Source: an uncultured Pseudomonadales bacterium (lineage in GTDB: Bacteria > Patescibacteriota > Microgenomatia > UBA1400 > PJMF01). From it: a stretch of 64,000 nt of DNA. The notes beneath the pieces are model-generated. The model ran no database searches, was not told the origin of the DNA, and worked only from the letters and a program-made list of their open reading frames with translations. The number at the start of each line of letters is the position of its first letter. The stretch's first letter is position 1. Positions 1-64,000 of this stretch are shown one piece after another. The position numbers were made by a program, and so were the translations under genes. Location: contig CAYOQI010000001.1 of assembly GCA_964406075.1 (NCBI GenBank), positions 197,015 to 261,014 on the forward strand, read 5' to 3'.

Positions 1-120
1 GATAAAAAAAGCGTGGACTGCAACCAGGAAATAATCGCGATGTTTCATGAGGATATTTTAACAGGAAAAGAGATCCCGGATTCCCTGCCTACCGGCAGGC
101 AGGTCTGCCCAAGGGGAGAG

Positions 121-155
121 AAAACATACAGAATGACAAAAGTCATACTGTATGT
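121..155 (-). terminator. Stem-loop downstream of the 218..856 gene, a possible intrinsic terminator
   Basis: Arms ACATACAGAATGAC (124-137) and GTCATACTGTATGT (142-155) pair at 13 of 14 positions. On the minus strand a short U-run follows (TTTTCTCTCC). Confidence 0.45.
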
Positions 156-217
156 AAAAAACTACTGGGATTTAAGACATAGCCCCGGGATCACTCCTGG
201 GGCCGTCTAGTTGCACG

Positions 218-856
218 TCATTTTGCCAACGCAGGGTAAATAGAGCAAACGTGAAAGAGTGTATTTCCGTCCTCGGTGGCGAGTTTGTAGCATGCGATAT
301 AAACTCGCTTATGCTCCTTTGTCCAGCTGAAATCACTGAAAGGGTCGGTCTTTTCTCCATTCCTTAGTTGGTGTGTCTCAAGGCTTGGGTTCAGATAGAC
401 TGTCCCAATAAAACGTAACTCTCCACCAACTCTTTGTACTTGTTGGATATCAAAAACGAATTTCTGCTTTCTTTCGTGAACGACTTCGACAACTTGTCCA
501 ATTAGTTGACTTAAGTCGGTAACGAAAAACAAATTGTTTTTCGTATCCAGTAAGAACGGTTGTCCATGTATCCACGCTTCGTGAGTGAAATCAGGCTGAT
601 GCCGGATCACATGGGGAGAAACAAAGATGTCTTCTTCCTTGGAACTAAGATATTCTTCGACTTGGCTCAAAAGAACCGGCATGTTTCCTATTATCCACTG
701 AGTTCTATGAGGAAAAACGACTTGGTATGCCAATCTTGACAGTCTTGAGGCAGCAATAATTGCATCATGCAACTTACCTGTTGCACGAGCATGCCTTACC
801 CAACAAATTACGTCATCTAACAAAAGAGCAAAATCCCGATTATCAATCTCTGCCAT
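218..856 (-). CDS. hypothetical protein (212 aa)
   Basis: Uninterrupted ORF from the track. I recognise no motif. Hairpins follow its stop codon. Confidence 0.5.
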   Translation of the reverse strand: MAEIDNRDFALLLDDVICWVRHARATGKLHDAIIAASRLSRLAYQVVFPHRTQWIIGNMPVLLSQVEEYLSSKEEDIFVSPHVIRHQPDFTHEAWIHGQPFLLDTKNNLFFVTDLSQLIGQVVEVVHERKQKFVFDIQQVQRVGGELRFIGTVYLNPSLETHQLRNGEKTDPFSDFSWTKEHKRVYIACYKLATEDGNTLFHVCSIYPALAK

Positions 857-908
857 TTTCTCATACCTCTTACATTTGAATATTTGAACGAGCGAACCAG
901 ACGTGGGG

Positions 909-917
909 ATTATACCA
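909..917 (-). promoter_or_regulatory. Candidate extended -10 element (TGGTATAAT on the minus strand) upstream of 218..856
   Basis: The plus strand reads attatacca at 909-917, which is TGGTATAAT on the minus strand. It lies about 55 nt upstream of the ATG at 856. No good -35 element. Confidence 0.3.
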
Positions 918-1057
918 TTTCAAGTTATGATGGTATTTGAAGTACTACACAACTCTCTTCCTCTGGACTTCTTTGCTTCACCACGAAAGCTACACGTGGT
1001 CATACGTCTATAGGTTCTCTTCAAGCAGAGAATCATTTTGTGATTTTCAATGATAAA

Positions 1058-1078
1058 AACTCGATACCTCGACGAGTT
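1058..1078 (-). terminator. Weak stem-loop with a U-run after the 1090..2028 gene
   Basis: Minus strand reads AACTCG-TCGAGGTAT-CGAGTT followed by TTTAT. The stem is 6 bp. Confidence 0.4.
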
Positions 1079-1081
1079 TCA

Positions 1082-1111
1082 CCCCACCTTCACCGGTGGG
1101 GTTTTTCTTTT
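1082..1111 (+). terminator. Strong plus-strand intrinsic-terminator-like hairpin with no plus-strand ORF upstream (orphan)
   Basis: CCCCACC (1082-1088), loop ttcacc, GGTGGGG (1095-1101), then TTTTTCTTTT. It overlaps the stop codon of the minus-strand ORF 1090..2028. Confidence 0.55.
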
Positions 1112-2028
1112 AAGATCTGAGGCAAGCTAAATTTTTTGTAATTTTCTGCAATAATTCTCTTCATTTTTTTCACAAGTTGCATACACATAAACCGCGCTTC
1201 TGGATGCGACAAATCTTTAATCGTTTCAGTGAGGGTGTCCAAAGCCTTTTCCATCTTTTCCGTTTGTCTGAGAAAATAAAAATGAATGAAACGATTATTT
1301 ACTACTTCTTCGTAGGAAGATTCTGTCGTCAAACGGGCACTTTTCAAAACTTCTGCTGGAATGTTTTTTATATTCCGAGGCCAATCGATATGCAAATCCC
1401 GGATACTGTAGAGTTGTCCTTGTGCGTAACACAGTGCTTGTAAACGTTCCAAAATAGGTTCTCCATTTTCCTCAAACTTCAGCTCGTCAGGAACAAGAAA
1501 TTTCTGTTGGCCTAATCCATAACATAAAATGTTGACTGAATCTTTGAAAGCATTGTAGAAATAACGATCCAAGTCTGTTTTACTCAAAGCAGGCTGAACG
1601 TCCTCAAGACTTGATCTATCAAAATCGTATTGAATATAGACTATGGCCTGTGAAAAGAGTGTGATGACTACTTCATCATCAACCCCTTTTTCTGAAAAAA
1701 GACTAATAATTTCATCATAAAGAGGAGTTACAGAAACAGCTTGTTGATCATAAGGATTTGAGACATATCCAAGAATATTTATTAATTCCTTCTTCTGATC
1801 CTCTCGTTTTGTAAAATCTGGATGATCTCCATCTCCCACATCATCTGCATACCGAAGCAATAAATAGGAATACTTCGCCAATAATCGTTCTGTTTCTTCC
1901 ACACCTCGCAACCGCATCAATACTTCATAGTATCCAAAGTATTGAAGAAACTTTGTGAATTTTAAATCCAAAAGTCGCTTCATCTCTTTTCGAGCAAATT
2001 CTTCAGCGGAAAATTCTTTTTCTGGCAT
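1090..2028 (-). CDS. hypothetical helical protein (312 aa) with weak resemblance to class-1 isoprenoid (squalene/phytoene) synthase motifs
   Basis: Long ORF. The acidic box LLRYADDVGDGD and a later YSIRDLHIDW are reminiscent of the DDxxD and RDxxxD boxes. This is motif-level resemblance only. Confidence 0.5.
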   Translation of the reverse strand: MPEKEFSAEEFARKEMKRLLDLKFTKFLQYFGYYEVLMRLRGVEETERLLAKYSYLLLRYADDVGDGDHPDFTKREDQKKELINILGYVSNPYDQQAVSVTPLYDEIISLFSEKGVDDEVVITLFSQAIVYIQYDFDRSSLEDVQPALSKTDLDRYFYNAFKDSVNILCYGLGQQKFLVPDELKFEENGEPILERLQALCYAQGQLYSIRDLHIDWPRNIKNIPAEVLKSARLTTESSYEEVVNNRFIHFYFLRQTEKMEKALDTLTETIKDLSHPEARFMCMQLVKKMKRIIAENYKKFSLPQILKEKPHR

Positions 2029-2080
2029 AACTCCACTCTATGAGAAATCAAAATGGAATTCAAGTTCGATGAGAAGGAGA

Positions 2081-2812
2081 TTACTTTTTTTCAATTTCAG
2101 CCACGATAGCCATGTGGTCACTCACACCACTGACAACGCGAACATCGTGTGCAGAATATTGGGGTGTGGTAAAAAGATGATCAACAACCAAAGGGCGAAG
2201 AGTGTCACCGACGCGATGTAAATCATTATCAATCGTTGTTTGAACATCTTGAGGAATATTGTCCGTAAACTTTTCAGCAAGCAATGAAAAAATTTCTCCT
2301 CCGCGTGGAGAGTTGAAATCTCCAGTTAAAATTAATTCGAAATGCGAGTCTAAGACTGAGAATAAGGTGTGAATATCTTTTTGCTGATCTTCATTTGTCC
2401 CACCATCATCTGCCCAAGTAAAATGTGTCATTGCTAAGTGATAAACCTGACCGTCTTTTTCTACGTCTGCAAACAGTACATATCGGTTGACCGAGTTGGG
2501 TTCACCAATTACGAAGTCCGGAACTGTATTCGGCTCTCCTTTGTATAGAACTGCAGAAGTTGTGACAGGAAGTTTTGTAAACAAGGCGATGCCCCAATTC
2601 CCTTTTTGGGCCAGTCGGTACGGATTGGGCTGAGTAATACTAGCCATGGAAATATGTGTTCCTTTCATTCCTAACTTTTCTTCAAACATCGGAATATCCA
2701 CTTCCCACATTTCTTGGAGGCAAATCACATCAGGATTTTCTTTTTTAAAAAATGGGAAAATTTTGTCGTAGTGGTTGTCACCTTCGATGTTAAGGGAGAT
2801 GAGTTTTAGCAT
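2081..2812 (-). CDS. endonuclease/exonuclease/phosphatase (EEP) family protein
   Basis: LKLISLNIEG...DVICLQE...LTGDFNS...SDHMAIVAEI matches the EEP catalytic motifs. I placed the start at the ATG at 2812 (MLKLISLN). The track ORF extends to 2836. Confidence 0.85.
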   Translation of the reverse strand: MLKLISLNIEGDNHYDKIFPFFKKENPDVICLQEMWEVDIPMFEEKLGMKGTHISMASITQPNPYRLAQKGNWGIALFTKLPVTTSAVLYKGEPNTVPDFVIGEPNSVNRYVLFADVEKDGQVYHLAMTHFTWADDGGTNEDQQKDIHTLFSVLDSHFELILTGDFNSPRGGEIFSLLAEKFTDNIPQDVQTTIDNDLHRVGDTLRPLVVDHLFTTPQYSAHDVRVVSGVSDHMAIVAEIEKK

Positions 2813-2881
2813 GAATGTCGACATTATATACTTCAAATAGATTAACTATCTTTTTCCTCTTTAATTTTGTAGGCTGTAGAC

Positions 2882-3361
2882 ATGATGAGACTCATTCTGT
2901 TTGTGTTATTTCTGTTTTTAATTTTGTTGTTCTTTTTTGCCTTCATTTCCTATCGCCATATCAAAACCCAACAATCTGTTGCTCAGTCTGAATACTTGAA
3001 TGGAAAAGTTCCTGCTCCACTTCCTGATGGACTCATGAAAGGTTCGATCGATGGACCCAAAGTGTCTTGGCAAGGGAAAAAGTTCGATCAAAAAACTACA
3101 ACTGGAATTAACTTGTTTAAACAAAAAGACGGAACAGTGAAAGAACTCTATCCATTTAAAACATATGTGGGAAAAGGTGCAGTCGATACTCAGCTCGATA
3201 CATTGAAGATTGATTACGACATTCCAGAAAATCCACTCTGGCTGAGATTTATTTTGGATGAAATCGTTGAAGTTGAGCCAGGAAAGTACCTTGGCAAAGT
3301 CTTTTTACGACTGAGTCCAAATGTTTCTTTCGCGTTGGGATACTTCAGGTTGGAAAATTAA
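2882..3361 (+). CDS. hypothetical membrane-anchored protein (159 aa)
   Basis: N-terminal hydrophobic helix LILFVLFLFLILLFFFAFI followed by a soluble domain. No motif recognised. Confidence 0.55.
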   Translation: MMRLILFVLFLFLILLFFFAFISYRHIKTQQSVAQSEYLNGKVPAPLPDGLMKGSIDGPKVSWQGKKFDQKTTTGINLFKQKDGTVKELYPFKTYVGKGAVDTQLDTLKIDYDIPENPLWLRFILDEIVEVEPGKYLGKVFLRLSPNVSFALGYFRLEN

Positions 3362-3579
3362 TTTACTTTTCTTCGGGTGAAAATGATACTGTTTCCAATA
3401 CACGATGGCCAAAAAAATTCGGCACGATGGTGATCCAAAATAATAGTCGTTAATTCATTGGCTACATTCGAAACACTGCCAGAATCAACAGTTACCGTGA
3501 TACTTTTATCTTTAGATTGAGTCACTTGATCCCAAACTATTCGAGCCTCAGGTGATAATTCGGTCTGACTCACTGCCAT
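3358..3579 (-). CDS. hypothetical small protein (73 aa)
   Basis: ORF only. It is convergent with 2882..3361 and overlaps it by 4 nt. Confidence 0.35.
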   Translation of the reverse strand: MAVSQTELSPEARIVWDQVTQSKDKSITVTVDSGSVSNVANELTTIILDHHRAEFFWPSCIGNSIIFTRRKVN

Positions 3580-3717
3580 ACATTCCTTTTCTCCTCAACA
3601 AAAAAAACAACTCTAAATACATTGCTGTATTTCAATCGATTTTTCGCGTCGGTTGGGTTTGGTGCTCAATCAAGTGTCGGTAATAGGTCTGGACTTGATT
3701 GAACGAAATTATTTTGA

Positions 3718-3733
3718 TTCTCAATATTGAGAA
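3718..3733. promoter_or_regulatory. Perfect 16-bp palindrome TTCTCAATATTGAGAA in a divergent intergenic region (candidate operator)
   Basis: Read directly from the sequence. A 10-bp-stem hairpin TCAATCAAGT/ACTTGATTGA lies just upstream (about 3666-3706). Confidence 0.4.
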
Positions 3734-3953
3734 GAGTGAAGTATACACCCAGATTACAGAATCCTGTCAAGATCCTTGATAGAACCTCACATATATGTTG
3801 TTCTTGTACAAGTTATATAAGAAAACATCACTTCCTTATTCTTTTTTAGGTTGCTAGAATGTTCGATGGTTAGTGTGCGATAGAGTAGAAAACGACTTGC
3901 TACATCTTTTTAAATCTTTTACCGCTTTGTCTTCTGTCACCAGAAGATATCAG

Positions 3954-3994
3954 GAGCAGTTCTTCCAACTAAAAACTGCTCGTCCATTTTTTTT
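3954..3994 (+). terminator. Terminator-like hairpin 60 nt upstream of purA with no ORF before it
   Basis: GAGCAGTT (3954-3961) pairs with AACTGCTC (3974-3981). A T8 run follows at 3987-3994. A smaller hairpin TCTTCTG/CAGAAGA lies at about 3930-3947. Confidence 0.5.
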
Positions 3995-4055
3995 CTTCAA
4001 AAATAAACTGTTAATTTGTTACTCATTTTTTTATTTATAAACTAAAGGAAAACCT

Positions 4056-5417
4056 ATGAACGTTTTTCGCGCCAAGACGTATGCTTTTTGTGGTGGAGCA
4101 TTTGGAGATGAAGGCAAAGGACGGATCGTCGATATGATCGCGCATGATCTGTCGATACATGGTCCCGTTGTGGTCTATCGGGACAATGGAGGTGCGAATG
4201 CGGGACATACCGTGGAGTTTTCTAATGGCCAACGGGTAGCACTTCATCAACTTCCGTCTGGTGTCTTTATCAAACGGACCACAGTAGTCTTGGGAAAGGA
4301 AATGGTCCTGCATCCTGGTGATTTAATTACTGAACTTGATCAAGTCATGAATGTCTCAGTCGTGACCGATCGCGCTACAATTTTGATCGACGAACTAGCC
4401 CTGCTCTCCCTCGATACACATCGAGCCTACGAAAGTGTGCTCAAACAATGGCAGTCTGGAGGAAAAGGCTCAACTGGTCGTGGAGTGTCACCAGCGTATG
4501 CCGACGTCTTGTTGAGACATCCACTCAGAATGCGAGATCTCATTTCATTTGATGAGAAAAAAATCACTCAACATTATGAAATGTACACAGCGCTCATAAA
4601 AGGTCTGGGAGAAAACATGGAAAAATTAACTGTGGCTACTTTAGCTGGAGAAAGTATCGTTGTTGGGAATTTACCAACCTTTTTAAAACGGTTGAAGAAA
4701 CAAGCCGATCAACTCAGAACGTATGTAGACAATGTTCAGGAATTTTTGCAAAAAAAATGGAAGGATAAAAAAGTCGGCTTTGTCTTTGAAAAAGCCCAAG
4801 CCATCGGGCTCGATTTTCGGTGGGGTGTCTATCCTGACATTACAGCTTCAGACACTACTTTTGACGGAATCTTTTCTGCTACTCAAGGTGTGATTGATCC
4901 TGATCTGATCAAAATGAAGGCTGGCGTCATCAAAGCTACCTATATGTCCAGTGTTGGAACACGCAAATTACCGACTGAAATAAAAGGAAAACTGGCAGAA
5001 CGCATTCGTGAGGATGCACACGAGTATGGAGCGACAACAAAAAGACCGCGTGATATCGCCTATCTTGATTTGCCAGCTCTGAAATTTTTCAGCAAAGTTG
5101 GACGTCTCAATAGTTTGGTTTTAACTCACATGGATGTCTGCTATCCTGATCAGCCCATCCAAGTCTGTATCAAGTATCAAGTAAAAGGGAAAACAGTGGA
5201 GTATCAACCCGACCAACTCTTTTTGAATTCAGTCAAACCAGTGTATAAAAAGTTTGCCCCATGGAATGTTGAAAAGTTAAGAAAGGCTCGCAATTTTGAC
5301 GAACTCCCAAGTCAGGCAAAAAAGTTCCTTCAATTTTTATCCATCCAATTTGAAATGCCAATTACCTGGATCACGACAGGACCACAGCGAGAACAAGGAA
5401 TAAAAATAGAGCTTTAA
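4056..5417 (+). CDS. purA: adenylosuccinate synthetase
   Basis: GDEGKGRIVD P-loop, GGANAGHTV and GATTKRPRD motifs. 453 aa. An AAAGGAAAA purine tract precedes the ATG. Confidence 0.9.
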   Translation: MNVFRAKTYAFCGGAFGDEGKGRIVDMIAHDLSIHGPVVVYRDNGGANAGHTVEFSNGQRVALHQLPSGVFIKRTTVVLGKEMVLHPGDLITELDQVMNVSVVTDRATILIDELALLSLDTHRAYESVLKQWQSGGKGSTGRGVSPAYADVLLRHPLRMRDLISFDEKKITQHYEMYTALIKGLGENMEKLTVATLAGESIVVGNLPTFLKRLKKQADQLRTYVDNVQEFLQKKWKDKKVGFVFEKAQAIGLDFRWGVYPDITASDTTFDGIFSATQGVIDPDLIKMKAGVIKATYMSSVGTRKLPTEIKGKLAERIREDAHEYGATTKRPRDIAYLDLPALKFFSKVGRLNSLVLTHMDVCYPDQPIQVCIKYQVKGKTVEYQPDQLFLNSVKPVYKKFAPWNVEKLRKARNFDELPSQAKKFLQFLSIQFEMPITWITTGPQREQGIKIEL

Positions 5418-5515
5418 GATTCTCTACAAATCGTCTTCATGTCCTATAGTGTTGATATTTCTTCTTTTTTTGCTATAATTCGCTGTTCGTTCAAATAGTT
5501 CATGAGGTTGAAACT

Positions 5516-5857
5516 GTGAACCCGCTTCTTAAGAAGTATCTGAAGGCAGTAGTAAAGAATTTGCTTGTTGCAGCAATAGTAGCTCTGATTGCCAGAGTTC
5601 TGTTTCATGCCAATGAGTGGGGTATCTTCCTCCTATGGGGGATAGTCGCAGTCACAATTAACACAGTTGGATTAGTGATAACGCATTTCACGATCAAGAG
5701 CTTAGAGGAGCAATTGGAAATGCCTTATCTGCACTTATATGAGGCGTATGTTGTGCACAAAATCCATAGGCAAATACCTATGGAACAATGGACACAGCCC
5801 ATCGTCTACTATTATTTGACTTTATATCGGACGACGGGTGGGAAACCACTCCTGTAG
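5516..5857 (+). CDS. hypothetical membrane protein (113 aa)
   Basis: GTG start. Two predicted TM helices. A terminator follows. Confidence 0.45.
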   Translation: MNPLLKKYLKAVVKNLLVAAIVALIARVLFHANEWGIFLLWGIVAVTINTVGLVITHFTIKSLEEQLEMPYLHLYEAYVVHKIHRQIPMEQWTQPIVYYYLTLYRTTGGKPLL

Positions 5858-5880
5858 GCGATGAAAGCCATGAATCGAAC

Positions 5881-5912
5881 GAAGCGCTTCTAACTAGGAG
5901 CGCTTTTTTTTG
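5881..5912 (+). terminator. intrinsic terminator
   Basis: GAAGCGCT...AGCGCTT stem followed by a T8 run. Confidence 0.7.
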
Positions 5913-6014
5913 CGTTTAGAAACTGATATCTACTGCTCCGTCATCCCTGAAAACCTTTTCTTCATTTTAACTTTTCTTTACTCCTAGCTTGATGAATGAG
6001 ATGATATTTTTCAC

Positions 6015-7172
6015 ATGTTTATTATTCTCCTCCTCGCTTTTGGAATTTCAGCCTATTTTCTCTATTCTCAAAAAAGACCACTGAAACAATTACTCTTGCT
6101 TCCTGTCGCACCTCTCTATTTCGCAGTGCTTAATCTTCGTCATCACATGGAACAAACAGCCTTGATGTCGGCCGGATTAACTATCCTTACTCTTATTTTT
6201 CTTTTTTCTCCAAATCTCTTTCTTCAACTGATACTTTTTGCACTTTATTTTGGCTGGAGCTCTGTACTGATTTACTTTGGTGGTGTTCCAAACACTGGTG
6301 CCCGCTCCGCAATACCATATAAAAAAGCTTTTCCACCAATTGTTTTGAATACTCCAAAAAAAGGTTTAGAGTTACTCGTTTTTCAAACTGGGAAAATTGA
6401 AACTGGAAGTTGGGGTGTGTATGAAGGTCCATCTAAACCCATCGTAATGGATGAAGCTGCTTTTGTGATCAAACATCCCACTCATGGCTACATTATGTAT
6501 GAAACTGGAATTCATCCGGAAGTTTCATCTGATCCAGTCGGATATGTCGGACCACTGCTCTACTTTGGCGGATTTTTAAAAATGGAACAAGAAAAGCATC
6601 AAGATATTCTCAGCCAACTCAAAAAAAATCGGATTACATTAAATGACATTAAAACTATTTTTGTCTCTCACCTCCATCCTGAACATGGCGGCGCCATCAC
6701 TTCTTTTCCTGATACGCCAATTGCGGTGGATAAAAAAGAGTACGACTATGCATTCAACAAACCAAAATACAATTATTTTGAAAAAGAATATAAAACGGTA
6801 GAAAAATGGAAGCTCCTCGATTTTGAGCAGAAAAATGACTTCGAACCGTTTGAGGGAGCTATTGACTGGTTCAAGGATGGTTCAGTCTTTGTCATTTCAA
6901 CCCCAGGCCATACTCCCGGTCATATTTCTCTGCTACTGAATCTTCCTCAAGGACCTGTCTTTCTGGTTGGTGACATCATTTGGAAACAAGAAAATTTGAG
7001 TACCCAAACAATTGGTATGCCTTTTGTGAGTGTGGATGGTGAAGCCCATCGAAAAGCCCTCGGGCAGCTGACAAAATTCGTTGAAGTAAATCCTGAAGTC
7101 CTCATCGTCCCGAGTCATGATTTGAGGAATGTGAAAAATACCAGCAGAGGTGATATCAAAATTGTTAACTAA
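6015..7172 (+). CDS. MBL-fold metallo-hydrolase with an N-terminal multi-TM segment
   Basis: VSHLHPEHGG (HxHxxH-type zinc motif), TPGHTPGH and PSHD. The N-terminal region of about 90 aa is hydrophobic. Confidence 0.8.
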   Translation: MFIILLLAFGISAYFLYSQKRPLKQLLLLPVAPLYFAVLNLRHHMEQTALMSAGLTILTLIFLFSPNLFLQLILFALYFGWSSVLIYFGGVPNTGARSAIPYKKAFPPIVLNTPKKGLELLVFQTGKIETGSWGVYEGPSKPIVMDEAAFVIKHPTHGYIMYETGIHPEVSSDPVGYVGPLLYFGGFLKMEQEKHQDILSQLKKNRITLNDIKTIFVSHLHPEHGGAITSFPDTPIAVDKKEYDYAFNKPKYNYFEKEYKTVEKWKLLDFEQKNDFEPFEGAIDWFKDGSVFVISTPGHTPGHISLLLNLPQGPVFLVGDIIWKQENLSTQTIGMPFVSVDGEAHRKALGQLTKFVEVNPEVLIVPSHDLRNVKNTSRGDIKIVN

Positions 7173-7248
7173 ATGTTATCCAATATAACTTTTAAGTTAA
7201 ATAACTCTCAATACACGATCGCCACATTTCATCTAGTCTTGTTCAATT

Positions 7249-7713
7249 TCAATTTCGGGGCCGAATAGGAAACAATTTTCTTTCAAATTCACTCGTCTTA
7301 ATGCTAAATGTAAACTCTTGTGAGAGTAAATACTGTCTCTGTCGATCGTAGTCTTCCAAAGCTTCTTCACGACTTTCATACCAGTTTGGAACGCTCCCAA
7401 TTCCAGCTCCATCAAGAACTGAGGAAGTGACAAATTCTGTAGTTTCTTCGCCAACATACGTAATAAGGGCATACGAAAACTGCCCATAACCATGAAAATA
7501 GATAACTTCTTGATCTATGTCTACACTTTCTGTGACCTTCGGGGTCATTTTTGACTTATGATTTTGTAAGCTATTTTGTTCCAGCAGTACAGCAACCATA
7601 TTTCTCCTATCTCCCCAATAACAACAGGAACCAAGTAAATGCCAATCGATTCCATTCAAAGGGAAAAAAGGGATTGTAGTCCAAAGCAAAACTGAATGCA
7701 ACACTCCCTTCAT
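7249..7713 (-). CDS. hypothetical protein
   Basis: The track ORF 7249..7788 overlaps the start of the well-supported KamA gene. I trimmed it to the internal ATG (MKGVLHS). No motif recognised. Confidence 0.35.
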   Translation of the reverse strand: MKGVLHSVLLWTTIPFFPLNGIDWHLLGSCCYWGDRRNMVAVLLEQNSLQNHKSKMTPKVTESVDIDQEVIYFHGYGQFSYALITYVGEETTEFVTSSVLDGAGIGSVPNWYESREEALEDYDRQRQYLLSQEFTFSIKTSEFERKLFPIRPRN

Positions 7714-7733
7714 ACTCACGTTATAATTCCGGA

Positions 7734-8777
7734 ATGCATTCGACGGATATTCGGACAGTTCAACAACTTGAAAGTTTTTTGCACTCAAAAAAGCTCACAT
7801 GGAAAGAGTGTGGACTTCCTGACCCTACACTTTTTGACGAAACATTTCCCGTTCGAATTCCGCTTTTCTATGCGAATTTAATTGATTGGAAAAATCCTAA
7901 TGATCCATTACGGTTAATGGTGATTCCAGATCAAAATGAAAAAGATATTAAAGAATATGAACTGCTCGACCCTATTGGGGATACTTCACACGAACCCGTA
8001 CCCGGACTCATTCACCGATACCCTGATCGCTGTCTCTTCCTCTTCACGACACATTGTGCGGTGCATTGTCGATTTTGTTTTCGACGCGATGTGATCGGAC
8101 AACCACGTCCCGCGGAAATTTTGAATGCGATTGAGTATATTAAAAATCATACGGAGATTCGAGAAGTTATCTTTACCGGTGGAGATCCTGGAATATTCCC
8201 GGCTGGATTTTTAGAAAATATTTTTCAAAAATTATCACCACTTTCCCATGTGAAAGCGATTCGATTTCATACTCGGGCGCTTGTTAGCAACCCAGTAGGG
8301 ATAACGCCAACGTGGATTACATCATTTGATCTATTATCCCAACAAAAAGTAGTTGTGCTTCACATCAATCATGTTCGGGAGATTTCAGAAGAATTAAAAA
8401 CTCTGGTTCAAAATTTACTTAAAAATAATTTCAAAATGTATTCACAAAGTGTGTTACTCAAAGGTGTAAATAACAGTTCCGAAGATTTGAAACAACTGTT
8501 CTTAGGAATTGTCGATGCTGGTATCACTCCTTATTATCTTCATCATCTCGATTATGCCCGCGGGACACATCATTTCAGAATATCAGTGGAAGAAGGAAAA
8601 AAGCTTTTTTCAAGTTTACGTGGAAAAATTGCAGGTTATGCTCTGCCGGAATATGTGATTGATTTACCCGGAGGCGATGGAAAGTATCCCGTTTTGTGGA
8701 TGAAAAAATTAGAGGGAAATATGTATGAGGCAAAAAGTTGGAATGGCGAAAAAGTTATATACCGAGATCAAGCATAG
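7734..8777 (+). CDS. KamA-family radical SAM protein (lysine 2,3-aminomutase / EpmB-like)
   Basis: CAVHCRFCFRR (CxxxCxxC cluster), PGLIHRYPDR and FTGGDP, as in the KamA/YjeK family. Confidence 0.85.
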   Translation: MHSTDIRTVQQLESFLHSKKLTWKECGLPDPTLFDETFPVRIPLFYANLIDWKNPNDPLRLMVIPDQNEKDIKEYELLDPIGDTSHEPVPGLIHRYPDRCLFLFTTHCAVHCRFCFRRDVIGQPRPAEILNAIEYIKNHTEIREVIFTGGDPGIFPAGFLENIFQKLSPLSHVKAIRFHTRALVSNPVGITPTWITSFDLLSQQKVVVLHINHVREISEELKTLVQNLLKNNFKMYSQSVLLKGVNNSSEDLKQLFLGIVDAGITPYYLHHLDYARGTHHFRISVEEGKKLFSSLRGKIAGYALPEYVIDLPGGDGKYPVLWMKKLEGNMYEAKSWNGEKVIYRDQA

Positions 8778-9195
8778 TTTTTTTTAATACTTCAATATCT
8801 TTGCGAGTCACCACAGACAATGGTAACTTTTCTGCTTCATCAAGTGTGAACCACCCAATCTCATCGGTTTTTCCAGGTTCCATGATGGAAGGAGTCCCTT
8901 CAACAATCTCACAAATATAACTCGGTGCCACCCAATGTTGTTTTTCGTCTGGAAGAATGTGATCGGTAAGATGAAGTAATTTTTTGACTTTTATTTTTAT
9001 TCCAAATTCTTCAAAGGTTTCGCGGATGATTGCTTGCTCGAAGGTCTCACCAAATTCAAGCGCACCACCCGGAATTTCCCACTTCCCTCGTTCGTTTTTG
9101 GCCAGAGGTCCACGTTTTGACAAAAAAACTTTCCCATCTGAATTGACAAGAATTGCACCTACTCCCACACCAATGAAATCAAGACCTGGTTTCAT
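8755..9195 (-). CDS. NUDIX hydrolase
   Basis: Nudix box GGALEFGETFEQAIIRETFEEFGI. Confidence 0.85.
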   Translation of the reverse strand: MKPGLDFIGVGVGAILVNSDGKVFLSKRGPLAKNERGKWEIPGGALEFGETFEQAIIRETFEEFGIKIKVKKLLHLTDHILPDEKQHWVAPSYICEIVEGTPSIMEPGKTDEIGWFTLDEAEKLPLSVVTRKDIEVLKKTMLDLGI

Positions 9196-9198
9196 ACA

Positions 9199-10236
9199 TT
9201 AAAAAATCCTACGGATTTTTGCCCAAATACGAAGGAATTTCCAACGAATATTCTCTGCAAAACGATAGAAAGAATAAATCGGCGGATTTAGTACAAGATC
9301 GTATGTTCCGAGAAACTCATAGAGCTGAGGTCCATAGCCTTCTTTGAAACGATGAAAGCCATACCACGGATCTTTTTCATTCGGATTTGGCCCTAATGCT
9401 CCCCACATATCAAACTTTTTTAATCCCATACTTTTTCCAAATTTAATAATTTCCCACATCATCAGATTACTCGCCATCACATCTCTATGTTCAGAACTTG
9501 AAGCTCCGTATGGATAATAAAGAGTATCGCCAAAAATAAACACAATCCAACTTACCAGGGGCTTCCCTTCGTAATGTGCCTCAAAAATACGCATCTGACC
9601 GGACTCACCCATTTGATCCCACATTTTTCTAAAATAGGTTTGATTGTGAGCGTAAAAACCTTGGCGTTTGGTCGTCTCAGCTAAGATATTGAGATGAGTC
9701 TCAACTCCTTCTTTGGTCGAGTTTTCAAAAATCTCAACACCCTTTTTTTCAGCTAAATTGACGTTGTACCGAGTCTTTGATTTCATGAGCTCCATCAATT
9801 TTTGTTCAGACTGGGTCAGATCTAAAATAAAGGTATAGCGAGTGAAAAGCGCCTTACCTGGCTGACAACCATGCTCAGTCAAAAAATCTGAAATAGCTTG
9901 ATGTCCAGATGGATGTCCTATTTCTTGAGCAATATTAGGTTCCAATTTGATTGCAATTGCATTGTGACGTTTTCCTAATTGTTGAAGACCCGTGAGCTGC
10001 TCCTCATCCGGCATATAGCCTTTTGGAAAATAGCCCATCGTAAAAGAGGTGTTCGGAATTTTATGAAAAAAGACCTGAATCACTCTTTTCATTTTTCCAT
10101 TGTCAAAATATCCCACCCGCTCAACGTCGGTCGTATCATTTTTTTTGAACTCTCCCCATTGCCATGACTGCAGAGGATGACCGGCTAAGTCATTGTGAAG
10201 CTTTTGATCTTCGAGAGTGAGGACGCGCAAAATCAT
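9199..10236 (-). CDS. FemAB-family peptidoglycan bridge-formation (aminoacyl)transferase
   Basis: Length and motifs resemble FemX/FemA (YHAHNQTYF, YYPYGASS, MWEIIKFGKSMGLKKFDMWGA). Start placed at MILRVLTLED. Confidence 0.75.
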   Translation of the reverse strand: MILRVLTLEDQKLHNDLAGHPLQSWQWGEFKKNDTTDVERVGYFDNGKMKRVIQVFFHKIPNTSFTMGYFPKGYMPDEEQLTGLQQLGKRHNAIAIKLEPNIAQEIGHPSGHQAISDFLTEHGCQPGKALFTRYTFILDLTQSEQKLMELMKSKTRYNVNLAEKKGVEIFENSTKEGVETHLNILAETTKRQGFYAHNQTYFRKMWDQMGESGQMRIFEAHYEGKPLVSWIVFIFGDTLYYPYGASSSEHRDVMASNLMMWEIIKFGKSMGLKKFDMWGALGPNPNEKDPWYGFHRFKEGYGPQLYEFLGTYDLVLNPPIYSFYRFAENIRWKFLRIWAKIRRIF

Positions 10237-10355
10237 AGTGATATGGTAGCATGCCAAAACCAGAGGAGGAAGTGTTTACTTCAGAAAACTTCTTCAGCTT
10301 TTTTTCAACACATCTATTACACTAGTTAGTAGATTAACAATTCACATTTTTGTAC

Positions 10356-11423
10356 ATGAAAAAAATTCTTCCACTTCTTCTCGTTATTCTTTTCTTAGCT
10401 ATTGGTGGAGTGATCCTGACTCGATCAAATCTTCTCAAAAATGCTGGGTTCGAAACCGATAACTTGAATGACAGTCTTGATAGTTTGGTTGAACAACCGA
10501 TTCAAGAAGTCATCGAACAACTTCATCCCTTATCAATTGAGAATTTAAGACAAACTGAAACCCCTGGCAGTGAGTTTGTGATCGAAGAAACACTCACTCC
10601 TGGATCAAACTACAATCGATACCGAGTATCGTATCAATCTGATGGCTATAAAATTTATGCACTCTTAACAATTCCCAAAGGCACGAAACCTGAAACTGGT
10701 TGGCCGGTCGTAATTTTTAATCATGGCTATATCCCTCCCGCTGAGTATCGAACCACTGAAAGATATATCGCTTATACCGATGCTTTTTCTCGAAATGGAT
10801 ATATATTGCTTCGATCAGACTATCGTGGTCATGGCAGTTCGGAGGGACCAGCAACCGGTGGGTATGGATCAAATGGGTATACCGTCGATGTCCTGAATGC
10901 GGTGGCATCAATCAAAAAACACCAGGATGTCGATGTCAATCGAATCGGGATGTGGGGACACTCAATGGGTGGATATATCACGCTTCGGATCATGGTCGTG
11001 AATAAAGATATCAAAGCAGGTGTGATTTGGGCCGGAGTGGTGGCCTCGTATCCAGATTTAATCAATAATTGGCGACGACCAAATCGCTCCCCTTCACCAA
11101 ATGTGACACCTAACGCGAGAAGTTGGAGAAACCAATTGACCTCTCAATATGGTTCACCAGAATCAAATCCTGAGTTTTGGAATTCATTGTCGGCTAATTC
11201 TTATTTAAGTGATATTTCTGGACCAGTTCAACTTCATCACGGAACCGCAGACACTTCTGTCCCGGTAGAATTTTCTCAGACACTCGAAACTCAAATGGAA
11301 GCCGTGAGTAAACCAGTCGAACTCTTCATTTATCAGGGTGACGATCACAATCTGTCAAACTCATTCAGTGCTGCCATGAATCGATCTGTGCAGTTTTTTG
11401 ATGAACATGTAAAAGGAGAATAA
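10356..11423 (+). CDS. secreted alpha/beta hydrolase (S9 / dienelactone-hydrolase-like)
   Basis: N-terminal TM/signal segment, GHSMGG nucleophile elbow, late HHGTAD and DDHN. The ATG at 10356 follows a TTG listed in the track. Confidence 0.75.
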   Translation: MKKILPLLLVILFLAIGGVILTRSNLLKNAGFETDNLNDSLDSLVEQPIQEVIEQLHPLSIENLRQTETPGSEFVIEETLTPGSNYNRYRVSYQSDGYKIYALLTIPKGTKPETGWPVVIFNHGYIPPAEYRTTERYIAYTDAFSRNGYILLRSDYRGHGSSEGPATGGYGSNGYTVDVLNAVASIKKHQDVDVNRIGMWGHSMGGYITLRIMVVNKDIKAGVIWAGVVASYPDLINNWRRPNRSPSPNVTPNARSWRNQLTSQYGSPESNPEFWNSLSANSYLSDISGPVQLHHGTADTSVPVEFSQTLETQMEAVSKPVELFIYQGDDHNLSNSFSAAMNRSVQFFDEHVKGE

Positions 11424-11474
11424 TAAACTCAAATAATTTTTGTCATCACAAAATATGGTTTATACTATAACTAT

Positions 11475-12098
11475 ATGAAAAAAATACTTCTCGTTCTTCC
11501 ACTACTTTTCTTGACTGCCTGCCAACCTAAAACTCCCACCGCTCAAATTGACCAAACTGAATCAGAGACTATTAATGAAGCACAACAAATGGGTAAATTA
11601 GTTGCTGAAGGTAAACCAGTTGCATGTGTGGTGACAGACAAGAAAACTAACGCCAGCTACACATATAAAATGATTGGTAAAAAAGTTCGAATGAGTGGGA
11701 TAACTACCACAGGACAAACGGGCAAGAGCTCCATGCTCCTTGATGAACAAAATATGTATATGTGGGACGAGGAGAAAAAAACCGGAACAAAATGGGCCAT
11801 CCCCACTGAAGACGACGCTAAAAAAACTGCTGAACAACAAGGGCGAAATATTCCAGATCTTTCCACCGAAGAATCTCGTGAGGAATACATCAATCAAGGA
11901 TATGCCGTTGATTGCGAGGAAACAGTCGTCACAGATTCAGACTTTATTCCACCAGCAGATGTAACCTTCAGTGATCTGTCCAGCATGATGGATTCTGCCA
12001 ATCAAATGATGCAAAATCCAACAGCCACATTGACACCTGCTCAGCAAGAGATGCTTCAAAAGCAATCTGAAGAGATGATGATGCAGTACCAACAATAG
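11475..12098 (+). CDS. lipoprotein, function unknown
   Basis: Signal peptide with lipobox LLFLTAC. Confidence 0.6.
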   Translation: MKKILLVLPLLFLTACQPKTPTAQIDQTESETINEAQQMGKLVAEGKPVACVVTDKKTNASYTYKMIGKKVRMSGITTTGQTGKSSMLLDEQNMYMWDEEKKTGTKWAIPTEDDAKKTAEQQGRNIPDLSTEESREEYINQGYAVDCEETVVTDSDFIPPADVTFSDLSSMMDSANQMMQNPTATLTPAQQEMLQKQSEEMMMQYQQ

Positions 12099-12126
12099 GT
12101 TCAAGGTATTAGGTACAAGGTGCAAG
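12097..12126 (+). repeat. Heptad array AGGTTCA AGGTATT AGGTACA AGGTGCA AG (NAG-N4 period on the plus strand)
   Basis: Read directly. It begins inside the TAG stop of 11475..12098. The first 11 nt, AGGTTCAAGGT, are the exact inverted repeat of 12511-12521. Confidence 0.75.
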
Positions 12127-12139
12127 ATTACGTCAATCT

Positions 12140-12517
12140 ATGAATGAATCTAAGCAGATTACTTCATTTAAAGATTTACTTGTATGGCAACGAGCAGTCA
12201 TATTTGTTACAAAAATCTATACTTTAACTAATACTTTCCCTAAAACAGAAACATTCAGTTTGATTGATCAGCTCAGAAGAGCTGCAGTTTCCATTGCCTC
12301 TAACATTGCAGAAGGGAAACAAAGACAAACTAAAAAAGAGTATATCCAATTTCTTCATATTGCCTACGGATCATGTGCTGAGGTATATACACAATTAATT
12401 ATTTCAAAAAATCTCGGTTACTTTAATGAAAAATCTTTGAACAATTTCTTGGATGAACTTCTTGTTATAGAAAAAATGCTTTCTTCTTTAATCAAAAAAT
12501 TGAAATCTTTACCTTGA
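12140..12517 (+). CDS. four-helix-bundle protein (23S rRNA intervening-sequence protein family)
   Basis: FKDLLVWQRA...LIDQLRRAAVSIASNIAEG...YGSCAEV matches the family signature. 125 aa. Confidence 0.85.
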   Translation: MNESKQITSFKDLLVWQRAVIFVTKIYTLTNTFPKTETFSLIDQLRRAAVSIASNIAEGKQRQTKKEYIQFLHIAYGSCAEVYTQLIISKNLGYFNEKSLNNFLDELLVIEKMLSSLIKKLKSLP

Positions 12518-12552
12518 ACCTTACATCCTGCACCACAAACCTTTCCTTTTCA
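12511..12552 (-). repeat. Heptad array; plus strand reads ACCTTGA ACCTTAC ATCCTGC ACCACAA ACCTTTC CTTTTCA
   Basis: Read directly. It overlaps the TGA stop of the four-helix-bundle gene. It is the complement-orientation partner of 12097-12126. Confidence 0.75.
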
Positions 12553-12644
12553 GGTTCCCTTCAGCTCATATCGTATAATTGAGCCTAGAGAAGAGTGTGT
12601 CAATTTCTCCCCTCTTCCATTTTTTAGATAAAAAAGGTCCAATT

Positions 12645-13316
12645 ATGCGAATACTTGTCATCGAGGATGAACATCGAATTGCCAACACAATTAAAAAAGG
12701 GTTGGAGCAAGAAAAGTATGCGGTCGATGTCACGTATGATGGTGAGACTGGATTGACGATGGCATTTGGTGAAGAGTACGACATCATCCTGCTCGATCGC
12801 ATGTTACCCGGAATCAATGGGGTGCAAGTAGCCAAAGAACTTCGAGATAAAAAACTTCATACGCCTATTTTGATGTTAACCGCCAAAGGTGAAGTTTCGG
12901 ATAAAGTCGAAGGTCTCGATTCTGGAGCCGATGACTATCTCACTAAACCTTTTTCGTTTGATGAATTATTAGCGCGAATTCGAGCACTCACTCGCCGCCC
13001 TTCTAACGTTTTAGAAACAGTTTTAAAGATTCAAGATCTTTCTCTGAATACCACTACCTTTGAAGTATCACGAGCCGATCAACATATTCAGCTGTCCACT
13101 AAAGAATTTTCTTTACTGGAATACTTACTCCGTCACGCTGAAACCACAGTTACGAAAGATCAAATTATCCAACATGTTTGGGATTATGATGCTGATGTTT
13201 TACCAAATACAGTAGAAGTGAATATTAAAAATTTACGCAATAAAATTGATAACCCGTTTAAAGATAAACCAAATTTAATTCAGACTGTTAGAGGCTTTGG
13301 ATATAAATTAGGATAG
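12645..13316 (+). CDS. OmpR-family response regulator
   Basis: Receiver domain (ILVIEDE, DIILLDRMLPG, LTAK) plus a winged-helix C-terminus (RGFGYKL). Start placed at MRILVIEDE. Confidence 0.9.
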   Translation: MRILVIEDEHRIANTIKKGLEQEKYAVDVTYDGETGLTMAFGEEYDIILLDRMLPGINGVQVAKELRDKKLHTPILMLTAKGEVSDKVEGLDSGADDYLTKPFSFDELLARIRALTRRPSNVLETVLKIQDLSLNTTTFEVSRADQHIQLSTKEFSLLEYLLRHAETTVTKDQIIQHVWDYDADVLPNTVEVNIKNLRNKIDNPFKDKPNLIQTVRGFGYKLG

Positions 13317-13321
13317 GTTGT

Positions 13322-14350
13322 ATGTTCGAAAGCGCCCGACTGAAGCTCACCTTGTGGTATTTGCTCATCATCATGTTGATTAGTTTGTGTTTTAGCATGG
13401 TGATTTATGGTTTACTTTCTCGCGAAGTCGAACGATTTGCCTCACTTCAACGGGTGAGACTCGAAAAACGATTTCAAGATGTCTACGTCTTTCAGCCAGG
13501 TGCTCAACAACCGAATCCTGTCCTGGTAACCATTTCCGAAGAGGATCTTGTTCAAGATCTCAAACAAAGACTGATTAATATCTTGATTGTGGTGAACAGC
13601 ACCATTTTCATTGTTTCTGGTGGCATTTCGTATTTGTTCGCTGGAAAAACACTTCGCCCTATTAAAGATATGGTGAATGAACAACATCGCTTTATCAGTG
13701 ATGCATCGCATGAATTTCGTACTCCATTAACCTCACTTCGTAGTGCCTTTGAAGTCTACCTTCGTGGAAAACAATCGCTGATTGAGGCGAAAGTTGTGAT
13801 AACCGAAAGTTTGGACGAGGTAAAAAAACTTCAACAACTCTCAGACTCACTTCTCCAGCTCGCTCAATATCATAAACCAAATGGTCACACTCTTTTTGAA
13901 AAAATTTCTCTTGATTCCACTATTTCAACAGCACTTCGCCGAATGAAACCGATTGCGGTTCAGAAAGATATTCAACTTCAGTATGAGAAACAGGAGTTTT
14001 CCGTCATTGGAGATAAAGATAGTTTGACCAATTTATGGGTGATTTTGATTGATAACGCCATTAAATATAGTCCTGAAAAATCAATCATAAAATTTTCTAC
14101 GGTGAAAAAAGATGGATATGTTTTGACCACAATTCAGGATCAAGGCATCGGCATTGATGAAAAAGCTTTACCTCATATTTTTGATCGCTTCTATCGGGCA
14201 AATTTAGCCCGCAGTAGAAATGGCGCTGGTGGTTATGGACTGGGATTATCAATCGCAAAAAAAATTGTTGACCAGCATAAAGGGAGTATCATTGCCAAAA
14301 GCAAACCGAATGAAGGCACAACCTTTACTATTAAACTTCCCGTAAAGTAA
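13322..14350 (+). CDS. sensor histidine kinase (HisKA + HATPase_c)
   Basis: H-box SDASHEFRTPLTSL, N-box IDNAIKYS and G-boxes DQGIGI / GYGLGLSIAK. Two N-terminal TM helices. Confidence 0.9.
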   Translation: MFESARLKLTLWYLLIIMLISLCFSMVIYGLLSREVERFASLQRVRLEKRFQDVYVFQPGAQQPNPVLVTISEEDLVQDLKQRLINILIVVNSTIFIVSGGISYLFAGKTLRPIKDMVNEQHRFISDASHEFRTPLTSLRSAFEVYLRGKQSLIEAKVVITESLDEVKKLQQLSDSLLQLAQYHKPNGHTLFEKISLDSTISTALRRMKPIAVQKDIQLQYEKQEFSVIGDKDSLTNLWVILIDNAIKYSPEKSIIKFSTVKKDGYVLTTIQDQGIGIDEKALPHIFDRFYRANLARSRNGAGGYGLGLSIAKKIVDQHKGSIIAKSKPNEGTTFTIKLPVK

Positions 14351-14400
14351 CAGATCACTTTTCAGCGATTCTTCAGACTGTTTTCTTACACTACTCAGTT

Positions 14401-15684
14401 ATGTCATTGATTTCTTCTTCAAGAAGCATTGTTTCAAATACGTGGAAACGTATTCGAATGGCTTCTTTACTCACCAAAATTATTTTCATCCTCTTAATTG
14501 GAGGCGTCGGTTGGTATGGATATACCAAACTAAAAACTCCCACAACAGATACCCCTGTGCTCGTCACCGAAGAAGTCAAACGCGGAAATTTAACCATCAG
14601 CGTATCTGCTTCCGGAAAAGTTGCGAGTACCAATGCCAGTACTATTACTACTCAAGCTTCCGGTGTCGTCTCAAAAATTTTAGTCAAAGAAGGAGCACAA
14701 GTAACTGCTGGGCAGGCCATTGCTCAGGTCGATCTTGATTTAATCGGACGACAAAAATCAGCCCAAGCCTATGCCTCGTATCAATCTGCAAAAAATTCGT
14801 TAGCAAGTGCTCAAGCCTCTCAACATTCTTTGCAAAGTCAGTTATTCAAAGCCAATCAAACATTTATCAATGGAGCCGTGGCTGATAATTTATCCTCCAG
14901 TGATCCAAACTTTATTCAACAAAATGCGGACTGGCTCGCTTCCGAAGCGAGTTATAAAAATCAGGCGACAGTCATAGCCCAAGCTCAAACTTCTCTGAGT
15001 AGTGCGTGGCTCAGTTACCAACAATCGTCAGCCACTATTTATGCTCCACTGTCCGGAAAAATTACCGGTCTGTCTATTCAACCCGGCACCATTTTAAACA
15101 GCAGTAATAGTACAGAAAGTACCGCCACCGAGATAGGGTATGTCACGACTCAAGCCAATCCGACAATTCAAATTTCGTTGACGGAAATTGATGTGCCAAA
15201 AGTAAAAATTGGAAATACGGTCGAAGTCACCATCGATGCACTTCCCAATCAAACCTTTCCTGGAAAAGTCGTCAGTATTGATACAGTCGGAAGTAGTACT
15301 TCTGATGTGTCCAGCTACCCGATCACGATCCAGCTTGATACAGCCGACTCTCAAATTTTTTCAAACATGACTGCCAATGCAACTATTACAACCGATTCAA
15401 AAGGAAATGTCTTGATCGTACCGTCTTCTGCTGTCCAAAATCGGAATGACACTTCATTCGTGCGAGTGATGAAAGACGGAAAAACTGAGATGGCCAAAGT
15501 CGAAACCGGTTTGAGTTCAGATACGGAAACGGAGATCATCTCCGGCCTTTCTGAAGGCGATATCATCATTACATCTTCTCCTACTGTCATCACTGGCTCG
15601 TCTACCGACTCACCGTTTGGCATGACTAGCTTTGGTGGTCGAAGTGGAGGGACTGGCGGAGGTGCCGTCAGAATTGCGAGATAA
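14401..15684 (+). CDS. efflux periplasmic adaptor (HlyD/MacA-like)
   Basis: N-terminal TM segment, coiled-coil Ala/Gln-rich middle and beta-barrel C-terminus (VEVTIDALPNQTFPGKVVSID). It lies directly upstream of the ABC pair. Confidence 0.8.
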   Translation: MSLISSSRSIVSNTWKRIRMASLLTKIIFILLIGGVGWYGYTKLKTPTTDTPVLVTEEVKRGNLTISVSASGKVASTNASTITTQASGVVSKILVKEGAQVTAGQAIAQVDLDLIGRQKSAQAYASYQSAKNSLASAQASQHSLQSQLFKANQTFINGAVADNLSSSDPNFIQQNADWLASEASYKNQATVIAQAQTSLSSAWLSYQQSSATIYAPLSGKITGLSIQPGTILNSSNSTESTATEIGYVTTQANPTIQISLTEIDVPKVKIGNTVEVTIDALPNQTFPGKVVSIDTVGSSTSDVSSYPITIQLDTADSQIFSNMTANATITTDSKGNVLIVPSSAVQNRNDTSFVRVMKDGKTEMAKVETGLSSDTETEIISGLSEGDIIITSSPTVITGSSTDSPFGMTSFGGRSGGTGGGAVRIAR

Positions 15685-15689
15685 ATTTC

Positions 15690-16364
15690 ATGATTAGCGT
15701 TTCTCACATTTCCAAGATTTATCATACTGAAGCGGGCGAAACCGTCGCTCTCAAAGATGTGTCTTTTGAGATCAAAAAAGGTGAGTTCGTGGCGATCATG
15801 GGACCATCCGGATCTGGAAAATCAACTTTAATGCATATTCTCGGAGCCTTAGATTTACCGACGGAAGGTCAATATATTTTGGATGGAAAAAATGTTTCAA
15901 AACTCAGTGATGATGATCTGGCCGATATTCGCAATCAAAAAATCGGATTCATTTTTCAATCCTTTAATCTTCTCCCTCGTACTACGTCTCTCCGAAATGT
16001 GATGCTTCCGATGATGTACGCAGGGATTCCCAAAGCGGAGCGAAAACGGAAAGCCGAAAAATACTTGGAAATGGTTGGTCTCGGGCATCGCCTCTATCAC
16101 ACTTCGAATCAACTCTCCGGCGGCCAACAACAGCGCGTTGCCATCGCCCGTGGCTTGGCGATGAATCCTGCAATCTTGTTGGCCGATGAACCGACAGGGA
16201 ATATCGCCTCTGCTCAAGCTGAAGAGATTATGGATATTTTTAAAAAATTACACAAAGACGGCCATACCATTGTCATGATCACGCATGAACCCGATGTGGC
16301 TATGCATGCCAAACGCATCATCACGATCAAAGATGGTGAAATTGCGAGTGATAAGAAAAATTAA
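15690..16364 (+). CDS. ABC transporter ATP-binding protein (MacB/LolD-type)
   Basis: Walker [10 protein letters not shown], signature [14 protein letters not shown] and Walker B ILLADEPT. Confidence 0.9.
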
Positions 16365-16368
16365 ACCT

Positions 16369-17592
16369 ATGGATTACATCGAATTAATCACGGAAGCAGT
16401 CAGTACGCTCACCCTCAATAAAATGCGGACAGGGTTAGCGGTGCTGGGCATCATCATCGGAATTGGCAGTGTAATTGCGTTGGTCTCGATCGGCCAAGCC
16501 AGTCAAAAATCAGTCGAAAATCAAATTCAATCACTCGGATCAAATCTACTCACCATCTCACCCGGTGGCCAAAGTAGTGGCGGTGTTCGTGGTGCGGCTG
16601 GCAGTGCGACGACCTTAACGCTGGAGGATGCGAAAGCGATCGAAACCCAATTATCTGGTTCAACAGTCAAAAGTGTCTCACCTGAATACTCATCTCGCAG
16701 TCAGGTGGTGGCGGGAAAAAATAACACCAATACCTCGATCACTGGTGTGTACGAACAATATGCTGACATCCGAAAAATCGATATGGAAATGGGAAGTTTC
16801 ATTACTGAGGCCGATGTCATCGGCATCAAAAAAGTCGCTGTGCTCGGACCAACGGTGGTAGAAAACTTATTTGGCGAAGGAGTGAATCCCATTGGTCAAT
16901 CGATTCGGATTGAAGGTCAAACCTTTCAAGTCATTGGGGTGACAAAATCAAAAGGTGGCACTGGATTTAATAATGCTGATGACGCGATTTACGTTCCGCT
17001 GTCCACTGCGCAAAAACAATTGTTTGGTGGAAAAAGTGTCACTAGTATTGCCGTCGAAGCGCAGAATCAAGAGGTGATGACCCAAGCTCAAACTGAAATC
17101 GGATACTTACTCCTCGAACGTCACAAGCTCGATACGCCCGAAGAAGCGGACTTTATGATCTTTTCACAAAATGACATTCTCGATACTGCTTCCCAAATCA
17201 CGACCATTTTTACCACGTTGCTGGGTGGCATCGCTGCTATCTCGCTGGTCGTAGGTGGAATTGGAATCATGAATATCATGTTGGTGACGGTGACCGAACG
17301 AACTAGAGAAATTGGTCTGCGAAAAGCCCTCGGTGCGAAGAAAAAAGTGATAACGATGCAGTTTTTGATCGAATCGATCATGCTAACCGTGACTGGTGGA
17401 TTGATCGGGATGGCAGTGGGAATCGCCGTCTCGTTTGGTATTTCGAAAGTGATGAGTCTTCCCTTCACCATCTCACCGATGTCCATCCTGCTCGCCCTCG
17501 GCGTCTCCGGCGCCATCGGTATCATCTTCGGCCTCTACCCTGCTCAAAAAGCCGCCAACCTCCAACCAATTGAAGCGTTGAGGTATGAGTAA
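16369..17592 (+). CDS. ABC transporter permease (MacB periplasmic domain + FtsX)
   Basis: N-terminal TM segment, large periplasmic domain and C-terminal FtsX-type TM bundle (ERTREIGLRKALGA). Start placed at the ATG at 16369 after the ATPase stop. Confidence 0.9.
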   Translation: MDYIELITEAVSTLTLNKMRTGLAVLGIIIGIGSVIALVSIGQASQKSVENQIQSLGSNLLTISPGGQSSGGVRGAAGSATTLTLEDAKAIETQLSGSTVKSVSPEYSSRSQVVAGKNNTNTSITGVYEQYADIRKIDMEMGSFITEADVIGIKKVAVLGPTVVENLFGEGVNPIGQSIRIEGQTFQVIGVTKSKGGTGFNNADDAIYVPLSTAQKQLFGGKSVTSIAVEAQNQEVMTQAQTEIGYLLLERHKLDTPEEADFMIFSQNDILDTASQITTIFTTLLGGIAAISLVVGGIGIMNIMLVTVTERTREIGLRKALGAKKKVITMQFLIESIMLTVTGGLIGMAVGIAVSFGISKVMSLPFTISPMSILLALGVSGAIGIIFGLYPAQKAANLQPIEALRYE

Positions 17593-17665
17593 GATTATTA
17601 ATTGAACTAAAGATCTTTTCAAATCTTTTTTTCGTTTCTTTCTATTATTATCTCCAGATTGGGTA

Positions 17666-17694
17666 TTGACTACATATCGGAATTATTGTAAATT
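17666..17694 (+). promoter_or_regulatory. Candidate sigma70-type promoter for fic that would yield a (near-)leaderless mRNA
   Basis: TTGACT (17666-17671), a 17-nt spacer, then TAAATT (17689-17694). The ATG lies at 17703, only 8 nt after the -10. No SD. Confidence 0.4.
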
Positions 17695-17702
17695 TTCGAT
17701 AT

Positions 17703-18791
17703 ATGACATCTAGAATACCTTTTGATCCGCTACGTCCTTATAACTTACCTTTATTACCTCCTACATTTGACTACAAGGATAGTAAATTTACAGAATTACG
17801 TGTAAAAGCTCGTGTTGAACTCGCAGAGCTCAAAGCATATAGCACAGATATGCCTAATCAATTATTACTACTTTCTCCAACAATCTTAAAGGAATCAATT
17901 GCAAGTTCTGGTGTTGAAAATATAAATACAACAATGATGAACGTTTTGGAGAATCAACTTTTTTCAGAACAAGAACAAAGACCACAAGATAAAGAAGTTT
18001 TAAGATATAAAGATGCTGTTATTGAAGGTTTTAAAAGTCTTGATAAGTATTCTCTAGCTACCAGAACTATTATTAATATTCACAAGAATCTACTCACAGA
18101 TTCTCCAGGAAAATATAGGAGTCATGCAGTACAGATTCAAAATAATATAACAAAAGAAATAGTTTATACACCGCCAGAAGCTAGAAGAATTCATGAATTA
18201 TTAAATAATCTTGAAAATTTTCTTCACCAAAATGATGATATCGATCCTTTGATAAAAGCGTCAATTATTCATTACCAATTTGAAGCAATTCATCCTTTCA
18301 GTGACGGGAATGGACGAACAGGGAGAATTTTAATGGTTTTATATCTTCTTAGAAAAGATTTATTACATTTTCCAACATTGTATATTAGTGGATATATTTT
18401 AAAAAATAGAAATGATTACTATCGTTTATTACTAAATGTTACAGAAAAACAAGATTGGTCAGAGTATATTGAATTTATGTTAAATGGCTTTTACCTTCAA
18501 GCTAAAGAAACAAAAGAGCTTTTATTCAAAATTAAAAATGAATACGCAAGTTTTAAAGAAATACTTAAAACAAAATATAAAAATATTTATAATGCTGTAG
18601 ATCTGGTAGATACGCTCTTTGCTTTTCCTGTAATTACAGCAACTAAGCTAGCAGAAAATGTCGGTTGTACATGGGAAACAGCAAGTACATATTTGAAAAC
18701 TTTGAAAAAGGCAGGATTAATGTCGGATAAAAAAATGGGAAAATATCATATCTATGTTAATAATAAATTGATTAAAATTCTTCATTCTTAA
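17703..18791 (+). CDS. Fic family protein (AMPylase-type) with its own N-terminal inhibitory motif
   Basis: Core motif HPFSDGNGRTGR. N-terminal SSGVEN fits [ST]xxxE[GN]. C-terminal winged-helix-like tail. The gene is visibly more AT-rich than its neighbours. Confidence 0.9.
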   Translation: MTSRIPFDPLRPYNLPLLPPTFDYKDSKFTELRVKARVELAELKAYSTDMPNQLLLLSPTILKESIASSGVENINTTMMNVLENQLFSEQEQRPQDKEVLRYKDAVIEGFKSLDKYSLATRTIINIHKNLLTDSPGKYRSHAVQIQNNITKEIVYTPPEARRIHELLNNLENFLHQNDDIDPLIKASIIHYQFEAIHPFSDGNGRTGRILMVLYLLRKDLLHFPTLYISGYILKNRNDYYRLLLNVTEKQDWSEYIEFMLNGFYLQAKETKELLFKIKNEYASFKEILKTKYKNIYNAVDLVDTLFAFPVITATKLAENVGCTWETASTYLKTLKKAGLMSDKKMGKYHIYVNNKLIKILHS

Positions 18792-18894
18792 ATTGCTTTT
18801 TCCGCTATTATTTATTGCAATCTTTTTAAGATTCATCTTTTCAGCCTCTTTTCAGTCCGCCTTTTTATACTCGTGAATACGAAAGGAGGGACAC

Positions 18895-19425
18895 ATGAAT
18901 AAAACAAAACTACTTGTTCCCGCACTGGCAGTGTTTATCACCGGAGGAGCTCTACTCGGAGCAACGGGAGCGTACGCTCAGGGGAATGGAACGGCCACAT
19001 ACCGCCCAATTGCCCAGAAGATCGCTGACAAATTCGGACTCAAAGTAGAAGACGTCCAATCCGTCTTTGACGAAGAGAGAGCTTCGCATCAAGCTGAATT
19101 CAAACAAAAATATGAGGATCGACTCACGACCGCAGTGACGGAGGGCAAGATCACCGAAGCCCAAAAGCAACTCATCATCCAGAAACATACAGAGATGCAA
19201 ACAAAGATGAAAGAGAACTTGGAAGCTTGGAAAAATTTATCATCTGAAGAAAGGAAAACCAAAATGGAAACCGAACGTCAAGAACTCGAAACTTGGGCAG
19301 AACAAAACGGCATTGACATGAAATATGTTATGCCAAGAATGTTTAAGTTTGAGAAACATGGCGGATTCAGGGGTGAAAGAGGAGATAAAGAGGAGATGAT
19401 GTGGAATAAAAAAATAGCTGAATAA
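18895..19425 (+). CDS. secreted helical protein, function unknown
   Basis: Signal peptide ...GATGAYAQG. Lys/Glu-rich helical body. Strong SD AAAGGAGGG 5 nt upstream of the ATG. Confidence 0.6.
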   Translation: MNKTKLLVPALAVFITGGALLGATGAYAQGNGTATYRPIAQKIADKFGLKVEDVQSVFDEERASHQAEFKQKYEDRLTTAVTEGKITEAQKQLIIQKHTEMQTKMKENLEAWKNLSSEERKTKMETERQELETWAEQNGIDMKYVMPRMFKFEKHGGFRGERGDKEEMMWNKKIAE

Positions 19426-19450
19426 TCCCGACACATTCGTGTCGAAGGAT
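19425..19450 (+). repeat. R1-family hairpin repeat, short degenerate copy
   Basis: ATCC-CGACAC-attc-GTGTCG-AA-GGAT. It has the same ATCC...(G)AAGGAT frame as the other R1 copies but lacks the TGTC lead. Confidence 0.5.
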
Positions 19451-19453
19451 GAA

Positions 19454-19512
19454 CCCCACCTCTCGTGTCTGCCAAAGGCAGACTCGAGTTCCTCCCCAGT
19501 AAATGGGGAGGG
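19454..19512 (+). repeat. R2-family structured repeat, the only plus-strand copy
   Basis: CCCCACCTCTC, then GTCTGCC-AAA-GGCAGAC, then CCTCCCC-AGTAAAT-GGGGAGG. Its box and terminal hairpin are near-identical to the copy at 55772-55831. Confidence 0.7.
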
Positions 19513-19554
19513 ATTCCGGCTGAGTTCGGGACAAGAGACCTAGAGACAAGTACT

Positions 19555-19587
19555 GGACACTTTCATATATTGAAGTGTCCGGTTTTG
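19555..19587 (+). terminator. intrinsic terminator
   Basis: GGACACTT / AAGTGTCC stem followed by GGTTTTG. Confidence 0.6.
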
Positions 19588-19681
19588 TATCAGGAGGACG
19601 ATCAATTGAAAAATCACAGAAATATCCTATAATATCGGCAGTGTTCGATTTTCACCCGGAATACCCGGGAAGGAAAAACAG

Positions 19682-19846
19682 ATGAATGACTTTGAAAGAA
19701 ATGAAGAAGCCGAAGAACAGGAAGATGAGGATGATGGCCTCGGTATAGCTGTCACACTCGCCATCATTTTTGGCGGAGCCGCCATCGGTGTGATTTTCCT
19801 CATTTTCATGTGGTTTATAACCAATGGAGGAATTATTCCTTACTAA
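19682..19846 (+). CDS. small membrane protein (54 aa, below the track cutoff)
   Basis: My translation is MNDFERNEEAEEQEDEDDGLGIAVTLAIIFGGAAIGVIFLIFMWFITNGGIIPY. A GGAAGGA tract lies upstream and a terminator follows. The listed antisense ORFs 19627..19824 and 19652..19882 look spurious. Confidence 0.45.
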   Translation: MNDFERNEEAEEQEDEDDGLGIAVTLAIIFGGAAIGVIFLIFMWFITNGGIIPY

Positions 19847-19862
19847 CACCACTACGCCGTAT

Positions 19863-20444
19863 TCATGGCCCGTCGAACACAATCGGCGGGCTTTTTTTTA
19901 ACTCCAGCTCGATTTTATTCACAGGCAACCCAATCGCATTGTCTAGATCCCCTTCGATATGATCGATCAGAAAAGAACCTTTTTCCTGAAATGCATATGC
20001 TCCCGCTTTGTCCAACGGCTCACCGGTCGTCACGTAGTCGATTAATTCCTGCTCACTAACTTGTTTGAAAAATATTTTTGTTTCTTCAGCAAATGAAATA
20101 ATTTTAAAAGGAGATGGAAAAATAATGGTCACACCCGTAATGATGGAGTGCTCAGTCCCGTTCAACTCCTTCAACATTTCTAGCGCTTTGTCAGCAGTAT
20201 GGGGTTTGCCGTAGATTTTTTTATCAAAAACAACAACCGTATCTGCTCCTATTACAACAGATTCCGGAAAGTTATTTACCACAGCTTGTGCTTTGCCATA
20301 GGACAATTTTTTGACCAACTCAAACGGATCACTATCCTGAGTAATCACTTCTTCAAAATCACTGGGTTCGACAGTAAACGGAATGTTTAATTTTCGAAGT
20401 AATTCTTTGCGACGCGGTGAGGTAGAGGCGAGGATGAGGTTCAT
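19863..20444 (-). CDS. maf: Maf-like nucleoside triphosphate pyrophosphatase
   Basis: LILASTSPRRKELL...GADTVV...GKP...AGAYAFQE. Start placed at MNLILAS. The track ORF extends to 20489. Confidence 0.85.
   Translation of the reverse strand: MNLILASTSPRRKELLRKLNIPFTVEPSDFEEVITQDSDPFELVKKLSYGKAQAVVNNFPESVVIGADTVVVFDKKIYGKPHTADKALEMLKELNGTEHSIITGVTIIFPSPFKIISFAEETKIFFKQVSEQELIDYVTTGEPLDKAGAYAFQEKGSFLIDHIEGDLDNAIGLPVNKIELELKKSPPIVFDGP
19868..19899 (+). terminator. intrinsic terminator overlapping the maf 3' end
   Basis: GCCCGTCGA / TCGGCGGGC stem (one G-U pair) followed by a T8 run. Confidence 0.75.
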
Positions 20445-20502
20445 AGTAGTTTTTCCAGTAATGTGTTGATTGTAATGCATCTTATTCAAATTGGGCTAAT
20501 TC

Positions 20503-20531
20503 TTGAGAATTTATCACTATAGGACTATAAT
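20503..20531 (+). promoter_or_regulatory. Near-consensus sigma70-type promoter
   Basis: TTGAGA (20503-20508), a 17-nt spacer, then TATAAT (20526-20531). Confidence 0.6.
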
Positions 20532-20569
20532 GACCCCTTCGTTCGCTAATCCTTAGAAGGAGAAGCAAG

Positions 20570-20662
20570 ATGAAACGAGTTAATTTTTGGATTTTTGTAA
20601 TCATTGTGGTGGGAAGCTTGTTGCTTACTGCCCCACAATGGTTACCAGGGCTTCTGCCGTAG
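20570..20662 (+). CDS. 30-aa hydrophobic peptide (below the track cutoff)
   Basis: My translation is MKRVNFWIFVIIVVGSLLLTAPQWLPGLLP. SD GAAGGAG lies upstream. It has its own promoter and its own terminator. Confidence 0.4.
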   Translation: MKRVNFWIFVIIVVGSLLLTAPQWLPGLLP

Positions 20663-20683
20663 CTCGCCCAATAACCACCTGCT

Positions 20684-20718
20684 CACCTGACGCATTCCGT
20701 CAGGTGGGCACCTTTTTT
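20684..20718 (+). terminator. intrinsic terminator
   Basis: CACCTGACG-cattc-CGTCAGGTG, then GGCACC and a T6 run. Confidence 0.6.
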
Positions 20719-20758
20719 ACCTGACAGATAAAAAAAATAGGTGTACACTAAGGTACAC

Positions 20759-21139
20759 ATGTCTATCGTCGCCTTGATTGATGACAATACAGATTCTCAA
20801 GATATTTATTCTTCTCTACTCAAAGAGGAAGGCTTCACCGTTCTTCAGGCCTTTGATGGCAAAACCGGTTTTCAACTGATCAAAGACAAAAATCCTGACC
20901 TCGTCATTCTCGACATTATGCTTCCTGGCAAAATGAATGGTTTTGATTTCATGGAGATGATGAAGCAAGATGCGAAGCTCAAAAACACTCCGGTGATTGT
21001 GTTAACTAACCTTGATACTGAAGAACAAGTTGCAAAAAACATCGGTGCCAAAGAGTATTTGATCAAATCAAATATGAAGATGGAAGATTTTCTCGAATTG
21101 GTCAAAAAACACGCCAAGAAAAAAGGCTTGTTTGGGTAG
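20759..21139 (+). CDS. single-domain response regulator (CheY-like receiver)
   Basis: VALIDDN...DLVILDIMLPG...VIVLTN...KEYLIK. No output domain. ATG at 20759. Confidence 0.85.
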   Translation: MSIVALIDDNTDSQDIYSSLLKEEGFTVLQAFDGKTGFQLIKDKNPDLVILDIMLPGKMNGFDFMEMMKQDAKLKNTPVIVLTNLDTEEQVAKNIGAKEYLIKSNMKMEDFLELVKKHAKKKGLFG

Positions 21140-21147
21140 AGTGTTAT

Positions 21148-23262
21148 TTACTCTTTATCATACGGCCAGTATTCTTCAAAAAACTGTTGAATCTCTCGTG
21201 ATGAAGTACCGACAGCTTCTCGAAATAACTCAATATCTTCTGGTGCTATCTTATGGATTCGGTCATCATAAATTTTTTGGAACTCCTTTTGACGATTGAG
21301 GATGTATCGTCTGCCCCCTGTATGAAACGACAATAATGCATTGGGTTCATCTTGATACTCAAGTTTTGGTTCTCTATCTAAATAGATCGAATGATTCGTC
21401 TCGAAAAAAGGCTCAAAATTACCATGAAAAGATTCTTCACGACGAAAAGGAAAAAATCCCTTTAACTGAACTGGATAATTGATTTCTAACCTACTCTCAT
21501 AAGATTGCTTATTTTCATCATTAAAGGATTCCTCAATTTCATCTCCATTTTCTTGTTGTTCTTTCCTTAATCTCACTTCGGTTCCTCGTATGACCGCTGT
21601 GAGCAGCAAGTCATACATTCTGGCTTGAATTCCCGGAATGACAGTCGCATTCGGATTTGATTCACTCTTAATTAGAGTACCGATAGCAAAATACCCTGGA
21701 TACACTCTGTCTCTTCCAGAAGCATCTATAGTTGACTGAACTTCTCCATCATAATCAACTGCCGGTACCCCTAAGTATTCATCGATTACCTGCATTCCCA
21801 TACCACGAAGCACATCGGGATCCTGACCATATCCGATCAAGGTGAATAGCTTATGATTTTCAAAAGAAAACTGTCCGTTTGTTTCTGTAGCAACCTCAAG
21901 TGTTTTATCTTCAAGAACTGCGCATTCTTTTACTGAAGAAATAATATTTCCCGCATTCAGAGCATCAAAATATGCTTCCCTAATTTCAGGTAAGTCTCCT
22001 GCCCATTTTGTTAAGTTGGGACGTGAGATATCGCGAAATACTCGATACGACCTACCCTCTATTTCAATGGTCCTGTCCGGATTTTCAAGTGCAAGATTTG
22101 GTATATGGGTCAGCACTTTATACGAAACATCTATTCCTTGTTCTCTAAGCTTTTTTAGCTGAACCAACATTTCTGCTGTACTGTTTCCTAGCCCAATAAA
22201 TACTAATGTCGTACCTGCTTCTACAAATTTTCTGGCTTCATCTTCGGAAATTTGTTGTTGCCATCGTTCACCTGCCTCAGACTTGGTCATATTCATTTGA
22301 ATGTATCCTTCTCGATTGAGAGGGAGTGGACGACTATTACCAATTGCATTAATGATAATATTCGCCTCGATTGTTTTTTCTTTACCACCCTCTTTGTAGC
22401 GAATTATGTGATGAAGGTCTCCTGGAATAACTTCAATAACTGAAGCACGTGTTGGTATGGGTAGATGAGCGCGGGTAAAGAAGTAATTTCGAACTGTAAC
22501 ACGTTGTAAAAAATCAGCGATTGTGAAGCCTGGACCCGGGGCAGCCTCAGCTCTAATACCTTCAAAATCAATTGGAAAAGGATTATTTTTCGACCCATCC
22601 GCTACATTTGCTTGATTCCAAATTCCACCATATTTTCCGTTTTTATCTAAAACCTGAATGTTTCCTGGTTGAAAACCTAACTCAATCAATCCTCTAGTTG
22701 TCATCAGTCCTGCTGCACCACCACCAATCACGACAACTTTGACATCTCTCAAAAAAGGGGATTGCTCTTCTCGTCGAACGTCACCAATTCTAAAGAAAGG
22801 TGTTGCTCCTACTCCACTTTTCTGTCTTCGAGGATCTTTTTTAGAAGTGCTTGTTTTAATCGCTTCATCAATTAAAACATTTTCTTCTGGAGAACCTGTA
22901 TATGAAGGTAAAACTTTCCCTGCCTGCAAAATTTGAATTGCTTCTTCCAAAGCATCATCGACTGCTACCATTGAGTCTTGGTCTTGACGTAAAGCTAAGT
23001 TTGAAAAGAGCTTATGAAGTCCTCCTGACTCTAAAAGCAGTTGCAAAGCCAAAGGGTCATAACCCTTATCAACAAAAGTCCGTGCAATTTCATTAATAAT
23101 AGCTTGTCGTGTTTCCTTAATAATAAATGAGGATTCTAATACCGCAGGAGCATCTCGTTTTACTGTTGCAATAGCGGGACCTGATCGTCTTTCAGTTTCT
23201 TTAGAGGGTAATTTTTCTTTTGGTGCCATATAACCGGATAATTTAAACAGGCAGTATATCAT
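21148..23262 (-). CDS. large FAD/NAD(P)-binding oxidoreductase (flavin-monooxygenase-like core) with long N- and C-terminal extensions
   Basis: VVVIGGGAAGL...GKYGGIW (FAD-binding GxGxxG plus GG-W) and a second dinucleotide site FIGLGNSTAEM. About 180 aa N-terminal and 130 aa C-terminal are unrecognised. The start could instead be the ATG at 23229. Confidence 0.65.
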   Translation of the reverse strand: MIYCLFKLSGYMAPKEKLPSKETERRSGPAIATVKRDAPAVLESSFIIKETRQAIINEIARTFVDKGYDPLALQLLLESGGLHKLFSNLALRQDQDSMVAVDDALEEAIQILQAGKVLPSYTGSPEENVLIDEAIKTSTSKKDPRRQKSGVGATPFFRIGDVRREEQSPFLRDVKVVVIGGGAAGLMTTRGLIELGFQPGNIQVLDKNGKYGGIWNQANVADGSKNNPFPIDFEGIRAEAAPGPGFTIADFLQRVTVRNYFFTRAHLPIPTRASVIEVIPGDLHHIIRYKEGGKEKTIEANIIINAIGNSRPLPLNREGYIQMNMTKSEAGERWQQQISEDEARKFVEAGTTLVFIGLGNSTAEMLVQLKKLREQGIDVSYKVLTHIPNLALENPDRTIEIEGRSYRVFRDISRPNLTKWAGDLPEIREAYFDALNAGNIISSVKECAVLEDKTLEVATETNGQFSFENHKLFTLIGYGQDPDVLRGMGMQVIDEYLGVPAVDYDGEVQSTIDASGRDRVYPGYFAIGTLIKSESNPNATVIPGIQARMYDLLLTAVIRGTEVRLRKEQQENGDEIEESFNDENKQSYESRLEINYPVQLKGFFPFRREESFHGNFEPFFETNHSIYLDREPKLEYQDEPNALLSFHTGGRRYILNRQKEFQKIYDDRIHKIAPEDIELFREAVGTSSREIQQFFEEYWPYDKE

Positions 23263-23334
23263 GTTTCGATTTATCGGGTTATTTAAAAAAAGTTATGAAG
23301 GTAAAACAACGTCAGTTGATATAAAATATTTGAT

Positions 23335-23940
23335 ATGAAAGTTACAGCTGTTCTTGTCATTACGCTTATTGCAGGATTTATTTTTCTCCAACGCATGAAA
23401 ACGTTTGATCAGCGGTATAACACTGATGAAATCGCTCAAGACACTCCTACACCAACAACAATTCCCTGCGTCCCTACCTTTGTCGACGGGGGAGGTCCGT
23501 ACTATTTGCCCGATGCTCCTTTTCGTTCCACACTCAATCCCGAAAACCATCAAGGCCAAGTCCTAAAAGTATCAGGAAAAGTTTTGCTCAATGATTGCGT
23601 CACACCGGCGCCAGAAACAACAATCGATATCTGGCATGCTGATGAAACAGGTGAGTATGTCAACGACTGGTACCGTGGTCAAATTATCACGGATGAACAG
23701 GGGAATTATTCTTTTGAAACAGTCATTCCGAAAGGCTACGGCGAGGGTACCGCCTATCGTCCTCCACATATTCACTTTAAAATTTTTCGCGCAAAACGAG
23801 AGGTTATCACATCACAAATGTTCTTTCCTGACGTGACCGGACGAGAAGGTTTCGACGATGCCTATATCATGAAAACGGAAGAAAAAACTGAAGGTGAAGA
23901 GAAAGTCGTCTACGCAAGTCACAACATCATTCTTCCTTAA
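23335..23940 (+). CDS. intradiol ring-cleavage dioxygenase family protein, membrane-anchored or secreted
   Basis: IDIWHADETGEY and YRPPHIHFKI motifs. N-terminal hydrophobic segment. Confidence 0.75.
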   Translation: MKVTAVLVITLIAGFIFLQRMKTFDQRYNTDEIAQDTPTPTTIPCVPTFVDGGGPYYLPDAPFRSTLNPENHQGQVLKVSGKVLLNDCVTPAPETTIDIWHADETGEYVNDWYRGQIITDEQGNYSFETVIPKGYGEGTAYRPPHIHFKIFRAKREVITSQMFFPDVTGREGFDDAYIMKTEEKTEGEEKVVYASHNIILP

Positions 23941-24635
23941 CTCAACGTCGTTGGAACTACAGTATTTGAGTTGATCACAGCAGAAGCTATTTTTTTCTTA
24001 GGAAAAAAAGTAATCGCTATTTGCAGAATAATTCTTAATACAATCACCGCAATCGCAAACACCGTGAGAACCAACCGAGGCGGTGGAACAGTTTCCATGG
24101 TTGAGAACCACACCTGCCAAATTTCACCTTCAATCATCACTGCTCGAATAATCAATAAAATAAAGGCGATATATCCCATCCGTAAAAGAATTCTCCAAAA
24201 TGTCGCACCTAAAATATGAACCGCTTGTGGATGCGAAATAATGGCCATCATCGTCAAAATCGCCATCGCTCCGAAACCGAGTAGAACTTCCCCATCCAAG
24301 ATGTGTGAGGTTAAACCATTCCCATATTTTTCCGGAAAACGAAACACAAGAGTCAGTGAATACACTAACGCGAAGTAATATCCAACTAGTCCAAGTTGTT
24401 TCCGGTAATGCAATTTGCTGTCTAAAAAATTAAAAAAATAACTCATTCCACTGAGTGCAAATGAAAAACCCAGAAGAAATCCTGCAGTTGCAGCCAAAGA
24501 CTCACTCAAAATCGCTAAATTGATTTGAAACGTTTGAGCATACAAAAGATTGTAAAGAATCATCACAGCAAAAATAATGTCGGCGAGAATACTGACTTTT
24601 AACCAGTGTGGAAGTGTGGCAGAACTAATAAACAT
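23937..24635 (-). CDS. polytopic membrane protein (about 6 TM), function unknown
   Basis: Hydrophobicity pattern only. Confidence 0.55.
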   Translation of the reverse strand: MFISSATLPHWLKVSILADIIFAVMILYNLLYAQTFQINLAILSESLAATAGFLLGFSFALSGMSYFFNFLDSKLHYRKQLGLVGYYFALVYSLTLVFRFPEKYGNGLTSHILDGEVLLGFGAMAILTMMAIISHPQAVHILGATFWRILLRMGYIAFILLIIRAVMIEGEIWQVWFSTMETVPPPRLVLTVFAIAVIVLRIILQIAITFFPKKKIASAVINSNTVVPTTLS

Positions 24636-24685
24636 CTGAGGAGATTGTAATATGAAATCGAGTGAAGAAGAAAGGAAGGAAAAAA

Positions 24686-25462
24686 TTAAGTCTGAAGTAA
24701 TTTTTCCTGCTCCAAATATGCCAGGATGCCATCCGCAATTCCTTGCGCAGAAACATGTGGCTTTTGAACAATGATGGTTCGATCAGAAGCATTGGTCAAA
24801 AATCCGGTCTCGACAATCACCGAGGTCGTCATCGGATGCACTGAGTGCTCATACCGCCAAAACGCAAAGGCGTAGTACCCTCTCATGTTCCGAGAAATGT
24901 TCGGATCTTTTCCAAAATTTGTGGCTTGCTGATACGTGGTTTCAATATGGGCAGTCAAATCATCAGCCTTGCCTGTCAAATCTCTCCATGGTGGAGCCAC
25001 TTTGAATCCTCGGGCACTTCGATCTTCGCTCCCATCAGCGTGAATGGCGATAAAAGCATCTGCCACATAATCTGGTGGAACTGTGGACGGCAAGATATCG
25101 ACGATCACCCCTTCCGCCCGCAGAATCTCTGCGGTCGCTTCCGCAATAGCATGATTGACTTCCCATTCCCACTTGCCTCCACCCGACGCACCTGTGTTTC
25201 CGATCAGCTTTTTCAACTCTTCCGGCAACTCATCATTTTTCCAATGTCCAACTTGCAAACCCACCCGAGCCGGACCTTCCGGTCGTTTCCAATCCTTAAT
25301 CCAGGCATAAGGATTCAAATCTGGCACCTGGTTTTCAGGCTCACCATACGGAGGAGCTCCAGAAATTTCAGGAGTGGGAGCAAAAAACAAGCGTTTGGCT
25401 GCAAAAACAGAAGTGATACCAACCAATAAAAAACTCAGTAGAATGAATCGACGTCTGTGCAT
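24686..25462 (-). CDS. N-acetylmuramoyl-L-alanine amidase (Amidase_3-like)
   Basis: AFIAIHADG...VIVETGFLTNASD pattern. N-terminal TM segment. Start placed at MHRRRFILL. Confidence 0.75.
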   Translation of the reverse strand: MHRRRFILLSFLLVGITSVFAAKRLFFAPTPEISGAPPYGEPENQVPDLNPYAWIKDWKRPEGPARVGLQVGHWKNDELPEELKKLIGNTGASGGGKWEWEVNHAIAEATAEILRAEGVIVDILPSTVPPDYVADAFIAIHADGSEDRSARGFKVAPPWRDLTGKADDLTAHIETTYQQATNFGKDPNISRNMRGYYAFAFWRYEHSVHPMTTSVIVETGFLTNASDRTIIVQKPHVSAQGIADGILAYLEQEKLLQT

Positions 25463-25527
25463 AAACTTTGAAATGCATGTTCTCAAAAATTTCTGAAGAT
25501 TTTCTGAAAATATAAAGAAGAGGACTG

Positions 25528-25791
25528 TTACTTCTTTTTGTTCCCCCATCGCCATTCTGGTTTTTCACCAGTCAAATAGGCAATCCGAATAAATGCGATC
25601 GTGAGCAAAATCATTGGGAGAAAAAAAGTAAACGCTACTTCATTGGGAGGCGATGATTCGTCGATGGTCGACGCAAATAGCATAATCAGAACAACGTACC
25701 CAATGGTAATCGCCCATCCTTGCCAAGCAGCGGGATACCAACCATATCCATAACTTTTGGCTTTGAACCAAAGCTGTTTTTGCGCTTTCAT
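25528..25791 (-). CDS. small membrane protein (87 aa)
   Basis: Two hydrophobic helices. ORF only. Confidence 0.45.
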   Translation of the reverse strand: MKAQKQLWFKAKSYGYGWYPAAWQGWAITIGYVVLIMLFASTIDESSPPNEVAFTFFLPMILLTIAFIRIAYLTGEKPEWRWGNKKK

Positions 25792-25794
25792 ACT

Positions 25795-26130
25795 CTAAGT
25801 ATAAACTTCCTTTTCTAAAAAACTACTGATTTCCGTTTTCAACATCTCCACTAACTCCGGATCCATGTACTGATACTCATCCGGAATATTTAGATTCACT
25901 ATTTTTTTATTTTTTAATACTTCTCTAAATTTTTCTTGTATAAATGCTTGATGTTTTTTTTCCATCACAAAAATCACGTCAGCCCAACCAATATCAGTTG
26001 AATTCACCGTGTGTCGCGCATTGCTGGCAGTTCCGGCAGACCGAACGGAGATGCCAGGAGTTTTTTTGAAAATATGTTCAGCGGTCGGACTCCGCCATTG
26101 ATTGAGCGTGCAAATAAACAGGAGGTTCAT
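25795..26130 (-). CDS. low-molecular-weight phosphotyrosine phosphatase-like protein
   Basis: CX5R(S) loop in LLFICTLNQWRSPTAE. 111 aa. Confidence 0.7.
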   Translation of the reverse strand: MNLLFICTLNQWRSPTAEHIFKKTPGISVRSAGTASNARHTVNSTDIGWADVIFVMEKKHQAFIQEKFREVLKNKKIVNLNIPDEYQYMDPELVEMLKTEISSFLEKEVYT

Positions 26131-26507
26131 AAGACGGATACAATTTTCTTTCTCCCCACATGCCAGCAGACAAAAATGATAAAAACATAGGTAGCTCCAA
26201 TTGTTTGGAAATACTTCAGATAGGTCAGATTTGCCAACGGAACGACAGTAAAAAGATCCAGGAATACATTCAATGTAGTTGCAAACAGACCCGACAAGAT
26301 AACTGATTGAAGAGAGATTGGTGGATATTTTTGAAAAAATAATTGAAACGACACAAACGACGTAATCAGTAAACTCATGATCATCACAAACTTGAACGAA
26401 GAATAGGACACCAGCAACTGACTATTTTGATCATAAAAAAGAAAGCTCAACGCAAATGGGACCAACCAAATGATAAATGCGGTGACCAACAATGGTAAAA
26501 ACTTCAT
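26127..26507 (-). CDS. membrane protein (about 4 TM), function unknown
   Basis: Start placed at MKFLPLLV, downstream of the terminator at 26543-26568. The track ORF extends to 26639. Confidence 0.5.
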   Translation of the reverse strand: MKFLPLLVTAFIIWLVPFALSFLFYDQNSQLLVSYSSFKFVMIMSLLITSFVSFQLFFQKYPPISLQSVILSGLFATTLNVFLDLFTVVPLANLTYLKYFQTIGATYVFIIFVCWHVGRKKIVSVL

Positions 26508-26542
26508 GAAAATAAGTGTAACAGAAAAGTGTGAACAGGTAG

Positions 26543-26568
26543 AAAAAGGGCGACGCAGAGCGTCGCCC
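26543..26568 (-). terminator. intrinsic terminator
   Basis: Minus strand reads GGGCGACG-ctctg-CGTCGCCC followed by TTTTTC. Confidence 0.75.
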
Positions 26569-26580
26569 AATGGTTCAGAG

Positions 26581-26799
26581 TTATTCAATAATATCTGAAT
26601 TTGCAGTTTCGAGTGCATCTGCGACTCGTTCCACATCAACAGATATGTTTTCGTATGCAGTAGCTATGCGTTCTTGAGCATTCGCCAATTTTTCAAGCGA
26701 TATGATAAAGCGCTCAACCCATGATACGACGATAACTGCAACCACAGCAATACATAGAAAAACGATCAACAAGACTATTAAGTCATTGTTATCCCACAT
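26581..26799 (-). CDS. small membrane-anchored protein (72 aa)
   Basis: One TM helix followed by an acidic helical tail. A terminator follows. Confidence 0.45.
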   Translation of the reverse strand: MWDNNDLIVLLIVFLCIAVVAVIVVSWVERFIISLEKLANAQERIATAYENISVDVERVADALETANSDIIE

Positions 26800-26883
26800 G
26801 ATATTTATTTTCTCCTTCTCTTAAATAGAGAAGAATTGTACTATTTTTTTTGAGAAAAATCAACACTATAGGACTCAATTAGC

Positions 26884-26909
26884 AAAAAGGCACTCTCGGG
26901 TAGAGTGCC
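26884..26909 (-). terminator. intrinsic terminator
   Basis: Minus strand reads GGCACTCT-acccg-AGAGTGCC followed by TTTTTGC. Confidence 0.75.
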
Positions 26910-26932
26910 TAATAAAAACAACACGCTTTGTC

Positions 26933-27211
26933 TCACGATTCTGGAGTGACTTCCAGCGTGAAACAAGTGGGTTGTGGGGTTGTTTCAGGCTTGCCTGCCA
27001 CTGCCCAACAAAGTTTCCCTGTATCCGCATCCAAGACGATACTGACACTCATTATCACTGGATCATCCGATACAACATCGTCAGAACTTTCCCCCCTCAA
27101 ACCGTATCCAGTAGACCCAGCGATGAGTGCAGTCAGAACAATTATGCACAGAATGACAATCGTTATGTCCCTAAATTCTCTACGTCGCCCCTTTTTCTCT
27201 TCGTCAGTCAT
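26933..27211 (-). CDS. small membrane-anchored protein (92 aa)
   Basis: Basic N-terminus, one TM helix and a short ectodomain. The plus-strand ORFs 26928..27218 and 26972..27232 are antisense alternatives that I do not favour. Confidence 0.45.
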   Translation of the reverse strand: MTDEEKKGRRREFRDITIVILCIIVLTALIAGSTGYGLRGESSDDVVSDDPVIMSVSIVLDADTGKLCWAVAGKPETTPQPTCFTLEVTPES

Positions 27212-27312
27212 TTCTTAGTCCTCAACTCTTGAGCCGATTTTAGGATCTTATCACCGGACGAATTACCAGTCAAAGAAATTAGGAAAATAAAATTATGAGG
27301 ATAACTGATTGT

Positions 27313-27705
27313 CTACTTCTTCAACACATACAAATCATTTGAACCGTAAATCGTGTAGTATTCTCCATCTTTGCGGGCTCGGACTTTCACCGTTTTGCCC
27401 ACATCATCCGCCCCGACATCACTCTGCCCGACTTCTTCAGGAGCTGGTCGTAATCCTGCCCCGACAATAATGTTGTAGCCCTTCACATTGGCGATACACA
27501 ACGCATCAAAAGCACAATCTGATACAAATCCATCCATCACCCCTTCAAATTCGATGATGTCCGATTGAGGTGAGGATTCAGTCGTGGGAATTGGGGAAGG
27601 AGGAACTTCCATATTTTTGACATTTTTACTCAGTATCCAAGTCAGCAGAATAACGGAACTCAGCAGTATGATGGCAAGAAAAAGAAGTTTTTTTTTTGAA
27701 AGCAT
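27313..27705 (-). CDS. secreted or membrane-anchored protein (130 aa)
   Basis: N-terminal signal/TM segment LLFLAIILLSSVILL. Confidence 0.5.
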   Translation of the reverse strand: MLSKKKLLFLAIILLSSVILLTWILSKNVKNMEVPPSPIPTTESSPQSDIIEFEGVMDGFVSDCAFDALCIANVKGYNIIVGAGLRPAPEEVGQSDVGADDVGKTVKVRARKDGEYYTIYGSNDLYVLKK

Positions 27706-27729
27706 AGAGTCCTTTTTATTTTTTTAAAT

Positions 27730-28314
27730 TTAATATTGTTTATTCCGAAACGACTGAATGAGTAGCGCTTCATCAATTGACTCGGACAAACGAACACTAT
27801 CAGGTGATATCGATGTTCGAACCAGAAAACTGTTTGGCTTATAGTGATCTTGCTCTATTGTAGTGGAAAAAAACCCAACCTGAATAAGATCAGGAACACG
27901 AAGGCGATTCCGTAGTGAACGTGCATTCGTTTTAAGAATCGAACCTTTCACGGTTTCTACACCCATGTCAATTAAATATTGAAAAAGATATGCCAATGCA
28001 AGAGTGATGATTCCTTTTTTTTGAAAAGTTGGATCGTCCTCATCTTCGTACCTTTTTCCCAGTTTTATCGCAGTCCGATTTTCAGCAGTGAGATGTGCGA
28101 TCACCGCAGCCACCTCATTTTCTTCACTCGTCACAATCACTTGAATCTGATCATTAGGAACAAATTTTGCTGTGAAGGTAACTTCCGTATTTTCAATTCG
28201 TACATGCAATCCTTCCTTCAAGGATACAATTAATTCATCTCGCTTTTTTACTTGATCGTCTTTTTCTATTTTTTCAGGATTCAAAACGGTAATGATATGT
28301 GGAACTTCGTTCAT
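27730..28314 (-). CDS. possible GNAT-family acetyltransferase
   Basis: QKKGIITLALAYLFQYL...NARSLR resembles GNAT motif A. This is weak evidence. Start placed at MNEVPHI. Confidence 0.4.
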   Translation of the reverse strand: MNEVPHIITVLNPEKIEKDDQVKKRDELIVSLKEGLHVRIENTEVTFTAKFVPNDQIQVIVTSEENEVAAVIAHLTAENRTAIKLGKRYEDEDDPTFQKKGIITLALAYLFQYLIDMGVETVKGSILKTNARSLRNRLRVPDLIQVGFFSTTIEQDHYKPNSFLVRTSISPDSVRLSESIDEALLIQSFRNKQY

Positions 28315-28391
28315 ATGAGAAAACTTTTGTATGTCGAAATTATAACAATAAAAGCACCTGGCGTTCGTTTCCCTGTTAAAATGAACAGATC

Positions 28392-29114
28392 GTGAATACA
28401 CGTCTTTTCCAAAAACTCCAAAAACTTTTCTTCTTTTCGCTCAGTTCATATGGTACTTTTTTCCTCTTTCTGGAAGTTTGTCTTGGAATTTTTCTCTGCC
28501 TTTCTTCACTCATCCTTTTTATAGAAATTGGTGAGGAAGTCTTGGAGCAAGAAACACTTTTTCTCGATACAGTCATTTCGCATGCCATTTATTCTCTACG
28601 CCAGCCGTGGCTGACTCAGATCATGCGATTATTCAGTTTTTTGGGAGGGGAATTTACCACTTTTGCCTCACTCTGTATTGCACTTTTTTTTCTAAAAAAG
28701 AAACATATCCAGGAAGCCTTACTTTTTTCTATCACGGTCTTTGGTGGAAATCTGCTCAACGTGGGACTCAAAATGGTATTTCGTGTTCCGCGTCCTGCCA
28801 TTGATCCAATTTATATTGAAAAGTATTACAGTTTTCCATCCGGTCACGCGATGGGATCATTTATTTTTTACGCTAGTTTTGCCTACTTTTTTTATCACTT
28901 CACCCGCAAACGCAAGTATAGTTTGATCGTCAGTGCCTTTTCGGCGGTCATGATTTTTCTAGTTGGCTTTAGTCGCGTCTACTTAGGAGTGCACTATCCG
29001 AGTGACATTCTCGCTGGCTTCATTGTCGGCTTTTGGTGGGTGGTCACTGCGGTGCTGATTGATAAAACAGTCTACTTTTATCGACTGTATCGGAAACAAC
29101 ATCCGAGAGCGTAA
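28392..29114 (+). CDS. PAP2-family phosphatase (undecaprenyl-diphosphatase-type)
   Basis: KMVFRVPRP, PSGH and SRVYLGVHYPSD, which are the three PAP2 motifs. Multi-TM. GTG start. Confidence 0.85.
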   Translation: MNTRLFQKLQKLFFFSLSSYGTFFLFLEVCLGIFLCLSSLILFIEIGEEVLEQETLFLDTVISHAIYSLRQPWLTQIMRLFSFLGGEFTTFASLCIALFFLKKKHIQEALLFSITVFGGNLLNVGLKMVFRVPRPAIDPIYIEKYYSFPSGHAMGSFIFYASFAYFFYHFTRKRKYSLIVSAFSAVMIFLVGFSRVYLGVHYPSDILAGFIVGFWWVVTAVLIDKTVYFYRLYRKQHPRA

Positions 29115-29120
29115 AATGAT

Positions 29121-29216
29121 TCACCGTCGACGGATTAATTCGACGGTCTCCAGGCACAATCAACGGATAGCGACGGTACCGTTGACAGTGATCGACGGTA
29201 ACCGTCAACGGTTGAG
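29121..29216. repeat. Cluster of three palindromes built on CGACGGT / ACCGTYRAC
   Basis: ACCGTCGACGG...CGACGGT (29123-29147), CGACGGTACCGTTGAC (29171-29186) and CGACGGTAACCGTCAACGG (29193-29211). Confidence 0.6.
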
Positions 29217-29253
29217 CTTCTACATGATTTTTTCTGTAAAATTGATATAGTGA

Positions 29254-29808
29254 ATGTACATGTCCACTCCTTCCCAGTCAGACTGGCACCAAGTTCGAAG
29301 TACAATTGCACAAAAGGAAAAACGCTCTAGCGATGGTAAATTCACAAAAGAAGATCCTCCAATCGTGGCGTTTGAGGTAAATAATCCGGTGAATCATCTC
29401 AGAAATTGGTGGCAAAAAGTCATCGGTAAAGAAGGCATCGATATTCGGTTCAAAATTCATCCTTTGACTGCGATTATTCTGGTTTCAATCATTGCCGGAA
29501 CCAGTTTTAGTCTCGGACAAATTTCAATTCTCAAATCAGTACCGCTCATTAACCAACTTCCGATATTTCCTGAAGCTTCCCCACTTCCTACGCCAATCCC
29601 AGCCAGAAGAACGGCCTTCCGTGGACTTTTTTTCCAATCCACTCAGGGTCAAATCTACTTACTCACTGATGAAAGTGAAGCCATCATTCTCTACGATCTT
29701 CCGAGCACTGCCATGGATGAGGCGGGTGGTCAACGAGTCGTAGTCGAAGGCATGTTTGATCAAACCACTCACAGCCTGGCTGTCATGAGTTGGACCGTCC
29801 GAGAGTAG
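29254..29808 (+). CDS. hypothetical single-pass membrane protein (184 aa)
   Basis: Central TM segment LTAIILVSIIAGTSF. No motif recognised. Confidence 0.5.
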   Translation: MYMSTPSQSDWHQVRSTIAQKEKRSSDGKFTKEDPPIVAFEVNNPVNHLRNWWQKVIGKEGIDIRFKIHPLTAIILVSIIAGTSFSLGQISILKSVPLINQLPIFPEASPLPTPIPARRTAFRGLFFQSTQGQIYLLTDESEAIILYDLPSTAMDEAGGQRVVVEGMFDQTTHSLAVMSWTVRE

Positions 29809-29889
29809 TTTTTATCCCATAATACTTCTTTTTAGTCTTCATCTGTTATAATGTTGGTTCAGTTTTTTTGTTGTTTAGGAGTAAAAGCG

Positions 29890-30153
29890 ATGAGAATGCT
29901 ACTTTTGGTTGGTGACGAAAACCAACCGCAGGAAGATCACACTGAGGTCACCTTTGATAGCACCTCCTCAGAAAACTCGATTCCGCACCGCTTCGCGTGG
30001 TATTGGAGTCGAGAGATACGGCTTCGTCCTGAAATTCTGGCACCAGGAGTGGTGCACAAGATAGAGGGATTGCGTGTCAAAGTGTTAAGCGTCGAGGAAC
30101 CCATCGGTAAAAGGTCCCGTCGAAATTCTACCTTGAAGAAGAGGACCTCCTGA
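29890..30153 (+). CDS. hypothetical protein (87 aa)
   Basis: ATG at 29890 preceded by AGGAG (29876-29880). A terminator follows at 30221. Confidence 0.4.
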   Translation: MRMLLLVGDENQPQEDHTEVTFDSTSSENSIPHRFAWYWSREIRLRPEILAPGVVHKIEGLRVKVLSVEEPIGKRSRRNSTLKKRTS

Positions 30154-30220
30154 GATATTTAATTAGGCCTGGCCTGCAACTCGCAGACTTTAGCTATTAA
30201 ATACACTCACATTTTTTTCA

Positions 30221-30250
30221 TAGGCCACTTTCATGAGGTGGCCTATTTTG
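30221..30250 (+). terminator. intrinsic terminator
   Basis: TAGGCCAC-tttcatgag-GTGGCCTA followed by TTTTG. Confidence 0.65.
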
Positions 30251-30500
30251 CATCTACTGGTGAATGGAGTAGCTTTTCTTTTTCTTTTCTCGTTAACTTT
30301 TTGAGTTGAATTTCTCTCCGAAGCGCATCTCCGATCGTTTCAAATGTTTCGGAATACACCAACGTCACTGGCCGGCGAGTTTTGGTATATCGAGCTCCAG
30401 ATTTCAAATTGTTATGAGAATGCAAACGTTTTTCCAAGTTATTGGTGGAGCCAATATAGTAGGTGGAGTCTGCACACTGGAGGATGTAGATGAAGTACAT
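30243..30500 (-). CDS. GIY-YIG nuclease family protein (small, stand-alone)
   Basis: MYFIYILQC...YYIGSTNNLEKRLHSHN. Confidence 0.8.
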   Translation of the reverse strand: MYFIYILQCADSTYYIGSTNNLEKRLHSHNNLKSGARYTKTRRPVTLVYSETFETIGDALRREIQLKKLTRKEKEKLLHSPVDAK

Positions 30501-30525
30501 ACGACCATATTATACGATTGATAAG

Positions 30526-31296
30526 TTAGTATCGAAGTCTTTTTAACTTTGCTTCAAATTTAGGCATCTCTGTTTCTGAAGCCAGTTCCGTATTTCTTTC
30601 ATATAGTCTTTTTCTATTCAAATCTCCTACCAACTCATCAGTATTTATCCCATTCACCGCTTGAAACAAATAATATGGTGCCCTTGATAAAACTTTCTGT
30701 CTATTCTGATCACCTCTCGCTCCAGGAAAATCAGAAACATCTCTCTCAGATAATGGTTTTCCATAAAAATACACAGGATTAAAGAGACCTTCAATTGTCT
30801 GAATGACCTCTTCTTGAAGTTTCATTACTTCTGAAAGTTCTCCAGTGTGAATGTCTGAAAGGCCACCTTTTATTCCTTTTTGTTCAAAAAGTGACCGAAC
30901 AAGTACCCACCCTTCCGGGGTAAATAACTTCGCGCGCACCACAACTTTCACTTCAACCATAAACTTATCGTAGTCTTTGTTTTGTGGAAAATCAGGCAAA
31001 ATAATGACTTGAGTCATTCCTGCCCTACCTTCAGATGCTCTTACAATAAATTGCAAATAACTCTCCGCAACAGCTTCAATTGATTTCTTGGCTAACGGTT
31101 TCAAATCAAAAAAAGATTCGATTTCAACCTGGGAAGTCAGAGTATCCCACTGAACAATACCATTCTCATTTCGGTATTGTTGTAATAACTTCGCTAAAGG
31201 CGGACAAATTCCTCTGCCTACAATTTCTGTTTCAATCCACTTTTGAATAGCAAGAACTTCTTTGGGAATAGGACGTTTTTTTATTTTTTCTGACAT
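30526..31296 (-). CDS. hypothetical protein (256 aa)
   Basis: Long ORF with no motif recognised. Confidence 0.55.
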   Translation of the reverse strand: MSEKIKKRPIPKEVLAIQKWIETEIVGRGICPPLAKLLQQYRNENGIVQWDTLTSQVEIESFFDLKPLAKKSIEAVAESYLQFIVRASEGRAGMTQVIILPDFPQNKDYDKFMVEVKVVVRAKLFTPEGWVLVRSLFEQKGIKGGLSDIHTGELSEVMKLQEEVIQTIEGLFNPVYFYGKPLSERDVSDFPGARGDQNRQKVLSRAPYYLFQAVNGINTDELVGDLNRKRLYERNTELASETEMPKFEAKLKRLRY

Positions 31297-31361
31297 AAAA
31301 AATATTCATGTATAAAGAAAGTGGGATTATAGCGGAAAAAAGGAGAATGTTAGAACTTGGT

Positions 31362-31730
31362 TTACTTTGCCGGCTCAAACAACTCAATCGGATTTCCTGA
31401 TGGATCTTCAATAAGAATTTGCTTGCCACCAGGTCCGGTAAGTATATCGTTGCGAAAAGTAAGTGATTCAGTTTTGAGCTTCTGCACCATCTCAACTATA
31501 TTTTCTACTTCAATGACAAATCTACTCCAACCTCCAGGCACAGGCATGTCACCGTTGGACATTGGACGTGCTGCTGAGCTTTGGGGGCCACTCAACCATA
31601 AAACCAAATCGCCTTTGGAAACTTTGGCAAAAGCAGGCGCCATGCTCTCATCTAAATGAAAACCAAGATGAGTTGTGTAGAAATAGATTGATTCCTCAAC
31701 GTCTTTGACCAAATAGCGAACTGTAATCAT
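31362..31730 (-). CDS. VOC (glyoxalase/bleomycin-resistance) family protein
   Basis: MITVRYLVKDVEESIYFYT..LGF and C-terminal EDPSGNPIEL. Start placed at the ATG at 31730. Confidence 0.75.
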   Translation of the reverse strand: MITVRYLVKDVEESIYFYTTHLGFHLDESMAPAFAKVSKGDLVLWLSGPQSSAARPMSNGDMPVPGGWSRFVIEVENIVEMVQKLKTESLTFRNDILTGPGGKQILIEDPSGNPIELFEPAK

Positions 31731-31815
31731 AGTTGTCTTTCTTTTAAGAAAATGAAAACAGAGATAACCACATTCTATCAAAACTTGAATAACAAAAGTA
31801 CGTTAGTGCCAATTG

Positions 31816-31886
31816 CTGCCGGACTAGGGGTCGAACCTAGATGAATGGATTCAGAGTCCACTATCCTGCCATTAGATGATCCGGCA
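31816..31886 (-). tRNA. tRNA-Gln: tRNA-Gln (anticodon CUG)
   Basis: Folded by hand. Acceptor TGCCGGA/TCCGGCA with U1-A72 and discriminator G73, as in bacterial tRNA-Gln. D stem ATC/GAT. Anticodon stem GTGGA/TCCAT with loop CTCTGAA. T arm CTAGG-TTCGACC-CCTAG. 71 nt. CCA is not encoded. Confidence 0.85.
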
Positions 31887-31932
31887 AATTCTCCTACTCA
31901 TTTTAACAGAAAAAGCTATAATTCGGCACGAT

Positions 31933-32286
31933 ATGCCGATCAATCTAGAAACTATCTATTTTGGAAAAAAAAGCTTGAGAACTGTTTCCGAATTAACACC
32001 CGGAACGAGTGTTTACCTCACCACTCCAAAAATACCAAAAAATCAAACTCTTCCATCTCAGTTTGTCGTTAAAGTGATTAACCGTGAAACAATTCGACTC
32101 ACAGTACAAACAAGTGACATCCTCAAAGTGCTTCAAGAATTTCCCTTATTTAATGAAGTGTTACCAGCAACCAGAACAGAGGGTGCAATACTACTCGAAG
32201 GAGAAATCATAAATCGTATGAATTTGGAATCATTGCCTGATTGTTTGCAAAGAACATATCGAATCCACTATCGATCAACACAATAA
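31933..32286 (+). CDS. hypothetical protein (117 aa)
   Basis: The track ORF start (31876) overlaps the tRNA, so I trimmed it to the ATG at 31933. Confidence 0.4.
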   Translation: MPINLETIYFGKKSLRTVSELTPGTSVYLTTPKIPKNQTLPSQFVVKVINRETIRLTVQTSDILKVLQEFPLFNEVLPATRTEGAILLEGEIINRMNLESLPDCLQRTYRIHYRSTQ

Positions 32287-32291
32287 TTTTC

Positions 32292-32828
32292 CTAACTCTT
32301 CAACTTTTCCTTATACAAATCTTCCAACTTGTGAACTTTGGGAGCGATCACAATCTGACAGTACGGTGCGTTTTTGTGCGTTTCAAAATAATTTTTGTGA
32401 TAATCTTCAGCTTCGTAAAATTTAGTTAACGGTTCTAGTGTTGTCACAATCGGGTCTTTAAATTCTTTGGACTCATGTAATTTTTTAATAAAATTTTCAG
32501 CCTGCTTTTTCTGTTCATCACTGGAATAGAACACAGCCGACCGATATTGAGTTCCTTCATCTGCACCTTGTTTGTTTAAAGTAGTTGGATCATGTGTGTG
32601 AAAAAAGATGTCTAACAATTCTTCATAACTTAGAACTTCAGAATCAAACTCAATTTTGACCACTTCTGCATGATTGGTATTTCCCATTGAGACTTGGTCA
32701 TAACTAGGATCTTCAACAGTTCCACCAGCATAACCAGGAACAGCTGAGATCACACCGTTTAATCTTAAAAAGATGGCTTCTGTACACCAGAAACATCCAC
32801 CGCCAAAAACTGCAGTTTCTTTTGTCAT
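32292..32828 (-). CDS. msrA: peptide-methionine (S)-S-oxide reductase
   Basis: GGGCFWCTEAIF active-site motif. Confidence 0.9.
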   Translation of the reverse strand: MTKETAVFGGGCFWCTEAIFLRLNGVISAVPGYAGGTVEDPSYDQVSMGNTNHAEVVKIEFDSEVLSYEELLDIFFHTHDPTTLNKQGADEGTQYRSAVFYSSDEQKKQAENFIKKLHESKEFKDPIVTTLEPLTKFYEAEDYHKNYFETHKNAPYCQIVIAPKVHKLEDLYKEKLKS

Positions 32829-33199
32829 ATGTTTGTTTCCTTTTTTACAAACTTCATCGAAATGGAGTTCACACAGTGTCGAGTATTTTTCTCCGTAAAC
32901 CCTTCCCCTTCAAACACATGCCCGAGATGTGCTCCACAGGTCGCACACTCAATCTCAATTCTCTGTCCGTCGGGATCAGGTAATTTCTTCACTGCTCCCG
33001 GAATTTCTTGATCAAAACTTGGCCATCCACAACCTGAATGAAATTTTGCATTGGAAACGTACAAAGGAGTTTCGCAACGTCGACAAATATATGAGCCCTC
33101 TTCCCAAAACTCATCATACTCGCCGGTGAACGGCATTTCCGTCCCTTTATTGACGATCACTCGTTCTTCTTCTGGAGTTAATGTGTTCATTTTTGCCAT
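32825..33199 (-). CDS. msrB: peptide-methionine (R)-S-oxide reductase
   Basis: Two CxxC pairs (CRRC, CATC), HLGHVF and RHCVNS. It overlaps msrA by 4 nt. Confidence 0.9.
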   Translation of the reverse strand: MAKMNTLTPEEERVIVNKGTEMPFTGEYDEFWEEGSYICRRCETPLYVSNAKFHSGCGWPSFDQEIPGAVKKLPDPDGQRIEIECATCGAHLGHVFEGEGFTEKNTRHCVNSISMKFVKKETNI

Positions 33200-33215
33200 A
33201 AATTTCTTCTCTCAC

Positions 33216-33350
33216 TGTCATTCTGAATACTCAAGTGTATTCACGTGAGATGAAGAATCCCGTCGTTAAAGAAGTGCTAAAAAAAGCAACCTCAATCTTT
33301 CCACCGGATCCTTCGCTTCTCGCGATTACGCAAGAACACTCAGGATGACA
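33216..33350. repeat. Complete R1 element: two R1 hairpin halves in inverted orientation (MITE-like, 135 bp)
   Basis: Left half 33216-33265 is TGTCATTCTGA...GAAGAATCCCGTCG. Right half 33304-33350 is CCGGATCCTTCGC...TCAGGATGACA. The ends form the TIR TGTCATYCTGA/TCAGGATGACA. Homologous to 46434-46573. Confidence 0.7.
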
Positions 33351-33367
33351 ATCGTTTACTATTTATT

Positions 33368-33793
33368 TTAAATTGCAAACATCCCCATTCCACCAGCCTT
33401 TTCAGCTTCCTTAATCAATTCTTTTAGTACATCTAAATTAATATCGGACAGTTTTTTAAACCGAATACAACTCTTTCCCACGCTTACTTTTCCCAATCGA
33501 TCTTTATTTGTCTCGGCAATATACTTTCCATCTTTTACTGCACAGACATAAACAGAAATGTAATTTTTTCGATTTGATAAAAGAATCAACGACCAATCAC
33601 CTTCTCGACCACTTTTGGTTTTGTAATGATACTTGCCGTACCCAATCATGCCACTAATTATTTGAGGTTTTAGGTCAGGAACAGTTTTTTGAATGAGTTG
33701 ATGCAAGGTGTTCATATCTTCTTTTCGCTCATCATCAATATGAGCAAGATATTCGTTCGGAGTCGTGTATTGGCTTGGTTGAAACATGTTCAT
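33368..33793 (-). CDS. DUF1801 (YdhG-like) domain protein
   Basis: Size and pattern (EYLAHI...LHQLIQKTVPDL...MIGYGKYHYK) are recalled from that family. Moderate confidence. Confidence 0.5.
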   Translation of the reverse strand: MNMFQPSQYTTPNEYLAHIDDERKEDMNTLHQLIQKTVPDLKPQIISGMIGYGKYHYKTKSGREGDWSLILLSNRKNYISVYVCAVKDGKYIAETNKDRLGKVSVGKSCIRFKKLSDINLDVLKELIKEAEKAGGMGMFAI

Positions 33794-33851
33794 ATATTAA
33801 AATTATACCCTACCTTAGCTGAACCTCTCACCTCTGAGTTATAATACTCCC

Positions 33852-34622
33852 ATGTCACCAAAAACTGCTATTTCTCTCAATAATTTGAAAACAGAACTTC
33901 AACGCACAGCTAACTCTGACAAAATTCCTGGACTTCAACGTTACTTTAAAACTGGTCCCGGTGAGTATGCCGAAGGCGACGTCTTTATTGGGTTAACAGT
34001 GCCACAACAACGCACGTTAGCCAAAAAATATCGAACACTTTCATTAGATGAAGTGGAGAAATTAATTCAAAGTAAAATTCATGAAGAGCGTTTAACAGCA
34101 CTCCTGATTTTGGAACTGCAGTTTCAGAAGGCGAAAACCAAACGTAAAATTTTAATAGAATTTTATTTAAAAAATAAAAAACATATTAATAATTGGGACT
34201 TGGTAGATACATCTGCCGAAATGCTGGGTGAGTATTTAGACGAACAAAATGACTTTTCGATTCTGGAAAAACTGTTAACTTCCGAGTCAGTTTGGGATCG
34301 TCGCATTGCTATCATTGCTACATTTTTTTTGATTAAAAAAAAGAGACCAGAACTTACACTTCAGTTTGCAAAAGTGGTGCTCGAAGATCAAAATCATTTA
34401 ATTCAAAAATCTACAGGATGGATGTTGCGTGAAATCGGAAAACGTTGTGGAGAAAAAGTTTTAACAAACTTTCTCGATCAATACGTTATTCAAATGCCTA
34501 CCATTATGTTCTCCTATGCGACGGAACGCCTTACAATAGCAAAAAAGAGTTACTATCAACAAATACGCCGTGATCACAGAAAAACTCTTGTGATCTCACA
34601 CTTAAACGAAAAACTCAATTAA
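33852..34622 (+). CDS. DNA alkylation repair (AlkD-like HEAT-repeat) protein
   Basis: LQRYFKTGPGEYAEGDVFIGLTVPQQR and NNWDLVD motifs. Confidence 0.75.
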   Translation: MSPKTAISLNNLKTELQRTANSDKIPGLQRYFKTGPGEYAEGDVFIGLTVPQQRTLAKKYRTLSLDEVEKLIQSKIHEERLTALLILELQFQKAKTKRKILIEFYLKNKKHINNWDLVDTSAEMLGEYLDEQNDFSILEKLLTSESVWDRRIAIIATFFLIKKKRPELTLQFAKVVLEDQNHLIQKSTGWMLREIGKRCGEKVLTNFLDQYVIQMPTIMFSYATERLTIAKKSYYQQIRRDHRKTLVISHLNEKLN

Positions 34623-34627
34623 AAAAT

Positions 34628-35605
34628 ATGAAAACAACAATATACGGCTCAGATCAACTGGAACAAGGACTTTCCTTAGCTGTAGAGAAACTTCGCCATG
34701 ATGAAGTGGTGGCTTTTCCAACTGAAACTGTCTATGGTTTGGGTGCTCGAATTTTTTCTCCGTCAGCAATTCAAAAAATTTACCAAGCCAAAGGTCGCCC
34801 AAGTGATAATCCTTTAATTGCTCACATCAGTAATATGGATCAAGTCAAAATGATTGCCAAAGATCTTCCTAAAACTTTTGAAATTTTAAGTGCAGCGTTT
34901 TTTCCTGGACCCTTAACTCTTATCGTTCCCAAACATCCAAATGTTCCAGATGAAGCCTCAGCTGATTTACCAACAATTGGAGTTCGGATGCCCAATCATC
35001 CCTTAGCACTCGCACTGATTGAACACACTGGTGAACCCATCGTCGCCCCTTCTGCGAATTTATCTGGAAAACCAAGTCCAACTCAGGCCAAACATGTGCT
35101 GAAAGATTTAGATGGAAAAATCGAAATCATTTTAGATGGAGGTCCATGTCAGATTGGAATTGAATCCACAATCTTAGATCTCACCACACCAACTCCCACA
35201 ATTCTTCGTCCTGGAGCAATTACCAAAAATGAAATTGAAGAAGTCCTCGGAAGCGAGATTCACCAATCAACTCACGTTGATGATAATGCCACACCAAAAG
35301 CGCCCGGTATGAAGTATCGCCACTATGCGCCGGTTGCCAAAGTTGTAATTATGGAAAACTGGTCAGACGCTAATATTCAAGAAGTTATTGAATTAAAAGA
35401 TACTTCAGTAGTACTCAGTGATAGCGAACTTCCGGAGAAACTTAAAAATGTGGCAAGAGTCTGGTCACTCACGACTGCATCACTCTATAGCGCTTTTCGC
35501 CAGGCTGACGAAGATCAACTCACTCATATTTTTCTTGCCCTGTCATCAAATCTTCAACAAAACACAGGTCTCTTTGATCGTATTCTCAAAGCATCCCAGG
35601 AATAA
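34628..35605 (+). CDS. tsaC: L-threonylcarbamoyladenylate synthase (Sua5/YwlC type, with the Sua5 C-terminal domain)
   Basis: VVAFPTETVYGLGA, KGRPSDNPLIAHI and SANLSGKPS. Confidence 0.9.
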   Translation: MKTTIYGSDQLEQGLSLAVEKLRHDEVVAFPTETVYGLGARIFSPSAIQKIYQAKGRPSDNPLIAHISNMDQVKMIAKDLPKTFEILSAAFFPGPLTLIVPKHPNVPDEASADLPTIGVRMPNHPLALALIEHTGEPIVAPSANLSGKPSPTQAKHVLKDLDGKIEIILDGGPCQIGIESTILDLTTPTPTILRPGAITKNEIEEVLGSEIHQSTHVDDNATPKAPGMKYRHYAPVAKVVIMENWSDANIQEVIELKDTSVVLSDSELPEKLKNVARVWSLTTASLYSAFRQADEDQLTHIFLALSSNLQQNTGLFDRILKASQE

Positions 35606-35611
35606 TCCTGG

Positions 35612-35650
35612 TGAACCAATGAACCTGCACCTGACAGCTGGAACCTATTC
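35612..35650 (-). repeat. Heptad-like array; plus strand reads TGAACCAATGAACCTGCACCTGACAGCTGGAACCTATTC
   Basis: ACCT/AGCT recurs at 6-8-nt spacing between tsaC and the beta-CASP gene. Confidence 0.5.
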
Positions 35651-35668
35651 CGTTATACTTTTTGAACT

Positions 35669-37015
35669 ATGAACATCACATTTCTTGGTGCTGCCGGCAC
35701 AGTTACAGGCTCAAGCTATTTGTTAACAACTGACAATGGTGAAAAAATCCTCATCGATATGGGGATGTTCCAAGGCAACGAAGAAATCATGTCGATCAAC
35801 AATGAACCCTTGCAATTTGATCCGAAATCAATTGATGCAGTCATCCTCACCCATGCTCACATTGATCACAATGGTCGACTCCCGATGTTAGCAAAGCATG
35901 GGTACAAAGGCCCAATTTACATGACTGAGGCCACTCAGTTATTAAGTGAACTCACACTTTTGGATTCTGCCAAAATTGCTGCTGAGAACGCCACTGTCGA
36001 TCCTCTCTACAGCGATCAAGACGTCTATGCCACGCTGAATTTAGCTCGTATTGTTCGATATGGTGAACAAATTAATATTGGCTCACTCAAATGCATTTTT
36101 CGTGATGCAGGTCACATTCTCGGTTCTGCCAGTATTGAATTGATCAACAATGAAAAAAAACGTATTATTTTCAGTGGTGATCTCGGGAATTCACCGGAAG
36201 ATTTAGTCAGACCAACAGAATTAATTCCTGAAGGTGATGTCGTCATCATGGAATCCACCTATGGCGATCATGCGCACTCAACCGAAGATCCAAATGCAAT
36301 TCTCCAGCAAGAAATTAATCGGGTTGAAAAAAATGGTGGTGCCTTATTAATTCCTGCTTTTTCGTTAGAACGATCTCAAATCTTACTGTATAAAATTGAT
36401 AAGTTAAAACGTGATGGTTTAGTAAAAATGGAAACACCAGTCTTTTTAGACAGTCCTATGGCGGTGAGAGCCACTCGTATTTATAAAGATTTTAAAGAAT
36501 TACACAATGTGACATATTTAGCTCAAGAACAATTTGATGACCCACTCGATTTTCCTGGTTTAGAAATGATCGAAGATGTTCACAAAAGTCGTGAGATCAA
36601 ACGTCGAGAAGGTGCCAAAGTCATCATTGCGGGAAGTGGCATGATGTCAGGTGGTCGAATCCTTGGTCACTCAATCGAATTTCTTCCTCTCGAAACCACT
36701 CGTCTTCTGATCGTAGGTTTCCAAGGTGAAGGCACACTTGGTCGACAAATTGAAGAGGGTGCAAAAGTAGTGACAATTTTTGATACTGAAGTTGCAATAA
36801 ATGCGACAGTGCGTAAACTGTCTTCGATCAGTGCTCATGCCGATCAACCAAAATTGATGAGTTGGCTGAGTTACATCCAAGGGGTAAAACAAGTTTTCCT
36901 CACTCACGGTGAAGATGACAGTCGAAATATTTTATCGGAAAAAATTAAAGCCGATTTAGATATTAAAAATGTGATACTTCCAAAACGTGGTGAACAAATA
37001 GATATTCAGTTGTAA
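35669..37015 (+). CDS. MBL-fold beta-CASP RNA-metabolising hydrolase (RNase J/CPSF-like)
   Basis: HAHIDHNGRLP, ESTYGD and C-terminal SAHAD. Confidence 0.85.
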   Translation: MNITFLGAAGTVTGSSYLLTTDNGEKILIDMGMFQGNEEIMSINNEPLQFDPKSIDAVILTHAHIDHNGRLPMLAKHGYKGPIYMTEATQLLSELTLLDSAKIAAENATVDPLYSDQDVYATLNLARIVRYGEQINIGSLKCIFRDAGHILGSASIELINNEKKRIIFSGDLGNSPEDLVRPTELIPEGDVVIMESTYGDHAHSTEDPNAILQQEINRVEKNGGALLIPAFSLERSQILLYKIDKLKRDGLVKMETPVFLDSPMAVRATRIYKDFKELHNVTYLAQEQFDDPLDFPGLEMIEDVHKSREIKRREGAKVIIAGSGMMSGGRILGHSIEFLPLETTRLLIVGFQGEGTLGRQIEEGAKVVTIFDTEVAINATVRKLSSISAHADQPKLMSWLSYIQGVKQVFLTHGEDDSRNILSEKIKADLDIKNVILPKRGEQIDIQL

Positions 37016-37109
37016 TTTTTCTTAACTCTAACTACTTAGCTACATACTGTTTTTTTGTGCAAATTTTGTCAAAAATATTCATTTCAATAAACTTAAAGCA
37101 AATACTAAA

Positions 37110-37144
37110 ACCTGATACCTTGCCCCTAATCCCTAGCAAACCTA
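37110..37144 (-). repeat. Heptad array; plus strand reads ACCTGAT ACCTTGC CCCTAAT CCCTAGC AAACCTA
   Basis: Read directly. It spans the stop codon of the DUF2207 gene. Confidence 0.65.
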
Positions 37145-39136
37145 TCCCGCACCACCTCCACCACCGCCTCCTCCTCCGCCACCACCACCGGATGAACCGC
37201 CGGAAGAGCTAACACCTGATGCTCCGTAACCGGATGAAACTGAAGTGGATAATGAAGAAAAGGCATCTGAAATTCCAGAAAAAGCTGACGAAAAATTCGC
37301 TGATCCCATACCACTAGAACCTGAGTTCACTCCACTCCAATGTGCCATGACCAAAGCTTGATCAGCTTGAGAAAATTTGACTGGAAACTCCGACAATGCT
37401 TTCGCAGAAATTCCAAGCAGAGTTCCGTACACCAAATACTTTTCCCACAGAATGACAGAATCAATTGGGTACTCTTTTGTCTTTGCATACTCTTTCATAT
37501 GTTTTTTAAACGCTTCCCATTTTGAAGCTTCTGTCGCACCTTCGACTGTTTTTTTATGACTACTTGCTAAGAAAATAATTTCGATAATAAAATAAAGTGC
37601 ATTCAATGCGATGGCGATTACAGCCAAGACAATCACCCAAGCTTGAGTGGAATTAATAATCCAAGTGAAAAGTACCCACCACAAAATCACTTCAATAATG
37701 CCAAAGATAAATATCCACTGCACTCCAGCTGCCGCTTTTTGTGCAGCAATATCAAACAATTTTTGATCACCATTCATCTTCATGGCTTGCTTTTCAAATG
37801 ACTTGAAAAATGCATACGTGCTTGTTTTATGAGCTTTGCAGTATTTCACAATATCGTCTAGCTCAATTCCTTGAACTGATCCTTCTACCGAAGCAAATTC
37901 TTTTTTCCCAACTGAATGAAGAAAATTTTGAATTTTCTCATCGATAGAGTTTAACTTTTCATGCTTGTCCCACGAAGCTTCAGCGAAGTGGGAACCATGT
38001 TTTCCTTCAACTAAAGCATAAGCATATTTTCGAGATAAAAATCCTTTTTTATCCTGGCTTCGAACCAATCGGAATACTTTTTTTTGAACCAAACGCAGTA
38101 CTCCCGCCGTAAATGACTTTGCAGTTAGCGTTTCACTACTATTTAGGAGCTGTTCCACTTGCATCGGATGCAGATCACTTGGTGGTTCCCACAATCGACC
38201 TGACAGGTTAACAGCCGGGACAACAGGATCCTTGCCATATTTCATGAAGTTTCTGTACCGCTTGATAAATACCCAGGTAGAAAAGGCAATTGCCGCACCA
38301 ACCAATATTCCAAAAAAAGTTTGCTGGTTTTTGGTGGAAGCAATAAATTTGTTTTCCTGATTAATAATATCTTGGCGTGAATGTGTGCCGGCTACCCCTG
38401 AATCAACAAGCTCTTTCGCAAAAATGATTCGTCCTTCCAGGAACTTTCCACTCGATAGTCGTGGAGATGTAAAGGTCACTGTTTGAGCATCAGGGATGGC
38501 CACAACACCATTCAGCGGTCCATGCATCCAGGCTTGGATATCATCATTCTGAACAGGTTGAGGTAATGAAACTTGAACACGAATGTTTTGCTGCTCAGTT
38601 TCCCATCGATCACCGATAAATTTCCAATACAGTTCGGCCACATCTTGATGTTGAGTGACTGCATTCTCAATAGTATAGGAAAGATCAAACGTACGTTGCT
38701 CGTTGTACACGTCATAAAACCACTTGATGTAGTACGAGTCATGTTGCTCATCTACATAAAATGATCCAGCTCTCTCTTCTATTCCAAGATTATCTGCCGA
38801 TTGATCAGTTAATCGGTAGCACTCATCTTCATCCTTGCCCCTCGTAGCTTTAGCGAAGTGGGGACAAATCTTAAAGTTCGATAACTCATACTGTTCAGTT
38901 CGACCTGAGCCATATGTTTCATTCGCATTTTTTAAAATTTCTAAATAGGCAAAGGAAAAACTTCCTTCAAAAGCATAGGTTCTTGACTCAGTTACATCCA
39001 TTGATCCATCAGGATTTATTTTTGCATCAATCGTAACCTGAGGAATTGAAAAGGACTTATCCGCCAAAACTCGTTTAGGCAAAAAAGAAGCGAGTAAAAA
39101 GAAAACGAAGGTAGCAAAAAATGCTTTTTTGAACAT
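37142..39136 (-). CDS. DUF2207 domain membrane protein with a poly-Gly C-terminus
   Basis: Signal peptide, large N-terminal ectodomain, TM cluster and a tail SSGGSSGGGGGGGGGGGGGAG typical of DUF2207. Confidence 0.75.
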   Translation of the reverse strand: MFKKAFFATFVFFLLASFLPKRVLADKSFSIPQVTIDAKINPDGSMDVTESRTYAFEGSFSFAYLEILKNANETYGSGRTEQYELSNFKICPHFAKATRGKDEDECYRLTDQSADNLGIEERAGSFYVDEQHDSYYIKWFYDVYNEQRTFDLSYTIENAVTQHQDVAELYWKFIGDRWETEQQNIRVQVSLPQPVQNDDIQAWMHGPLNGVVAIPDAQTVTFTSPRLSSGKFLEGRIIFAKELVDSGVAGTHSRQDIINQENKFIASTKNQQTFFGILVGAAIAFSTWVFIKRYRNFMKYGKDPVVPAVNLSGRLWEPPSDLHPMQVEQLLNSSETLTAKSFTAGVLRLVQKKVFRLVRSQDKKGFLSRKYAYALVEGKHGSHFAEASWDKHEKLNSIDEKIQNFLHSVGKKEFASVEGSVQGIELDDIVKYCKAHKTSTYAFFKSFEKQAMKMNGDQKLFDIAAQKAAAGVQWIFIFGIIEVILWWVLFTWIINSTQAWVIVLAVIAIALNALYFIIEIIFLASSHKKTVEGATEASKWEAFKKHMKEYAKTKEYPIDSVILWEKYLVYGTLLGISAKALSEFPVKFSQADQALVMAHWSGVNSGSSGMGSANFSSAFSGISDAFSSLSTSVSSGYGASGVSSSGGSSGGGGGGGGGGGGGAG

Positions 39137-39161
39137 ATCTATACTTTCTAACTGTTAACTG

Positions 39162-39191
39162 TCCGCCCAAGGCGGATCCGCCTTGGGCGGA
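39162..39191. repeat. Perfect 30-bp GC-rich palindrome TCCGCCCAAGGCGGATCCGCCTTGGGCGGA
   Basis: Verified base by base as its own reverse complement. It can also fold as two tandem 6-bp hairpins. It lies 26 nt upstream of the ATG at 39136. Confidence 0.8.
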
Positions 39192-39240
39192 ACTAACTGA
39201 TAACTATGTTTAGTATATTCCTCTTTCTGCCGTTCTCAAC

Positions 39241-39286
39241 TTCCTCCAACACCTTTCCCCTCTTAGAGGGGAAATACAAAGGGGAG
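39241..39286. repeat. Possible degenerate R2-like element
   Basis: TTCCCCTC-tta-GAGGGGAA hairpin followed by AAAGGGGAG. It lacks the second hairpin, so assignment is uncertain. Confidence 0.35.
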
Positions 39287-39371
39287 TTTAAAATAGAATG
39301 AACAATTTAACAATTTAATTTTTATCTACTGTTTCTTCCCTCTTCACTCTTGCATCGGTTATGATTAATGC

Positions 39372-39845
39372 ATGAACAACACTGACTTTCTTGCAGTTTT
39401 CAAAAATCCATTATTTCTTCTTCTCGCTTGTTTAACTCTCTGTACTGTTTTCATCGCCGGAGTCGTCGTAGGAGGGAAACAATTTGAAACAGATAAAGTT
39501 GTCCCGCCAACTTATGAATACATGGATGATACTCTTCCTCCAGATGCCTATCCGGATAAATCACCACAACCTCCGTATCCTCCTCAAGAATCAATGGTGC
39601 CTTCCAGTAATAATGGCTGCGTTCCGGCAGGCTGTAGTGGAGAAATTTGTGCTGATGAAAATAGTAGTAATACAGTTATTTCAACTTGTGAATTACAGCC
39701 TGAATATGTTTGCTACCAACAATATGGAAAATGTGAACGAAATAAATACGGCGATTGCGCTTGGACAACCAATACTGAATTTGAACAATGCTACCAGAAA
39801 GAAACTGGAAGAATTTATTTAGAGAATCCTCAAGCTTTGTATTAA
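39372..39845 (+). CDS. secreted cysteine-rich protein (eight-Cys cluster C-terminal domain)
   Basis: N-terminal TM/signal segment, Pro-rich linker, then CVPAGCSGEIC...C...C...C...C...C (8 Cys). Confidence 0.55.
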   Translation: MNNTDFLAVFKNPLFLLLACLTLCTVFIAGVVVGGKQFETDKVVPPTYEYMDDTLPPDAYPDKSPQPPYPPQESMVPSSNNGCVPAGCSGEICADENSSNTVISTCELQPEYVCYQQYGKCERNKYGDCAWTTNTEFEQCYQKETGRIYLENPQALY

Positions 39846-39861
39846 CTTCTTAAATTGGAAA

Positions 39862-41055
39862 TTACCTCGGCACAACTCGAAATATTTTATCGTCGCCTGG
39901 ATTCACATCACCTCGACTATCTCGATTACTGGTGGAAAAGTAAATTGATCCATCCGGTCCTTCAGTAATTTCTCGAACTCGGCCGACATCGATTCCTGCC
40001 ATTTTTTCATACTGCACAACTTCTCCACTTTCGACATGAAGGATAAAAATGCCTTCGCCTTTTAATCCCCCAAAGAAAAAATGATTGGTCCATTGAGGAA
40101 AGGTTGAACTTTTGTAAAACATTCCTGAAGCGGGAGCGACGGCTGGAGTATATACAATCAAGGGATCAACCAAACCGTCTTTGGATTTTTCGTGAGACAC
40201 AATCGGCCAGCCATAATTTTTTCCAGCTTCAATTAAATTCACTTCATCTCCACCAGCAGGCCCATCAAATAGCGAGGGGCCGTGTTCGGTCTCAAACAAC
40301 TGACCGGTCAAAGGATGCCAATCGATTCCTTGCGGATTTCGATGACCGAGTGAATAAACAGGGGAGTTAGGAAAAGGATTGTCAGAAGGAATCGAGCCAT
40401 CTGCGTTTAATCGCAGAACTTTGCCCCCTAAACTATTCATGTCTTGAGCAATATTTTTATCTGTCGCATCACCGGTCGTAACGTACAGCTTGCCGTCAGG
40501 TCCAAACTTCACTCGACATCCCGCATGATATTGTGCGGCTGGAATGTTATCTAGAATCACCGTTTCATCGGTTAACGAACTTCCCTGATCTGTTAGACGA
40601 ACCACTCTTGCATTCATCTCATTCCCTTGTTGCCCGGCATAACAAAAATAGAGATACTTATTTTTTTGATACTCAGGATCCATCGCCATTCCCATCAAAC
40701 CTTCTTCAGATTGTTGCGACACGTTCGCGAATGTATGAAGGGGCTGAGCTTGCAATGAACCATTTTCAATAATACGAACTTTTCCATTTCGCTCTGTTAC
40801 TAACATACGATCTGAAGTAGAAAAAACAATGCTCCACGGCACAAAAAGTCCAGAAGCGACCTCTTCCACTTTCGTTTCCACTGGAACAGTAGAGCTCGAA
40901 GAGTTCCCGATATCTTCAAGGGAATTATCAATTCTTTTAACCAGTTCTTGCGAAGTCGGTATTGATTGAAAAAGGGCAAAGTACGTAATCGCCCATCTCC
41001 CTACAAAAAGGAGAATGATGAATAAGAAAAGCCCAACCAAAATTTTTTTATTCAT
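39862..41055 (-). CDS. PQQ-dependent sugar dehydrogenase (soluble GSDH / sorbosone dehydrogenase family)
   Basis: GLMGMAMDPEY, GHRNPQGIDWHP and NYGWP motifs. N-terminal anchor. Confidence 0.85.
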   Translation of the reverse strand: MNKKILVGLFLFIILLFVGRWAITYFALFQSIPTSQELVKRIDNSLEDIGNSSSSTVPVETKVEEVASGLFVPWSIVFSTSDRMLVTERNGKVRIIENGSLQAQPLHTFANVSQQSEEGLMGMAMDPEYQKNKYLYFCYAGQQGNEMNARVVRLTDQGSSLTDETVILDNIPAAQYHAGCRVKFGPDGKLYVTTGDATDKNIAQDMNSLGGKVLRLNADGSIPSDNPFPNSPVYSLGHRNPQGIDWHPLTGQLFETEHGPSLFDGPAGGDEVNLIEAGKNYGWPIVSHEKSKDGLVDPLIVYTPAVAPASGMFYKSSTFPQWTNHFFFGGLKGEGIFILHVESGEVVQYEKMAGIDVGRVREITEGPDGSIYFSTSNRDSRGDVNPGDDKIFRVVPR

Positions 41056-41057
41056 AT

Positions 41058-41498
41058 TTAAATCCTCGCTTCTTCATTAATTCCCACCTCTTCTTCCACT
41101 TCTTCATCCGCAATTTCTTCCACTAATTTCTTCAATGGGTCAAGATAAAACGAACGCCATCCTTCTTCGATTGAGATTAGCTCTGTGTCCGGAATTCCTT
41201 CGTGTATCAGTTCCAACTCGGTCTTTCCAGCTACAGATTTTAAATTAAACGTTACAGTTGAAAAAGGAACTTCTCCCCACTTTTTCTCTTTCCATTCTTG
41301 AACCAATTTATGTCGAGGATCGACCTGAGTGTTTTTTCCAAAAATATCTCCACCCCAAAGTGAAAAAGCATCTTCAGGCATGGCTGACATTTTTGCGGGT
41401 CCACCACCCCATTCCTCAATCATGGCTGGATCTGTCAACGCTTGCCAAACCAAATTCACCGGTGCATCAATCATGTAAGACTGTCGTAAATTTTTCAT
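41058..41498 (-). CDS. SRPBCC / AHSA1 (Aha1-like START-fold) family protein
   Basis: VWQALTDPAMIEEWGGGPA...F.LWGG pattern. Confidence 0.7.
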   Translation of the reverse strand: MKNLRQSYMIDAPVNLVWQALTDPAMIEEWGGGPAKMSAMPEDAFSLWGGDIFGKNTQVDPRHKLVQEWKEKKWGEVPFSTVTFNLKSVAGKTELELIHEGIPDTELISIEEGWRSFYLDPLKKLVEEIADEEVEEEVGINEEARI

Positions 41499-41584
41499 AT
41501 ACCATTCATTGTAAAGCGGTAAGAAAAAACTTGAAAGGTTCTGTCTTCCTTTATTCTGTATTCTATCTTCTGTATACTATTACC

Positions 41585-43318
41585 ATGCTTCTTCTGATTC
41601 CTTTTGCTTTTCTTGCTGGAATTGTCACTATTCTTTCTCCGTGTATTCTTCCCATTCTGCCAATTATTTTGTCCGGTGCAGTCGGTGAAAACAAACGCAA
41701 ACCCCTTGGAATCGTTCTTGGCTTCGTTGCCAGTTTTACTTTTTTCACTTTATTTCTCACTACTCTCGTCAAACTCAGTGGTGTGTCACCAGATTTAATT
41801 CGCCAACTTTCCATCGTCATCATTTTCTTATTCGGAATAACTTTGATCGTCCCACAAGCCCAACTCTGGATAGAACGCATGTTCAGTGCAATTTCGTCTA
41901 AATTTCAAATCAATCAAAATAATAAATCAGGCATTGGTGGCGGAATAATAATTGGAGCGAGTTTAGGTCTGCTGTGGACACCGTGTGTCGGACCGATTCT
42001 CGCAACAGTTATTTCTTTAGCATTAACCGAAACAGTAACCGCTAGCGCCGTATTCATCACGCTTGCGTATGCACTTGGAACCGCAATTCCCATGTTTGTG
42101 ATTATGCGTGGCGGGCAAAGTGTTTTGCAAAAAAATCGATGGCTTCTCACACGTGGTGCATTGATCCAACAAATTTTTGGCGTGATCATGATTGCTACCG
42201 CAGTCGTGCTCAATTTCAATATTGACCGAAAATTTCAGACCTATATTCTCCAAACTTTTCCAAACTACGGAACAGGTCTTACTACATTTGAACAAAATGA
42301 TTGGGTGAACTCTGCACTCCAAAGTATTCGTGGAACATCAGGAACTCCGGATAAATACAAAAAATCTGGCATCATGCTTCAAAACTACGGGTCAGCTCCA
42401 GAATTAGTAGCTGGTGGTGAATGGCTCAATACTGATCCATTAACACTTGCTGGGTTGAAAGGGAAAGTGGTGCTCATCGATTTCTGGACATACACCTGTA
42501 TAAACTGCATCCGCACACTCCCGTATTTAAGAACGTGGGACGAAAAATATCGTGACAAAGGTTTAACCATTATTGGTGTTCACGCTCCCGAATTTGAATT
42601 TGAAAAAAATGTTGAGAATGTTAAAAAAGCTGCCTCTGACTTTGAATTACAGTATCCCATCATGCAAGATAATAATTTTGAAACGTGGAAAGCCTTTGAA
42701 AATCGATATTGGCCAGCTAAGTATTTGATTGATAAAGACGGCAATATTCGCTATGTTCACTTTGGAGAAGGAGAATATGATGAGACCGAACAAGCCATTC
42801 AACAGCTACTAAACGAATCAGGCCAAGAGGTGACGGAGGAAATTAATAATCCCCAATATCAGTTGAGTAGAACAACTCCTGAACTCTACCTTGGCTATGC
42901 ACGCATGGAGTATGACTACTCACCAGAAATTGCTGTTCAGCCAGATAAATTAACCACTTACCCCGAAAAAGATTCTTCCAAAATTCCATTGAATAATTTT
43001 AGTTTCGTTGGTAATTGGACCGTGAATAATGAATCATCATTATCTGAAGTGAACTCAAAATTTATCTTAAAATTCCGCGCCAAAGAAGTATTTTTAGTTA
43101 TGAATCCAAATGATGATACGTCAGTAACTGTGGAAGTTTTGCTGGACGGTCAGCCTGTTTCTGCTGACATAGCTGGAGAAGACGTAATCGATGGAAAAGT
43201 GTTAATTGATGCCGACCACTTGTATAAATTGATTAAATTACCAGAATCCGGAGATCACACCTTGGAGATTCGTTTCCCGGAAGGAAATGTCGAAGTCTTC
43301 GCATTTACATTTGGGTAA
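41585..43318 (+). CDS. DipZ-like thiol:disulfide oxidoreductase (CcdA/DsbD TM domain + TlpA-like thioredoxin + C-terminal beta-rich domain)
   Basis: LSPCILPILP and WTPCVGP (the CcdA cysteines), then WTYTCINC (CxxC). Start placed at the ATG at 41585, because the track ORF start at 41258 overlaps the SRPBCC gene on the other strand. Confidence 0.85.
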   Translation: MLLLIPFAFLAGIVTILSPCILPILPIILSGAVGENKRKPLGIVLGFVASFTFFTLFLTTLVKLSGVSPDLIRQLSIVIIFLFGITLIVPQAQLWIERMFSAISSKFQINQNNKSGIGGGIIIGASLGLLWTPCVGPILATVISLALTETVTASAVFITLAYALGTAIPMFVIMRGGQSVLQKNRWLLTRGALIQQIFGVIMIATAVVLNFNIDRKFQTYILQTFPNYGTGLTTFEQNDWVNSALQSIRGTSGTPDKYKKSGIMLQNYGSAPELVAGGEWLNTDPLTLAGLKGKVVLIDFWTYTCINCIRTLPYLRTWDEKYRDKGLTIIGVHAPEFEFEKNVENVKKAASDFELQYPIMQDNNFETWKAFENRYWPAKYLIDKDGNIRYVHFGEGEYDETEQAIQQLLNESGQEVTEEINNPQYQLSRTTPELYLGYARMEYDYSPEIAVQPDKLTTYPEKDSSKIPLNNFSFVGNWTVNNESSLSEVNSKFILKFRAKEVFLVMNPNDDTSVTVEVLLDGQPVSADIAGEDVIDGKVLIDADHLYKLIKLPESGDHTLEIRFPEGNVEVFAFTFG

Positions 43319-43320
43319 AA

Positions 43321-44010
43321 TCAGGAAGATATTTCTTCGTTCTTCTCATTATCATCATGTTTTGATCTTTCATTTTTCCCATGGATTGCAAATTGTTCTG
43401 CATCAGACTTCATAACTACTAAACCTGACACAGCTGTACTGATAAACATAACAAAAAGACAGTTATTTAAAAAAAAGATTGGATCCAGGTCTACTTGCTC
43501 AGGAAATCGTAACACCTGACTAGAAACTTCACCGGCAAAACCAAGAATCATTCCACCAATAATTATCACAGAAGAACTTGCGGAAAAGTTCATAACATCA
43601 ACTGCTGTTTTCAGCGTTGCATCAAATGTTAAAGTTCCTTGTAAATAATCAATTAAATGTCGTAATTCGTGTTGAAGCGTTTTCTTCTTTTTAAAAGGGA
43701 GATAGAGTAGTATTTTTTCAGAATTAGTTTCAGGATCTTGAATGAAATTTATCATTCCTGTATTTGATAAAATCCGTAAAGCTAAACCCAATCGAAGCAC
43801 AGGATTAAAATCTTTCTTCATCATCTCTTGAACTTTAGAAACATACTGAAAAGGTGTCGCAACAACTTCTATTGTTGAAACAAGAGTCTTTTTTTCCTCA
43901 AGTAATCCTTCAACTTTCATCTCCTGAGCGAGCAAATATAACTCTTCCATTACTTCTTTTTTTGAAAAACCCCAATCTCTTCTTGAAGATTCATTATTTT
44001 GCTCAATCAT
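43321..44010 (-). CDS. hypothetical membrane protein with an HEXXH motif (possible zinc peptidase)
   Basis: LQHELRHLIDY, with C-terminal TM helices. Motif-level evidence only. Confidence 0.4.
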   Translation of the reverse strand: MIEQNNESSRRDWGFSKKEVMEELYLLAQEMKVEGLLEEKKTLVSTIEVVATPFQYVSKVQEMMKKDFNPVLRLGLALRILSNTGMINFIQDPETNSEKILLYLPFKKKKTLQHELRHLIDYLQGTLTFDATLKTAVDVMNFSASSSVIIIGGMILGFAGEVSSQVLRFPEQVDLDPIFFLNNCLFVMFISTAVSGLVVMKSDAEQFAIHGKNERSKHDDNEKNEEISS

Positions 44011-44037
44011 GTAAATATCTTATCTTATTTTCTATTT

Positions 44038-44460
44038 CTACGCAGCTTTTTTCTTTGTATGTGATTTTTTAAAATAATCCTGTAATTTTTCAACAATCAT
44101 ATTCCAATCTTTTTCTACTTCTTCTCTTTCAGTTTTAGGAATATTTTTTACTTCAATTTCCAACTCTGTTTCATCATTTACTTCATACATCTCTAATTCA
44201 ACTTCCGCGAATACACCTTCATCCCATTGTTCTCTCTTCCATTCAAAAATTATTTTTTTAAAAGGACGAACGAGTCGAATAATTTTTCCGTCCATTCTTC
44301 GGCCGGCAACATTCCAATTAAATGGATGACCAATTGTGGCACTCATTTGAGAAGAGCCCGAGCCGAGCCATTTTTCAATATTACTTTCAAGCAGAAAAGC
44401 CTCCCAAATTTGTTCAGGTGTTCCGTCTAAACGATATTCTTTGCGAAATGGTCTATCCAT
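44038..44460 (-). CDS. SRPBCC / AHSA1 family protein (second copy)
   Basis: GTPEQIWEAFL...IEKWLG pattern. Start placed at MDRPFRKEY, downstream of the terminator. Confidence 0.65.
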   Translation of the reverse strand: MDRPFRKEYRLDGTPEQIWEAFLLESNIEKWLGSGSSQMSATIGHPFNWNVAGRRMDGKIIRLVRPFKKIIFEWKREQWDEGVFAEVELEMYEVNDETELEIEVKNIPKTEREEVEKDWNMIVEKLQDYFKKSHTKKKAA

Positions 44461-44475
44461 AGTGAGTATTATCTT

Positions 44476-44512
44476 AATAAAACTACCCAACTCTTTTGTA
44501 AGAATTGGGTAG
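44476..44512 (-). terminator. intrinsic terminator after the DUF4349 gene
   Basis: Minus strand reads CTACCCAA-(14 nt)-TTGGGTAG followed by TTTTATTA. Confidence 0.55.
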
Positions 44513-44544
44513 GAAATTGTACAGTGTAAAACGATGAACCGGAA

Positions 44545-45492
44545 TTAAACACTTCTCATCATTCTTCGAGCAATGATCACAATCACGACTCCAGCCAATA
44601 ATATCGGACTGTACACGACTGCCCAAATTGCTAGGTTTGCAATGCCTCGCACATGCATCATGAGAGATCGGACAGCGGTCTTGAAGACAACTTGAGGTCT
44701 CCATGGTTCACCTGGCGCATATGGTAATGATAATTCATCCGTTGATAAGTACAGCGTTACTAAGCTGGATTTACTGGTATTTTCAAGGTATTTTAATTGA
44801 CCAGTCAAACTATCAATTTGATCTTGGACATTAAAAATTGATTGTTGGACTCGTAAAATTTCATCCACATCTGTCGCCCGTCCTAACATATCTTGATAGA
44901 TCTGCTTGGTTCGATTCAAAGTTTCCAGTCTCGCTTGAACATCCGTGAATTGATCAGTGACGTCAGTTCCCATCACATTTTCAGAAACGACTCGAACTGA
45001 TGCTCCACGTACTTTTTCCAAGTACTCATCAAGTCGGTCACTGGGAACACGCACAGTCAGATTTCCATTTCCACCTTCTTCAGGTCGATTAATACTTGAA
45101 TTGACCATGAATCCACCGGCTGTTTCTGCGTCACCCTTGAGCTGGCGAATACTCGCTGCAACATCTTTAACTAACAATGAGAAATTTGTATCAGTCACCA
45201 CTTTTCGGTCAGCTGCATTTAAATCTGTGCTATTTCCACCAAACGGAGGCATGATTGAGCTGGTTCTCATCCCATAATCCATAGCAGGAGCGCCCATTGC
45301 AGTCATTCCAACACTTTCCGCTTTTTCATACGAGTCATACCCTTGATAGCTTGGAGAAATTGAGGGTGCAGCCATTCTCATCACATTGATACCAAACAGT
45401 CCTCCAAAAATACTCCACCCTACATACAAAACGACTAAACCAATAACTGTTAAAAATTTGTGAGTTTGCACCCAAACTATGAGATTTTTCAT
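44545..45492 (-). CDS. DUF4349 domain protein
   Basis: N- and C-terminal TM segments with a coiled-coil core (VTDQFTDVQARLETL...IDSLTGQLKYLEN). Confidence 0.7.
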   Translation of the reverse strand: MKNLIVWVQTHKFLTVIGLVVLYVGWSIFGGLFGINVMRMAAPSISPSYQGYDSYEKAESVGMTAMGAPAMDYGMRTSSIMPPFGGNSTDLNAADRKVVTDTNFSLLVKDVAASIRQLKGDAETAGGFMVNSSINRPEEGGNGNLTVRVPSDRLDEYLEKVRGASVRVVSENVMGTDVTDQFTDVQARLETLNRTKQIYQDMLGRATDVDEILRVQQSIFNVQDQIDSLTGQLKYLENTSKSSLVTLYLSTDELSLPYAPGEPWRPQVVFKTAVRSLMMHVRGIANLAIWAVVYSPILLAGVVIVIIARRMMRSV

Positions 45493-45545
45493 AACTCAAG
45501 TATACTCCCTGCTTTTTTACTCTTACAAGACTATAATATAGATGC

Positions 45546-45609
45546 TGTCATCCTCGACGCGATTCTTTTTTAATTATATTAAAAAAGAAATCGAGCATCG
45601 GGGATCCAG
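45546..45609 (+). repeat. R1-family hairpin repeat, long solo copy
   Basis: TGTCATCCTCGAC-GCGATTCTTTTTTAAT...ATTAAAAAAGAAATCGAGC-ATCGGGGATCCAG. Its outer stem is identical to that of 61906-61968. The inner stem differs but still pairs. Confidence 0.75.
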
Positions 45610-45632
45610 AAAATTAAAGTAACTAAACAACC

Positions 45633-46418
45633 ATGCCCTTTCATTCACGAAAACCAACATCAGCTCGCTCTCGCTCTTCCACATCTTGGCAACCAGTAAC
45701 GAAGTGGTACGACAAACTTGTCGGTGACCAAGGTCAGGAATACCACGAACGACTCATTTTGCCTGAACTCTTTAAGCATCTTCAGTTAAGTGAAGACGAT
45801 GCTTTGCTCGATGTGGGCTGTGGACAAGGTATCCTCGCTCGTCATATTTCCAGTACTACCAAGTATGTGGGTGTCGATGCATCCGCAGGGCTCATTTCAG
45901 CCGCTAAAAAAAGAGATGAAAATCGACTGCATACCTATGTATTAGCAGATGCCACCAAACCACTGAAAGTAAAAGATAATTTTTCTCATGCTATCTTCAT
46001 GCTCAGTTTGCAAAACATGGAAAATGCTGATCAAGCAATTAAAAATGTGGCCGGAAAATTACGAAGAAATGGAAAACTCATTCTGGTTCTGAATCACCCT
46101 GCTTTTCGAATTCCACGTCAGTCCAGTTGGGGAGTTGATGAAAAAAATAAAACTCAGTACAGAAGAATTGATCGGTATCGTGGATTTTTAAAAATTCCCA
46201 TCACAGCCCATCCGGGAAAAAAAAGTAGTCCTGTCACCTGGTCATATCATTACTCGCTTGAACAATTGAGCACTTTCCTTCATGAAAGTGGCTTTGTGAT
46301 CGAACACTTGAAAGAGCTGTACTCAGGACGAGTCAGTGAAGGCAAAGCCGCCAAAATGGAAAACCGTGCGCGAGGTGAATTTCCATTATTCTTAATGATC
46401 ATCGCCACCAAAAAGTAA
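45633..46418 (+). CDS. class I SAM-dependent methyltransferase
   Basis: LLDVGCGQGIL motif I. Confidence 0.85.
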   Translation: MPFHSRKPTSARSRSSTSWQPVTKWYDKLVGDQGQEYHERLILPELFKHLQLSEDDALLDVGCGQGILARHISSTTKYVGVDASAGLISAAKKRDENRLHTYVLADATKPLKVKDNFSHAIFMLSLQNMENADQAIKNVAGKLRRNGKLILVLNHPAFRIPRQSSWGVDEKNKTQYRRIDRYRGFLKIPITAHPGKKSSPVTWSYHYSLEQLSTFLHESGFVIEHLKELYSGRVSEGKAAKMENRARGEFPLFLMIIATKK

Positions 46419-46433
46419 TTCACTTGTCTTGTT

Positions 46434-46573
46434 TGTCATCCAGAGTACTCTGGTGTAATCACCAGAAACGAAGGATCCCGTCGATCATTGGAATAAAATG
46501 TTTACTTCGCATCTCAATAGCAACTACCGGATCCTTCACTTCTCGCGAGTACGCTAGAATGTTCTGGATGACA
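46434..46573. repeat. Complete R1 element, inverted pair (MITE-like, 140 bp)
   Basis: Left half 46434-46483 is TGTCATCCAGA...GAAGGATCCCGTCG. Right half 46528-46573 is CCGGATCCTTCAC...TCTGGATGACA. Both halves align with those of 33216-33350. Confidence 0.7.
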
Positions 46574-46960
46574 GCAACCAATCAACAGATAAATTTCCCT
46601 TCCCCTTTCATTTCCTTACCAAATTTTGTACAATGTGCATACTGTATTGCGTTTTATCGAACATTAAGTAAAACAATTGAAGTTATGGAGAATATTTTTT
46701 CAAACTACTCGAGAAACACCAGCCTTATTTCCCTGAAATTGATACGGGACACTGTTGTCGACCGACTAACTGACTTTTCTCCACTTCTGAGATAAATTTC
46801 TCACACCTCGATAAACGCTTCCAGGTCTTAATTGCCACTGTTTTTTTGGTGATCAAGAATTTTTACAACCTTGTAACAATGCAAACAATGTAACCCGAGA
46901 AAAAGTCATGGGTGAAAACCATCCAATGAATCATTATCTCGGCTTGCAAGAAAGACCCGT

Positions 46961-48628
46961 ATGTCATTTTTTGGAAAATTATCCGGCGTATTTGGACCAA
47001 ATAGAAAATCTGGACCATCCCGTCCATCTTTAAAACCTGTAGGAAGTGCACCAGTGCGTCCAACCCCTCGGGTTCAACCTACTCGTCCACTCACCCCTCT
47101 CACCCAAAAAGTCTCACCTCAACCCCAGCCAAGGGCTGGTCAGCCTTTGGCTGAAACCACAAGAGTTCAACCTCAACCTCAAGTAAATCAGGTGAATTTG
47201 GCTCAACAGCAACAACAGGCTGATCACATGATTCGTGAAGCGCAGGCCAAAGCTCGAGAAGTGATTGTCGAGGCCAAAAGTGAAGTTCTTCGCATGCGTG
47301 AAGAAGCTGAACAAGAAGTGCGTAAAATTCGTCAAAGTCTCGATGATCAGCAACGATCACTCGATCAAAATTTGAACAGTTTAGAAAAACGTTTGAATAT
47401 TCTTGATCAAAAAGAAGAGCATTTAGAAAAATTCAAACAAGATTTGGAACAGACCACCATTGATTTGAGAACGAAACGTGAAAAAGTCATGTCCAAATTG
47501 GAAGAAGTTTCCAAGATGACCACTGATGAAGCTCGCGCGCTCATCTTAGAAACCATGGAAAAGAAGTTGAGCAAAGAAACATCGCTCATGGTTCGTCAAA
47601 AAGAAGAAGAAGCCAAGAATCAAGCTGATGAGATCGCCAAAGAAATCATCGTGGAAGCCATGAGACATGGTGCGACTGATTATGTTCCCGAGTACACCCT
47701 TTCCGTGGTGAAAATCCCAGATGAAGAAGTCAAAGGTCGGATCATTGGAAAAGCCGGAAGAAACATTCACGCCTTTGAGCACATCACCGGCGTCGATGTC
47801 GATCTCGATGGCGATCCAAACGAAGTTCGATTGTCCTGTTTCGATCCAGTACGCCGTGAGATTGCTCGACAATCTTTGGAGCAATTGATCAAAGATGGCC
47901 GAATCCAACCTTCTCGTATTGAAGAAATTGTGGCCAAAGTTACTCGTGATCTTGAAAAGATCATGTTCGAAGAAGGCAAGAAACTCTGTCATGCTGTCGG
48001 CGTCTACAATTTACCAGCGGAATTAGTTGCCTACTTAGGTCGATTCAAGTATCGCTTCTCGTATGGTCAAAACTTAATAGCTCATACTCTTGAAGAAACA
48101 AAGATCGGTATCAAGTTGGCTCATGAAGTGGGAGCCAATGTCGATGTCGTCAAACTAGGATGTTTGTTGCATGACATTGGAAAAGTCGTGAATGATGAAA
48201 ATGGTAGTCACGTCGAACTCGGTGTGAAATTATTGAAAAAATATAAAATGCCGAAAGCAGTCATCGACTGTGTGGCTCAACATCACGAAGATGAACCATT
48301 CAGTGGAGTCGAACAAGTGCTCGTCTACATCGCTGACGCCATCTCAGGTGCCCGACCAGGAGCCCGATACGAAAACTACGATGAGTACGTGGCTCGTTTG
48401 AGCAAACTGGAAGAAATTGCAGTTTCCTACGATGGAGTCGATCACGCATACGCTATTCAAGCTGGACGTGAAGTCCGAGTGATCTTGAATCCAGGGCAAT
48501 CTCGCGATGACGATGTTGTCGCTTTATCACATACCATTAAGGATCGTATTCAAAACGAAATGACCTATCCTGGAACGGTCACTGTCACCGTCATTCGTGA
48601 ATCACGAGCCATGGATGTTGCGAAATAA
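46961..48628 (+). CDS. rny: ribonuclease Y
   Basis: KH domain (GRIIGKAGRNIHAFEHITGVDV) and HD domain (LLHDIGK). The N-terminus is a Pro/Gln-rich segment rather than a TM helix. Confidence 0.9.
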   Translation: MSFFGKLSGVFGPNRKSGPSRPSLKPVGSAPVRPTPRVQPTRPLTPLTQKVSPQPQPRAGQPLAETTRVQPQPQVNQVNLAQQQQQADHMIREAQAKAREVIVEAKSEVLRMREEAEQEVRKIRQSLDDQQRSLDQNLNSLEKRLNILDQKEEHLEKFKQDLEQTTIDLRTKREKVMSKLEEVSKMTTDEARALILETMEKKLSKETSLMVRQKEEEAKNQADEIAKEIIVEAMRHGATDYVPEYTLSVVKIPDEEVKGRIIGKAGRNIHAFEHITGVDVDLDGDPNEVRLSCFDPVRREIARQSLEQLIKDGRIQPSRIEEIVAKVTRDLEKIMFEEGKKLCHAVGVYNLPAELVAYLGRFKYRFSYGQNLIAHTLEETKIGIKLAHEVGANVDVVKLGCLLHDIGKVVNDENGSHVELGVKLLKKYKMPKAVIDCVAQHHEDEPFSGVEQVLVYIADAISGARPGARYENYDEYVARLSKLEEIAVSYDGVDHAYAIQAGREVRVILNPGQSRDDDVVALSHTIKDRIQNEMTYPGTVTVTVIRESRAMDVAK

Positions 48629-48661
48629 ACGTTAAACTATATTCTGCCCAAAGGAGTTCAT

Positions 48662-48883
48662 ATGTCTCGTGGTATTGAAGAAAGAGGCTACAAGCCTAGT
48701 GAAAGAAGAGATGCCAATGTAAAAATTGGAAAAAAAATTGATGCTGAACTGCTTATGGAGGCAAAAAATACTTTCTTTTGGAGATCAACTTATCCTGGAG
48801 AGAAGGAGAAAGATCCTACTTTAACTGCAGAAGCTTTTTATATTAAATATCAAGGTGACCTAGAACGTGCAATGGGTGTATAG
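48662..48883 (+). CDS. hypothetical protein (73 aa)
   Basis: An AAAGGAG tract lies upstream. Tightly coupled to the next ORF. Confidence 0.4.
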   Translation: MSRGIEERGYKPSERRDANVKIGKKIDAELLMEAKNTFFWRSTYPGEKEKDPTLTAEAFYIKYQGDLERAMGV

Positions 48884-48885
48884 AT

Positions 48886-49350
48886 ATGCCAGAAGAAAAA
48901 AGTTCTGCCTTTCGTCGACCAGCTGATGCTAATTCAGTTTTACTTGCGAAAACTCGCGATACAGCAATTAAAAACCAAAACCTGGATGAAATTAATAGTA
49001 TTGATTACGAAGCAGAATCTCACTTTACTCCTCGTTGGCTATGTCCTTGTGGCAGAGATAATGAATGTGCCGTAAGTACGTGTAATCAATGTAGCAACAC
49101 TCGCCCCCCCATTCTTCATGGTGACCCCAATCAAGGTGACCCGTATTTGGGATTAGCCCGTATGGTCGCAAGAAACATTTTACATCACGGTATACCTGTA
49201 GAATATCAGGTGAAGTCCACACAATGGCAATCATTTCCTAGTAGATATACTATAGATCAATATAAATTTGATTCAGAACAAAAAGGGAAAGGTCGTTGGA
49301 TGGGTTGGCAAGATTATGTAGATTTTATTCAAAATGGCGGAAAAGTTTAA
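48886..49350 (+). CDS. hypothetical protein with a Cys4 zinc-ribbon-like motif
   Basis: CPCGRDNECAVSTCNQC. Confidence 0.45.
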   Translation: MPEEKSSAFRRPADANSVLLAKTRDTAIKNQNLDEINSIDYEAESHFTPRWLCPCGRDNECAVSTCNQCSNTRPPILHGDPNQGDPYLGLARMVARNILHHGIPVEYQVKSTQWQSFPSRYTIDQYKFDSEQKGKGRWMGWQDYVDFIQNGGKV

Positions 49351-49386
49351 ATTTCGACTGTATTATTTTTCACTATCATCGCTTGA

Positions 49387-49407
49387 ACTTAGCACCTAAA
49401 ACCTAGC
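49387..49407 (-). repeat. Heptad array; plus strand reads ACTTAGC ACCTAAA ACCTAGC
   Basis: Read directly. On the minus strand it gives TAG/TAG/TAA at 7-nt spacing across the rfbB stop. Confidence 0.6.
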
Positions 49408-50371
49408 CCTTCAACGGTTTCCACCAGCCCTCATTATTTTTATACCATTCAGTGGTACGAGTTAAACCTTCTTCAAGCGTTACTGAAGGCGACCAACCAA
49501 GTTCTTGATGGATTTTTGACCAATCCACCGCATATCGTCGATCATGACCTTTTCGATCCTCGACAAACTCAATCTGAGTTTCATCTTTACCCATAATTTG
49601 AAGAATCATTTTCACCACTTCCAGATTACTCACATCTTTCGATAATCCACCAATCAAATACGTATCTTGGTTTTTGCCTTTGGTTAAGACTTCAGCGATG
49701 GCTCGACAGTGATCTTCAACGAACAACCAATCGCGAACATTGAGCCCATCCCCATAGACTGGAACTTTTTCACCTTCAATTAAATTAGTAATAGCTAATG
49801 GAAATAACTTTTCGGGGAAATGGTACGGCCCGTAATTATTTGAACAATTGGTCATCGTGTACGGCAAACCATATGTCTCGCCGTAGGCTCGAACTAAGTG
49901 GTCTGAACCCGCTTTACTTGCAGAATACGGGCTACGCGGATCATACTTCGTATCTTCGTTAAATTTCTCTGAACTTCCTAACTCTAACGACCCAAATACT
50001 TCATCTGTCGAAATATGATGAAAACGCTCAACTCCGGCTTTCAATGCACAATCCAGAAGAACTTGCGTTCCAATCACATTCGTTTGGACAAATATTTGCG
50101 GACCAGTAATAGATCGATCGACATGTGTCTCAGCTGCAAAGTGAACGACATGTGTCACGCCGTGCATAGCTTGAGTAACAGCCTGGGAATCAGTAATGTC
50201 AGCTTTGATAAAAGAATATCGGGAATCGTTTTCAATATCTTTGAGACTTTCCAAGTTACCAGCGTATGTGAGCAAATCAAGATTCACCACTTCAGAATCA
50301 AAATTCTTCAACCAGTAATGGATAAAATTGGAGCCGATAAACCCAGCTCCTCCGGTAACTAAAAGCTTCAT
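49403..50371 (-). CDS. rfbB: dTDP-glucose 4,6-dehydratase
   Basis: LLVTGGAGFIGSNF, YSASKAGSD and the overall RmlB pattern. Confidence 0.9.
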   Translation of the reverse strand: MKLLVTGGAGFIGSNFIHYWLKNFDSEVVNLDLLTYAGNLESLKDIENDSRYSFIKADITDSQAVTQAMHGVTHVVHFAAETHVDRSITGPQIFVQTNVIGTQVLLDCALKAGVERFHHISTDEVFGSLELGSSEKFNEDTKYDPRSPYSASKAGSDHLVRAYGETYGLPYTMTNCSNNYGPYHFPEKLFPLAITNLIEGEKVPVYGDGLNVRDWLFVEDHCRAIAEVLTKGKNQDTYLIGGLSKDVSNLEVVKMILQIMGKDETQIEFVEDRKGHDRRYAVDWSKIHQELGWSPSVTLEEGLTRTTEWYKNNEGWWKPLKG

Positions 50372-50373
50372 AA

Positions 50374-50541
50374 TTAGTTTTCTTGCAACTCTAAATAGCG
50401 AATATTCAATCGATTATATCTTTTTTCAAGCTCTTGAAACTTGGTCAGGTAGTATCCAGCAAACAGTGAAAGTATAAAAATAATCACAACAAGAAATCGA
50501 ATTATCCACAAAAAATGTATCGGCTGTGTATTTTTTTCCAT
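50374..50541 (-). CDS. 55-aa membrane/coiled-coil protein (below the track cutoff)
   Basis: My translation is MEKNTQPIHFLWIIRFLVVIIFILSLFAGYYLTKFQELEKRYNRLNIRYLELQEN. Its TAA stop lies 2 nt before the rfbB ATG. An R2 element lies directly upstream. Confidence 0.4.
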   Translation of the reverse strand: MEKNTQPIHFLWIIRFLVVIIFILSLFAGYYLTKFQELEKRYNRLNIRYLELQEN

Positions 50542-50547
50542 GTGTTT

Positions 50548-50605
50548 TCTCTCCTCGAGGAGAGATCCTCAAGACGACCGAAAGAAGTCATGAGGAAGAG
50601 AGGTG
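50548..50605 (-). repeat. R2-family structured repeat (SD-sequestering hairpin)
   Basis: Minus strand reads CACCTCTCTTCCTCA..TGAGGA-TCTCTCC-TCGA-GGAGAGA-AAACAC-ATG(50541). Confidence 0.7.
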
Positions 50606-50657
50606 TATATTCAGCAATTTAATAATTTAGCAATGTTACAAATACTATCTAACAAAT

Positions 50658-50699
50658 GACCTTTTCCCTTGCACCTTTAACCTCGAACCTGTCCTTATT
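50658..50699 (-). repeat. Heptad array; plus strand reads GACCTTT TCCCTTG CACCTTT AACCTCG AACCTGT CCTTATT
   Basis: Read directly. It ends on the stop codon of the GT2 gene. Confidence 0.7.
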
Positions 50700-51885
50700 T
50701 TTTCTTTCTCCAAATGATTTTTGAATATGCAAAAAAGTTCCAAAACATTCCAGCCAAAATACCAACCACAGCGTAGAAGAAGCCCGTATCAAACTCGATA
50801 CCGATAATTGGAAGTGTGATTAAAGTAAAAAGTCCAATAAATTTTTCTCCCCCAGTGCTAATCAAGAACTGAATGAGTAACGAACCAAGTGAAGTTAAAT
50901 TGAACTGTAAAAATTTGGCTGGAACTTGGACAGCTGTTAACTTTCGATCAGCAAATGTCCATAAATTACTAAAGATAAAATTGGAAATAATCGCCGTTTC
51001 AATACTCAGTAACGTCGCCTCTTGAAAAGCCGACAGAAAGGATACATGATTCACCGGAATTAAATAACGAAAAAGATGAAGAGAACTCAATTGTATTGCT
51101 GCACCAAGCCCACCAACCATGACAAATTTGAATGCTCTCTTCTTCATGAGTTCTTGAATTCGCACTTTGAGAATGTACATAAGTGTATTTTTGATATATT
51201 CAGTACCTAGTTTTGATTCACCAAAGGTTCGATCCACAAATTTGAACGGCACCTCTGCTATTTTGAAACCTCGGCGTACTGCTTTATGTAAAAATCCGAT
51301 TTGGAAAGTATACCCTGAAAATTGATCTGTGTTCATCTCACTTTTCACGGCTTCATATACTTCTTTCTTAATCGCTCGATACCCACTTGTCCAATCATGA
51401 ATTGAAAAATCGGTCAGCACCACGGTAATAATGATATTACCAACTACGCTCAAAAACTTTCGATGCGCTCCCCAATCATCCGGAATTCCACCACCTTCAA
51501 TATACCGCGATCCGAGTACAAAATCATATCCCTGATCAATTTTTTCTAAAAATTGAGGGATTTTGCGCGGGTCATGGGATAAATCAGCATCAAACTCGAA
51601 GATAACATCAGCATCCATATTGTTAAATGCTTCAGCCATTCCCTTTAAATATGCTCCACCTAATCCAGATTTTTTTGGATTAATGAGTAAAGAAACATAC
51701 GGGAGTTTTTTTGAAATTTTTCTGACCACATCTGCGGTTCCATCAGGCGAAGTATCGTCAACGATCAAGACTTCCAGTTTCCAGTCTTTTGATAAAGTGG
51801 AACGCACAGTATCCACAGCCAGGAGAGTCTGCTCGATATTCTCAGCTTCGTTGTACGTAGGGATGATTATGACGGCTTTGGACAT
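50695..51885 (-). CDS. GT2 polyprenol-phosphate glycosyltransferase fused to a GtrA-like membrane domain
   Basis: IIIPTYNEAENI, VDDTSPDGT and DADLSHDP (Dpm1/PPM synthase-like). The C-terminal 4-TM region is GtrA-like. Confidence 0.85.
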   Translation of the reverse strand: MSKAVIIIPTYNEAENIEQTLLAVDTVRSTLSKDWKLEVLIVDDTSPDGTADVVRKISKKLPYVSLLINPKKSGLGGAYLKGMAEAFNNMDADVIFEFDADLSHDPRKIPQFLEKIDQGYDFVLGSRYIEGGGIPDDWGAHRKFLSVVGNIIITVVLTDFSIHDWTSGYRAIKKEVYEAVKSEMNTDQFSGYTFQIGFLHKAVRRGFKIAEVPFKFVDRTFGESKLGTEYIKNTLMYILKVRIQELMKKRAFKFVMVGGLGAAIQLSSLHLFRYLIPVNHVSFLSAFQEATLLSIETAIISNFIFSNLWTFADRKLTAVQVPAKFLQFNLTSLGSLLIQFLISTGGEKFIGLFTLITLPIIGIEFDTGFFYAVVGILAGMFWNFFAYSKIIWRKKK

Positions 51886-52045
51886 GTATTTTTTTTATCT
51901 AAAACATTCACTCTTGTGCTTGTGTGACATACGGACAGGAAAGCCCAATAAACGAGGGGAGATAGAATATACTATCTCTTACATGTGTAAGTATTTCTCA
52001 GTAAATTCGTAAGAAAATTCTTACACATCCCGATTGATTTGAAAA

Positions 52046-53011
52046 TTACACCCGCTCATTTTCCAATTCTGCCTCAACCATCAACGTCACTAATTCCGCA
52101 AAACCAACAGTTGGCTTCCAACCCAGTTTTTGTTGAGCCTTCGAAGCATCACCAACCAATAAATCTACTTCAGCTGGGCGATCATACTTCGGATTGTGTT
52201 TATAAATTGATTTCCAATCATCGATACCGACAGCTTTACACGCTAACTCTAAATACTCTTGAACCGAGTGCGTTTCACCAGTAGCGATGACAAAATCTTC
52301 GGGTGTATCTTGCTGAAGCATTAGCCACATCGCTTCCACATAATCCTTGGCATATCCCCAGTCTCGTTTAGCGTCAAGATTTCCAAGCTCTACCACATCC
52401 TGCTTCCCAAGTTTTATTCTGGCGACAGCATTTGCGATTTTTCTAGTGACAAACTCTAAACCTCGACGTGGGGATTCATGATTAAAAAGAATGCCGGACA
52501 CAGCAAACATGTCAAATGACTCACGATAATTTACCGTAATCCAATGTCCATACACTTTTGCAACACCATATGGAGAGCGAGGATAAAAAGGTGTGGTTTC
52601 TTTTTGTGGTGTTTCTTGGACTTTTCCAAACATTTCTGAACTCGAAGCTTGATAAAATTTTGCCTTTGGATGCGCGTGTTTGACTGCTTCCAACATCCGT
52701 GTCACTCCTATCGCAGTAAACTCACCGGTCAAGACCGGTTGTTCCCAACTTGCCTGAACAAAAGATTGTGCGGCTAAGTTGTAGACTTCATCAGGTTTGA
52801 TTTTTTGAATGGCATTCGTAATGGAATGTTGATCGATCAAATCGCCTGAGATGAGCTCAATTTCATGAATAATATGTTCAATACGGGCAAAGTTTTGTGT
52901 ACTCGTCCGACGAGTCAAACCATAGACTTTGTATCCTTTTTGGAGAAGTAATTCCGCCAAATATGATCCATCTTGGCCGGTAATACCGGCAATAAATGCT
53001 GATTTAGACAT
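52046..53011 (-). CDS. gmd: GDP-mannose 4,6-dehydratase
   Basis: [31 protein letters not shown] and NHESPRRG. Confidence 0.9.
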
Positions 53012-53069
53012 TGTTTTCCTCTTTTTTAGATTAATGTTGTATATTTTTTAGTTTAAAAACTGTAACTTG

Positions 53070-54038
53070 TTAAGCCTTCCCTCGCCACTCTTCTAGCACT
53101 AACTTTAAACTTTCCTCGAGCGGTATTTCTGGTTTCCATCCTAACTTTTTTATCTTGTCACTGTTTGAAACCAGTGGAGAAGTATCGGGTCTCAATCGCG
53201 ATTCATCCGTCTTTACATCGATACTCACCTTCGCATGAGCAATCATCTTATCAAGCAATGATCGCATTGTGTAGCCTTGCCCACTGCCCACGTTATAGAC
53301 TTCACCTCGAACCCCTTTTTCCATCAAGAGCACATACGCTTTGACCACATCTCTCACATCACTCAAATCTCTAATTGGTTCCAAATTCCCGACTTTAACT
53401 TCCTTTTGTTCTCCTCGCTCCACCGCAACAATTTGACTTGCAAACGCTGGAATTGCAAAGTCAGCCGTTTGTCCCAACCCAATGTGGTTAAAAGGTCGCA
53501 CTCGAACAATATCCAACCCATATGAATTTGCATATGCGAGACCCAACAAATCTTGAGTAACTTTGGAAACTGCATACGGCGAAAGTGGTTGCAATGGATC
53601 TTCTTCCGAAAAAGCTATTCCTTCTGACTGGCTCGCCGTTTTTATTCCATATTCGGTTCCACTTCCTATAACTAAGACTCGAGCTTGTGGTGAGTGTTCT
53701 CGAACAGCTTCAAGCACATTCAGTTGAAGAGTAAGGTTATTGTGAAAAACTTCAGCCGCCCGTTCAAAACTCGCACCAACTATTGAGATCGCCGCCAGAT
53801 GAAATATCCAATTCGGTTGAATAGCTTTAATCAGCTCAAACACCGCCGAATGATTTGTCAGATCAAGACTCATGTATCGAACTTTTTCAGAAAAAGAAAT
53901 GTTTTTAGGAGCTGTATGTGAAAAACCCGTCGCCACAATTTGACAATCAAATGTTTTATCAAGCAACTCGATTAAATGACGACCAGCAAATCCAGTTCCC
54001 CCGGTCACTAAAATTGTTTTTGGCTGTGAAGCATCCAT
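53070..54038 (-). CDS. NAD-dependent epimerase/dehydratase, GDP-4-dehydro-6-deoxy-D-mannose reductase (Rmd)-like
   Basis: ILVTGGTGFAGRHL, SPYAVSK and RPFNHIGLGQ. Adjacent to gmd. Start placed at MDASQPK (54038), because the track start at 54110 lies inside the R2 repeat. Confidence 0.7.
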   Translation of the reverse strand: MDASQPKTILVTGGTGFAGRHLIELLDKTFDCQIVATGFSHTAPKNISFSEKVRYMSLDLTNHSAVFELIKAIQPNWIFHLAAISIVGASFERAAEVFHNNLTLQLNVLEAVREHSPQARVLVIGSGTEYGIKTASQSEGIAFSEEDPLQPLSPYAVSKVTQDLLGLAYANSYGLDIVRVRPFNHIGLGQTADFAIPAFASQIVAVERGEQKEVKVGNLEPIRDLSDVRDVVKAYVLLMEKGVRGEVYNVGSGQGYTMRSLLDKMIAHAKVSIDVKTDESRLRPDTSPLVSNSDKIKKLGWKPEIPLEESLKLVLEEWRGKA

Positions 54039-54047
54039 AAAAGTATG

Positions 54048-54106
54048 GCTTCTCTCCTTTGGGAGAGAAGCCTGGTAATCCAGGCAGTGAGGGGAGAATG
54101 ATCTCC
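54048..54106 (-). repeat. R2-family structured repeat (SD-sequestering hairpin)
   Basis: Minus strand reads GGAGATCATTCTCC-CCTCACTG-CCTGG-atta-CCAGG-CTTCTCTCC-CAA-AGGAGAGAAG-CCATACTTTT-ATG(54038). Confidence 0.75.
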
Positions 54107-54123
54107 GCACTTATTGCCATTGT

Positions 54124-54165
54124 TTCAACTGTCTCTAACCTCTAATCTCAATTCTCTTACTTGAT
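54124..54165 (-). repeat. Heptad array; plus strand reads TTCAACT GTCTCTA ACCTCTA ATCTCAA TTCTCTT ACTTGAT
   Basis: Read directly, in the divergent intergenic region before trmD. Confidence 0.6.
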
Positions 54166-54173
54166 GATAAAAT
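54165..54173 (+). promoter_or_regulatory. Candidate extended -10 (TGATAAAAT) that would give a leaderless trmD mRNA
   Basis: TGaTAAAAT ends 6 nt before the ATG at 54180. No SD. Confidence 0.3.
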
Positions 54174-54179
54174 CTTACC

Positions 54180-54917
54180 ATGCGTATAACCATTTTGACA
54201 CTTTTTCCTGAGATGTTCACTGGAGCTTTTTCACACTCCATGCTCAAACGTGCCCAGGATAAAAAATTGCATGATACTCCTCCACTTGAAATAGGAATCA
54301 TTAATATTCGAGATTTTGCTACAGATAAACATCAAACGACGGATGACCGTCCATACGGTGGTGGAGCCGGCATGGTAATGAAAGTCGAACCAATCGATCT
54401 TGCACTCCAGTATGTTCTCTCCCCCTCTAGGGGGAGAACTCAGGCGAGTTATCTGAAAGAAACTCGCCTGATAAGAGAGGGGGAAAGCTCCAAAAGTCAA
54501 ATAACTGCCTCGAAATCCTCAACCAAAATAATCCTCACCTCCGCCAAAGGGAAACTCTTTGGGCAACAAACAGCACAAGTGTATAGTCAGCTTGATCACT
54601 TAGTGATTATCTGTGGTCATTACGAAGGAGTCGATCAACGAGTTGCTGATCATTTAGTTGATGAAGAAGTTCGAATTGGAGATTATGTTTTAACAGGTGG
54701 TGAACCTGCCGCAGCAGTGATAACGGATGCCGTGGCTCGTTTACTTCCAGGAGTTTTAGGAAATGACGTCAGCGCGACTCACGAATCTCACTCTGAACCA
54801 GGATATTTAGAACATCCTCAATACACTCGTCCCGAAAAATATAACGATTGGGAAGTGCCTAAAGTCCTTTTACAAGGGAATCACAAAGAGATTGATGACT
54901 GGAGAAGTAAAAAATAA
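54180..54917 (+). CDS. trmD: tRNA (guanine37-N1)-methyltransferase carrying an in-frame insertion of about 24 codons derived from an R2 repeat
   Basis: ILTLFPEMF, DDRPYGGGAGMVM, CGHYEGVDQRV, IGDYVLTGGE and HPQYTRP. There are extra residues between PIDLAL and KIILTSAKG. Confidence 0.9.
   Translation: MRITILTLFPEMFTGAFSHSMLKRAQDKKLHDTPPLEIGIINIRDFATDKHQTTDDRPYGGGAGMVMKVEPIDLALQYVLSPSRGRTQASYLKETRLIREGESSKSQITASKSSTKIILTSAKGKLFGQQTAQVYSQLDHLVIICGHYEGVDQRVADHLVDEEVRIGDYVLTGGEPAAAVITDAVARLLPGVLGNDVSATHESHSEPGYLEHPQYTRPEKYNDWEVPKVLLQGNHKEIDDWRSKK
54416..54485 (-). repeat. R2-family structured repeat located inside the trmD coding sequence (antisense orientation)
   Basis: Plus strand reads TCTCCCCC-tcta-GGGGGAGA-ACTCAG-GCGAGTT-(11 nt)-AACTCGC-CTGATAAGA-GAGGGGGAA. 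The architecture matches the copies at 54048 and 58827. Confidence 0.75.
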
Positions 54918-54925
54918 AGCGTAAT

Positions 54926-55759
54926 TTATACAATTACTTTCTTCAATTTTTCTACATTCAACGCAGTATTTTTTTGGTATGGTCGCTTCGCAGTTCTCAA
55001 ATATTCTTTGAGACTTCCTGGGCGTACTTCTCCCGCTAATCCAAATTGTTCTTTTACTTTGAGTGCAAATTGATAATCAGTCGTCACTGGATCTGTGGAC
55101 GCATGATATAAACCAGTGATTTTTTCTTTGATAACAAAATTAAAAGTATCGGCCAGTTTTTCTATCTGAGTTGGAGTAAAACTGTGATCAATAAACATGG
55201 GTTGGAGTTTATCTTCTTCCAAAAGTTTCTTTATCCGATGCATGACATCCATTTTGGGAAAATCATCTTGACGATAGGGAAATGCGATCCGAAGAATCGT
55301 GTACTCTGCACCTGACTTCTCCACTTCTTCTTCTGCCCAAGCTTTTGTCTGCCCATACCACTCAATAGGATTCACAGAATCTTCCTCCGTGTACAATCCT
55401 TTTTTCTCTCCATCAAATACAAAATCAGTCGAAATATGAATAAGATGTTTGCCAAAATCTTTGGCAGCTTGAGCCATGTTACGTGTTCCCAGGACATTTA
55501 CGGCATACGCAATCCCAGATTTGTCTCCAGTCTCGGCAAAGGCTGCATTTACATCTGTGAACGCTGCAAGGTGGATGATTGTGTTGGCTGTACTTTTTTC
55601 AATTATTTTTTTGATTTGTTTTTCATCAGTAATATCAATACCCGTCGCTCGATCTAGATTGGTAAACTCATACGTATCTGTATACAGATCAACAAACTTT
55701 GAACCAACTAAACCAGATAAACCCGTCCCAATAATTTCCACTTTTTTATTTTTTGTCAT
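54926..55759 (-). CDS. dTDP-4-dehydrorhamnose reductase (RmlD)-like SDR
   Basis: IIHLAAFTDVNAA, HISTDFVFDG and YGQTKAWAE. Confidence 0.7.
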   Translation of the reverse strand: MTKNKKVEIIGTGLSGLVGSKFVDLYTDTYEFTNLDRATGIDITDEKQIKKIIEKSTANTIIHLAAFTDVNAAFAETGDKSGIAYAVNVLGTRNMAQAAKDFGKHLIHISTDFVFDGEKKGLYTEEDSVNPIEWYGQTKAWAEEEVEKSGAEYTILRIAFPYRQDDFPKMDVMHRIKKLLEEDKLQPMFIDHSFTPTQIEKLADTFNFVIKEKITGLYHASTDPVTTDYQFALKVKEQFGLAGEVRPGSLKEYLRTAKRPYQKNTALNVEKLKKVIV

Positions 55760-55771
55760 ACCTATTTAATA

Positions 55772-55831
55772 CCTCCCCATTTATTAGGGAGGACCTCGAA
55801 TCGAATGATAATGAGATTCAGAGAGGTGGGG
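55772..55831 (-). repeat. R2-family structured repeat (SD-sequestering hairpin)
   Basis: Minus strand reads CCCCACCTCTC-TGAATC..GATTCGAG-GT-CCTCCC-taataaat-GGGGAGG-(12 nt)-ATG(55759). Confidence 0.7.
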
Positions 55832-55952
55832 TTACTCGTTTTTTTCTCACCACTCTTCCCCGTCCACCGGCAGGAAACCTCTAACCTCTCGCAACGAAGT
55901 ATAGTAATTTTATAAACAAAACAAAAGGGGAAAGATCGATCCATTTATCGGA

Positions 55953-56210
55953 TTAAAACGTCAGGAGGAAAATTATTGTCCCTGCGAGTAGTGCTGCAAA
56001 AAGATACTCTTTTACAATGGCCGTGGTGAGGTGACTTGACTTGACGTGAGTTAAAATTCCCCAGAAAAAATACATGGCTGATAATGATCCCGCCACAATT
56101 CTCATTCCCGGTCTCGACGGCCACAAGGACAGAAATGCAATCACATGTCCAACCAGTAACACAATCAGAATGGCATATGCAAATTTATGTCGAGATATTT
56201 CATTAAACAT
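55953..56210 (-). CDS. small membrane protein (85 aa, 3 TM)
   Basis: Hydrophobicity pattern. Last gene of the co-directional fibre-locus string. Confidence 0.45.
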   Translation of the reverse strand: MFNEISRHKFAYAILIVLLVGHVIAFLSLWPSRPGMRIVAGSLSAMYFFWGILTHVKSSHLTTAIVKEYLFAALLAGTIIFLLTF

Positions 56211-56259
56211 GAGTTCCTTTTACTTAAGGCTTATTTCAACAAATTAGTTCACTACTTCA

Positions 56260-57342
56260 CTACGCTCCCACTACTCCACCTTTAAAGAAAATAATGAGAA
56301 ACAGGATCGTGATAAAAAGAGCAATGTGAGCAAAATTTTTCCCTACAAACCGAATCGTATTCAATTTTTCGATCACCATCGTATCGTAAATCAAGACGGC
56401 AATGACCAACAGCACGAGTGCCAAAAAGACCGCTTTTGAAAGGTGGAGAGGTGAAAAAAGTGGTGGACGTTCGATGTTTTGAATATACTCGACACTTTCT
56501 CTAAAAAGTTCTGGCGTGGCCAATACTTCAGGCTGTGCTTCCTCACTATTTTCTGTCATCACGGGCGGTTCCTGATCTTGACCGACAACTTCGTCGACTT
56601 GATTGATCACATCTTCTACTGCTTGCTCAGGATTTACCATTTCCCCAGTGACTTCATCAATAGCAGCTAAGGCTTGGGAATTTGCAACTGGAGCAGTCGT
56701 AGCTACAGGTTGAGGTGTTTTTTGCGGAGTGATCGCTCCCGTTCTACGAGTCGCGGCTGTACTTCCAAACATTTGAACTACCAACGTAGTCTCTGTTCCA
56801 TTGAGCACTCCATCGACCACCGCAATTCCAATTTCTTTATATCGAGTGTTCACAATATTTTCTTTATGGGTTGGCGAATTCATCCATGCTCTCATCATGT
56901 CTTCCGATTCCATAAAATCACGCGCCAGGTTTTCACCTGCAATAGTGTAACGATAGCCTGCCGTCTTCATGAACTGCCAAGGCGTTTTCCCTTTCGGCGA
57001 ATAGTGTGCCCAGTATTGATCAGCAAACATATCTCTGGCTTTGGCCAGTGCGGCATCACTCAGTTGTTTGTTGACGACTAATTCTCCCGTTCCAGCTTTG
57101 ACCCGTTCTTTATTGGTCAGCTCTACCACTTGAGTAGGAGTAATCGATGAAGAGTAGCCTAAAATTGTTCCTTGTTCAGACGACACACCACGAAGAATTC
57201 CGACTCCAGATCGAAAAATAACGACCAACAATAACAGAACTAGAAAACCTTCTGGATGCAAAATCCTCGGCCGATGATTATTCGAATGCCGAGGATGGAA
57301 AAGATGGGCAAATGTTTCAAAAACTTGCATGAATATATCCAT
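56260..57342 (-). CDS. CAP/SCP (YkwD-like) domain protein flanked by N- and C-terminal TM segments
   Basis: LTNKERVKAG...ARDMFADQYWAHYSP...AGENLA...AWMNSPTHKENI matches YkwD-type CAP domains. Start placed at MDIFMQ, because the track start at 57393 uses the CAT of an R1 repeat. Confidence 0.8.
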   Translation of the reverse strand: MDIFMQVFETFAHLFHPRHSNNHRPRILHPEGFLVLLLLVVIFRSGVGILRGVSSEQGTILGYSSSITPTQVVELTNKERVKAGTGELVVNKQLSDAALAKARDMFADQYWAHYSPKGKTPWQFMKTAGYRYTIAGENLARDFMESEDMMRAWMNSPTHKENIVNTRYKEIGIAVVDGVLNGTETTLVVQMFGSTAATRRTGAITPQKTPQPVATTAPVANSQALAAIDEVTGEMVNPEQAVEDVINQVDEVVGQDQEPPVMTENSEEAQPEVLATPELFRESVEYIQNIERPPLFSPLHLSKAVFLALVLLVIAVLIYDTMVIEKLNTIRFVGKNFAHIALFITILFLIIFFKGGVVGA

Positions 57343-57387
57343 TATGCTGAATTTTTTATCTGAAAACAAGGTATTTTTACAGTGTAA

Positions 57388-57420
57388 TGTCATCCCGACC
57401 GAAGTGGAGGGATCCCTGTC
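57388..57420 (+). repeat. R1-family hairpin repeat, short form
   Basis: TGTCATCCCGACCGAAGTGGAGGGATCCCTGTC. Confidence 0.65.
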
Positions 57421-57476
57421 ACGAGGTACACACAGACATTAGAAAACATTGAAGCAAAATAATCTGAAGATTTTAT

Positions 57477-58820
57477 TTAATTAATGCGAAATCTACGAAC
57501 TAACCCACGCCCCAACCAGCTCCCAATTCCTACTCCTCCAGCCAATAACCAATACCACTGACATAACCAGTGTAACCATGAGCCTGGTTCACAATCACAG
57601 CTACTTAACGTATAGAAAAAGTAAATGGAAGTCAGAATGAAAATAAAATCGGCACCAAGATGGAATGAATGTATTTTTTTTCGGAGTAATACATGATTTG
57701 CACCGTGACCAATTGCTTGTAGTAATAAAATAATGAGCGCCAGCCACATTCCATCCTGAGCACACTCCATCACTTCAGTCGCACTTGTTCCTAAAATAAA
57801 CGGAATAACTCCTGACAGAAATGGTTCTGGAGTGGGTGAGGGTTCGATTACATCTCCTAGTACTTCCCCATCGCTAAATCCAAGTGGAGCAGTAAAGGCA
57901 CCTGCAATAGCCGGTTGTCCTGTGGTCGCAACTTCATTCGATCGAGGTCCCGGTGCACATCCATTTATACCGAGTACTTGAAAGTAGTATTGAGTATTTG
58001 GAGTTAAGCCTGAAACTGTATAACTGGTCACATTGCCAACACTATTATTTCCAAATAAATAAACACCTGGTTGGACGCCAAAATTAATAGCATATGTCGT
58101 GACTGGTGAAACTGCTGACCATGCCAACGTCACTTGTCCATTCGCATTCACAATTCCCGGCACAAAAAGTTGAGGGGCAGAACTGGGTAGTTGATCGGTA
58201 CACGGTAGAGCAAAAGCATCCGTTGTCGTTCCGGCTACTGAGTTGAATGAGGTCGATGAAGTGGTTGAAATAGGCGTAGGTGTTGGAGGAGTCGGAAATG
58301 GTGTTAATTGAACTGCTACTTCAACATCAAATACGGTCTGTTTACCTTGAAATTGATTTCCCGAACTTGGATCAAATGTCGCAATGAACGCATATGTTTG
58401 AGTTTGTTGAGCAAGCAGGGGAGAGTAGGAGAGTAAGCTGGAAGAATTTAGTAAACTTTCCAAACTCTGAGAACTCATCACCACTTCCCCACTTTCTGTG
58501 TCTTTTCGAATTTCTATAAAAATTGCTGATGCCAAAGATTGATCGGTGACACCACTTGAACCCATCGCTTGCCAAGCCGGATACAAGGTCTCATTGGTCA
58601 TATTCGTAATAGCGAGGTGTTGAACAAATCTATCACCAGGTAATGTGTTCGTTTCTGAGAAAAGTTGGGCATTTGATGGAGTGATCACACAATCATCAAT
58701 TTCATTTGAACCAAAACAGATGACAGACAAATCTTGGCTTTGTGAGGATGCAAAAATCGGCTTGGTGAATCCAATGTAAAAAATAAAAAGGAAAATGAAG
58801 AAGGAAAAAAATTTAGGCAT
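57477..58820 (-). CDS. secreted TasA-like domain + Pro/Thr linker + fibronectin type III domain + Cys-rich 3-TM C-terminal anchor
   Basis: Signal peptide ...KPIFASS. LPGDRFVQHLAITN and GNQFQGKQTVFDVEVAVQ match the TasA/camelysin hallmarks PGD and QG...F.F.A.Q. FN3 signature VTLAWSAV...YTVSGLTPNTQYYFQV. The hydrophobic C-terminus contains CDCEPG/WLC. Confidence 0.65.
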   Translation of the reverse strand: MPKFFSFFIFLFIFYIGFTKPIFASSQSQDLSVICFGSNEIDDCVITPSNAQLFSETNTLPGDRFVQHLAITNMTNETLYPAWQAMGSSGVTDQSLASAIFIEIRKDTESGEVVMSSQSLESLLNSSSLLSYSPLLAQQTQTYAFIATFDPSSGNQFQGKQTVFDVEVAVQLTPFPTPPTPTPISTTSSTSFNSVAGTTTDAFALPCTDQLPSSAPQLFVPGIVNANGQVTLAWSAVSPVTTYAINFGVQPGVYLFGNNSVGNVTSYTVSGLTPNTQYYFQVLGINGCAPGPRSNEVATTGQPAIAGAFTAPLGFSDGEVLGDVIEPSPTPEPFLSGVIPFILGTSATEVMECAQDGMWLALIILLLQAIGHGANHVLLRKKIHSFHLGADFIFILTSIYFFYTLSSCDCEPGSWLHWLCQWYWLLAGGVGIGSWLGRGLVRRFRIN

Positions 58821-58826
58821 GGATCA

Positions 58827-58878
58827 TCTCTCCTTTGGGAGAGAACTCAAGCCCGATAGGGCCTGAGAGTGAGGGGCG
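58827..58878 (-). repeat. R2-family structured repeat (SD-sequestering hairpin)
   Basis: Minus strand reads CGCCCCTCACTCTCAG-GCCC-tatc-GGGC-TTGAGT-TCTCTCC-CAA-AGGAGAGA-TGATCC-ATG(58820). Confidence 0.75.
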
Positions 58879-58890
58879 TTAATATTTTAT

Positions 58891-58911
58891 ATCTTGAATC
58901 TTAGATCTCAG
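58891..58911 (-). repeat. Heptad array; plus strand reads ATCTTGA ATCTTAG ATCTCAG
   Basis: Read directly. It overlaps the stop codon of 58908..59855. Confidence 0.6.
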
Positions 58912-59855
58912 TTTTGCCAATCAAGTGGAAACGTCAGAGTATCTGTAATTTCTTGATTGTTCAGTAATTCCAACGTGACGGTCAAGCCAGCGACTTCCAG
59001 GTGAGGATTGCAACTCTGTTCATCTTCGGTGCACGTCCCGACATAGACATCTGGCATTTCAAACTCACCAAACGCATCTCGTTCTATCTGATTGGTTACA
59101 ACTTCCTCCACTGTTTCTCCATCTTTGACATGAGTATAGGTAAAGGTTTGCTTGATCGAGGTAACCTCATCATTCATCAACACTTGAGAAAGTAAGAACT
59201 CTCCGAGCTGAGTAACTTTGACTCCTTTTTCATTCATCAATACTTTTTCGTATATTTCAGTTGCTCCAGCTTCTGTCTGTGCCCCTTCAAGAATTTGTGA
59301 ATAGGTTGCTGGTTTTTCACCGGTGATCATAGCGACATCTTGAAATCCACCTAAGACTTCACCTTGCCAAGCCTCAGCCATAATTTTCACTTCACATGCA
59401 TGTGTATTGTCAGGATAAATTAATTGGTACCACCACTGCGTTTCTTCTTCAGACAGTAAAGAAAATGCTTGTCCTTGCTCTTCAGCCAGAGAGAGTGCAG
59501 TCAGTTTTCCAGAAAAAAGTGGAGTATCATCCGAACTGTTTTTCCATACCTCGATGTTAATACCTTCACAATTCACATCAGGATCGGGAGTCACTTCCCC
59601 CACAATCCGATACACAAAAGGTCGAGATCCAATATTTTTCACCATAAAACTTGAACGTTCGTTTTGAGGGGAATCTGTTACTGCTAATCTTGAAAGGTTG
59701 GAAGTCAAAGAGGTAACTTCTATATCCAGTGAACCTGTTCCCCACTGACTCACTTCTCCAACTTCCCGATCATGTGAGTACGACAATGTAGTTGGGATGA
59801 GTATGCTCATGACCAACGCCAACATGCCAGTAATTCGAACAATATGTTTTTTCAT
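58908..59855 (-). CDS. secreted protein with a divergent TasA-like N-terminal domain and an extra C-terminal domain
   Basis: Signal helix, then SHDREVGEVSQWGTGSLDIEV (compare FSDTETSxxNxFxAGSIDL). The later CEVKIMAEAWQ resembles the F.F.A.Q end motif. Confidence 0.5.
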   Translation of the reverse strand: MKKHIVRITGMLALVMSILIPTTLSYSHDREVGEVSQWGTGSLDIEVTSLTSNLSRLAVTDSPQNERSSFMVKNIGSRPFVYRIVGEVTPDPDVNCEGINIEVWKNSSDDTPLFSGKLTALSLAEEQGQAFSLLSEEETQWWYQLIYPDNTHACEVKIMAEAWQGEVLGGFQDVAMITGEKPATYSQILEGAQTEAGATEIYEKVLMNEKGVKVTQLGEFLLSQVLMNDEVTSIKQTFTYTHVKDGETVEEVVTNQIERDAFGEFEMPDVYVGTCTEDEQSCNPHLEVAGLTVTLELLNNQEITDTLTFPLDWQN

Positions 59856-59863
59856 TTCTTATC

Positions 59864-59914
59864 TGTCATCCTGAACATTCTTGAGTAATTTCAAGAAGTG
59901 AAGGATCCCGTCGG
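59864..59914 (+). repeat. R1-family hairpin repeat, solo copy
   Basis: TGTCATCCTGAACATTCTTGA-gtaatt-TCAAGAAGTGAAGGATCCCGTCGG. Confidence 0.75.
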
Positions 59915-59950
59915 GAACTGAAATACTTTGAAAACTCGGCTAAATTATCA

Positions 59951-59999
59951 ATCTACTAAATACCAACTACTAATTACTAATTACTAATTACTACTTTCT
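59951..59999 (-). repeat. Heptad array with three perfect tandem AATTACT units
   Basis: ATCTACT AAATACC AACTACT AATTACT AATTACT AATTACT ACTTTCT. It overlaps the last codons and TAG stop of the signal peptidase gene. Confidence 0.8.
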
Positions 60000-60843
60000 T
60001 TTCTCCACCATCAATATGAAGAACGTGATTCATTTTTTGTTTCGCAAGTGTCTTCATGCTCAAAACAGGTGCCGGATTCAGTCGATGCGATTCGAGAGGT
60101 ATGAACGTAATCGGTTTTCTCGGTCGTCGAATTGAAACATCAGTTTCCGCAATGCTCCCAGCTTTTTTTGCTTCAACATGTTTTTTAACAACATGATGAA
60201 CGGCTACAGGCGTTTTAATTTTCGGTGTTTCGCCTACCTGTTTTCGACCTTGGGTGATGATCACCATTTGTTTGCCTTCAGCTTTCCATCCACTTTTGGG
60301 TTCCCGTTTTATCATTTTCACTACTTCACCTTTTATGGCGATCAATTCTGAATACAGCAAAATTGTTGCAGGCACCACGATCATGATGATGAATCCCATT
60401 TGTGTTTGAGCAAACGAAATAATGCGTCCGACATACGGAAGGTGAACAAACACTTTCCCCACCACTCTATTGGCTGGGATGACTTCCCGATCTATTTCTT
60501 CATTAGCATCACCTTTGAGCGTGTATTGAGGAGCACTTCCTTCTGTTTTTGAAACGATTCGATGCGTGACTGTTTCTGTCGGATCTTTCGCTCCTTGTAC
60601 CGTGATCACATCATTCACGGCATATGTTGACTGTGGCATCACAATCACCAAGCTTCCCATTGAGATGGCCGGCTCCATTGAGCCTGACAGCACCGCAAAA
60701 AGTTTTAGTTTAAAAGGGGTATTAATTGTTGAAAGAACAATCACTGCAGCCACCAAAACCATCAGCAAAATAAAGAGATTGTAGGAAATTCCTACAGCTC
60801 CTTTCACTACATTCGCCGGTGTCACTTTTCTGCCTGTTTTCAT
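59977..60843 (-). CDS. sipW: signal peptidase I, ER/archaeal (SipW) type, with a basic C-terminal tail of about 118 aa
   Basis: N-terminal TM segment, LSGSMEPAI (catalytic Ser box), THRIV (His box), KGDAN and a second TM segment. The tail covers residues 171-288. Confidence 0.85.
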   Translation of the reverse strand: MKTGRKVTPANVVKGAVGISYNLFILLMVLVAAVIVLSTINTPFKLKLFAVLSGSMEPAISMGSLVIVMPQSTYAVNDVITVQGAKDPTETVTHRIVSKTEGSAPQYTLKGDANEEIDREVIPANRVVGKVFVHLPYVGRIISFAQTQMGFIIMIVVPATILLYSELIAIKGEVVKMIKREPKSGWKAEGKQMVIITQGRKQVGETPKIKTPVAVHHVVKKHVEAKKAGSIAETDVSIRRPRKPITFIPLESHRLNPAPVLSMKTLAKQKMNHVLHIDGGEKKVVISN

Positions 60844-60850
60844 CCTATAT

Positions 60851-60913
60851 TCTTAAAATCTCGCTTCCTGTTTCTTTAATCTCTCATCTTAATTTTAACT
60901 GACCGTTACTAAC
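60851..60913 (-). repeat. Heptad array of about 9 units; plus strand reads TCTTAAA ATCTCGC TTCCTGT TTCTTTA ATCTCTC ATCTTAA TTTTAAC TGACCGT TACTAAC
   Basis: Read directly. It fills the intergenic region between paralogue P1 and sipW. Confidence 0.6.
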
Positions 60914-61784
60914 TCCCCGTTAAATCAGGATTACACACAAAGTCAGGGTTGTTTCTAGATTGTTCCGCATAGAAAGACACGTTTCCTTCCATACTATCTG
61001 TCTGTGACACATTCGTCACCAATATTCCTTCACACTCTAAGCCAGTCGTATTTCGGATCATCGGCCCTTCTGTTGTGAGATTATCTTGAGTTACTACTGG
61101 ATCAAGTGGCGCAAGTTCACCATAACACCATGCTTGTCCGATAAAGTACTCTTCCTCACCGGTCACTGGACCGGTAAAGTCATCCCCTGGTCCCGCCGTG
61201 CTTGCTTTCCAAATATTCAATGTTGTATCTGCGAGTGGGAAACGAATCCCGCCATTGTCATCACCTTGCAAAAATTCGGAAGCTTTTCCTGCAATCAAGA
61301 AACCGTCAGCTTCATTTTCTTCCAAAACGTTATCTCCATCATCTGCCCAGAACATATAGCTCAACTCGTCATCAAGTTCGCCATCCCAATTGCCATTGGC
61401 AAGATCATCACCGTCGTTCGTTTCAGGAGTGGTTGCGACATTTTCCGCAGCACCCGTGAGCTCGATATCCATACACAAGTATGAATCGTTGTCATCCACT
61501 CGTAAACTAATAGTATCCTCGGTCATGTCTCCGGGTTTGAAATCTTCAAGGTTAAAAAAAAGTTCATCTTCTAAATCCGTCAGGGACCAAGTACTTGCCG
61601 AAATCGAAGACACCAGTCCATCTCGGATCAGATAACTCGCATTACCAACTTTTAGATCAATTGATCCTGCCACAAATGTATTATTGGAAGAAGTCTCTGT
61701 ATCAGAGAAAAACGCTTGTGTGCCAAAGATGAGGGCACTGATCGCACCGACAATCAACACTCCACTTAAAAGTATTCTTCGCAT
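60909..61784 (-). CDS. TasA/camelysin-like secreted protein with a SipW-cognate-type signal (paralogue P1)
   Basis: MRRILLSGVLIVGAISALIFGTQAFFSDTETSSNNTFVAGSIDL, FKPGDMTEDTISLRV and SQTDSMEGNVSFYAEQSRNNPDFVC. Four Cys are conserved with P2 and P3. Confidence 0.8.
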   Translation of the reverse strand: MRRILLSGVLIVGAISALIFGTQAFFSDTETSSNNTFVAGSIDLKVGNASYLIRDGLVSSISASTWSLTDLEDELFFNLEDFKPGDMTEDTISLRVDDNDSYLCMDIELTGAAENVATTPETNDGDDLANGNWDGELDDELSYMFWADDGDNVLEENEADGFLIAGKASEFLQGDDNGGIRFPLADTTLNIWKASTAGPGDDFTGPVTGEEEYFIGQAWCYGELAPLDPVVTQDNLTTEGPMIRNTTGLECEGILVTNVSQTDSMEGNVSFYAEQSRNNPDFVCNPDLTGS

Positions 61785-61905
61785 AAAAAATTCCTTTCAC
61801 CGTAAAATGTAATCTAAAACAACATCTCTAAATAAAGAAAAAAATCGCCTACTCCACTTCGTTTTATATCCTAATTTCGCAAGAAGTCAAATTGCGACCT
61901 AATTT

Positions 61906-61968
61906 TGTCATCCTCGACCTGAATCAATTTAAATTTATTAAAATTGAATTCAAGATCGGGGATCCAGG
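61906..61968 (+). repeat. R1-family hairpin repeat, long solo copy
   Basis: TGTCATCCTCGAC-CTGAATCAATTTAAAT...ATTAAAATTGAATTCAAG-ATCGGGGATCCAGG. Confidence 0.75.
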
Positions 61969-61981
61969 TCAACAGTAAATT

Positions 61982-62009
61982 ATTCTTAAGTCTTAAATCT
62001 TACTTATGC
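61982..62009 (-). repeat. Heptad array; plus strand reads TTCTTAA GTCTTAA ATCTTAC TTATGCT
   Basis: Read directly, just downstream of the P2 stop. Confidence 0.6.
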
Positions 62010-62022
62010 TGAATTACTATAA

Positions 62023-62820
62023 TTAGGGTGCTACCTCAAATAACTCATCATTGCAGACAAATTGATTATTATTTCGATTTTGCTCAGCATAAAAAGTTAA
62101 ATCGCCGACTAATCGATCCGTTTGACTCAAATTACTTACCGGTGTTCCATCACATCCGTAACCTGGACCATTGATATCATTGTTGACTGAGAACTCTCCG
62201 TAGCAGAATGCTTTTCCGATTTTATAGACTTGTCCAGCATCGAGATCATCACCGGTACTATTTGTGAAAATGTTTTGCGTTGTATCTGCCAAAGCATACG
62301 TCGCTCCATCTAAAATATCACTGGCTGTGCCGGCTAAAAATGGTACTTCATCAGGATCTTGTTTATTGTTGTTGTGTAATTCCACCCAGAATCGAAATTG
62401 CAGATTTTCTGCTAAATCTCCATCGGGTGTGCCATCGGCATTATCAAGAAGGCTATCCATCATGTCTTCTGGCTCAGTAAAAGTGCTGTCAGAATTTTCG
62501 GTAAATTTTACATTCGCACATGCCCAAGCTGGATTGGTATCGACTTTGATACTAATGGTGTCATTTCCCCAGTCACCCGGTTTGAGATCAGTAAAATTGA
62601 AGAACTTCTCTACTCCAGTCAAGTCTTTGAGTTCCCAACTCGTTGCGACTGAAGGATTTCCAAGATAGACGCTTTCATTTCCGATTTGTAAATCAATTGC
62701 ACCAGTTTCAAATACATTCTCTTCGGAAGTTTCTGTATCAGAGAAAAACGATCTTGTTTGACTGACCAGTGCTCCTCCGATGATTGTGATAAGAAGCAAG
62801 CTGGTAAGTATTTTTTTCAT
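62023..62820 (-). CDS. TasA/camelysin-like secreted protein with a SipW-cognate-type signal (paralogue P2)
   Basis: MKKILTSLLLITIIGGALVSQTRSFFSDTETSEENVFETGAIDL, LKPGDWGNDTISIKV and SQTDRLVGDLTFYAEQNRNNNQFVC. Confidence 0.8.
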   Translation of the reverse strand: MKKILTSLLLITIIGGALVSQTRSFFSDTETSEENVFETGAIDLQIGNESVYLGNPSVATSWELKDLTGVEKFFNFTDLKPGDWGNDTISIKVDTNPAWACANVKFTENSDSTFTEPEDMMDSLLDNADGTPDGDLAENLQFRFWVELHNNNKQDPDEVPFLAGTASDILDGATYALADTTQNIFTNSTGDDLDAGQVYKIGKAFCYGEFSVNNDINGPGYGCDGTPVSNLSQTDRLVGDLTFYAEQNRNNNQFVCNDELFEVAP

Positions 62821-62880
62821 AGTACGTTGGGTGACGTAAATTTTATAAATTTGTAATGTGAAGTGTCTCGACTTGTGACT

Positions 62881-62901
62881 GCGGGCGCCCTTGGCGCCCG
62901 C
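62881..62901. other. GC-rich stem-loop between fibre paralogues P3 and P2
   Basis: GCGGGCGCC-ctt-GGCGCCCGC (9-10 bp). A T-run follows only on the plus strand (AATCTTTTT), whereas both neighbouring genes are on the minus strand. Confidence 0.6.
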
Positions 62902-62922
62902 AATCTTTTTCCAAATTTCTAC

Positions 62923-64000
62923 TTAATTTTCAAAATCAAAAACGGTGTTGTTACCTAACACACCAAGGGTGAACTTATCAATGTTTCCAGTGAAACCATC
63001 AGCATATGGTTCTCCTGCTCGGAAACCCCAGTGAGAGTCAGTCACTCGAACACGAACACTTGGATAGTCAGTTAAGATCTGTGTCCAGGTCTTAGGAGTT
63101 GTTCCAGGTTGTGCATTTGGAGCTGGCCAATTTGCACCTGAATATAACCATTGGGAACTTCCAAGAGCATCCCATTCTTGCCAAGTATCTTCTGAAACAC
63201 TACCGTTGGCACTTGGAACATAAACTAGACGACTCTGCCAAGTATCACTCAAGTTAAAATCAACGTTGAAGTTCAGATAGATTGCTCTTGTAGAAGCACC
63301 TGGATTTGAACTAGGTTGATATGTATTGAACTTCAGTGTGGTGATGTTCGCTAAAGGTGTTCCGGAAAACTGATATGTCGCTAAATTACGACGTTGAGTT
63401 CCAGAAACACTCATTTGAACACTGCCTGTTCCTGCTGGAGGAGTTCCAGGTCCTGCCACAAAGCTACCTAAAGTGGTATCCACTGTATCAGTTTCATCAT
63501 TATAAAAAACCCAATTGCTTGCACTTGGAGTTGCATCAACCGAAGTCACTTCCACGATTGTGTCCGGACTTGCACTCGGTGACGGACTCGGGCTTCCACT
63601 TGGTGATGGGAATAATGAATCCTCACATTGAAACTCTTCATTGTTTCGAGTTTGCACTGCGTAGAAAGACAAGTTTCCAACTAAGCGGTCTGATTGAGCA
63701 ATGTTGGTTGCTTCAGATCCATCACAAGTGTATCCAGGATTTGTAACAACATCACCTGAACCTGGTGCAACTGCGCCTAATGTTAAAGCTCCAAAACACC
63801 ATGCTTTCCCAATGTAGAATGACTGTTCGGCAGGAATACCTGCTGGGACAACTCCACCTACATTATTTTCATCTGAATCAGCAAGGGCGAGAGTTCCACC
63901 AGTTAAAACACCAGAAGCGGGTCCTTCTACAATAAGTGTTTCACCTGTCTCATAGACATTGTCGCCATCATCGTTCCAGAAAGCGAAATTGAGTTCATCA
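62923..64000 (-). CDS. TasA/camelysin-like protein (paralogue P3) with a Pro/Ser linker and an extra C-terminal domain of about 215 aa; 5' end lies beyond the window
   Basis: The track 'M' at 63672 is an in-frame TTG. I translated 63999..63673 with no stop codon: DELNFAFWNDDGDNV...SFYIGKAWCFGAL...SQSDRLVGNLSFYAVQTRNNEEFQC aligns with P1 and P2. The linker SPSGSPSPSPSASP follows, then an unrecognised domain. Confidence 0.75.
   Translation of the reverse strand, partial: DELNFAFWNDDGDNVYETGETLIVEGPASGVLTGGTLALADSDENNVGGVVPAGIPAEQSFYIGKAWCFGALTLGAVAPGSGDVVTNPGYTCDGSEATNIAQSDRLVGNLSFYAVQTRNNEEFQCEDSLFPSPSGSPSPSPSASPDTIVEVTSVDATPSASNWVFYNDETDTVDTTLGSFVAGPGTPPAGTGSVQMSVSGTQRRNLATYQFSGTPLANITTLKFNTYQPSSNPGASTRAIYLNFNVDFNLSDTWQSRLVYVPSANGSVSEDTWQEWDALGSSQWLYSGANWPAPNAQPGTTPKTWTQILTDYPSVRVRVTDSHWGFRAGEPYADGFTGNIDKFTLGVLGNNTVFDFEN

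Follow-up and report, generated by a model that had tools for sequence, protein, structure and literature searches.

An in-frame R2 repeat, probably a translated and tolerated insertion, in a variable loop of the tRNA methyltransferase TrmD of a Patescibacteria (CPR) genome

The trmD gene of the window, by which we mean the whole 64-kb stretch of DNA analyzed here, carries a 72-nt in-frame insert that was confirmed to belong to a dispersed family of structured repeats, designated R2. We consider this insert, with a probability of roughly 0.8, to be a translated and tolerated R2 insertion that passed a selective filter and works like a Rickettsia palindromic element. Most likely, the R2 copy lengthens a naturally variable loop of TrmD and does nothing more.

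The gene, the insert and the AdoMet cover-loop codons downstream of it are located as follows:
54180–54917, + strand: trmD coding sequence, 245 aa, intact according to the ORF list, Pfam, PDB, AlphaFold2 and the invariant columns
54417–54488, + strand: in-frame insert of 72 nt, 24 codons L80–S103 (LSPSRGRTQASYLKETRLIREGES), holding the R2 copy
54540–54551, + strand: codons S121–G124 (SAKG), intact, by alignment the counterpart of H. influenzae SPQG 88–91 in the trefoil knot

The 245-aa product was assigned to TrmD by its match to PF01746 in Pfam (E = 2e-50, 171.7 bits vs. a cut-off of 27.3) and by matches to 27 distinct TrmD sequences in the PDB, with E-values down to 1.5e-60. Its AlphaFold2 model (pLDDT 89.5) matched TrmD structures, which were also the top Foldseek matches, with TM-scores of about 0.7. 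All 49 columns that are invariant among 120 orthologues were present in the window protein, and the D-x-R-P-Y-G-G-G, S-x-x-G (cover loop), G-H-Y-E-G-V-D and I-G-D-Y-V-L-T-G-G-E motifs, whose roles in the AdoMet site and knot and in tRNA contact have been described (PMC5372744), were retained. An earlier, sequence-only reading of this DNA had described the flanking motifs as intact, the frame as stop-free and the gene as not obviously a pseudogene, and the complete ORF with every invariant column kept agrees with this description. No homologue above approximately 76% identity, loop excluded, was found in the databases searched, and the protein is the single member of its cluster. When genome contigs were scanned with the TrmD protein, the matches listed were all at or below 55% identity and were dominated by generic motifs such as CGHYEGVD.

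The translation at the site reads ...PIDLALQYV-LSPSRGRTQASYLKETRLIREGES-SKSQITASKSSTKIILTSAKG..., exactly as given by the sequence-only reading, which had placed an R2 copy at 54416–54485; that position was essentially right and is refined here to the 72-nt coding insert. The excess loop length claimed at the same time was also borne out. HMMER split each PDB match in two, with query residues 2–77 and 114–243 aligned to residues 20–90 and 97–225 of S. aureus TrmD, so that 36 residues of the window protein face 6 at the split; further, the loop measures 40 aa in the window protein, while in 112 close orthologues it is mostly 10–15 aa, reaching up to 66 aa. In silico excision of the 24 codons left a loop of 16 aa, QYV-SKSQITASKSSTK, and the nearest orthologues have loops of matching length, with 16 aa in P0005 and 15 aa in P0003; the orthologue alignment proposed earlier delimited the insertion in this way. 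Only two frames are open across the insert, the trmD frame and one antisense frame, so that one of the three sense frames is open. An antisense ORF of 89 aa over the insert (54231..54500) has nothing in its favour except its openness. A TCC codon is found at both insert borders, at S81 and S104.

In the AlphaFold2 model, the insert falls in the loop between helix 69–80 and strand 115–126 and is predicted to form a short helix (residues 88–99) followed by coil, with pLDDT values of 79, 79 and 58 per ten-residue block that have very few homologous rows behind them. It lies between helix and strand and N-terminal to the trefoil knot, with the knot and the cover loop downstream. In H. influenzae TrmD, the AdoMet cover loop corresponds to SPQG 88–91, and it is the C-terminal portion of the SPOUT domain that contains the knot (PMC5372744); its SAKG counterpart in the window protein (121–124) is 17 residues downstream of the insert. 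By alignment and model, the position is a predicted permissive one, and the enzyme would be expected to remain active with the insert in place.

The R2 copy within trmD (copy A) is built of the following parts:
54418–54425, + strand: pyrimidine arm of hairpin 1, TCTCCCCC
54426–54429, + strand: loop 1, TCTA, 4 nt
54430–54437, + strand: purine arm of hairpin 1, GGGGGAGA, pairing with 54418–54425 over a perfect 8 bp
54440–54471, + strand: hairpin 2, a perfect 11-bp stem (TCAGGCGAGTT/AACTCGCCTGA) with a 10-nt loop, encoding the predicted helix 88–99
54476–54483, + strand: mirror purine arm AGAGGGGG, a perfect 8-nt mirror and candidate third (reverse-Hoogsteen) strand

The second loop of the motif, which takes in the 11-bp hairpin, thus measures 38 nt. 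Folded as RNA with programs that consider Watson–Crick and wobble pairs only, the insert reached −41.2 kcal/mol (z = −4.6), and none of 200 shuffled sequences folded as well. An alternative stem in which the tail pairs with the pyrimidine arm, as in an attenuator-like switch, was rejected, as by inspection the complementarity is parallel and antiparallel pairing is poor.

About eight R2 copies of 33–66 nt were found in the window, the trmD copy being the only intragenic one. The others are:
58827–58874, + strand: copy B; its end is 6 nt away from 58820, where the minus-strand gene 57477..58820 has its start codon
54049–54092, + strand: copy C, between the divergent genes for TrmD and a minus-strand epimerase, with one third-strand mismatch
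50548–50603, + strand: copy D, intergenic
55772–55830, + strand: copy E, upstream of a minus-strand RmlD-like gene and 12 nt from its start codon (55759)
19454–19511, − strand: copy F, intergenic, between convergent genes
39254–39286, + strand: short variant without hairpin 2, TTTCCCCTC-tta-GAGGGGAAA-tac-AAAGGGGAG, a perfect class II motif of 9 triads whose two loops have 3 nt each
948–1032, − strand: degenerate D-like copy, intergenic

The copies starting at 58827, 54049 and 55772 lie on the + strand just upstream of minus-strand starts, and the trmD copy is antisense relative to those genes, as the sequence-only reading had stated. The family is characterized by arms of the type TCTCYCC / GGRGAGA and a tail AGWGAGGG, with copy heads TCTC or CCTC; the trmD copy and copy B have GGGRGAGAACTCA and AGWGAGGGG in common. 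A strict hairpin–hairpin–tail descriptor retrieved copies A and D only, as it missed the others because of bulges, and relatives were assessed instead by a local-alignment rank test and a scan for the triplex layout. In the rank test, the trmD site, scored against the intergenic copies, ranked first of 12,614 windows of 75 nt, in the same orientation, with a summed score of 83 vs. 68.8 at the 99.9th percentile; its best local score against any single copy was 30, equal to the 99.9th percentile (30), and similarity to any one copy is therefore modest. The layout scan was limited to stems containing G/C, since free A-to-T changes together with one mismatch gave A/T-rich junk; it returned six motifs in the window vs. 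a mean of 0.02 in 100 shuffles. Among eight copies, purine arm and tail mirrored each other more closely within a copy (0.91) than between copies (0.78), and the observed value was reached by 10 of 20,000 permutations and by 0 of 2000 shuffles. In a MAFFT alignment, the versions with 7-bp and 8-bp hairpin 1 fell into different registers and hairpin 2 could not be aligned. At the gathering threshold, Rfam detected a tRNA alone in the whole window; a permissive scan of 54100–55000 yielded four weak chance matches, all outside the insert, with none inside at E ≤ 5.

The term repeat, used for R2 in the sequence-only reading, is correct but too general, since the layout is that of an intrastrand triplex motif. 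As read from the sequence, the succession of pyrimidine arm, loop, complementary purine arm, variable hairpin or 3-nt spacer and mirror purine arm is that of class II purine-motif intrastrand triplexes, and R2 single-stranded DNA may form such a triplex. Intrastrand triplex repeats are represented by the PIT, BoxC and TMECO families (Hoyne et al. 2000; Holder et al. 2015, PMC4666352), with which R2 shares the order of parts, that is, a 5' pyrimidine, a complementary purine and a 3' mirror (reverse-Hoogsteen) domain, as well as a G/C-rich, multi-copy and mostly intergenic nature and sequence conservation among copies. The published class II definition requires stems of 6–15 nt with at most one mismatch and two loops of 1–6 nt each, and admits G*G-C, A*A-T and T*A-T triads (PMC4666352). 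The short copy 39254–39286, with its 9-nt stems and 3-nt loops, satisfies this definition in full, whereas the trmD copy agrees with it in stem and mirror but departs from the loop rule (4 and 38 nt vs. 1–6 nt). Most R2 copies likewise differ from it in carrying a hairpin of 16–35 nt in the second loop. Further, R2 arms and tail do not match the TMECO pattern CCCTCNCCC-N3-6-GGGNGAGGG-N3-GGGNGAGGG (PMC4666352), and TMECO was reported to be always intergenic in E. coli, whereas one R2 copy sits in frame in trmD.

The comparison of orthologues showed that this TrmD loop is a recurrent landing place for inserts. Three further CPR lineages have R2-type elements in this loop, and the frame in which these are read differs. 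In contig L086, which encodes orthologue P0014, the trmD loop holds a full R2 and two partial tandem copies, and a second R2 directly follows the trmD stop codon; the loop copy and an intergenic copy 450 bp away have identical arms and tail. A short R2 variant is present at the same loop position in L085 (P0064), while in L001 (P0006) the loop carries a decayed R2 whose hairpin 1 has degenerated. The latter shares with the window a 3' junction, ..ATA AGA GAG GGG.. (IREG, followed by K-S-Q/H), at the same codon position. The 5' half of R2, however, falls into another reading frame in P0006, and P0014 uses yet a third, so that the R2 peptide is not conserved. Another inverted-repeat element fills the loop in L087 (P0059), and unrelated repeats and low-complexity runs occupy it in further lineages. 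The nearest orthologues (P0002–P0005) lack the insert, and R2 carriers are scattered on a TrmD tree from which the loop was excluded. Orthologues free of R2 with a loop of equal length and similar sequence would have spoken against an insertion; the nearest R2-free loops measure 12–16 aa, and the similar loop, that of P0006, is the one with the decayed R2.

According to the reading that we favour, trmD would have gained an R2 copy in the stretch that codes for the loop joining helix 69–80 to strand 115–126. The 72 nt would be transcribed and translated as 24 extra residues (L80–S103), as their length and the absence of a stop codon from the frame in use indicate. These residues would extend a loop whose length is not fixed among these bacteria, N-terminal to the knot and the AdoMet cover loop, with neutral or nearly neutral consequences and with TrmD activity retained. 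A selective filter, rather than a function, would account for what is seen: copies that land in an essential gene would be lost unless they keep the frame, bring no stop codon and fall in a permissive loop. That the palindromes are nearly perfect speaks for a recent insertion. On the other hand, the codon-level junction common to P0006 could point to an old insertion under selection, which would count against neutrality.

In-frame inserts of palindromic repeats are already known from Rickettsia, where palindromic elements reside within housekeeping genes in a manner judged fold-compatible (Ogata et al. 2000, 2002, summarised in PMC10969869); what R2 adds is a CPR host and a triplex-type layout whose second loop contains a hairpin. 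The statement of the sequence-only reading that either a tolerated loop or a removed element would be unusual was therefore too strong, as palindromic repeats that keep the reading frame have been described from Rickettsia and elsewhere (PMC10969869). Both are short, multi-copy palindromic repeats that occur between genes and in frame in unrelated housekeeping genes (for R2 a single one, trmD), and in either case the ORF stays intact while gaining a peptide. In contrast, the Rickettsia elements are about 100–150 bp long, encode conserved, family-specific peptides and have many intragenic copies, whereas R2 is 33–66 nt long, has a Patescibacteria (CPR) host and host-dependent frames, and has one of about eight copies inside a gene. 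The pyrimidine/purine/mirror-purine layout, which has not been described for the Rickettsia elements, further sets R2 apart by description.

Other small repeats resemble R2 in part. In-frame fusions have been reported for MITEs, namely intragenic ERIC, QMITE1 of Coxiella and Anabaena MITEs (PMC10969869), which are likewise small non-autonomous repeats able to sit in ORFs and be translated. R2 differs in lacking the usual terminal inverted repeats, since its ends, the pyrimidine arm and the mirror purine arm, are mirror-related and not reverse complements. By inspection, no flanking direct repeat indicative of a target-site duplication was seen at copies A–F, with a possible CTCC at both borders of the trmD site. 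REP and REPIN sequences carry a GTAG or CGTC head and are moved by RAYT transposases; they share with R2 a short, G/C-rich, intergenic hairpin nature, but the R2 heads are TCTC/CCTC.

A more far-reaching interpretation, which we regard as unlikely, takes R2 to be a possibly distinct kind of mobile or self-propagating DNA. Its unit would be a foldable single strand (triplex plus hairpin) with a real site preference, and the TrmD loop would have been colonized independently in at least four CPR lineages because the element targets it, or DNA resembling it, and not by tolerance alone.

It also seems rather improbable that the insert was co-opted, that is, that it entered an ancestral trmD once and was kept since the extra helix, or the DNA or RNA structure, is useful for contact with tRNA or a partner or for control of trmD expression. 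The 3' junction that the window and P0006 have in common at one codon position, the window hairpins, which are perfect despite about 30% protein divergence from the P0006 host, and the predicted helix 88–99 (pLDDT about 79) are what such a history might leave behind. However, the peptide is not conserved, with the 5' half in other frames in P0006 and P0014, hairpin 1 of P0006 has decayed, P0002–P0005 have no insert and the carriers are scattered on the tree, and the same loop is filled elsewhere by unrelated repeats and low-complexity runs.

The sequence-only analysis had put forward two readings, of which the tolerated repeat-derived loop is favoured here. The other, that the 72 nt leave the mRNA or that the ribosome hops across them to give a short-loop protein, is very unlikely. 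Translational bypass is known from phage T4 gene 60 and from the mitochondrial byp elements of Magnusiomyces. Like R2 in trmD, these are short hairpin-forming inserts within coding sequence, but bypass elements break the frame or carry stops and require matched take-off and landing codons, whereas R2 leaves the trmD frame open and uninterrupted, so that no bypass is required. The two very stable RNA hairpins (−41.2 kcal/mol) and the TCC codons at S81 and S104, in principle matched take-off and landing codons, would suit a removal or a hop. Nevertheless, with an open frame and a length that is a multiple of three there is nothing to remove; neither a stop after the take-off site nor a frameshift nor intron-like features were found, Rfam gave no match inside the insert at E ≤ 5, decayed or unstructured inserts of similar length stay in frame in orthologues, and non-palindromic inserts are found in this loop in other lineages.

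Equally improbable is a broken or artefactual gene, be it a young trmD pseudogene whose function is supplied from elsewhere or an assembly chimera caused by the repeat. Assemblers can be misled by repeats, and as the window covers 64 kb of the genome, a second trmD might be located elsewhere. The Logan contig L002 (SRR12762304, 1950 bp), however, aligned to window positions 54069–56018 with 0 mismatches and 100% identity; the assembly is sound at the site because this independent assembly is identical across the insert, and the chimera named earlier as a possible refutation was not borne out. In addition, the ORF is complete with every invariant residue present, a chimera would be in frame and stop-free only by luck, given that one of three sense frames is open, and in-frame R2 copies occur in the same loop of three other lineages. 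Lastly, growth of the loop by local slippage of purine/pyrimidine-rich sequence, with the likeness to R2 as low-complexity convergence, is hardly credible: such tracts readily yield mirror and inverted matches and the similarity to single intergenic copies is modest, but the site has the full three-part layout and the perfect 11-bp hairpin 2 in the right place and order, as in the intergenic copies (0.02 expected per window), holds the top summed score of the 12,614 windows, and has a parallel in L086, where loop copy and intergenic copy agree in arms and tail.

For annotation, the tolerated-insertion reading implies that the 24 extra TrmD residues are a translated repeat, neither a domain nor an error, and that the peptides 'LSP..GR', 'SLPLGEK' and 'VIPDLDRES' in CPR proteins likely have the same origin. 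It also provides a natural experiment in which an essential knotted SPOUT enzyme takes 6–55 extra residues at one loop before its knotted core in several lineages; the loop would mark a safe insertion point and bear on the folding of the knot. The trmD case further joins two topics that have been treated separately, the in-frame 'selfish' palindromes of Rickettsia and the intrastrand triplex repeats BoxC, PIT and TMECO: triplex repeats were reported between genes only, and the trmD copy is predicted to be translated. Since one homologous site has a copy predicted to be translated, a tandemly expanded one (P0014) and others that have decayed, these may serve as dated snapshots of the life cycle of the element.

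An R2-like signature, TCTCTCCC..GGGAGAGAAGG..AAGTGAGGG, was also detected at 58 metagenome loci of unrelated high-GC bacteria. If the targeted-mobility interpretation were true, these loci would point to a conserved machinery recognizing the R2 fold. At times, the high-GC relatives occur as adjacent inverted pairs, as in L128.

In the window, the trmD reading frame (54180..54917, +) encodes a 245-aa protein that matched the TrmD family profile PF01746 (E = 2e-50) and 27 distinct sequences of solved TrmD structures (best E = 1.5e-60). Its nearest relatives belong to Patescibacteria (CPR) assemblies labelled Woesebacteria, Cerribacteria or 'Patescibacteria group'. All invariant columns in an alignment of 120 orthologues (49/49) are present, including the D-D-R-P-Y-G-G-G stretch, S121/G124, G-H-Y-E-G-V-D and T-G-G-E. 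An AlphaFold2 model, for which this alignment was used as input, reached a mean pLDDT of 89.5, and its top structural matches were TrmD crystal structures. The complete frame, the invariant columns and the TrmD-like model are in line with the sequence-only reading that trmD is not obviously a pseudogene; judged from sequence and model, it does not look like one.

Every PDB match was broken in two by HMMER at the same site. Residues 2-77 and 114-243 align to S. aureus TrmD 20-90 and 97-225, so that 36 residues in the window stand against 6 in S. aureus. The translation across the site was identical to that reported before, and the best limits of the coding insert were 72 nt, or 24 codons (54417-54488, L80-S103). 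Without these codons the loop reads QYV-SKSQITASKSSTK, i.e., 16 aa; the loops of the nearest orthologues measure 16 (P0005), 15 (P0003) and 12 aa (P0004), which bears out the extra length claimed for this site. Over window 54069-56018, a Logan contig (run SRR12762304) shows full identity and, as an independent assembly of reads that are possibly the same as those behind the deposited one, counts against an assembler-specific chimera. The insert holds a copy of R2, the dispersed folded repeat of the window; as RNA, 54415-54485 has a folding energy of -41.2 kcal/mol (z = -4.6, with dinucleotide shuffles as background).

R2 copies and their parts
54415-54485, +: trmD copy (54418), purine arm GGGGGAGA, mirror tract AGAGGGGG
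within 54415-54485, +: hairpin 1, perfect 8 bp, TCTCCCCC-tcta-GGGGGAGA
54440-54471, +: hairpin 2, perfect 11 bp
54476-54483, +: purine tract AGAGGGGG
58827, +: three-part layout
54049, +: three-part layout
50548, +: three-part layout, purine arm GGAGAGA, mirror tract AGAGAGG
55772, +: three-part layout
19454, -: three-part layout, purine arm GGGGAGG, mirror tract GGTGGGG
39254: short form without the second hairpin, purine arm GAGGGGAAA, mirror tract AAAGGGGAG
948-1032: degenerate copy
L001 (outside the window, locus of orthologue P0006): purine arm GGGAGAGAA, mirror tract AAGAGAGGG

Hairpins with a pyrimidine 5' arm were about 10 times commoner in the window than in shuffled sequence. When all 75-nt windows of the 64 kb were scored on both strands against five intergenic R2 copies, the trmD site came top among the 12,614; its best three scores add up to 83 (99.9th percentile, 68.8), and its orientation is that of the reference copies. 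Similarity to any one copy is modest, and membership of R2 rests on sequence signature and layout combined. Taken with the open frame, these results confirm an in-frame R2 copy in an intact trmD. Just 6-17 nt separate the copies at 58827, 54049 and 55772 from the minus-strand start codons that they precede; the trmD copy is thus antisense relative to those genes, as had been proposed, and is the only R2 copy of the window within a credible gene.

In the start-codon copies (58827-58874, 55772-55830 and 54049-54092), the last hairpin-1 arm is GGAGAGA or GGGAGG on the mRNA strand, Shine-Dalgarno-like and paired to the pyrimidine arm, and the repeat may supply or mask a ribosome-binding site. The antisense frame of the trmD element is likewise open: an 89-aa ORF with a TTG start (54231-54500, -) crosses it, and there is no evidence marking it as a real gene.

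The 3' tract of R2 is the reverse complement of no part of the element; it is a mirror of the hairpin-1 purine arm and varies in step with it between copies. Mirror identity averaged 0.91 within and 0.78 between copies; the observed value was matched in only 10 of 20,000 permutations and in none of 2000 shuffles. As the copies share descent, this backs the layout rather than proving selection. Pyrimidine arm, first loop, purine arm, second loop and mirrored purine arm follow one another just as the class II purine-motif intrastrand triplex is defined in print; numerous bacteria have such motifs as multi-copy, conserved, G/C-rich repeats, called PIT elements, BoxC or TMECO (PMC4666352). Mismatch-free, G/C-containing motifs of this layout numbered 6 in the window, whereas 100 shuffles averaged 0.02. 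R2 shares the arm layout of the published motifs but differs in its own sequence, and in most copies the second loop holds a 16-35-nt hairpin, whereas the published definition allows 1-6 nt; copy 39254 fits it fully. Since RNA forms no purine-motif triplexes (PMC4666352), any putative R2 triplex would belong to single-stranded DNA, and at trmD the candidate strand is the non-template one. The divergent spacer that contains copy 39254 also carries two perfect hairpins in tandem at 39162-39191, TCCGCC-caa-GGCGGA and TCCGCC-ttg-GGCGGA.

In the AlphaFold2 model, a helix (69-80) is followed by the insert with a short helix (88-99) encoded by hairpin 2, coil to 114 and a strand (115-126); pLDDT over residues 81-110 was 79, 79 and 58, with flanks above 90. 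In TrmD, the trefoil knot lies within the C-terminal portion of the SPOUT domain, and the AdoMet cover loop of the H. influenzae enzyme is SPQG 88-91 (PMC5372744). The latter aligns with SAKG 121-124 of the window protein, placing the end of the insert 17 residues ahead of the cover loop, at the N-terminus of the strand running into the knot. In alpha/beta folds, ligands usually bind at C-terminal strand ends, and by this rule the insert should lie on the far side from AdoMet.

Among 112 orthologues, this loop measured 10-15 aa in 76 and 26-66 aa in 13. Loop DNA was recovered for six of the long-loop orthologues.

Loop content of long-loop orthologues
L086 (P0014): full R2, arms and tail as in window copies 58827 and 54049, preceded by two partial tandem copies; another R2 just after the stop codon
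L085 (P0064, Cerribacteria genome): short R2 form, same loop position, same frame as the window (LSPLSKGRTQ; window, LSPSRGRTQ)
L001 (P0006): decayed R2, 5' half translated in another frame than in the window; GGGAGAGAAC and the 14-nt TGATAAGAGAGGGG junction common to the window copy
L087 (P0059): different element, ends GTCATTCC...GGAATGAC
L088 (P0002) and L084 (P0008): AAATTCC-type low-complexity runs

An unbootstrapped neighbour-joining tree from which the loop was excluded puts the window with P0002-P0005, all of which lack R2, and P0006 in the sister group; P0014 and P0064 are distant. The events in at least these last two are thus independent of that in the window; the copies of the window and P0006 may have one origin or two. 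L001 keeps the gene order of the window (trmD, RmlD-like gene, 85-aa ORF, CAP-domain gene), and its trmD and RmlD-like gene stand about 380 bp apart (1321-1707), compared with 8 bp in the window; no R2 was found at the L001 counterparts of the R2-bearing intergenic sites. The partial duplications in L086 (1170-1330, about 48 nt each; P0014 loop, 66 aa) fit the reported local instability near triplex motifs. In the sister TrmDs P0044/P0046 and P0071/P0086, the same loop differs by 6-7 residues (e.g., EALASS-NLPAQAGI-KDKSSK and EALASS-KN-KDKSSK); the added peptide resembles what a small GC hairpin would encode, possibly as the result of small and recent insertions.

A metagenome collection was scanned with the exact arms and tail of copies 58827 and 54049, leaving the spacer free, and yielded 58 loci (L089-L146), nearly all on contigs of 54-71% G+C, with the signature TCTCTCCC-NNN-GGGAGAGAAGG-hairpin-AAGTGAGGG, of which the arm and tail match was imposed and the presence and position of the hairpin were not. 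They form two classes, each with its own spacer hairpin. One occurs in several copies per contig, retains pairing through compensatory changes in the spacer hairpin and carries an additional upstream hairpin (CTTCTCTCCC...GGGAGAGAAG); the other sits within a larger palindrome whose ends are ACCCTCAYCCTAACC...GGGTAGGGTGAGGGT-like.

The simplest account of R2 in trmD is a filter: copies, spreading by whatever route, would now and then land in genes, and those in essential genes would survive only if the length they add is divisible by three, the frame used is open and the site is tolerant. Only one of the three sense frames of the insert is open, and at the TrmD loop such copies have persisted repeatedly. 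The reading frame of the element differs between hosts, which speaks against any importance of the peptide sequence. Rickettsia palindromic elements (RPEs) are understood to behave in the same way (PMC10969869); R2 in trmD works alike, yet belongs to neither the RPE nor the PIT/BoxC sequence family. Co-option of the insert for a function could also have occurred, and the perfect hairpins and the junction common to the window and P0006 would suit it. Nothing requires that the insert be cut from the mRNA or skipped by the ribosome: the frame is open, there is no RNA family match and the same loop holds unstructured inserts in other lineages. Of the two outcomes previously offered, the tolerated repeat-derived loop is favoured, and removal at the RNA level is not supported. 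Three points go beyond earlier descriptions: a repeat of triplex-type layout is predicted to be translated, it recurs in several CPR lineages at a single loop of an essential enzyme with a knot, and unrelated high-GC bacteria show its signature.

A second repeat family of the window (about 70-140 nt; ends TGTCATCC...GGATGACA, internal hairpins) is present at 33209-33350, 46427-46573 and 59857-59925; the start codons at 33199 and 59855 each adjoin a copy, and the remaining copy comes after the stop codon at 46418. The element translated in the P0059 loop (L087 1001-1747) has similar ends. An RsmB/F-like methyltransferase gene of L085 carries, in frame within its 3' end, the class II triplex-type motif CCCCTCCT-tacgg-AGGAGGGG-gtag-GGGGAGGT (16779-16815); the peptide that this motif encodes, ..SPLLTEEGVGGG.., stands ahead of the EGFF motif, possibly as another case, after TrmD, of an RNA methyltransferase with a translated insert. 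On the same contig, a related hairpin (10674-10694) overlaps the trmD stop codon.

Follow-up and report, generated by a model that had tools for sequence, protein, structure and literature searches.

How a TasA-type fibre is attached to the cell is, to our knowledge, unsettled even in B. subtilis, and the only integral-membrane anchor that we know to have been proposed is TafF, in a 2025 haloarchaeal model. The same question is raised by an operon for TasA-family subunits in a tiny uncultured Patescibacteria bacterium, of which we analysed a stretch of 64,000 nucleotides (the window). This operon also encodes the surface protein P5, which the original prediction described as a TasA-like domain fused to FN3 and a Cys-rich three-helix membrane anchor, possibly the membrane-embedded base of the fibre. 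We favour, with moderate confidence, a reading in which P5 serves as the terminal (basal) subunit, anchored in the membrane, of the fibre encoded by its own operon, which would assemble by donor-strand complementation.

The P5 reading frame (Table 1) has a Shine-Dalgarno sequence, AAGGAGA, 8 nt 5' of its start, and an identical protein is present in NCBI. P5 consists of a signal peptide, a beta-sandwich of about 150 residues, a Pro/Thr linker, FN3, a second linker and three C-terminal hydrophobic helices; the reading frame, Pfam and AlphaFold agree with the predicted order, and every string quoted in the original prediction occurs in the translation (LPGDRF, residues 60-65; GNQFQGKQTVFDVEVAVQ, 154-171; TPFPTPPTPTP, 173-183; VTLAWSAV...YYFQVLG, 230-284; the second Pro-rich linker EPSPTPEP, 326-333; SSCDCEPGSWLHWLCQWYW, 406-424). 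Since this architecture is kept whole in 18 full-length homologues with 31-50% identity, it is not a product of chance; 36 residues, including all 8 Cys, are invariant in this set. The signal peptide (hydropathy peak at residues 4-26, maximum KD 1.87; family consensus V-x-A immediately before G-T-D-L) is, as judged from its residues, of the canonical Sec/SPase I type, and the SipW-type signal-peptide model TIGR04088, which matches the neighbouring subunits, does not match P5.

Table 1. Features of P5 and of the neighbouring genes, with positions in the window.
Feature	Position	Strand	Description
P5 ORF	57477..58820	minus	447 aa, ATG start
P5 signal peptide	58749..58820	minus	residues 1-24; MPK, 15-residue hydrophobic core, TKPIFA/SS
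P5 N-terminal beta-sandwich	58305..58748	minus	residues 25-172; TasA/AbpA-like jelly roll
Linker 1	58209..58304	minus	residues 173-204; Pro/Thr/Ser-rich
FN3 with Cys-bearing N-terminal extension	57921..58208	minus	residues 205-300
Post-FN3 stalk	57765..57920	minus	residues 301-352
C-terminal three-helix membrane module	57480..57764	minus	residues 353-447; begins at C353
TM1	57687..57752	minus	residues 357-378; Q368; followed by basic loop
TM2	57600..57659	minus	residues 388-407; F402-Y403; followed by C408-x-C410 and short loop
TM3	57504..57572	minus	residues 417-439; C420, W422-Y423; followed by cytoplasmic tail
P4	58908..59855	minus	315 aa; adjoins P5 upstream; TasA-like N-terminal region and additional C-terminal domain
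SipW-type (archaeal/ER-type) signal peptidase I	59977..60843	minus	basic C-terminal extension of ~100 aa
TasA-family subunit	60909..61784	minus	291 aa
TasA-family subunit paralogue	62023..62820	minus	265 aa
Third TasA-family paralogue	62923..64000	minus	cut by window end; Pro/Ser linker, C-terminal extra domain of ~220 aa
CAP/YkwD-domain membrane protein	56260..57393	minus	377 aa; PF00188 E=6.8e-17
85-aa membrane protein	55953..56210	minus	always adjoins CAP gene

The likeness of the N-terminal domain to TasA was the weakest part of the original prediction: the fold was borne out, but no Pfam or NCBIfam model of such a module matched. The domain carries the invariant C35-C44 hairpin, a PG motif (61-62), N73 and a C-terminal N-x-[YF]-Q...F-D strand (155-165), and its AF2 model (pLDDT 83.9, pTM 0.81) is placed by Foldseek among TasA-type jelly rolls. 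The top PDB match is AbpA (7UEG, 7ueg_A; E=1.8e-4, prob 0.99), and TasA (5OF1/5OF2) is matched at prob 1.0 with the highest TM-score (TMq 0.50); the TM-scores are modest (0.36-0.50), with the generic jelly rolls CUB, CBM35 and CPE-C close behind. Pfam and NCBIfam scans of P5, 18 N-domains and 18 C-terminal modules returned nothing significant except FN3. PF12389 matched neither P5 nor any of the 18 N-domains, even at E<=10, and TIGR04090 (BsaA) matched one of the 18 weakly (E=0.03).

Profile-profile comparison with hhalign connected a 33-sequence N-domain profile to the compact TasA-like subunits that sister cassettes encode (E=2.3e-5, prob 76%, 119 columns; E=2e-4 with an earlier, less diverse profile), and the support from this method is limited to those subunits. 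The N-domain did not match a profile built from 45 sequences of the window's own TasA family significantly (E=0.15 and 0.031), nor the window's own paralogues (E=0.13), and comparison with a mixed 6-sequence alignment left the TasA likeness unsupported. Since the 45-sequence profile itself finds no TasA in the PDB, sequence methods are near their limit here. Among the window's own proteins, the N-domain HMM had no significant match besides P5; the C-terminal strand motif common to the N-domain and the TasA-like subunits was also matched by HMM (E=1e-5 and 7e-4). PDB sequence searches with N-domain profiles gave nothing significant and the PDB hmmsearch was empty; a match of the basal pilin FctB (3KLQ) to the domain's final two strands (E 0.4-0.8) was treated as noise.

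The N-termini of P5 and of the subunits bear on the direction of strand exchange. The donor strand of B. subtilis TasA comprises residues 28-38 (PMC9674648), and the TasA-family subunits of the window have an N-terminal strand, FFSDTETSSNNTF, that is a candidate for this role. In the neighbouring subunits, A-F-F-S-D-T-E-T-S-x-N-N-T-F precedes G-S-I-D-L, which amounts to about 14-16 residues more than in P5, and in the P5 family the mature N-terminus, G-T-D-L-x-V-x-C, has 0-5 residues before the Cys-locked first core strand. The P5 family thus seems, from this short motif alignment, to be devoid of a free N-terminal donor strand.

An alternative explanation makes P5 a nucleator or assembly platform bound to the membrane, whose TasA-like domain templates the first subunit beside the SipW-type peptidase while the fibre grows away from it, and which either donates its own N-terminal strand like TapA or opens up the groove of each arriving subunit. 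The evidence from synteny and fold is identical for this explanation and for a basal subunit, strand donation by TapA nucleates TasA and TapA is found together with the membrane (PMC10151520, PMC9674648), and the number of residues ahead of the PG motif (30-36 in the P5 family, 34 in B. subtilis TasA) would in principle allow the first strand of P5 to be a donor. However, we consider nucleation by P5 unlikely: (i) the invariant C35-C44 pair ties the first strand into a hairpin; (ii) this strand is modelled within the domain's own sheet; (iii) P5 has no FFSD...NTF segment, which typifies the donor-competent proteins of the operon; and (iv) proteins of the P4 type, in which other domains come after a TasA-like N-terminus, suit the nucleator role of TapA or TafC better. 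As a basal subunit, P5 would most likely be an acceptor only, because the donor segment is missing and the first strand is locked by C35-C44.

Between the N-domain and the membrane, P5 has a long and apparently flexible connection. Linker 1 is variable in sequence and length in the family alignment and is modelled at pLDDT <50 over residues 174-203. The FN3 domain claimed in the original prediction was recovered by profile search with PF00041 (residues 224-299, E=1.1e-8, 35.6 bits against a gathering cut-off of 25); it is modelled with the seven-strand beta-sandwich fold of FN3 at pLDDT 84-93 over residues ~211-300, and the full P5 model matches FN3 structures in Foldseek at E~4e-8 with prob 1.0. 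Its C207 and C288 covary, both being present in 58 of 63 aligned domains, both absent in the other five and never single. The stalk that follows contains a P312-x-G314...V320-L321-G322 motif, an acidic and Pro-rich spacer and a second motif, G-x-[VI]-[LA]-G, ending at G344; it is modelled at pLDDT <50 over residues 323-351, and its motifs are strongly conserved (P312 in 59, G314 in 58, V320 in 57, L321 in 62 and G322 in 61 of 63 sequences; G344 in 126 of 129 aligned modules).

AlphaFold, hydropathy and charge bias agree on the three C-terminal helices with clustered Cys that had been predicted. The modelled helices span residues 348-378, 384-405 and 415-445 (block pLDDT 64-84), the family-wide mean hydropathy of the three segments is 1.76, 1.59 and 1.28, and the family-wide mean number of K+R is 3.0 in the TM1-TM2 loop and 0.09 in the TM2-TM3 loop; from these we infer an N-out/C-in topology. 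The four Cys of the module follow the pattern CCCC in 76 of the 129 aligned modules, C-C- in 49, ---- in three and --C- in one, and this pairwise covariation suggests that C353/C410 and C408/C420 form two disulfides on the outer face of the membrane. A metal-binding Cys4 site was rejected as an explanation of these residues, strictly pairwise loss being better suited to two disulfides. In all, four disulfides are predicted for P5. The tail is acidic in most members and bears a conserved cytoplasmic Y-x-x-[IL]-E. The module had no sequence match in Pfam, NCBIfam or the PDB, matches to SMR transporters in the PDB (E~2) being treated as noise, and it is an undescribed, uncurated family of three-helix membrane anchors.

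This module is not restricted to P5. A profile search recovered 127 cluster representatives at E<=1e-3, all with the module at the extreme C-terminus; with 127 representative clusters in 1.84 billion, the family is rare, and it is known from metagenomes alone. About half of the representatives are giants whose passengers are of the beta-helix, Ig-like, SpaA/SdrD or propeller type, and the giant adhesin-like proteins that end in the module have 1000-2500 aa. Together with FN3, the three-helix anchor also occurs outside any TasA cassette, in a stand-alone gene (locus L007). The combination of FN3 and three helices is therefore a portable C-terminal anchor that is not specific to fibres, and since it is used outside TasA cassettes, its presence alone indicates a surface protein and not a fibre.

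A module in this position could also be a sorting or processing signal, in the manner of LPXTG with sortase or PGF-CTERM with archaeosortase, the [EQ]-V-L-G and G-x-V-[LA]-G motifs being cleaved and the ectodomain released or transferred to the wall. V at -3 and G at -1 match the signal-peptidase rule, the motifs just outside TM1 are extremely conserved (G344 and L321, for example), many large surface proteins have the module at their extreme C-terminus, and the second gene upstream of P5 encodes a dedicated peptidase. We nevertheless regard this reading as very unlikely. Known sorting signals are a single helix with a basic tail, whereas the module comprises about 100 residues with three helices, conserved polar and aromatic residues within the membrane and two covarying Cys pairs, and by these features resembles a stable folded domain; furthermore, a conserved sortase-like enzyme was not found in the cassette, and giant module-bearing proteins occur with no peptidase nearby. 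The classical signals (LPXTG, PEP-CTERM, PGF-CTERM and GlyGly-CTERM) were rejected on account of the three helices, the acidic tail in most members and the lack of a cognate enzyme, and NCBIfam sorting-domain models matched neither P5 nor the 18 C-terminal modules. A more far-reaching and quite improbable possibility is that FN3, the twin VLG motifs and the three-helix module form a lineage-wide attachment device of Patescibacteria that is recognised or processed by a dedicated partner; it would rest on the VLG sites, the intramembrane Gln and the Y-x-x-[IL]-E tail, with the SipW-type peptidase, cleaving at V-L-G, as the candidate partner.

The gene neighbourhood also links P5 to a fibre. The order of TasA-like subunit(s), S26/SipW-type peptidase, P4-type protein and P5 is found in nine of nine distinct loci (the window, L001 with L004 as the same contig, L002, L003, L005, L006, L008, L010 and L011). 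In the window, the 291-aa subunit matches PF12389 (28.4 bits, cut-off 22.5) and TIGR04088 (26.2 bits, cut-off 19), and many of its 945 homologues are labelled TasA family, M73 family or SipW-dependent signal peptide protein. The 265-aa paralogue, 44% identical to it, falls slightly below both cut-offs (PF12389 E=4e-4, TIGR04088 E=1.5e-3), and the third paralogue has an in-frame translation open to the window edge and the C-terminal motif of the family, SFYAVQTRNNEEFQC. The signal peptidase matches TIGR02228 (81.4 bits, cut-off 51.85) and the SipW model NF046067 (E=2.5e-26, under the equivalog cut-off). At the position of P4, which phmmer links to L005 3874-7950 (E=9e-10) and L001 8247-10004 (E=6e-4), sister loci encode proteins of 338-1358 aa, most of them with a lamin-tail domain (LTD, Pfam); the N-termini of P4-type proteins are mostly SipW-type or TasA-like. 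The P4-type gene and the P5 homologue overlap by 4 nt in L001, L002, L008, L010 and L011, which suggests translational coupling.

The genes on the other side of P5 were rejected as fibre components. The CAP-domain gene is always downstream of P5 (orthologues in L001-L006 at E=1e-81 to 1e-103; the P5 homologues of L010 and L011 are likewise followed by a CAP-domain gene), and the gene for the 85-aa protein is always next to it (orthologues in L001-L006, an 85-aa gene at the same position in L010 and L011). Both are more conserved than P5 and run on into a conserved sugar-nucleotide and trmD block, and the CAP gene may be a mere syntenic neighbour.

Within the cassettes, the N-domain stays constant while the anchor varies. 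A Beckwithbacteria locus encodes at the position of P5 a 222-aa protein in which the N-domain (E=3.9e-29) is followed by a His/Lys/Trp-rich tail, and a 215-aa paralogue combines the N-domain with a single TM helix. This bears on a further alternative, namely that P5 works independently as a surface adhesin or receptor, whose jelly roll binds a glycan or a host surface and whose gene merely travels with the TasA cassette. Such a function would agree with the many unrelated adhesin-type passengers that share its anchor, including the stand-alone gene of L007, and with the carbohydrate-binding and CUB jelly rolls that Foldseek matches to the N-domain at E~2e-3. It is improbable in our view: the N-domain occupies one fixed cassette position in every locus, even where the anchor differs, the overlap with the upstream gene is frequent, and the top structural matches and the profile match indicate fibre subunits. 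A P5-type anchor is not generally required for TasA-type systems, since of two further Patescibacteria TasA loci one (L012) has none and the other (L013) an unanchored N-domain protein, and since P5-type proteins form 57 representative clusters as against the 945 proteins of the TasA-family search.

The role of P5 as a membrane-embedded base is thus the best-supported reading on synteny, the TasA/AbpA-like fold and the portable anchor, while the anchoring itself, like the direction of strand exchange, is what we infer from them. In the proposed mechanism, the Sec signal peptide would be cleaved off, leaving mature P5 N-out/C-in and retained in the cytoplasmic membrane by the disulfide-stapled three-helix module, with FN3 and the two flexible linkers as a stalk across the envelope. 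The distal TasA/AbpA-like jelly roll would join the fibre of the three secreted TasA-family subunits, which the operon's SipW-type peptidase would process, and by only taking a subunit's donor strand P5 would cap and tether the cell-proximal end. The P4-type protein, with adhesin-type domains after its TasA-like N-terminus, would be the distal tip or the nucleator.

TapA, which the original prediction offered as the functional analogue, is not a good comparator. It has an Ig fold, retains no membrane span once the signal peptide has been cleaved off, and at the filament's start donates its N-terminal strand (PMC10151520), whereas P5 is integral to the membrane, has a TasA-like fold and shows no evident donor strand. 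It was absent from the 50 best Foldseek matches of the N-domain and had no PDB sequence match, and homology was rejected because an Ig fold (6HQC) with no TM stands against a jelly roll with three TM helices. The B. subtilis TasA/TapA/SipW system (5OF1, 8AUR-type fibre) resembles the cassette in combining TasA-family subunits, a SipW-type peptidase and an accessory anchoring or assembly protein; P5 shares with TasA the jelly roll matched by Foldseek and the PG and N-x-Y-Q-G...F-x-F motifs, and differs from it in matching neither PF12389 nor the SipW-type signal-peptide model.

The original prediction could not name the architecture, yet it can be named by analogy: the closest known analogue of P5 appears to be haloarchaeal TafF (HAH_0238). 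TafF of Haloarcula hispanica has a Sec signal peptide, a pilin-like N-domain of ~140 aa and three C-terminal TM helices, and is proposed, as a model only, to terminate and anchor tat-fimbriae by accepting the donor strand of the last pilin (PMC11821415, PMC12337348). By this description the two proteins are alike in signal peptide, pilin-like N-domain (~140-150 aa) and helices, and their clusters share a dedicated S24/S26 peptidase (TafD, SipW-type), major and minor pilins and a multi-domain tip (TafC, P4/LTD proteins). They differ in that P5 is bacterial, from Patescibacteria, has FN3 and two long linkers between the pilin-like and membrane parts, and has a membrane module with covarying Cys pairs that is common to giant proteins; in addition, taf pilins use Tat whereas those of the P5 cassette use Sec, and TafG (DUF5305) and TafB have no counterparts in the P5 cassette. 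The exhaustive search with the C-terminal module profile returned no obviously haloarchaeal protein, all of its matches being of non-halophile type.

In the AbpA/AbpB operon of Pyrobaculum calidifontis, proteins with a signal sequence and further TM segments have been suggested as possible pilus anchors (PMC9245690). AbpA (7UEG) is the best structural match of the N-domain, and its locus differs in being archaeal, having neither a dedicated peptidase nor FN3, and having uncharacterised putative anchors. In P pili and sortase pili, PapH and FctB/SpaB, respectively, are minor pilin-like subunits that are added last and fix the fibre to the envelope. The role proposed for P5 is likewise that of a pilin-like last subunit; PapH and FctB/SpaB have other folds and act through the chaperone-usher pathway or sortase transpeptidation to the wall, whereas P5 would use its own membrane domain.

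To conclude, pilin-like domains that keep a fixed place in the operon and whose anchors are interchangeable (a basic tail, or one or three helices) provide a testable candidate for the basal subunit of TasA-type fibres, and the likeness to TafF suggests that both domains of life arrived at a pilin-like terminator with its own membrane anchor. If FN3, the VLG motifs and the three helices do form a recognition or processing device, the sortase and archaeosortase systems would gain a new counterpart that serves proteins from a fibre base such as P5 to adhesin-like giants of 2500 aa. Patescibacteria are mostly episymbionts whose attachment to the host is poorly understood, and a single profile of the C-terminal module could retrieve both giant surface proteins and fibre bases from their genomes.

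P5 (447 aa) is encoded by an open reading frame that starts with ATG and is preceded by a ribosome-binding site rated as good (AAGGAGA), and an identical protein (P0001) is on record in NCBI-derived data. Eight co-directional genes, listed in the table, lie in a row here, and that of P5 comes sixth. The 291-aa TasA-family neighbor has 945 homologues, mostly from Patescibacteria and many of them named TasA family, M73 family or SipW-dependent signal peptide protein; the TasA setting of P5 is thus real.

Coordinates of the operon and of related features (window positions unless a locus is named)
Feature	Position	Strand	Match or remark
TasA-family paralogue, cut at window edge	62923 to >64000	minus	in-frame translation
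Palindromic hairpin	62880-62902	minus	TGCGGGCGCC-AAG-GGCGCCCGCA
TasA-family paralogue	62023-62820	minus	PF12389/TIGR04088
TasA-family paralogue (291 aa)	60909-61784	minus	PF12389/TIGR04088
SipW-type signal peptidase	59977-60843	minus	TIGR02228, 81 bits
P4, secreted protein, 315 aa	58908-59855	minus	no family match
P5	57477-58820	minus	protein under study
Stalk of P5 (residues 301-352)	57765-57920	minus	two motifs
CAP-domain membrane protein	56260-57393	minus	PF00188
85-aa membrane protein	55953-56210	minus	no significant family match
N-domain protein, Beckwithbacteria TasA locus (L013)	12273-12941		E=3.9e-29
Extra N-domain paralogue, sister locus L003	9394-10041		single C-terminal TM helix

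Several details of this operon deserve mention. The first TasA-family paralogue continues through a Ser/Pro linker into an extra C-terminal domain of ~220 aa with no family match, given which the fibre may contain a decorated subunit. The first and second TasA-family genes are 102 nt apart, and this gap holds the perfect, GC-rich 10-bp hairpin, which has no U-tail on the operon strand, a T-run being present on the plus strand; it could be an attenuator or stabilizer that adjusts the amount of the first subunit relative to the downstream genes. The SipW-type peptidase (288 aa) bears a Lys/Arg-rich C-terminal extension of ~100 residues that is missing from the 187- to 236-aa orthologues of most sister loci; in L010, a 281-aa gene occupies this position.

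The original prediction of a signal peptide was borne out (residues 1 to 24, canonical type), and all the sequence strings it quoted occur in P5 at the places assigned to them. In an alignment-based AlphaFold model (pLDDT 83.9, pTM 0.81), the N-domain (residues 25 to 172) is a beta-sandwich, for which the closest PDB structure found by Foldseek is AbpA (7UEG, E=1.8e-4), a TasA homologue forming an archaeal bundling pilus, and the top TM-score is that of TasA (5OF1/5OF2, 0.50, prob 1.0), with generic jelly rolls ranking behind (E 2e-3 or worse). The N-domain has no curated family match in Pfam or NCBIfam, its sequence found nothing in the PDB, and its profile-profile alignment with the window's own TasA family was not significant. 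A more diverse profile of 33 N-domain sequences aligned with the compact TasA-like major subunits heading the sister cassettes (E=2.3e-5, prob 76%, 119 columns), from the P-L-F-x-E-x-N-x-x-P-G motif to the G-N-x-Y-Q-G...F-D strand. Since the TasA-family profile likewise missed B. subtilis TasA in the PDB, the weak sequence signal of the N-domain is no strong counter-evidence. We conclude that the N-domain resembles TasA in fold and is probably a homologue, but that it lies outside PF12389 as that family is defined.

The predicted FN3 is a bona fide domain (residues 205 to 300; Pfam match, Foldseek E~4e-8) with an N-terminal extension carrying C207, which covaries perfectly with C288 (both present in 58 sequences, both absent in five, never single). 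The stalk that leads from FN3 to TM1 holds two near-invariant motifs, P-x-G-F-x3-[EQ]-V-L-G and G-x-[VI]-[LA]-G, separated by an acidic low-complexity spacer, and these recur in giant proteins (P0052, P0055, P0068 and others). With V in position -3 and G in position -1, the motifs would be compatible with cleavage by signal peptidase; P4, too, contains QGEVLGG (residues ~163 to 169), directly after its TasA-like part.

The hydrophobic C terminus (C-module, residues 353 to 447) forms three helices in the model, as anticipated. Across 129 aligned modules, the helices have mean hydropathies of 1.76, 1.59 and 1.28, and the TM1-TM2 loop is basic (3.0 K+R, vs 0.09 in the TM2-TM3 loop); this bias, given a cleaved signal peptide, points to an N-out topology (TM1 out-to-in, TM2 in-to-out, TM3 out-to-in) with C353, C408, C410 and C420 on the outer side of the membrane. 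The Cys patterns in the same set are CCCC (76), C-C- (49), none (3) and --C- (1), with no others: C408 and C420 are gained or lost jointly throughout, and C353 and C410 with one exception. Such pairwise behavior is characteristic of two disulfide bonds, one between C353 and C410 and one between C408 and C420, and lends independent support to the predicted topology. We infer that the eight cysteines of P5, C35 and C44 included, form four extracytoplasmic pairs.

With the C-module alone as the query, an exhaustive profile search of 1.84 billion cluster representatives returned 127 (E<=1e-3), always with the module at the extreme C terminus. It might be a sorting module that undergoes processing, which we regard as very unlikely. 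Together with family members found earlier, the matches make up 139 proteins: (i) 57 are of the P5 type, with the N-domain; (ii) 57 exceed 620 aa, reaching 2469 aa, with beta-helix, Ig-like, SpaA/SdrD, Golvesin or propeller passengers; and (iii) 25 comprise 15 fragments of <=200 aa and 10 mid-size proteins lacking an N-domain match. Cys-bearing FN3 and VLG motifs usually lie immediately upstream of the module. Its giant carriers include a stand-alone gene (L007) and one directly behind a TasA cassette (L008), and in L005 a 638-aa protein with SpaA-like and FN3 parts and a divergent three-helix tail is encoded upstream of the cassette. In P0139 (446 aa), the same FN3/three-helix unit follows a different N-terminal domain, and the signal peptide is SipW-type (…HAYFTSGN…); this family member may be a hybrid of secreted subunit and anchor. 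Conversely, the N-domain protein of L013, encoded right after the lamin-tail-domain protein, ends in a His/Lys/Trp-rich basic tail instead of the three-helix anchor, and L003 has a singly anchored paralogue (see the table); a sortase gene lies nearby in L013. These exchanges mark the N-domain as the cassette-specific part and FN3 plus three helices as a portable anchor. That P5 is an independent adhesin, one more passenger on this anchor, seems improbable to us. No Pfam or NCBIfam model matches the C-module, and full-text literature searches yielded no published description of an FN3 plus three-helix anchor family. The proposed three-helix anchor of P5 is new, portable and probably disulfide-stapled, and P5 shares it with giant Patescibacteria surface proteins.

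Eighteen full-length P5 homologues (31 to 50% identity) keep the whole architecture. The order TasA-like subunit(s), S26 peptidase, P4-type protein, P5, CAP protein, 85-aa protein holds in every locus with enough flank, namely, the window and eight distinct loci (L001-L003, L005, L006, L008, L010 and L011; L004 is on the same contig as L001, hence not separate), and in five loci there is a 4-nt overlap between the P5 gene and the one upstream of it. P4-type proteins (315 to 1358 aa) mostly contain a lamin-tail domain, and most of their N termini are SipW-type or TasA-like (A-x-F-[TFY]-S...N...G), with other domains following; P4 itself has its own TasA-like N terminus. With this layout, the P4-type proteins follow the logic of TapA/TafC, as would suit a tip or nucleator. 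The CAP/YkwD-domain and 85-aa proteins (window 55953-57393), which follow P5 in L001-L006, L010 and L011, surpass P5 by far in conservation (E as low as 1e-103), and in several sister loci, as in the window, they precede a conserved block of rmlD-like, trmD, NDP-sugar epimerase/dehydratase and GT2-GtrA genes; all these may either serve the fibre, e.g., in Pro/Thr-linker glycosylation, or be only syntenic. L005 (contig DASPLQ010000012.1, 1.41 Mb) belongs to a MAG labelled 'Vitreimonas sp.', an alphaproteobacterium, and carries a cassette of the usual Patescibacteria type (SipW-type peptidase, 1358-aa P4-type protein, P5, CAP, 85-aa); the label looks doubtful.

In B. subtilis, the donor strand consists of TasA residues 28 to 38, the first after SipW cleavage (PMC9674648), and TapA, located at the filament start, gives the first one (PMC10151520). 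The TasA paralogues of the window and P4 have a donor-equivalent segment (FFSDTETSSNNTF / YSHDREVGEVSQW) ahead of the G-S-[IL]-D-[LI]-x-V strand. The P5 family begins directly at G-T-D-L-x-V-x-C, without such a segment, the invariant C35-C44 pair ties its first strand, and the N-domain aligns with the TasA-like subunit profile only past this hairpin; P5 therefore looks acceptor-only. A membrane-bound nucleator role for P5 is an unlikely alternative. On balance, we slightly favor, as the simplest interpretation, P5 as the cell-proximal, membrane-anchored terminal subunit of a TasA-type fibre: it would cap the fibre end bearing a free donor strand and tether that end to the cell, with the linkers and FN3 as a stalk through the envelope.

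By described architecture, the closest system is TafF of the Haloarcula hispanica tat-fimbriae, which has a Sec signal peptide, a pilin-like N-domain of ~140 aa and three C-terminal TM helices, lies in a cluster with a dedicated S26 peptidase, pilins and a tip protein, and accepts the TafA donor strand in an AlphaFold model; its role as fibre terminator/anchor is its authors' proposal, made without a genetic test (PMC11821415; PMC12337348). P5 matches every one of these architectural features but adds the FN3 stalk and the Cys-stapled membrane module, and no haloarchaeal-looking protein was among the matches of the exhaustive C-module search. The locus is best interpreted as a TasA/Taf-type donor-strand fibre cassette with a basal subunit on a three-helix anchor. 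The fibre anchor originally proposed thus stands as the best inference, but its analogy to TapA, a functional neighbor and not a relative, gives way to that with TafF.

TasA homologues in Patescibacteria have already been recorded (PMC9245690). P5, of a rare family, is a concrete candidate for how TasA-type fibres stay on the cell, and its C-module provides a handle on the surface proteins of this understudied lineage.

Follow-up and report, generated by a model that had tools for sequence, protein, structure and literature searches.

P3 is encoded on the minus strand at the end of the window (the whole 64,000-nucleotide stretch of DNA that was analysed), where it adjoins the genes of two paralogues, P1 and P2, and of a dedicated SipW-type signal peptidase. 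The features of the locus are as follows, with the source of each assignment in brackets.

63625–64000, minus strand: C-terminal half of the P3 core, residues 131–255 of the 488-aa protein (translation, core HMM, identity to P1 and P2, and the protein P0386)
63565–63624, minus strand: interdomain linker of P3, EDSLFPSPSGSPSPSPSASP, residues 256–275 (sequence)
62926–63564, minus strand: C-terminal β-jelly-roll domain of P3, 213 aa, residues 276–488, a putative binding module (AF2, Foldseek, homologues)
62923–62925, minus strand: P3 stop codon TAA (translation)
62880–62902, no strand assigned: perfect GC-rich hairpin with a 10-bp stem and 9 G–C pairs, between P3 and P2, 21 nt downstream of the P3 stop
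62023–62820, minus strand: P2, plain TasA-like paralogue, 265 aa, with a SipW-type signal (core HMM, E 3.6e-85)
60909–61784, minus strand: P1, plain TasA-like paralogue, 291 aa, with a SipW-type signal (core HMM, E 5.2e-94)
59977–60843, minus strand: SipW-type (archaeal-type) signal peptidase I (TIGR02228, 81.4 bits; cut-off, 51.85)
58908–59855, minus strand: divergent secreted protein, N-terminus like a SipW-type signal plus donor segment (BLASTP)
57477–58820, minus strand: secreted protein with an N-terminal β domain, a Pro/Thr linker, FN3 and a hydrophobic C-terminal region (fn3, 35.6 bits)

The P3 frame is open for 358 codons from the window end to its TAA, and reads ...LSFYAVQTRNNEEFQC-EDSLFPSPSGSPSPSPSASP-DTIVEVTSVDATPSASNWVFYNDETD...GNIDKFTLGVLGNNTVFDFEN* throughout in one frame. 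The TasA-like core is closed by the family end motif FYAVQTRNNEEFQC (63625–63666), and a Pro/Ser linker of 20 residues separates it from the 213-residue domain. In P1 and P2, the corresponding ends are FYAEQSRNNPDFVC followed by 7 residues and FYAEQNRNNNQFVC followed by 9 residues, respectively; the spacing of 8–12 residues given in a preliminary description of this DNA is thus slightly off, while the contrast with P3 that it drew is real. Likewise, the continuation of P3 has the sequence written there, with 213 residues in place of about 215. The N-terminal 130 residues of P3 fall beyond the window end and were obtained at the protein level only, from P0386, a 100% identical protein of 488 aa; scanning metagenome contigs for exact 40-mers gave 0 hits, and exact look-ups of P2 and P0386 yielded no record. 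The N-terminus of P0386 (MRRLL...GTRSFFSDSESSVGNVFAAGTIDLK) resembles a SipW-type signal, and its ...GTRSFFSDSESSVGNVFAAGTIDLK motif aligns with AFFSDTETSxGNxFxAGxIDL of relatives. P0386 scores 17.2 bits with TIGR04088 (SipW-dependent-type signal; cut-off, 19) and, over residues 17–47 only, 14.6 bits with PF12389, short of the gathering score of 22.5; a precomputed PF12389 match exists for many close relatives of P3. Over the common core, P3 shares 43% identity with P1 and 41% with P2, and the core HMM finds it with an E-value of 2.9e-47. These sequence data make P3 paralogous to both P1 and P2.

P1 passes both family cut-offs (PF12389, 28.4 bits; TIGR04088, 26.2 bits), and P2 stays slightly under each (20.7 and 18.6 bits, respectively). 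The signal peptidase, which carries a basic C-terminal extension of ~100 aa, also scores 92.4 bits with the SipW model NF046067, under the equivalog cut-off of 190. The same arrangement of SipW and TasA-like genes is found in two related loci, L009 (a Moranbacteria MAG) and L012 (an 11-kb contig). The divergent secreted protein encoded at 58908–59855 is missed by the core HMM and matches no Pfam or NCBIfam family; its syntenic counterpart in L012 is a 226-aa gene that lies downstream of SipW (L012:7566–8243; BLASTP E 1e-6). The FN3 protein is possibly an anchor or accessory protein, and its N-terminal domain has a syntenic counterpart in a 266-aa gene of L012 (L012:8215–9012; BLASTP E 2e-8). 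No TapA homologue was recognised at the locus. The hairpin between P3 and P2 has a T-run on the plus-strand side; in the sense of P3, an A-run precedes the stem and there is no U-tail.

The fold of the core was examined on P0127, the homologue with the closest core, which shares 52% identity with the in-window part of the P3 core. The AF2 model of P0127 (pLDDT 87) consists of two confident domains joined by a linker with pLDDT below 50. Its core is modelled as a jelly roll and retrieved the TasA fibre structure 8aur_A in a Foldseek search (rank 9; probability, 0.99; E 2.4e-3; sequence identity, 13%), with a target-normalised TM of 0.43, which is a weak match. A phmmer search found no PDB sequence relative linking the core to TasA. 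The weak structural match and the SipW context make a TasA fold of the P3 core a tentative assignment. In the monomer model, residues 21–37 have pLDDT below 50, which is compatible with a free donor strand and proves nothing. The N-terminal SipW signal and the donor-strand-like segment are identical in kind in P3, its fused relatives and the plain paralogues, and residues 1–50 are the most conserved region among the fused proteins (59.5% identity).

In comparison with TasA of B. subtilis and TasA/CalY of B. cereus (PF12389; PDB IDs: 8AUR and 5OF1), the P3 locus shares the SipW-type peptidase and the presence of several paralogous subunits; the N-terminus resembles a SipW-type signal and donor strand and, judging from the modelled homologue, the core is probably a jelly roll. 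The sequence similarity is limited to the first ~40 residues, the P3-family core differs in having four conserved Cys residues and the end motif RNNxxFxC, and the bacterium itself is probably a patescibacterium. To our knowledge, characterised TasA and CalY are single-domain proteins, whereas P3 adds the 213-aa C-terminal module. Literature searches on TasA in CPR, Patescibacteria or Saccharibacteria turned up a single remark, according to which Patescibacteria contain homologues of PF12389 (PMC9245690).

The core–linker–module architecture recurs in 55 sequences in ~46 protein clusters, mostly 476–551 aa long. These proteins carry the RNNxxFxC motif and a linker that varies, their module stops 0–1 residues short of the C-terminus, and 51 of them have a SipW-like signal. 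Wherever the source gives a name, the fused clusters belong to Patescibacteria; among the titles of relatives are 'TasA family protein [Patescibacteria group bacterium]' and '[Minisyncoccia bacterium]'. An in-frame fusion also lies on a Parcubacteria genome contig (L001). The notion that a frameshift, a read-through or a misassembly has joined a TasA-like gene to a separate gene for a secreted protein in P3 could draw on the stand-alone genes, which are the commonest form of the module, and on L009, where core and module lie in two different frames. It is scarcely credible, however, and in effect already refuted, by the continuous reading frame in the window, the identical 488-aa protein present in NCBI on a 261-kb contig, the same architecture in the independent clusters and in Parcubacteria, and the absence from the fused modules of the signal peptide that the stand-alone copies possess. 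Because at least two other TasA-like genes of L009 are broken likewise and the L001 fusion is in frame, the break in L009 is probably due to assembly indels, and a reading of its two frames as two genes was rejected. The in-frame translation and the homologous fusions confirm the earlier claim that P3 extends past the end motif into an extra C-terminal domain behind a Pro/Ser linker, and dispose of the artefact of frameshift or assembly considered with it.

The linker is conserved in neither length nor sequence, with a mean identity of 24% overall and 6% between P3 and the other fused relatives. In a crude NJ tree without bootstrap, as in nearest-neighbour lists, the fused proteins lie scattered, and the cores closest to that of P3 carry modules 30–44% identical to the P3 module, stand-alone proteins being closer (67–68%). 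A single origin of the fusion, which we considered, is unsupported in view of this scatter and of the closer stand-alone modules, evidence that is only suggestive, given the tree without bootstrap. When metagenomes were scanned with the P3 fragment, nearly all matches were plain relatives of the core, and none was a closer orthologue.

The C-terminal module contains 12.7% Thr, 9.9% Ser, 8.5% Gly, 7.5% Asn and 3.8% Trp (8 residues), and no Cys. Its AF2 model is an all-β jelly roll with a pLDDT of 95.1 and a pTM of 0.90, in agreement with the β-rich, unrecognised domain that had been described, and excludes the disorder that would have spoken against such a domain. The best structural neighbour in the PDB is the laminin-IV/perlecan L4 domain, and further neighbours are the carbohydrate-binding modules CBM61 (2xom), CBM11 (1v0a and 6r31), CBM30 (1wmx), CBM4 (1gu3), CBM16 (2zew) and CBM22 (1dyo). 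These Foldseek matches have E-values of 7e-4 to 5e-2, probabilities of 0.6–0.99, and 10–15% identity, with target-normalised TM of 0.48–0.55 and query-normalised TM of 0.30–0.47 (PDB maximum, 0.5); matches in BFVD include phage tail-fibre and receptor-binding proteins. Based on its model, the module shares the β-sandwich/jelly-roll fold with CBMs, at the fold level only. Like the galactose-binding-domain-like CBM and L4 domains, it is attached as a module to other domains of extracellular proteins, and it differs from the CBMs in being ~40–70 residues larger and in lacking a family match by sequence. Neither P3 nor any of 82 family members gave a Pfam or NCBIfam match for the module at E up to 0.1, the family profile found nothing among PDB sequences at E up to 10, phmmer likewise found no PDB relative, and the module accordingly has no sequence membership in a CBM or lectin family described in Pfam, NCBIfam or PDB sequences.

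The word-indexed search gave 199 homologues of the module with 54–67% identity over 84–100% of the domain (E down to 1.6e-82); together with the high-confidence all-β model, they argue that the module is not a chance ORF. The family bears the signature 'WFFYNDETD...RVGEPY...FDFE', and its 25 invariant residues (W18, D23, G38, P39 ... Y187, G190, F211), including four Trp, are all kept in P3 and are 88–100% conserved over 285 module instances. With the whole 358-aa P3 fragment as the query, 272 representative clusters (50% identity) were obtained at E up to 1e-30. The range of the module family covers Chloroflexota, Acidobacteriota, a Rubrivirga sp. record, Patescibacteria, and others. Judged from these alignments, the module represents a large, conserved and unannotated family of surface-protein modules without a solved relative.

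Such a jelly roll may also be an unrecognised glycoside hydrolase, lyase or other enzyme, borne by a fibre or a SipW-secreted carrier. Jelly-roll enzymes (GH12, PL7, GH16-like, and NopAA xyloglucanase) do appear low in the Foldseek lists, invariant polar residues (D23, N100, Q110, R112, D176, and R182) and the near-invariant E185 are available, and the module co-occurs with β-helix/NosD domains. The enzyme matches are nevertheless low in probability or TM (0.2–0.3) compared with the CBM and L4 matches, and the two to three tandem copies and stalk-domain neighbours of the module are typical of binding modules, so that catalysis appears very unlikely.

Outside the fusions, the module is found in stand-alone secreted proteins with a signal peptide, and in large surface proteins. 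In 59 multidomain representatives, its partners are PG_binding_1 (12 proteins), SpaA (8), CarboxypepD_reg (7), cohesin (5), β-helix (5), SdrD_B (4), and dockerin (3), as well as LTD and Big domains, and the module itself is present in one to three tandem copies. The neighbourhoods of three stand-alone homologues (L013–L017) showed no conserved neighbour genes and gave no functional clue. Flagellins with variable outer domains and the MSCRAMM and sortase-pilus adhesins of Gram-positive bacteria combine a conserved polymerising or stalk part with interchangeable surface domains. The P3 module family resembles the latter in its association with SpaA, SdrD_B and Big stalks and with PG-binding anchors; this is an analogy only, the polymerising parts are not homologous, and the P3 module is terminal and linker-tethered rather than inserted.

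These partners also bear on the possibility that the module cross-links fibres to one another or to the cell's own wall, for bundling or anchoring, and contacts no foreign surface. PG_binding_1 is the most frequent partner, cohesin and dockerin are among the others, and the tandem copies would suit such a role, as would the best PDB neighbour, L4 being an extracellular-matrix module. Furthermore, identity as high as 54–67% across phyla is easier to reconcile with a universal polymer of the cell itself, such as peptidoglycan, than with a diversity of host receptors. The commonest form of the module, however, is the secreted stand-alone copy without an anchor, and the proposal overlaps largely with the binding function favoured below, binding still being the function. 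We regard exclusive self-association as rather unlikely.

The preliminary description had seen in the subunit-plus-module design of P3 a candidate tip adhesin. In the corresponding model, P3 would sit once per fibre, at one end, and present its module in the manner of FimH/PapG or of TapA/AbpB-type initiators, with P1 and/or P2 forming the shaft. This arrangement gains some plausibility from P3 being the single module-bearing paralogue beside two plain ones. Its gene also comes first in the cluster and has a strong hairpin behind it. In B. subtilis TasA, moreover, the C-terminal residues lie at the inter-subunit interface (PMC9674648), so that the bulky module of P3 could hinder polymerisation or confine P3 to the fibre end, perhaps the only position at which it is tolerated. 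An adhesin role has also been suggested for AbpB, a strand-donating initiator with distal β domains (PMC9245690).

The comparison with these systems argues against a tip cap. The P3-type architecture, as seen in the P0127 model and recurring in the fused clusters, combines a putative polymerising domain with a separate putative receptor-binding domain, in which it is similar to FimH and PapG of chaperone–usher pili, where a pilin-type domain is fused to a receptor-binding β-sandwich domain. The proteins are unrelated, the domain order is reversed (the lectin domain of FimH is N-terminal), and there is no chaperone or usher here. FimH is without a donor strand and is hence forced to the tip, whereas P3 keeps a donor-like segment; the absence of a donor strand that characterises tip adhesins was found neither in P0386 nor in its fused relatives, all of which retain the complete core as well. 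TapA of B. subtilis and AbpB of Pyrobaculum resemble P3 as secreted accessory parts with a strand-donating N-terminus and extra β-sandwich domains, but they are without the TasA jelly-roll core, so that P3 follows neither the design lacking a donor strand nor that of TapA, which is limited to the donor strand. The domain of TapA is macroglobulin-like, and the fold of the P3 module is GBD/CBM-like.

The distribution and variation of the modules also disagree with a tip cap. Other loci have two or three module-bearing paralogues in a row, and the 11-kb L012 contig showed none of the plain type. Of 118 close relatives of the core, 44 (~37%) continue past the shared end motif into a module of more than 60 aa, and these modules are of at least eight kinds; those on TasA-like cores include the 213-aa domain, modules resembling MAM and SpaA, and at least five kinds without annotation. 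Appended C-terminal modules therefore look like a general modular design and not like the hallmark of one special tip subunit. In pairwise comparisons among 42 fused proteins, the modules are on average 46.7% identical and the cores 50.3%; a hypervariable, diversifying adhesin head was accordingly rejected, and the greater variation expected of the module in the preliminary description was not borne out. A dedicated tip position for P3 is unsupported, and we consider it unlikely.

It is fairly likely, in our view, that P3 is a polymerisable subunit that displays a glycan- or surface-binding module on a fibre. P3 would then be a 488-aa, SipW-processed member of a TasA/camelysin-like family of fibre subunits abundant in Patescibacteria (CPR). 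SipW would first cut off the signal peptide. As TasA fibres are assembled through the N-terminal donor strand (PMC9674648), the TasA-like core of P3 may polymerise by N-terminal donor-strand exchange, either alone or with P1 and P2, and the C-terminal module would hang from the fibre surface on its linker. The module may thereby confer on the fibre the ability to bind, most likely to a glycan or another conserved surface polymer. Because P3 retains the donor segment, it would be an ordinary polymerising subunit of a decorated fibre and not an obligate tip cap.

So far, only type IV pili are known to have an experimentally supported part in host attachment by Patescibacteria (PMC11623550). It is conceivable, though rather doubtful at present, that the SipW/TasA-type donor-strand fibres of Patescibacteria with interchangeable C-terminal binding modules constitute a modular organelle of adhesion other than type IV pili, with which these episymbionts recognise and hold their hosts, and that the 213-aa module founds a new pan-bacterial family binding glycans or the cell envelope. 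The P3 locus and the ~46 related clusters indicate that many Patescibacteria encode TasA-type subunits with appended surface modules, and such subunits are a concrete candidate for a second adhesive system of these ultrasmall bacteria. A definition of the module family would give an annotation to hundreds of secreted and surface proteins now classed as hypothetical, and a polymerising subunit with a tethered module, if true, would be a useful natural scaffold design.

The reading frame of P3, the third of three TasA-like fibre-subunit paralogues (P1–P3) on the minus strand, ends with TAA at 62923–62925, and is open over 358 codons as far as the window end. Its translation gives ...GNLSFYAVQTRNNEEFQC at the core end, EDSLFPSPSGSPSPSPSASP in the linker, and DTIVEVTSVDATPSASNWVFYNDETD...GNIDKFTLGVLGNNTVFDFEN followed by the stop in the module, running continuously past the family end motif into an extra domain, as claimed in the preliminary description. 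The domain behind the linker comprises 213 residues, not about 215, and the short tails described for P1 and P2 are real, with 7 residues following the motif FYAEQSRNNPDFVC in P1 (60909–61784) and 9 following FYAEQNRNNNQFVC in P2 (62023–62820) in place of 8–12. The window edge truncates P3, so that its sequence begins here at residue 131. Searching with a profile of fused homologues (core and module in one protein) brought up an NCBI protein of 488 aa, P0386, from a 261-kb contig, with 100% identity across the whole P3 fragment; the following layout of P3 is therefore taken from this full-length protein. The N-terminus of P0386, MRRLLTSALLVVGAAGAVALGTRSFFSDSESSVGNVFAAGTIDLKIGN, resembles a SipW-type signal with, behind it, a segment corresponding to the TasA donor strand.

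63565–63624, minus strand: P3 Pro/Ser linker, 20 residues (translation)
62926–63564, minus strand: P3 C-terminal module, 213 residues (translation)
Residues about 1–23: P3 predicted signal peptide (from P0386)
Residues about 24–255: P3 TasA-like core, with four Cys (100, 198, 222, and 255)
Residues 256–275: P3 linker (from P0386)
Residues 276–488: P3 C-terminal module (from P0386)

Profile and exhaustive representative searches found the same plan in 55 sequences, mostly 476–551 aa long, which fall into about 46 clusters when grouped at 90% identity. A SipW-like signal was detected in 51 of them by a simple motif test; the RNNxxFxC motif is present in all 55, the linker varies in length and sequence, and the module ends 0–1 residues from the stop in every one. 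Source names of some fused proteins are 'TasA family protein [Minisyncoccia bacterium]' and 'SipW-dependent-type signal peptide-containing protein', or, from JGI, 'predicted ribosomally synthesized peptide with SipW-like signal peptide'. In L001, a Parcubacteria genome contig, core and module are also joined in frame, the module copy being more divergent. A frameshift or assembly artefact, by which the extension of P3 would not be a true fusion, is so improbable against this recurrent plan that it is effectively excluded. Core and module lie in different frames in a Moranbacteria MAG (CAVZUR010000004.1; L009), in which at least three TasA-like genes are each split across two frames (8188–9118, 9581–11057, and 12486–13974); because at least two other TasA-like genes are broken likewise, the break in the fusion there is likely due to assembly indels, and these frame breaks are probably such errors rather than pseudogenes. 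P3 is a recurrent in-frame two-domain protein.

The P3 module contains 8 Trp and no Cys, with abundant Thr, Ser, Gly, and Asn, and its AlphaFold2 model, based on an 82-sequence alignment, is all-β and confidently folded (pLDDT 95.1; pTM 0.90; no segment below 50), which bears out the Trp/Asn/Gly/Thr-rich and β-rich character noted previously and speaks against a disordered or low-complexity region. In Foldseek searches against the PDB, the neighbours, all at the fold level only, were the L4 domains of perlecan and laminin (E 7e-4; query-normalised TM 0.46–0.49), and CBM61, CBM11, CBM30, CBM4, CBM16, and CBM22 (target-normalised TM ≤0.55; identity 10–15%). Those in BFVD were uncharacterised viral proteins, CenC-like and ConA-like modules, and tail-fibre/receptor-binding proteins. 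The predicted fold is therefore a galactose-binding-domain-like β-jelly-roll without a close solved relative. The domain had not been recognised initially, and indeed no Pfam or NCBIfam family matched it in P3 or any of 82 relatives, nor did phmmer or the family profile find a sequence match among PDB chains. A word-indexed search gave 199 matches, with 54–67% identity over 84–100% of the module among the 120 matches listed; with the 358-aa P3 fragment, an exhaustive search, including core-only matches, gave 2014 representatives at E ≤1e-3 and 272 at E ≤1e-30. Twenty-five alignment-invariant residues, including W18, D23, N100, Q110, R112, W128, W139, W146, D176, R182, and Y187, are 88–100% conserved over 285 instances, and all 25 are present in P3. 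The module family is large, tightly conserved, and outside any described family.

The commonest form of the module is a secreted 270–310-aa protein consisting of a signal peptide, the module, and a short Cys-containing tail. Source names of module homologues include Microgenomates, Roizmanbacteria, Chloroflexota, Thermomicrobiales, Vicinamibacterales, and Rubrivirga sp. IMCC45206. Across 145 representatives, one to three copies occur in proteins of up to 2705 aa, in N-terminal (58), internal (72), or C-terminal (24) positions. A Pfam scan of 59 of these proteins found the module together with PG_binding_1 (12), SpaA (8), CarboxypepD_reg (7), Cohesin (5), Beta_helix (5), SdrD_B (4), Dockerin (3), LTD (2), and, in several, Ig-like (Big) domains; domains of this sort are characteristic of cell-surface adhesins and scaffolds. 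The gene neighbourhoods of three stand-alone homologues had no common neighbours. Most stand-alone copies (P0001, P0002, P0006, P0009, P0020, and others) share a conserved ~30-aa tail with two Cys (K.QCKNGGW..F.NP.FKNQG.CVSY), which has no Pfam annotation, is found in neither P3 nor any TasA-fused copy, and might serve as a small disulfide-bonded motif for anchoring or interaction.

As for the core, a search with that of one relative retrieved 785 proteins, several of which bear the name TasA family [Patescibacteria group bacterium] or a Patescibacteria lineage label. The highest-identity core relative of the genome scan (50%) lies on CAZYTL010000006.1, labelled uncultured Gammaproteobacteria, unlike the Patescibacteria labels of the family elsewhere; this label could reflect mis-binning or horizontal transfer. 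P1 scored above the cut-off for PF12389 and TIGR04088 (Pfam/NCBIfam), P2 slightly under both, and P3 below both thresholds. A core HMM built from relatives found exactly three copies within the window, and over the core P3 shares 43% identity with P1 and 41% with P2; by sequence, P3 is clearly their paralogue. The full-length model (pLDDT 87) of P0127, a fused homologue, has two confident domains, with low confidence at the linker (269–281) and the N-terminal segment (21–37). TasA fibre 8aur_A ranked 9th in its Foldseek search (probability 0.99; E 2.4e-3; target-normalised TM 0.43), a supportive but weak match for a TasA fold of the core.

The genes downstream of the paralogues are as follows.

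59977–60843, minus strand: SipW-type/archaeal-type signal peptidase I, 288 aa (Pfam/NCBIfam)
58908–59855, minus strand: secreted protein, 315 aa, with a degenerate SipW-signal/donor-like N-terminus (..LSYSHDREVGEVSQWGTGSLDIEV), downstream of SipW
57477–58820, minus strand: secreted protein, 447 aa, with an N-terminal β domain, Pro/Thr linker, FN3, and hydrophobic Cys-rich C-terminal region
56260–57393, minus strand: CAP/SCP-domain protein (PF00188, 62.8 bits), anchored in the membrane, with a long spacer rich in Pro, Thr, and Gln; immediately follows the fibre locus

The family models span only residues 19–184 of the peptidase, whose last ~100 residues form a basic Lys-rich extension not found in the 201-aa and 215-aa SipW of two related loci (L012 and L009, respectively). 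A perfect 10-bp GC-rich hairpin (TGCGGGCGCC-CTT-GGCGCCCGCA; 62880–62902) lies between P3 and P2, 21 nt past the P3 stop; its T-run is on the plus-strand side, antisense to both genes, while on the coding strand an A-run precedes the stem and there is no U-tail. Possible roles are those of a bidirectional terminator, attenuator, or mRNA-stability element setting the P3:P2 ratio. The window has a GC content of 40.3% and contains no rRNA genes; going by the taxonomic labels of the homologues, it probably comes from a patescibacterium.

Gene order is similar in related loci: module-bearing paralogues come first and are followed by SipW and then by accessory genes. In L012, the genes behind SipW are two divergent accessory genes, weak but significant counterparts of the 315-aa and 447-aa secreted proteins at the same positions (E 1e-6 and 2e-8); the two are candidate accessory or anchor components, comparable in function to TapA. 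To our knowledge, all characterised TasA-family subunits are single-domain. Among 118 close core relatives carrying the end motif, the tail behind it is ≤20 residues in 58, 21–60 in 16, and 61–200 in 44, and at least eight kinds can be told apart among the long tails, MAM-like and SpaA_2 modules included. With long tails common and related loci alike, P3 thus appears to be one case of a general modular design, not a unique special subunit. In L012, a 429-aa TasA-like subunit (4102–5391), encoded upstream of the fused homologue P0124, carries a C-terminal module of another, unannotated kind (...RKDGSAVLPARSNP...FVKLVDIS...DADGFDLDSIGAL), also present in P0339, P0347, and P0360; therefore, some loci encode two different module-bearing subunits. 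No plain TasA-like subunit was seen in this contig. L009 also encodes a 444-aa paralogue whose C-terminal module is different, and another whose core contains a DUF642-like insertion.

Mean pairwise identity among 42 fused proteins is 59.5% for residues 1–50, 50.3% for the core, 24% for the linker, and 46.7% for the module, ruling out a hypervariable module; greater variation in the module than in the core, raised previously, is not observed. The closest cores to that of P3 (52–54% identical) carry modules just 30–44% identical to its own, which is 67–68% identical to stand-alone proteins and the P0124 module, and the fused instances do not cluster together in a crude NJ tree without support values. 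This disagreement between core and module histories suggests repeated fusion or module replacement.

In TasA polymerisation, the N-terminal donor strand enters the next subunit, and C-terminal residues are located at the inter-subunit interface (PMC9674648). The TasA-like core of P3 would polymerise by donor-strand exchange, with the module displayed on the fibre, where it may bind a ligand, most likely a glycan or some other conserved polymer of the envelope. We somewhat favour P3 as a polymerisable subunit displaying a binding module, with no fibre position implied. The preliminary description had proposed a tip adhesin; a C-terminal module might be tolerated at the fibre end only, and initiator proteins with distal β domains have been suggested to act as adhesins (PMC9245690). 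However, P3 retains the full core plus donor-like N-terminus, several module-bearing paralogues stand side by side in other loci, and the module diversifies no faster than the core, so that the designation 'tip' is unsupported, and an obligate tip or initiator adhesin is unlikely. Self-association or anchoring, and an enzymatic role of the module, carry smaller weight than either of these.

The TasA/SipW system type is already known, and its occurrence in Patescibacteria, with PF12389 homologues, has been noted before (PMC9245690); literature searches turned up no paper on such fibres in this group. What appears new is a TasA-like subunit with an appended module belonging to no described family: the P3 module is folded, CBM-like, strongly conserved, and unannotated, and lies in a SipW/TasA-like gene context. 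The module family is worth a Pfam entry, P3 provides a solid and extensible lead, and the fibre locus, from its predicted function, may represent a second adhesion system of CPR bacteria.
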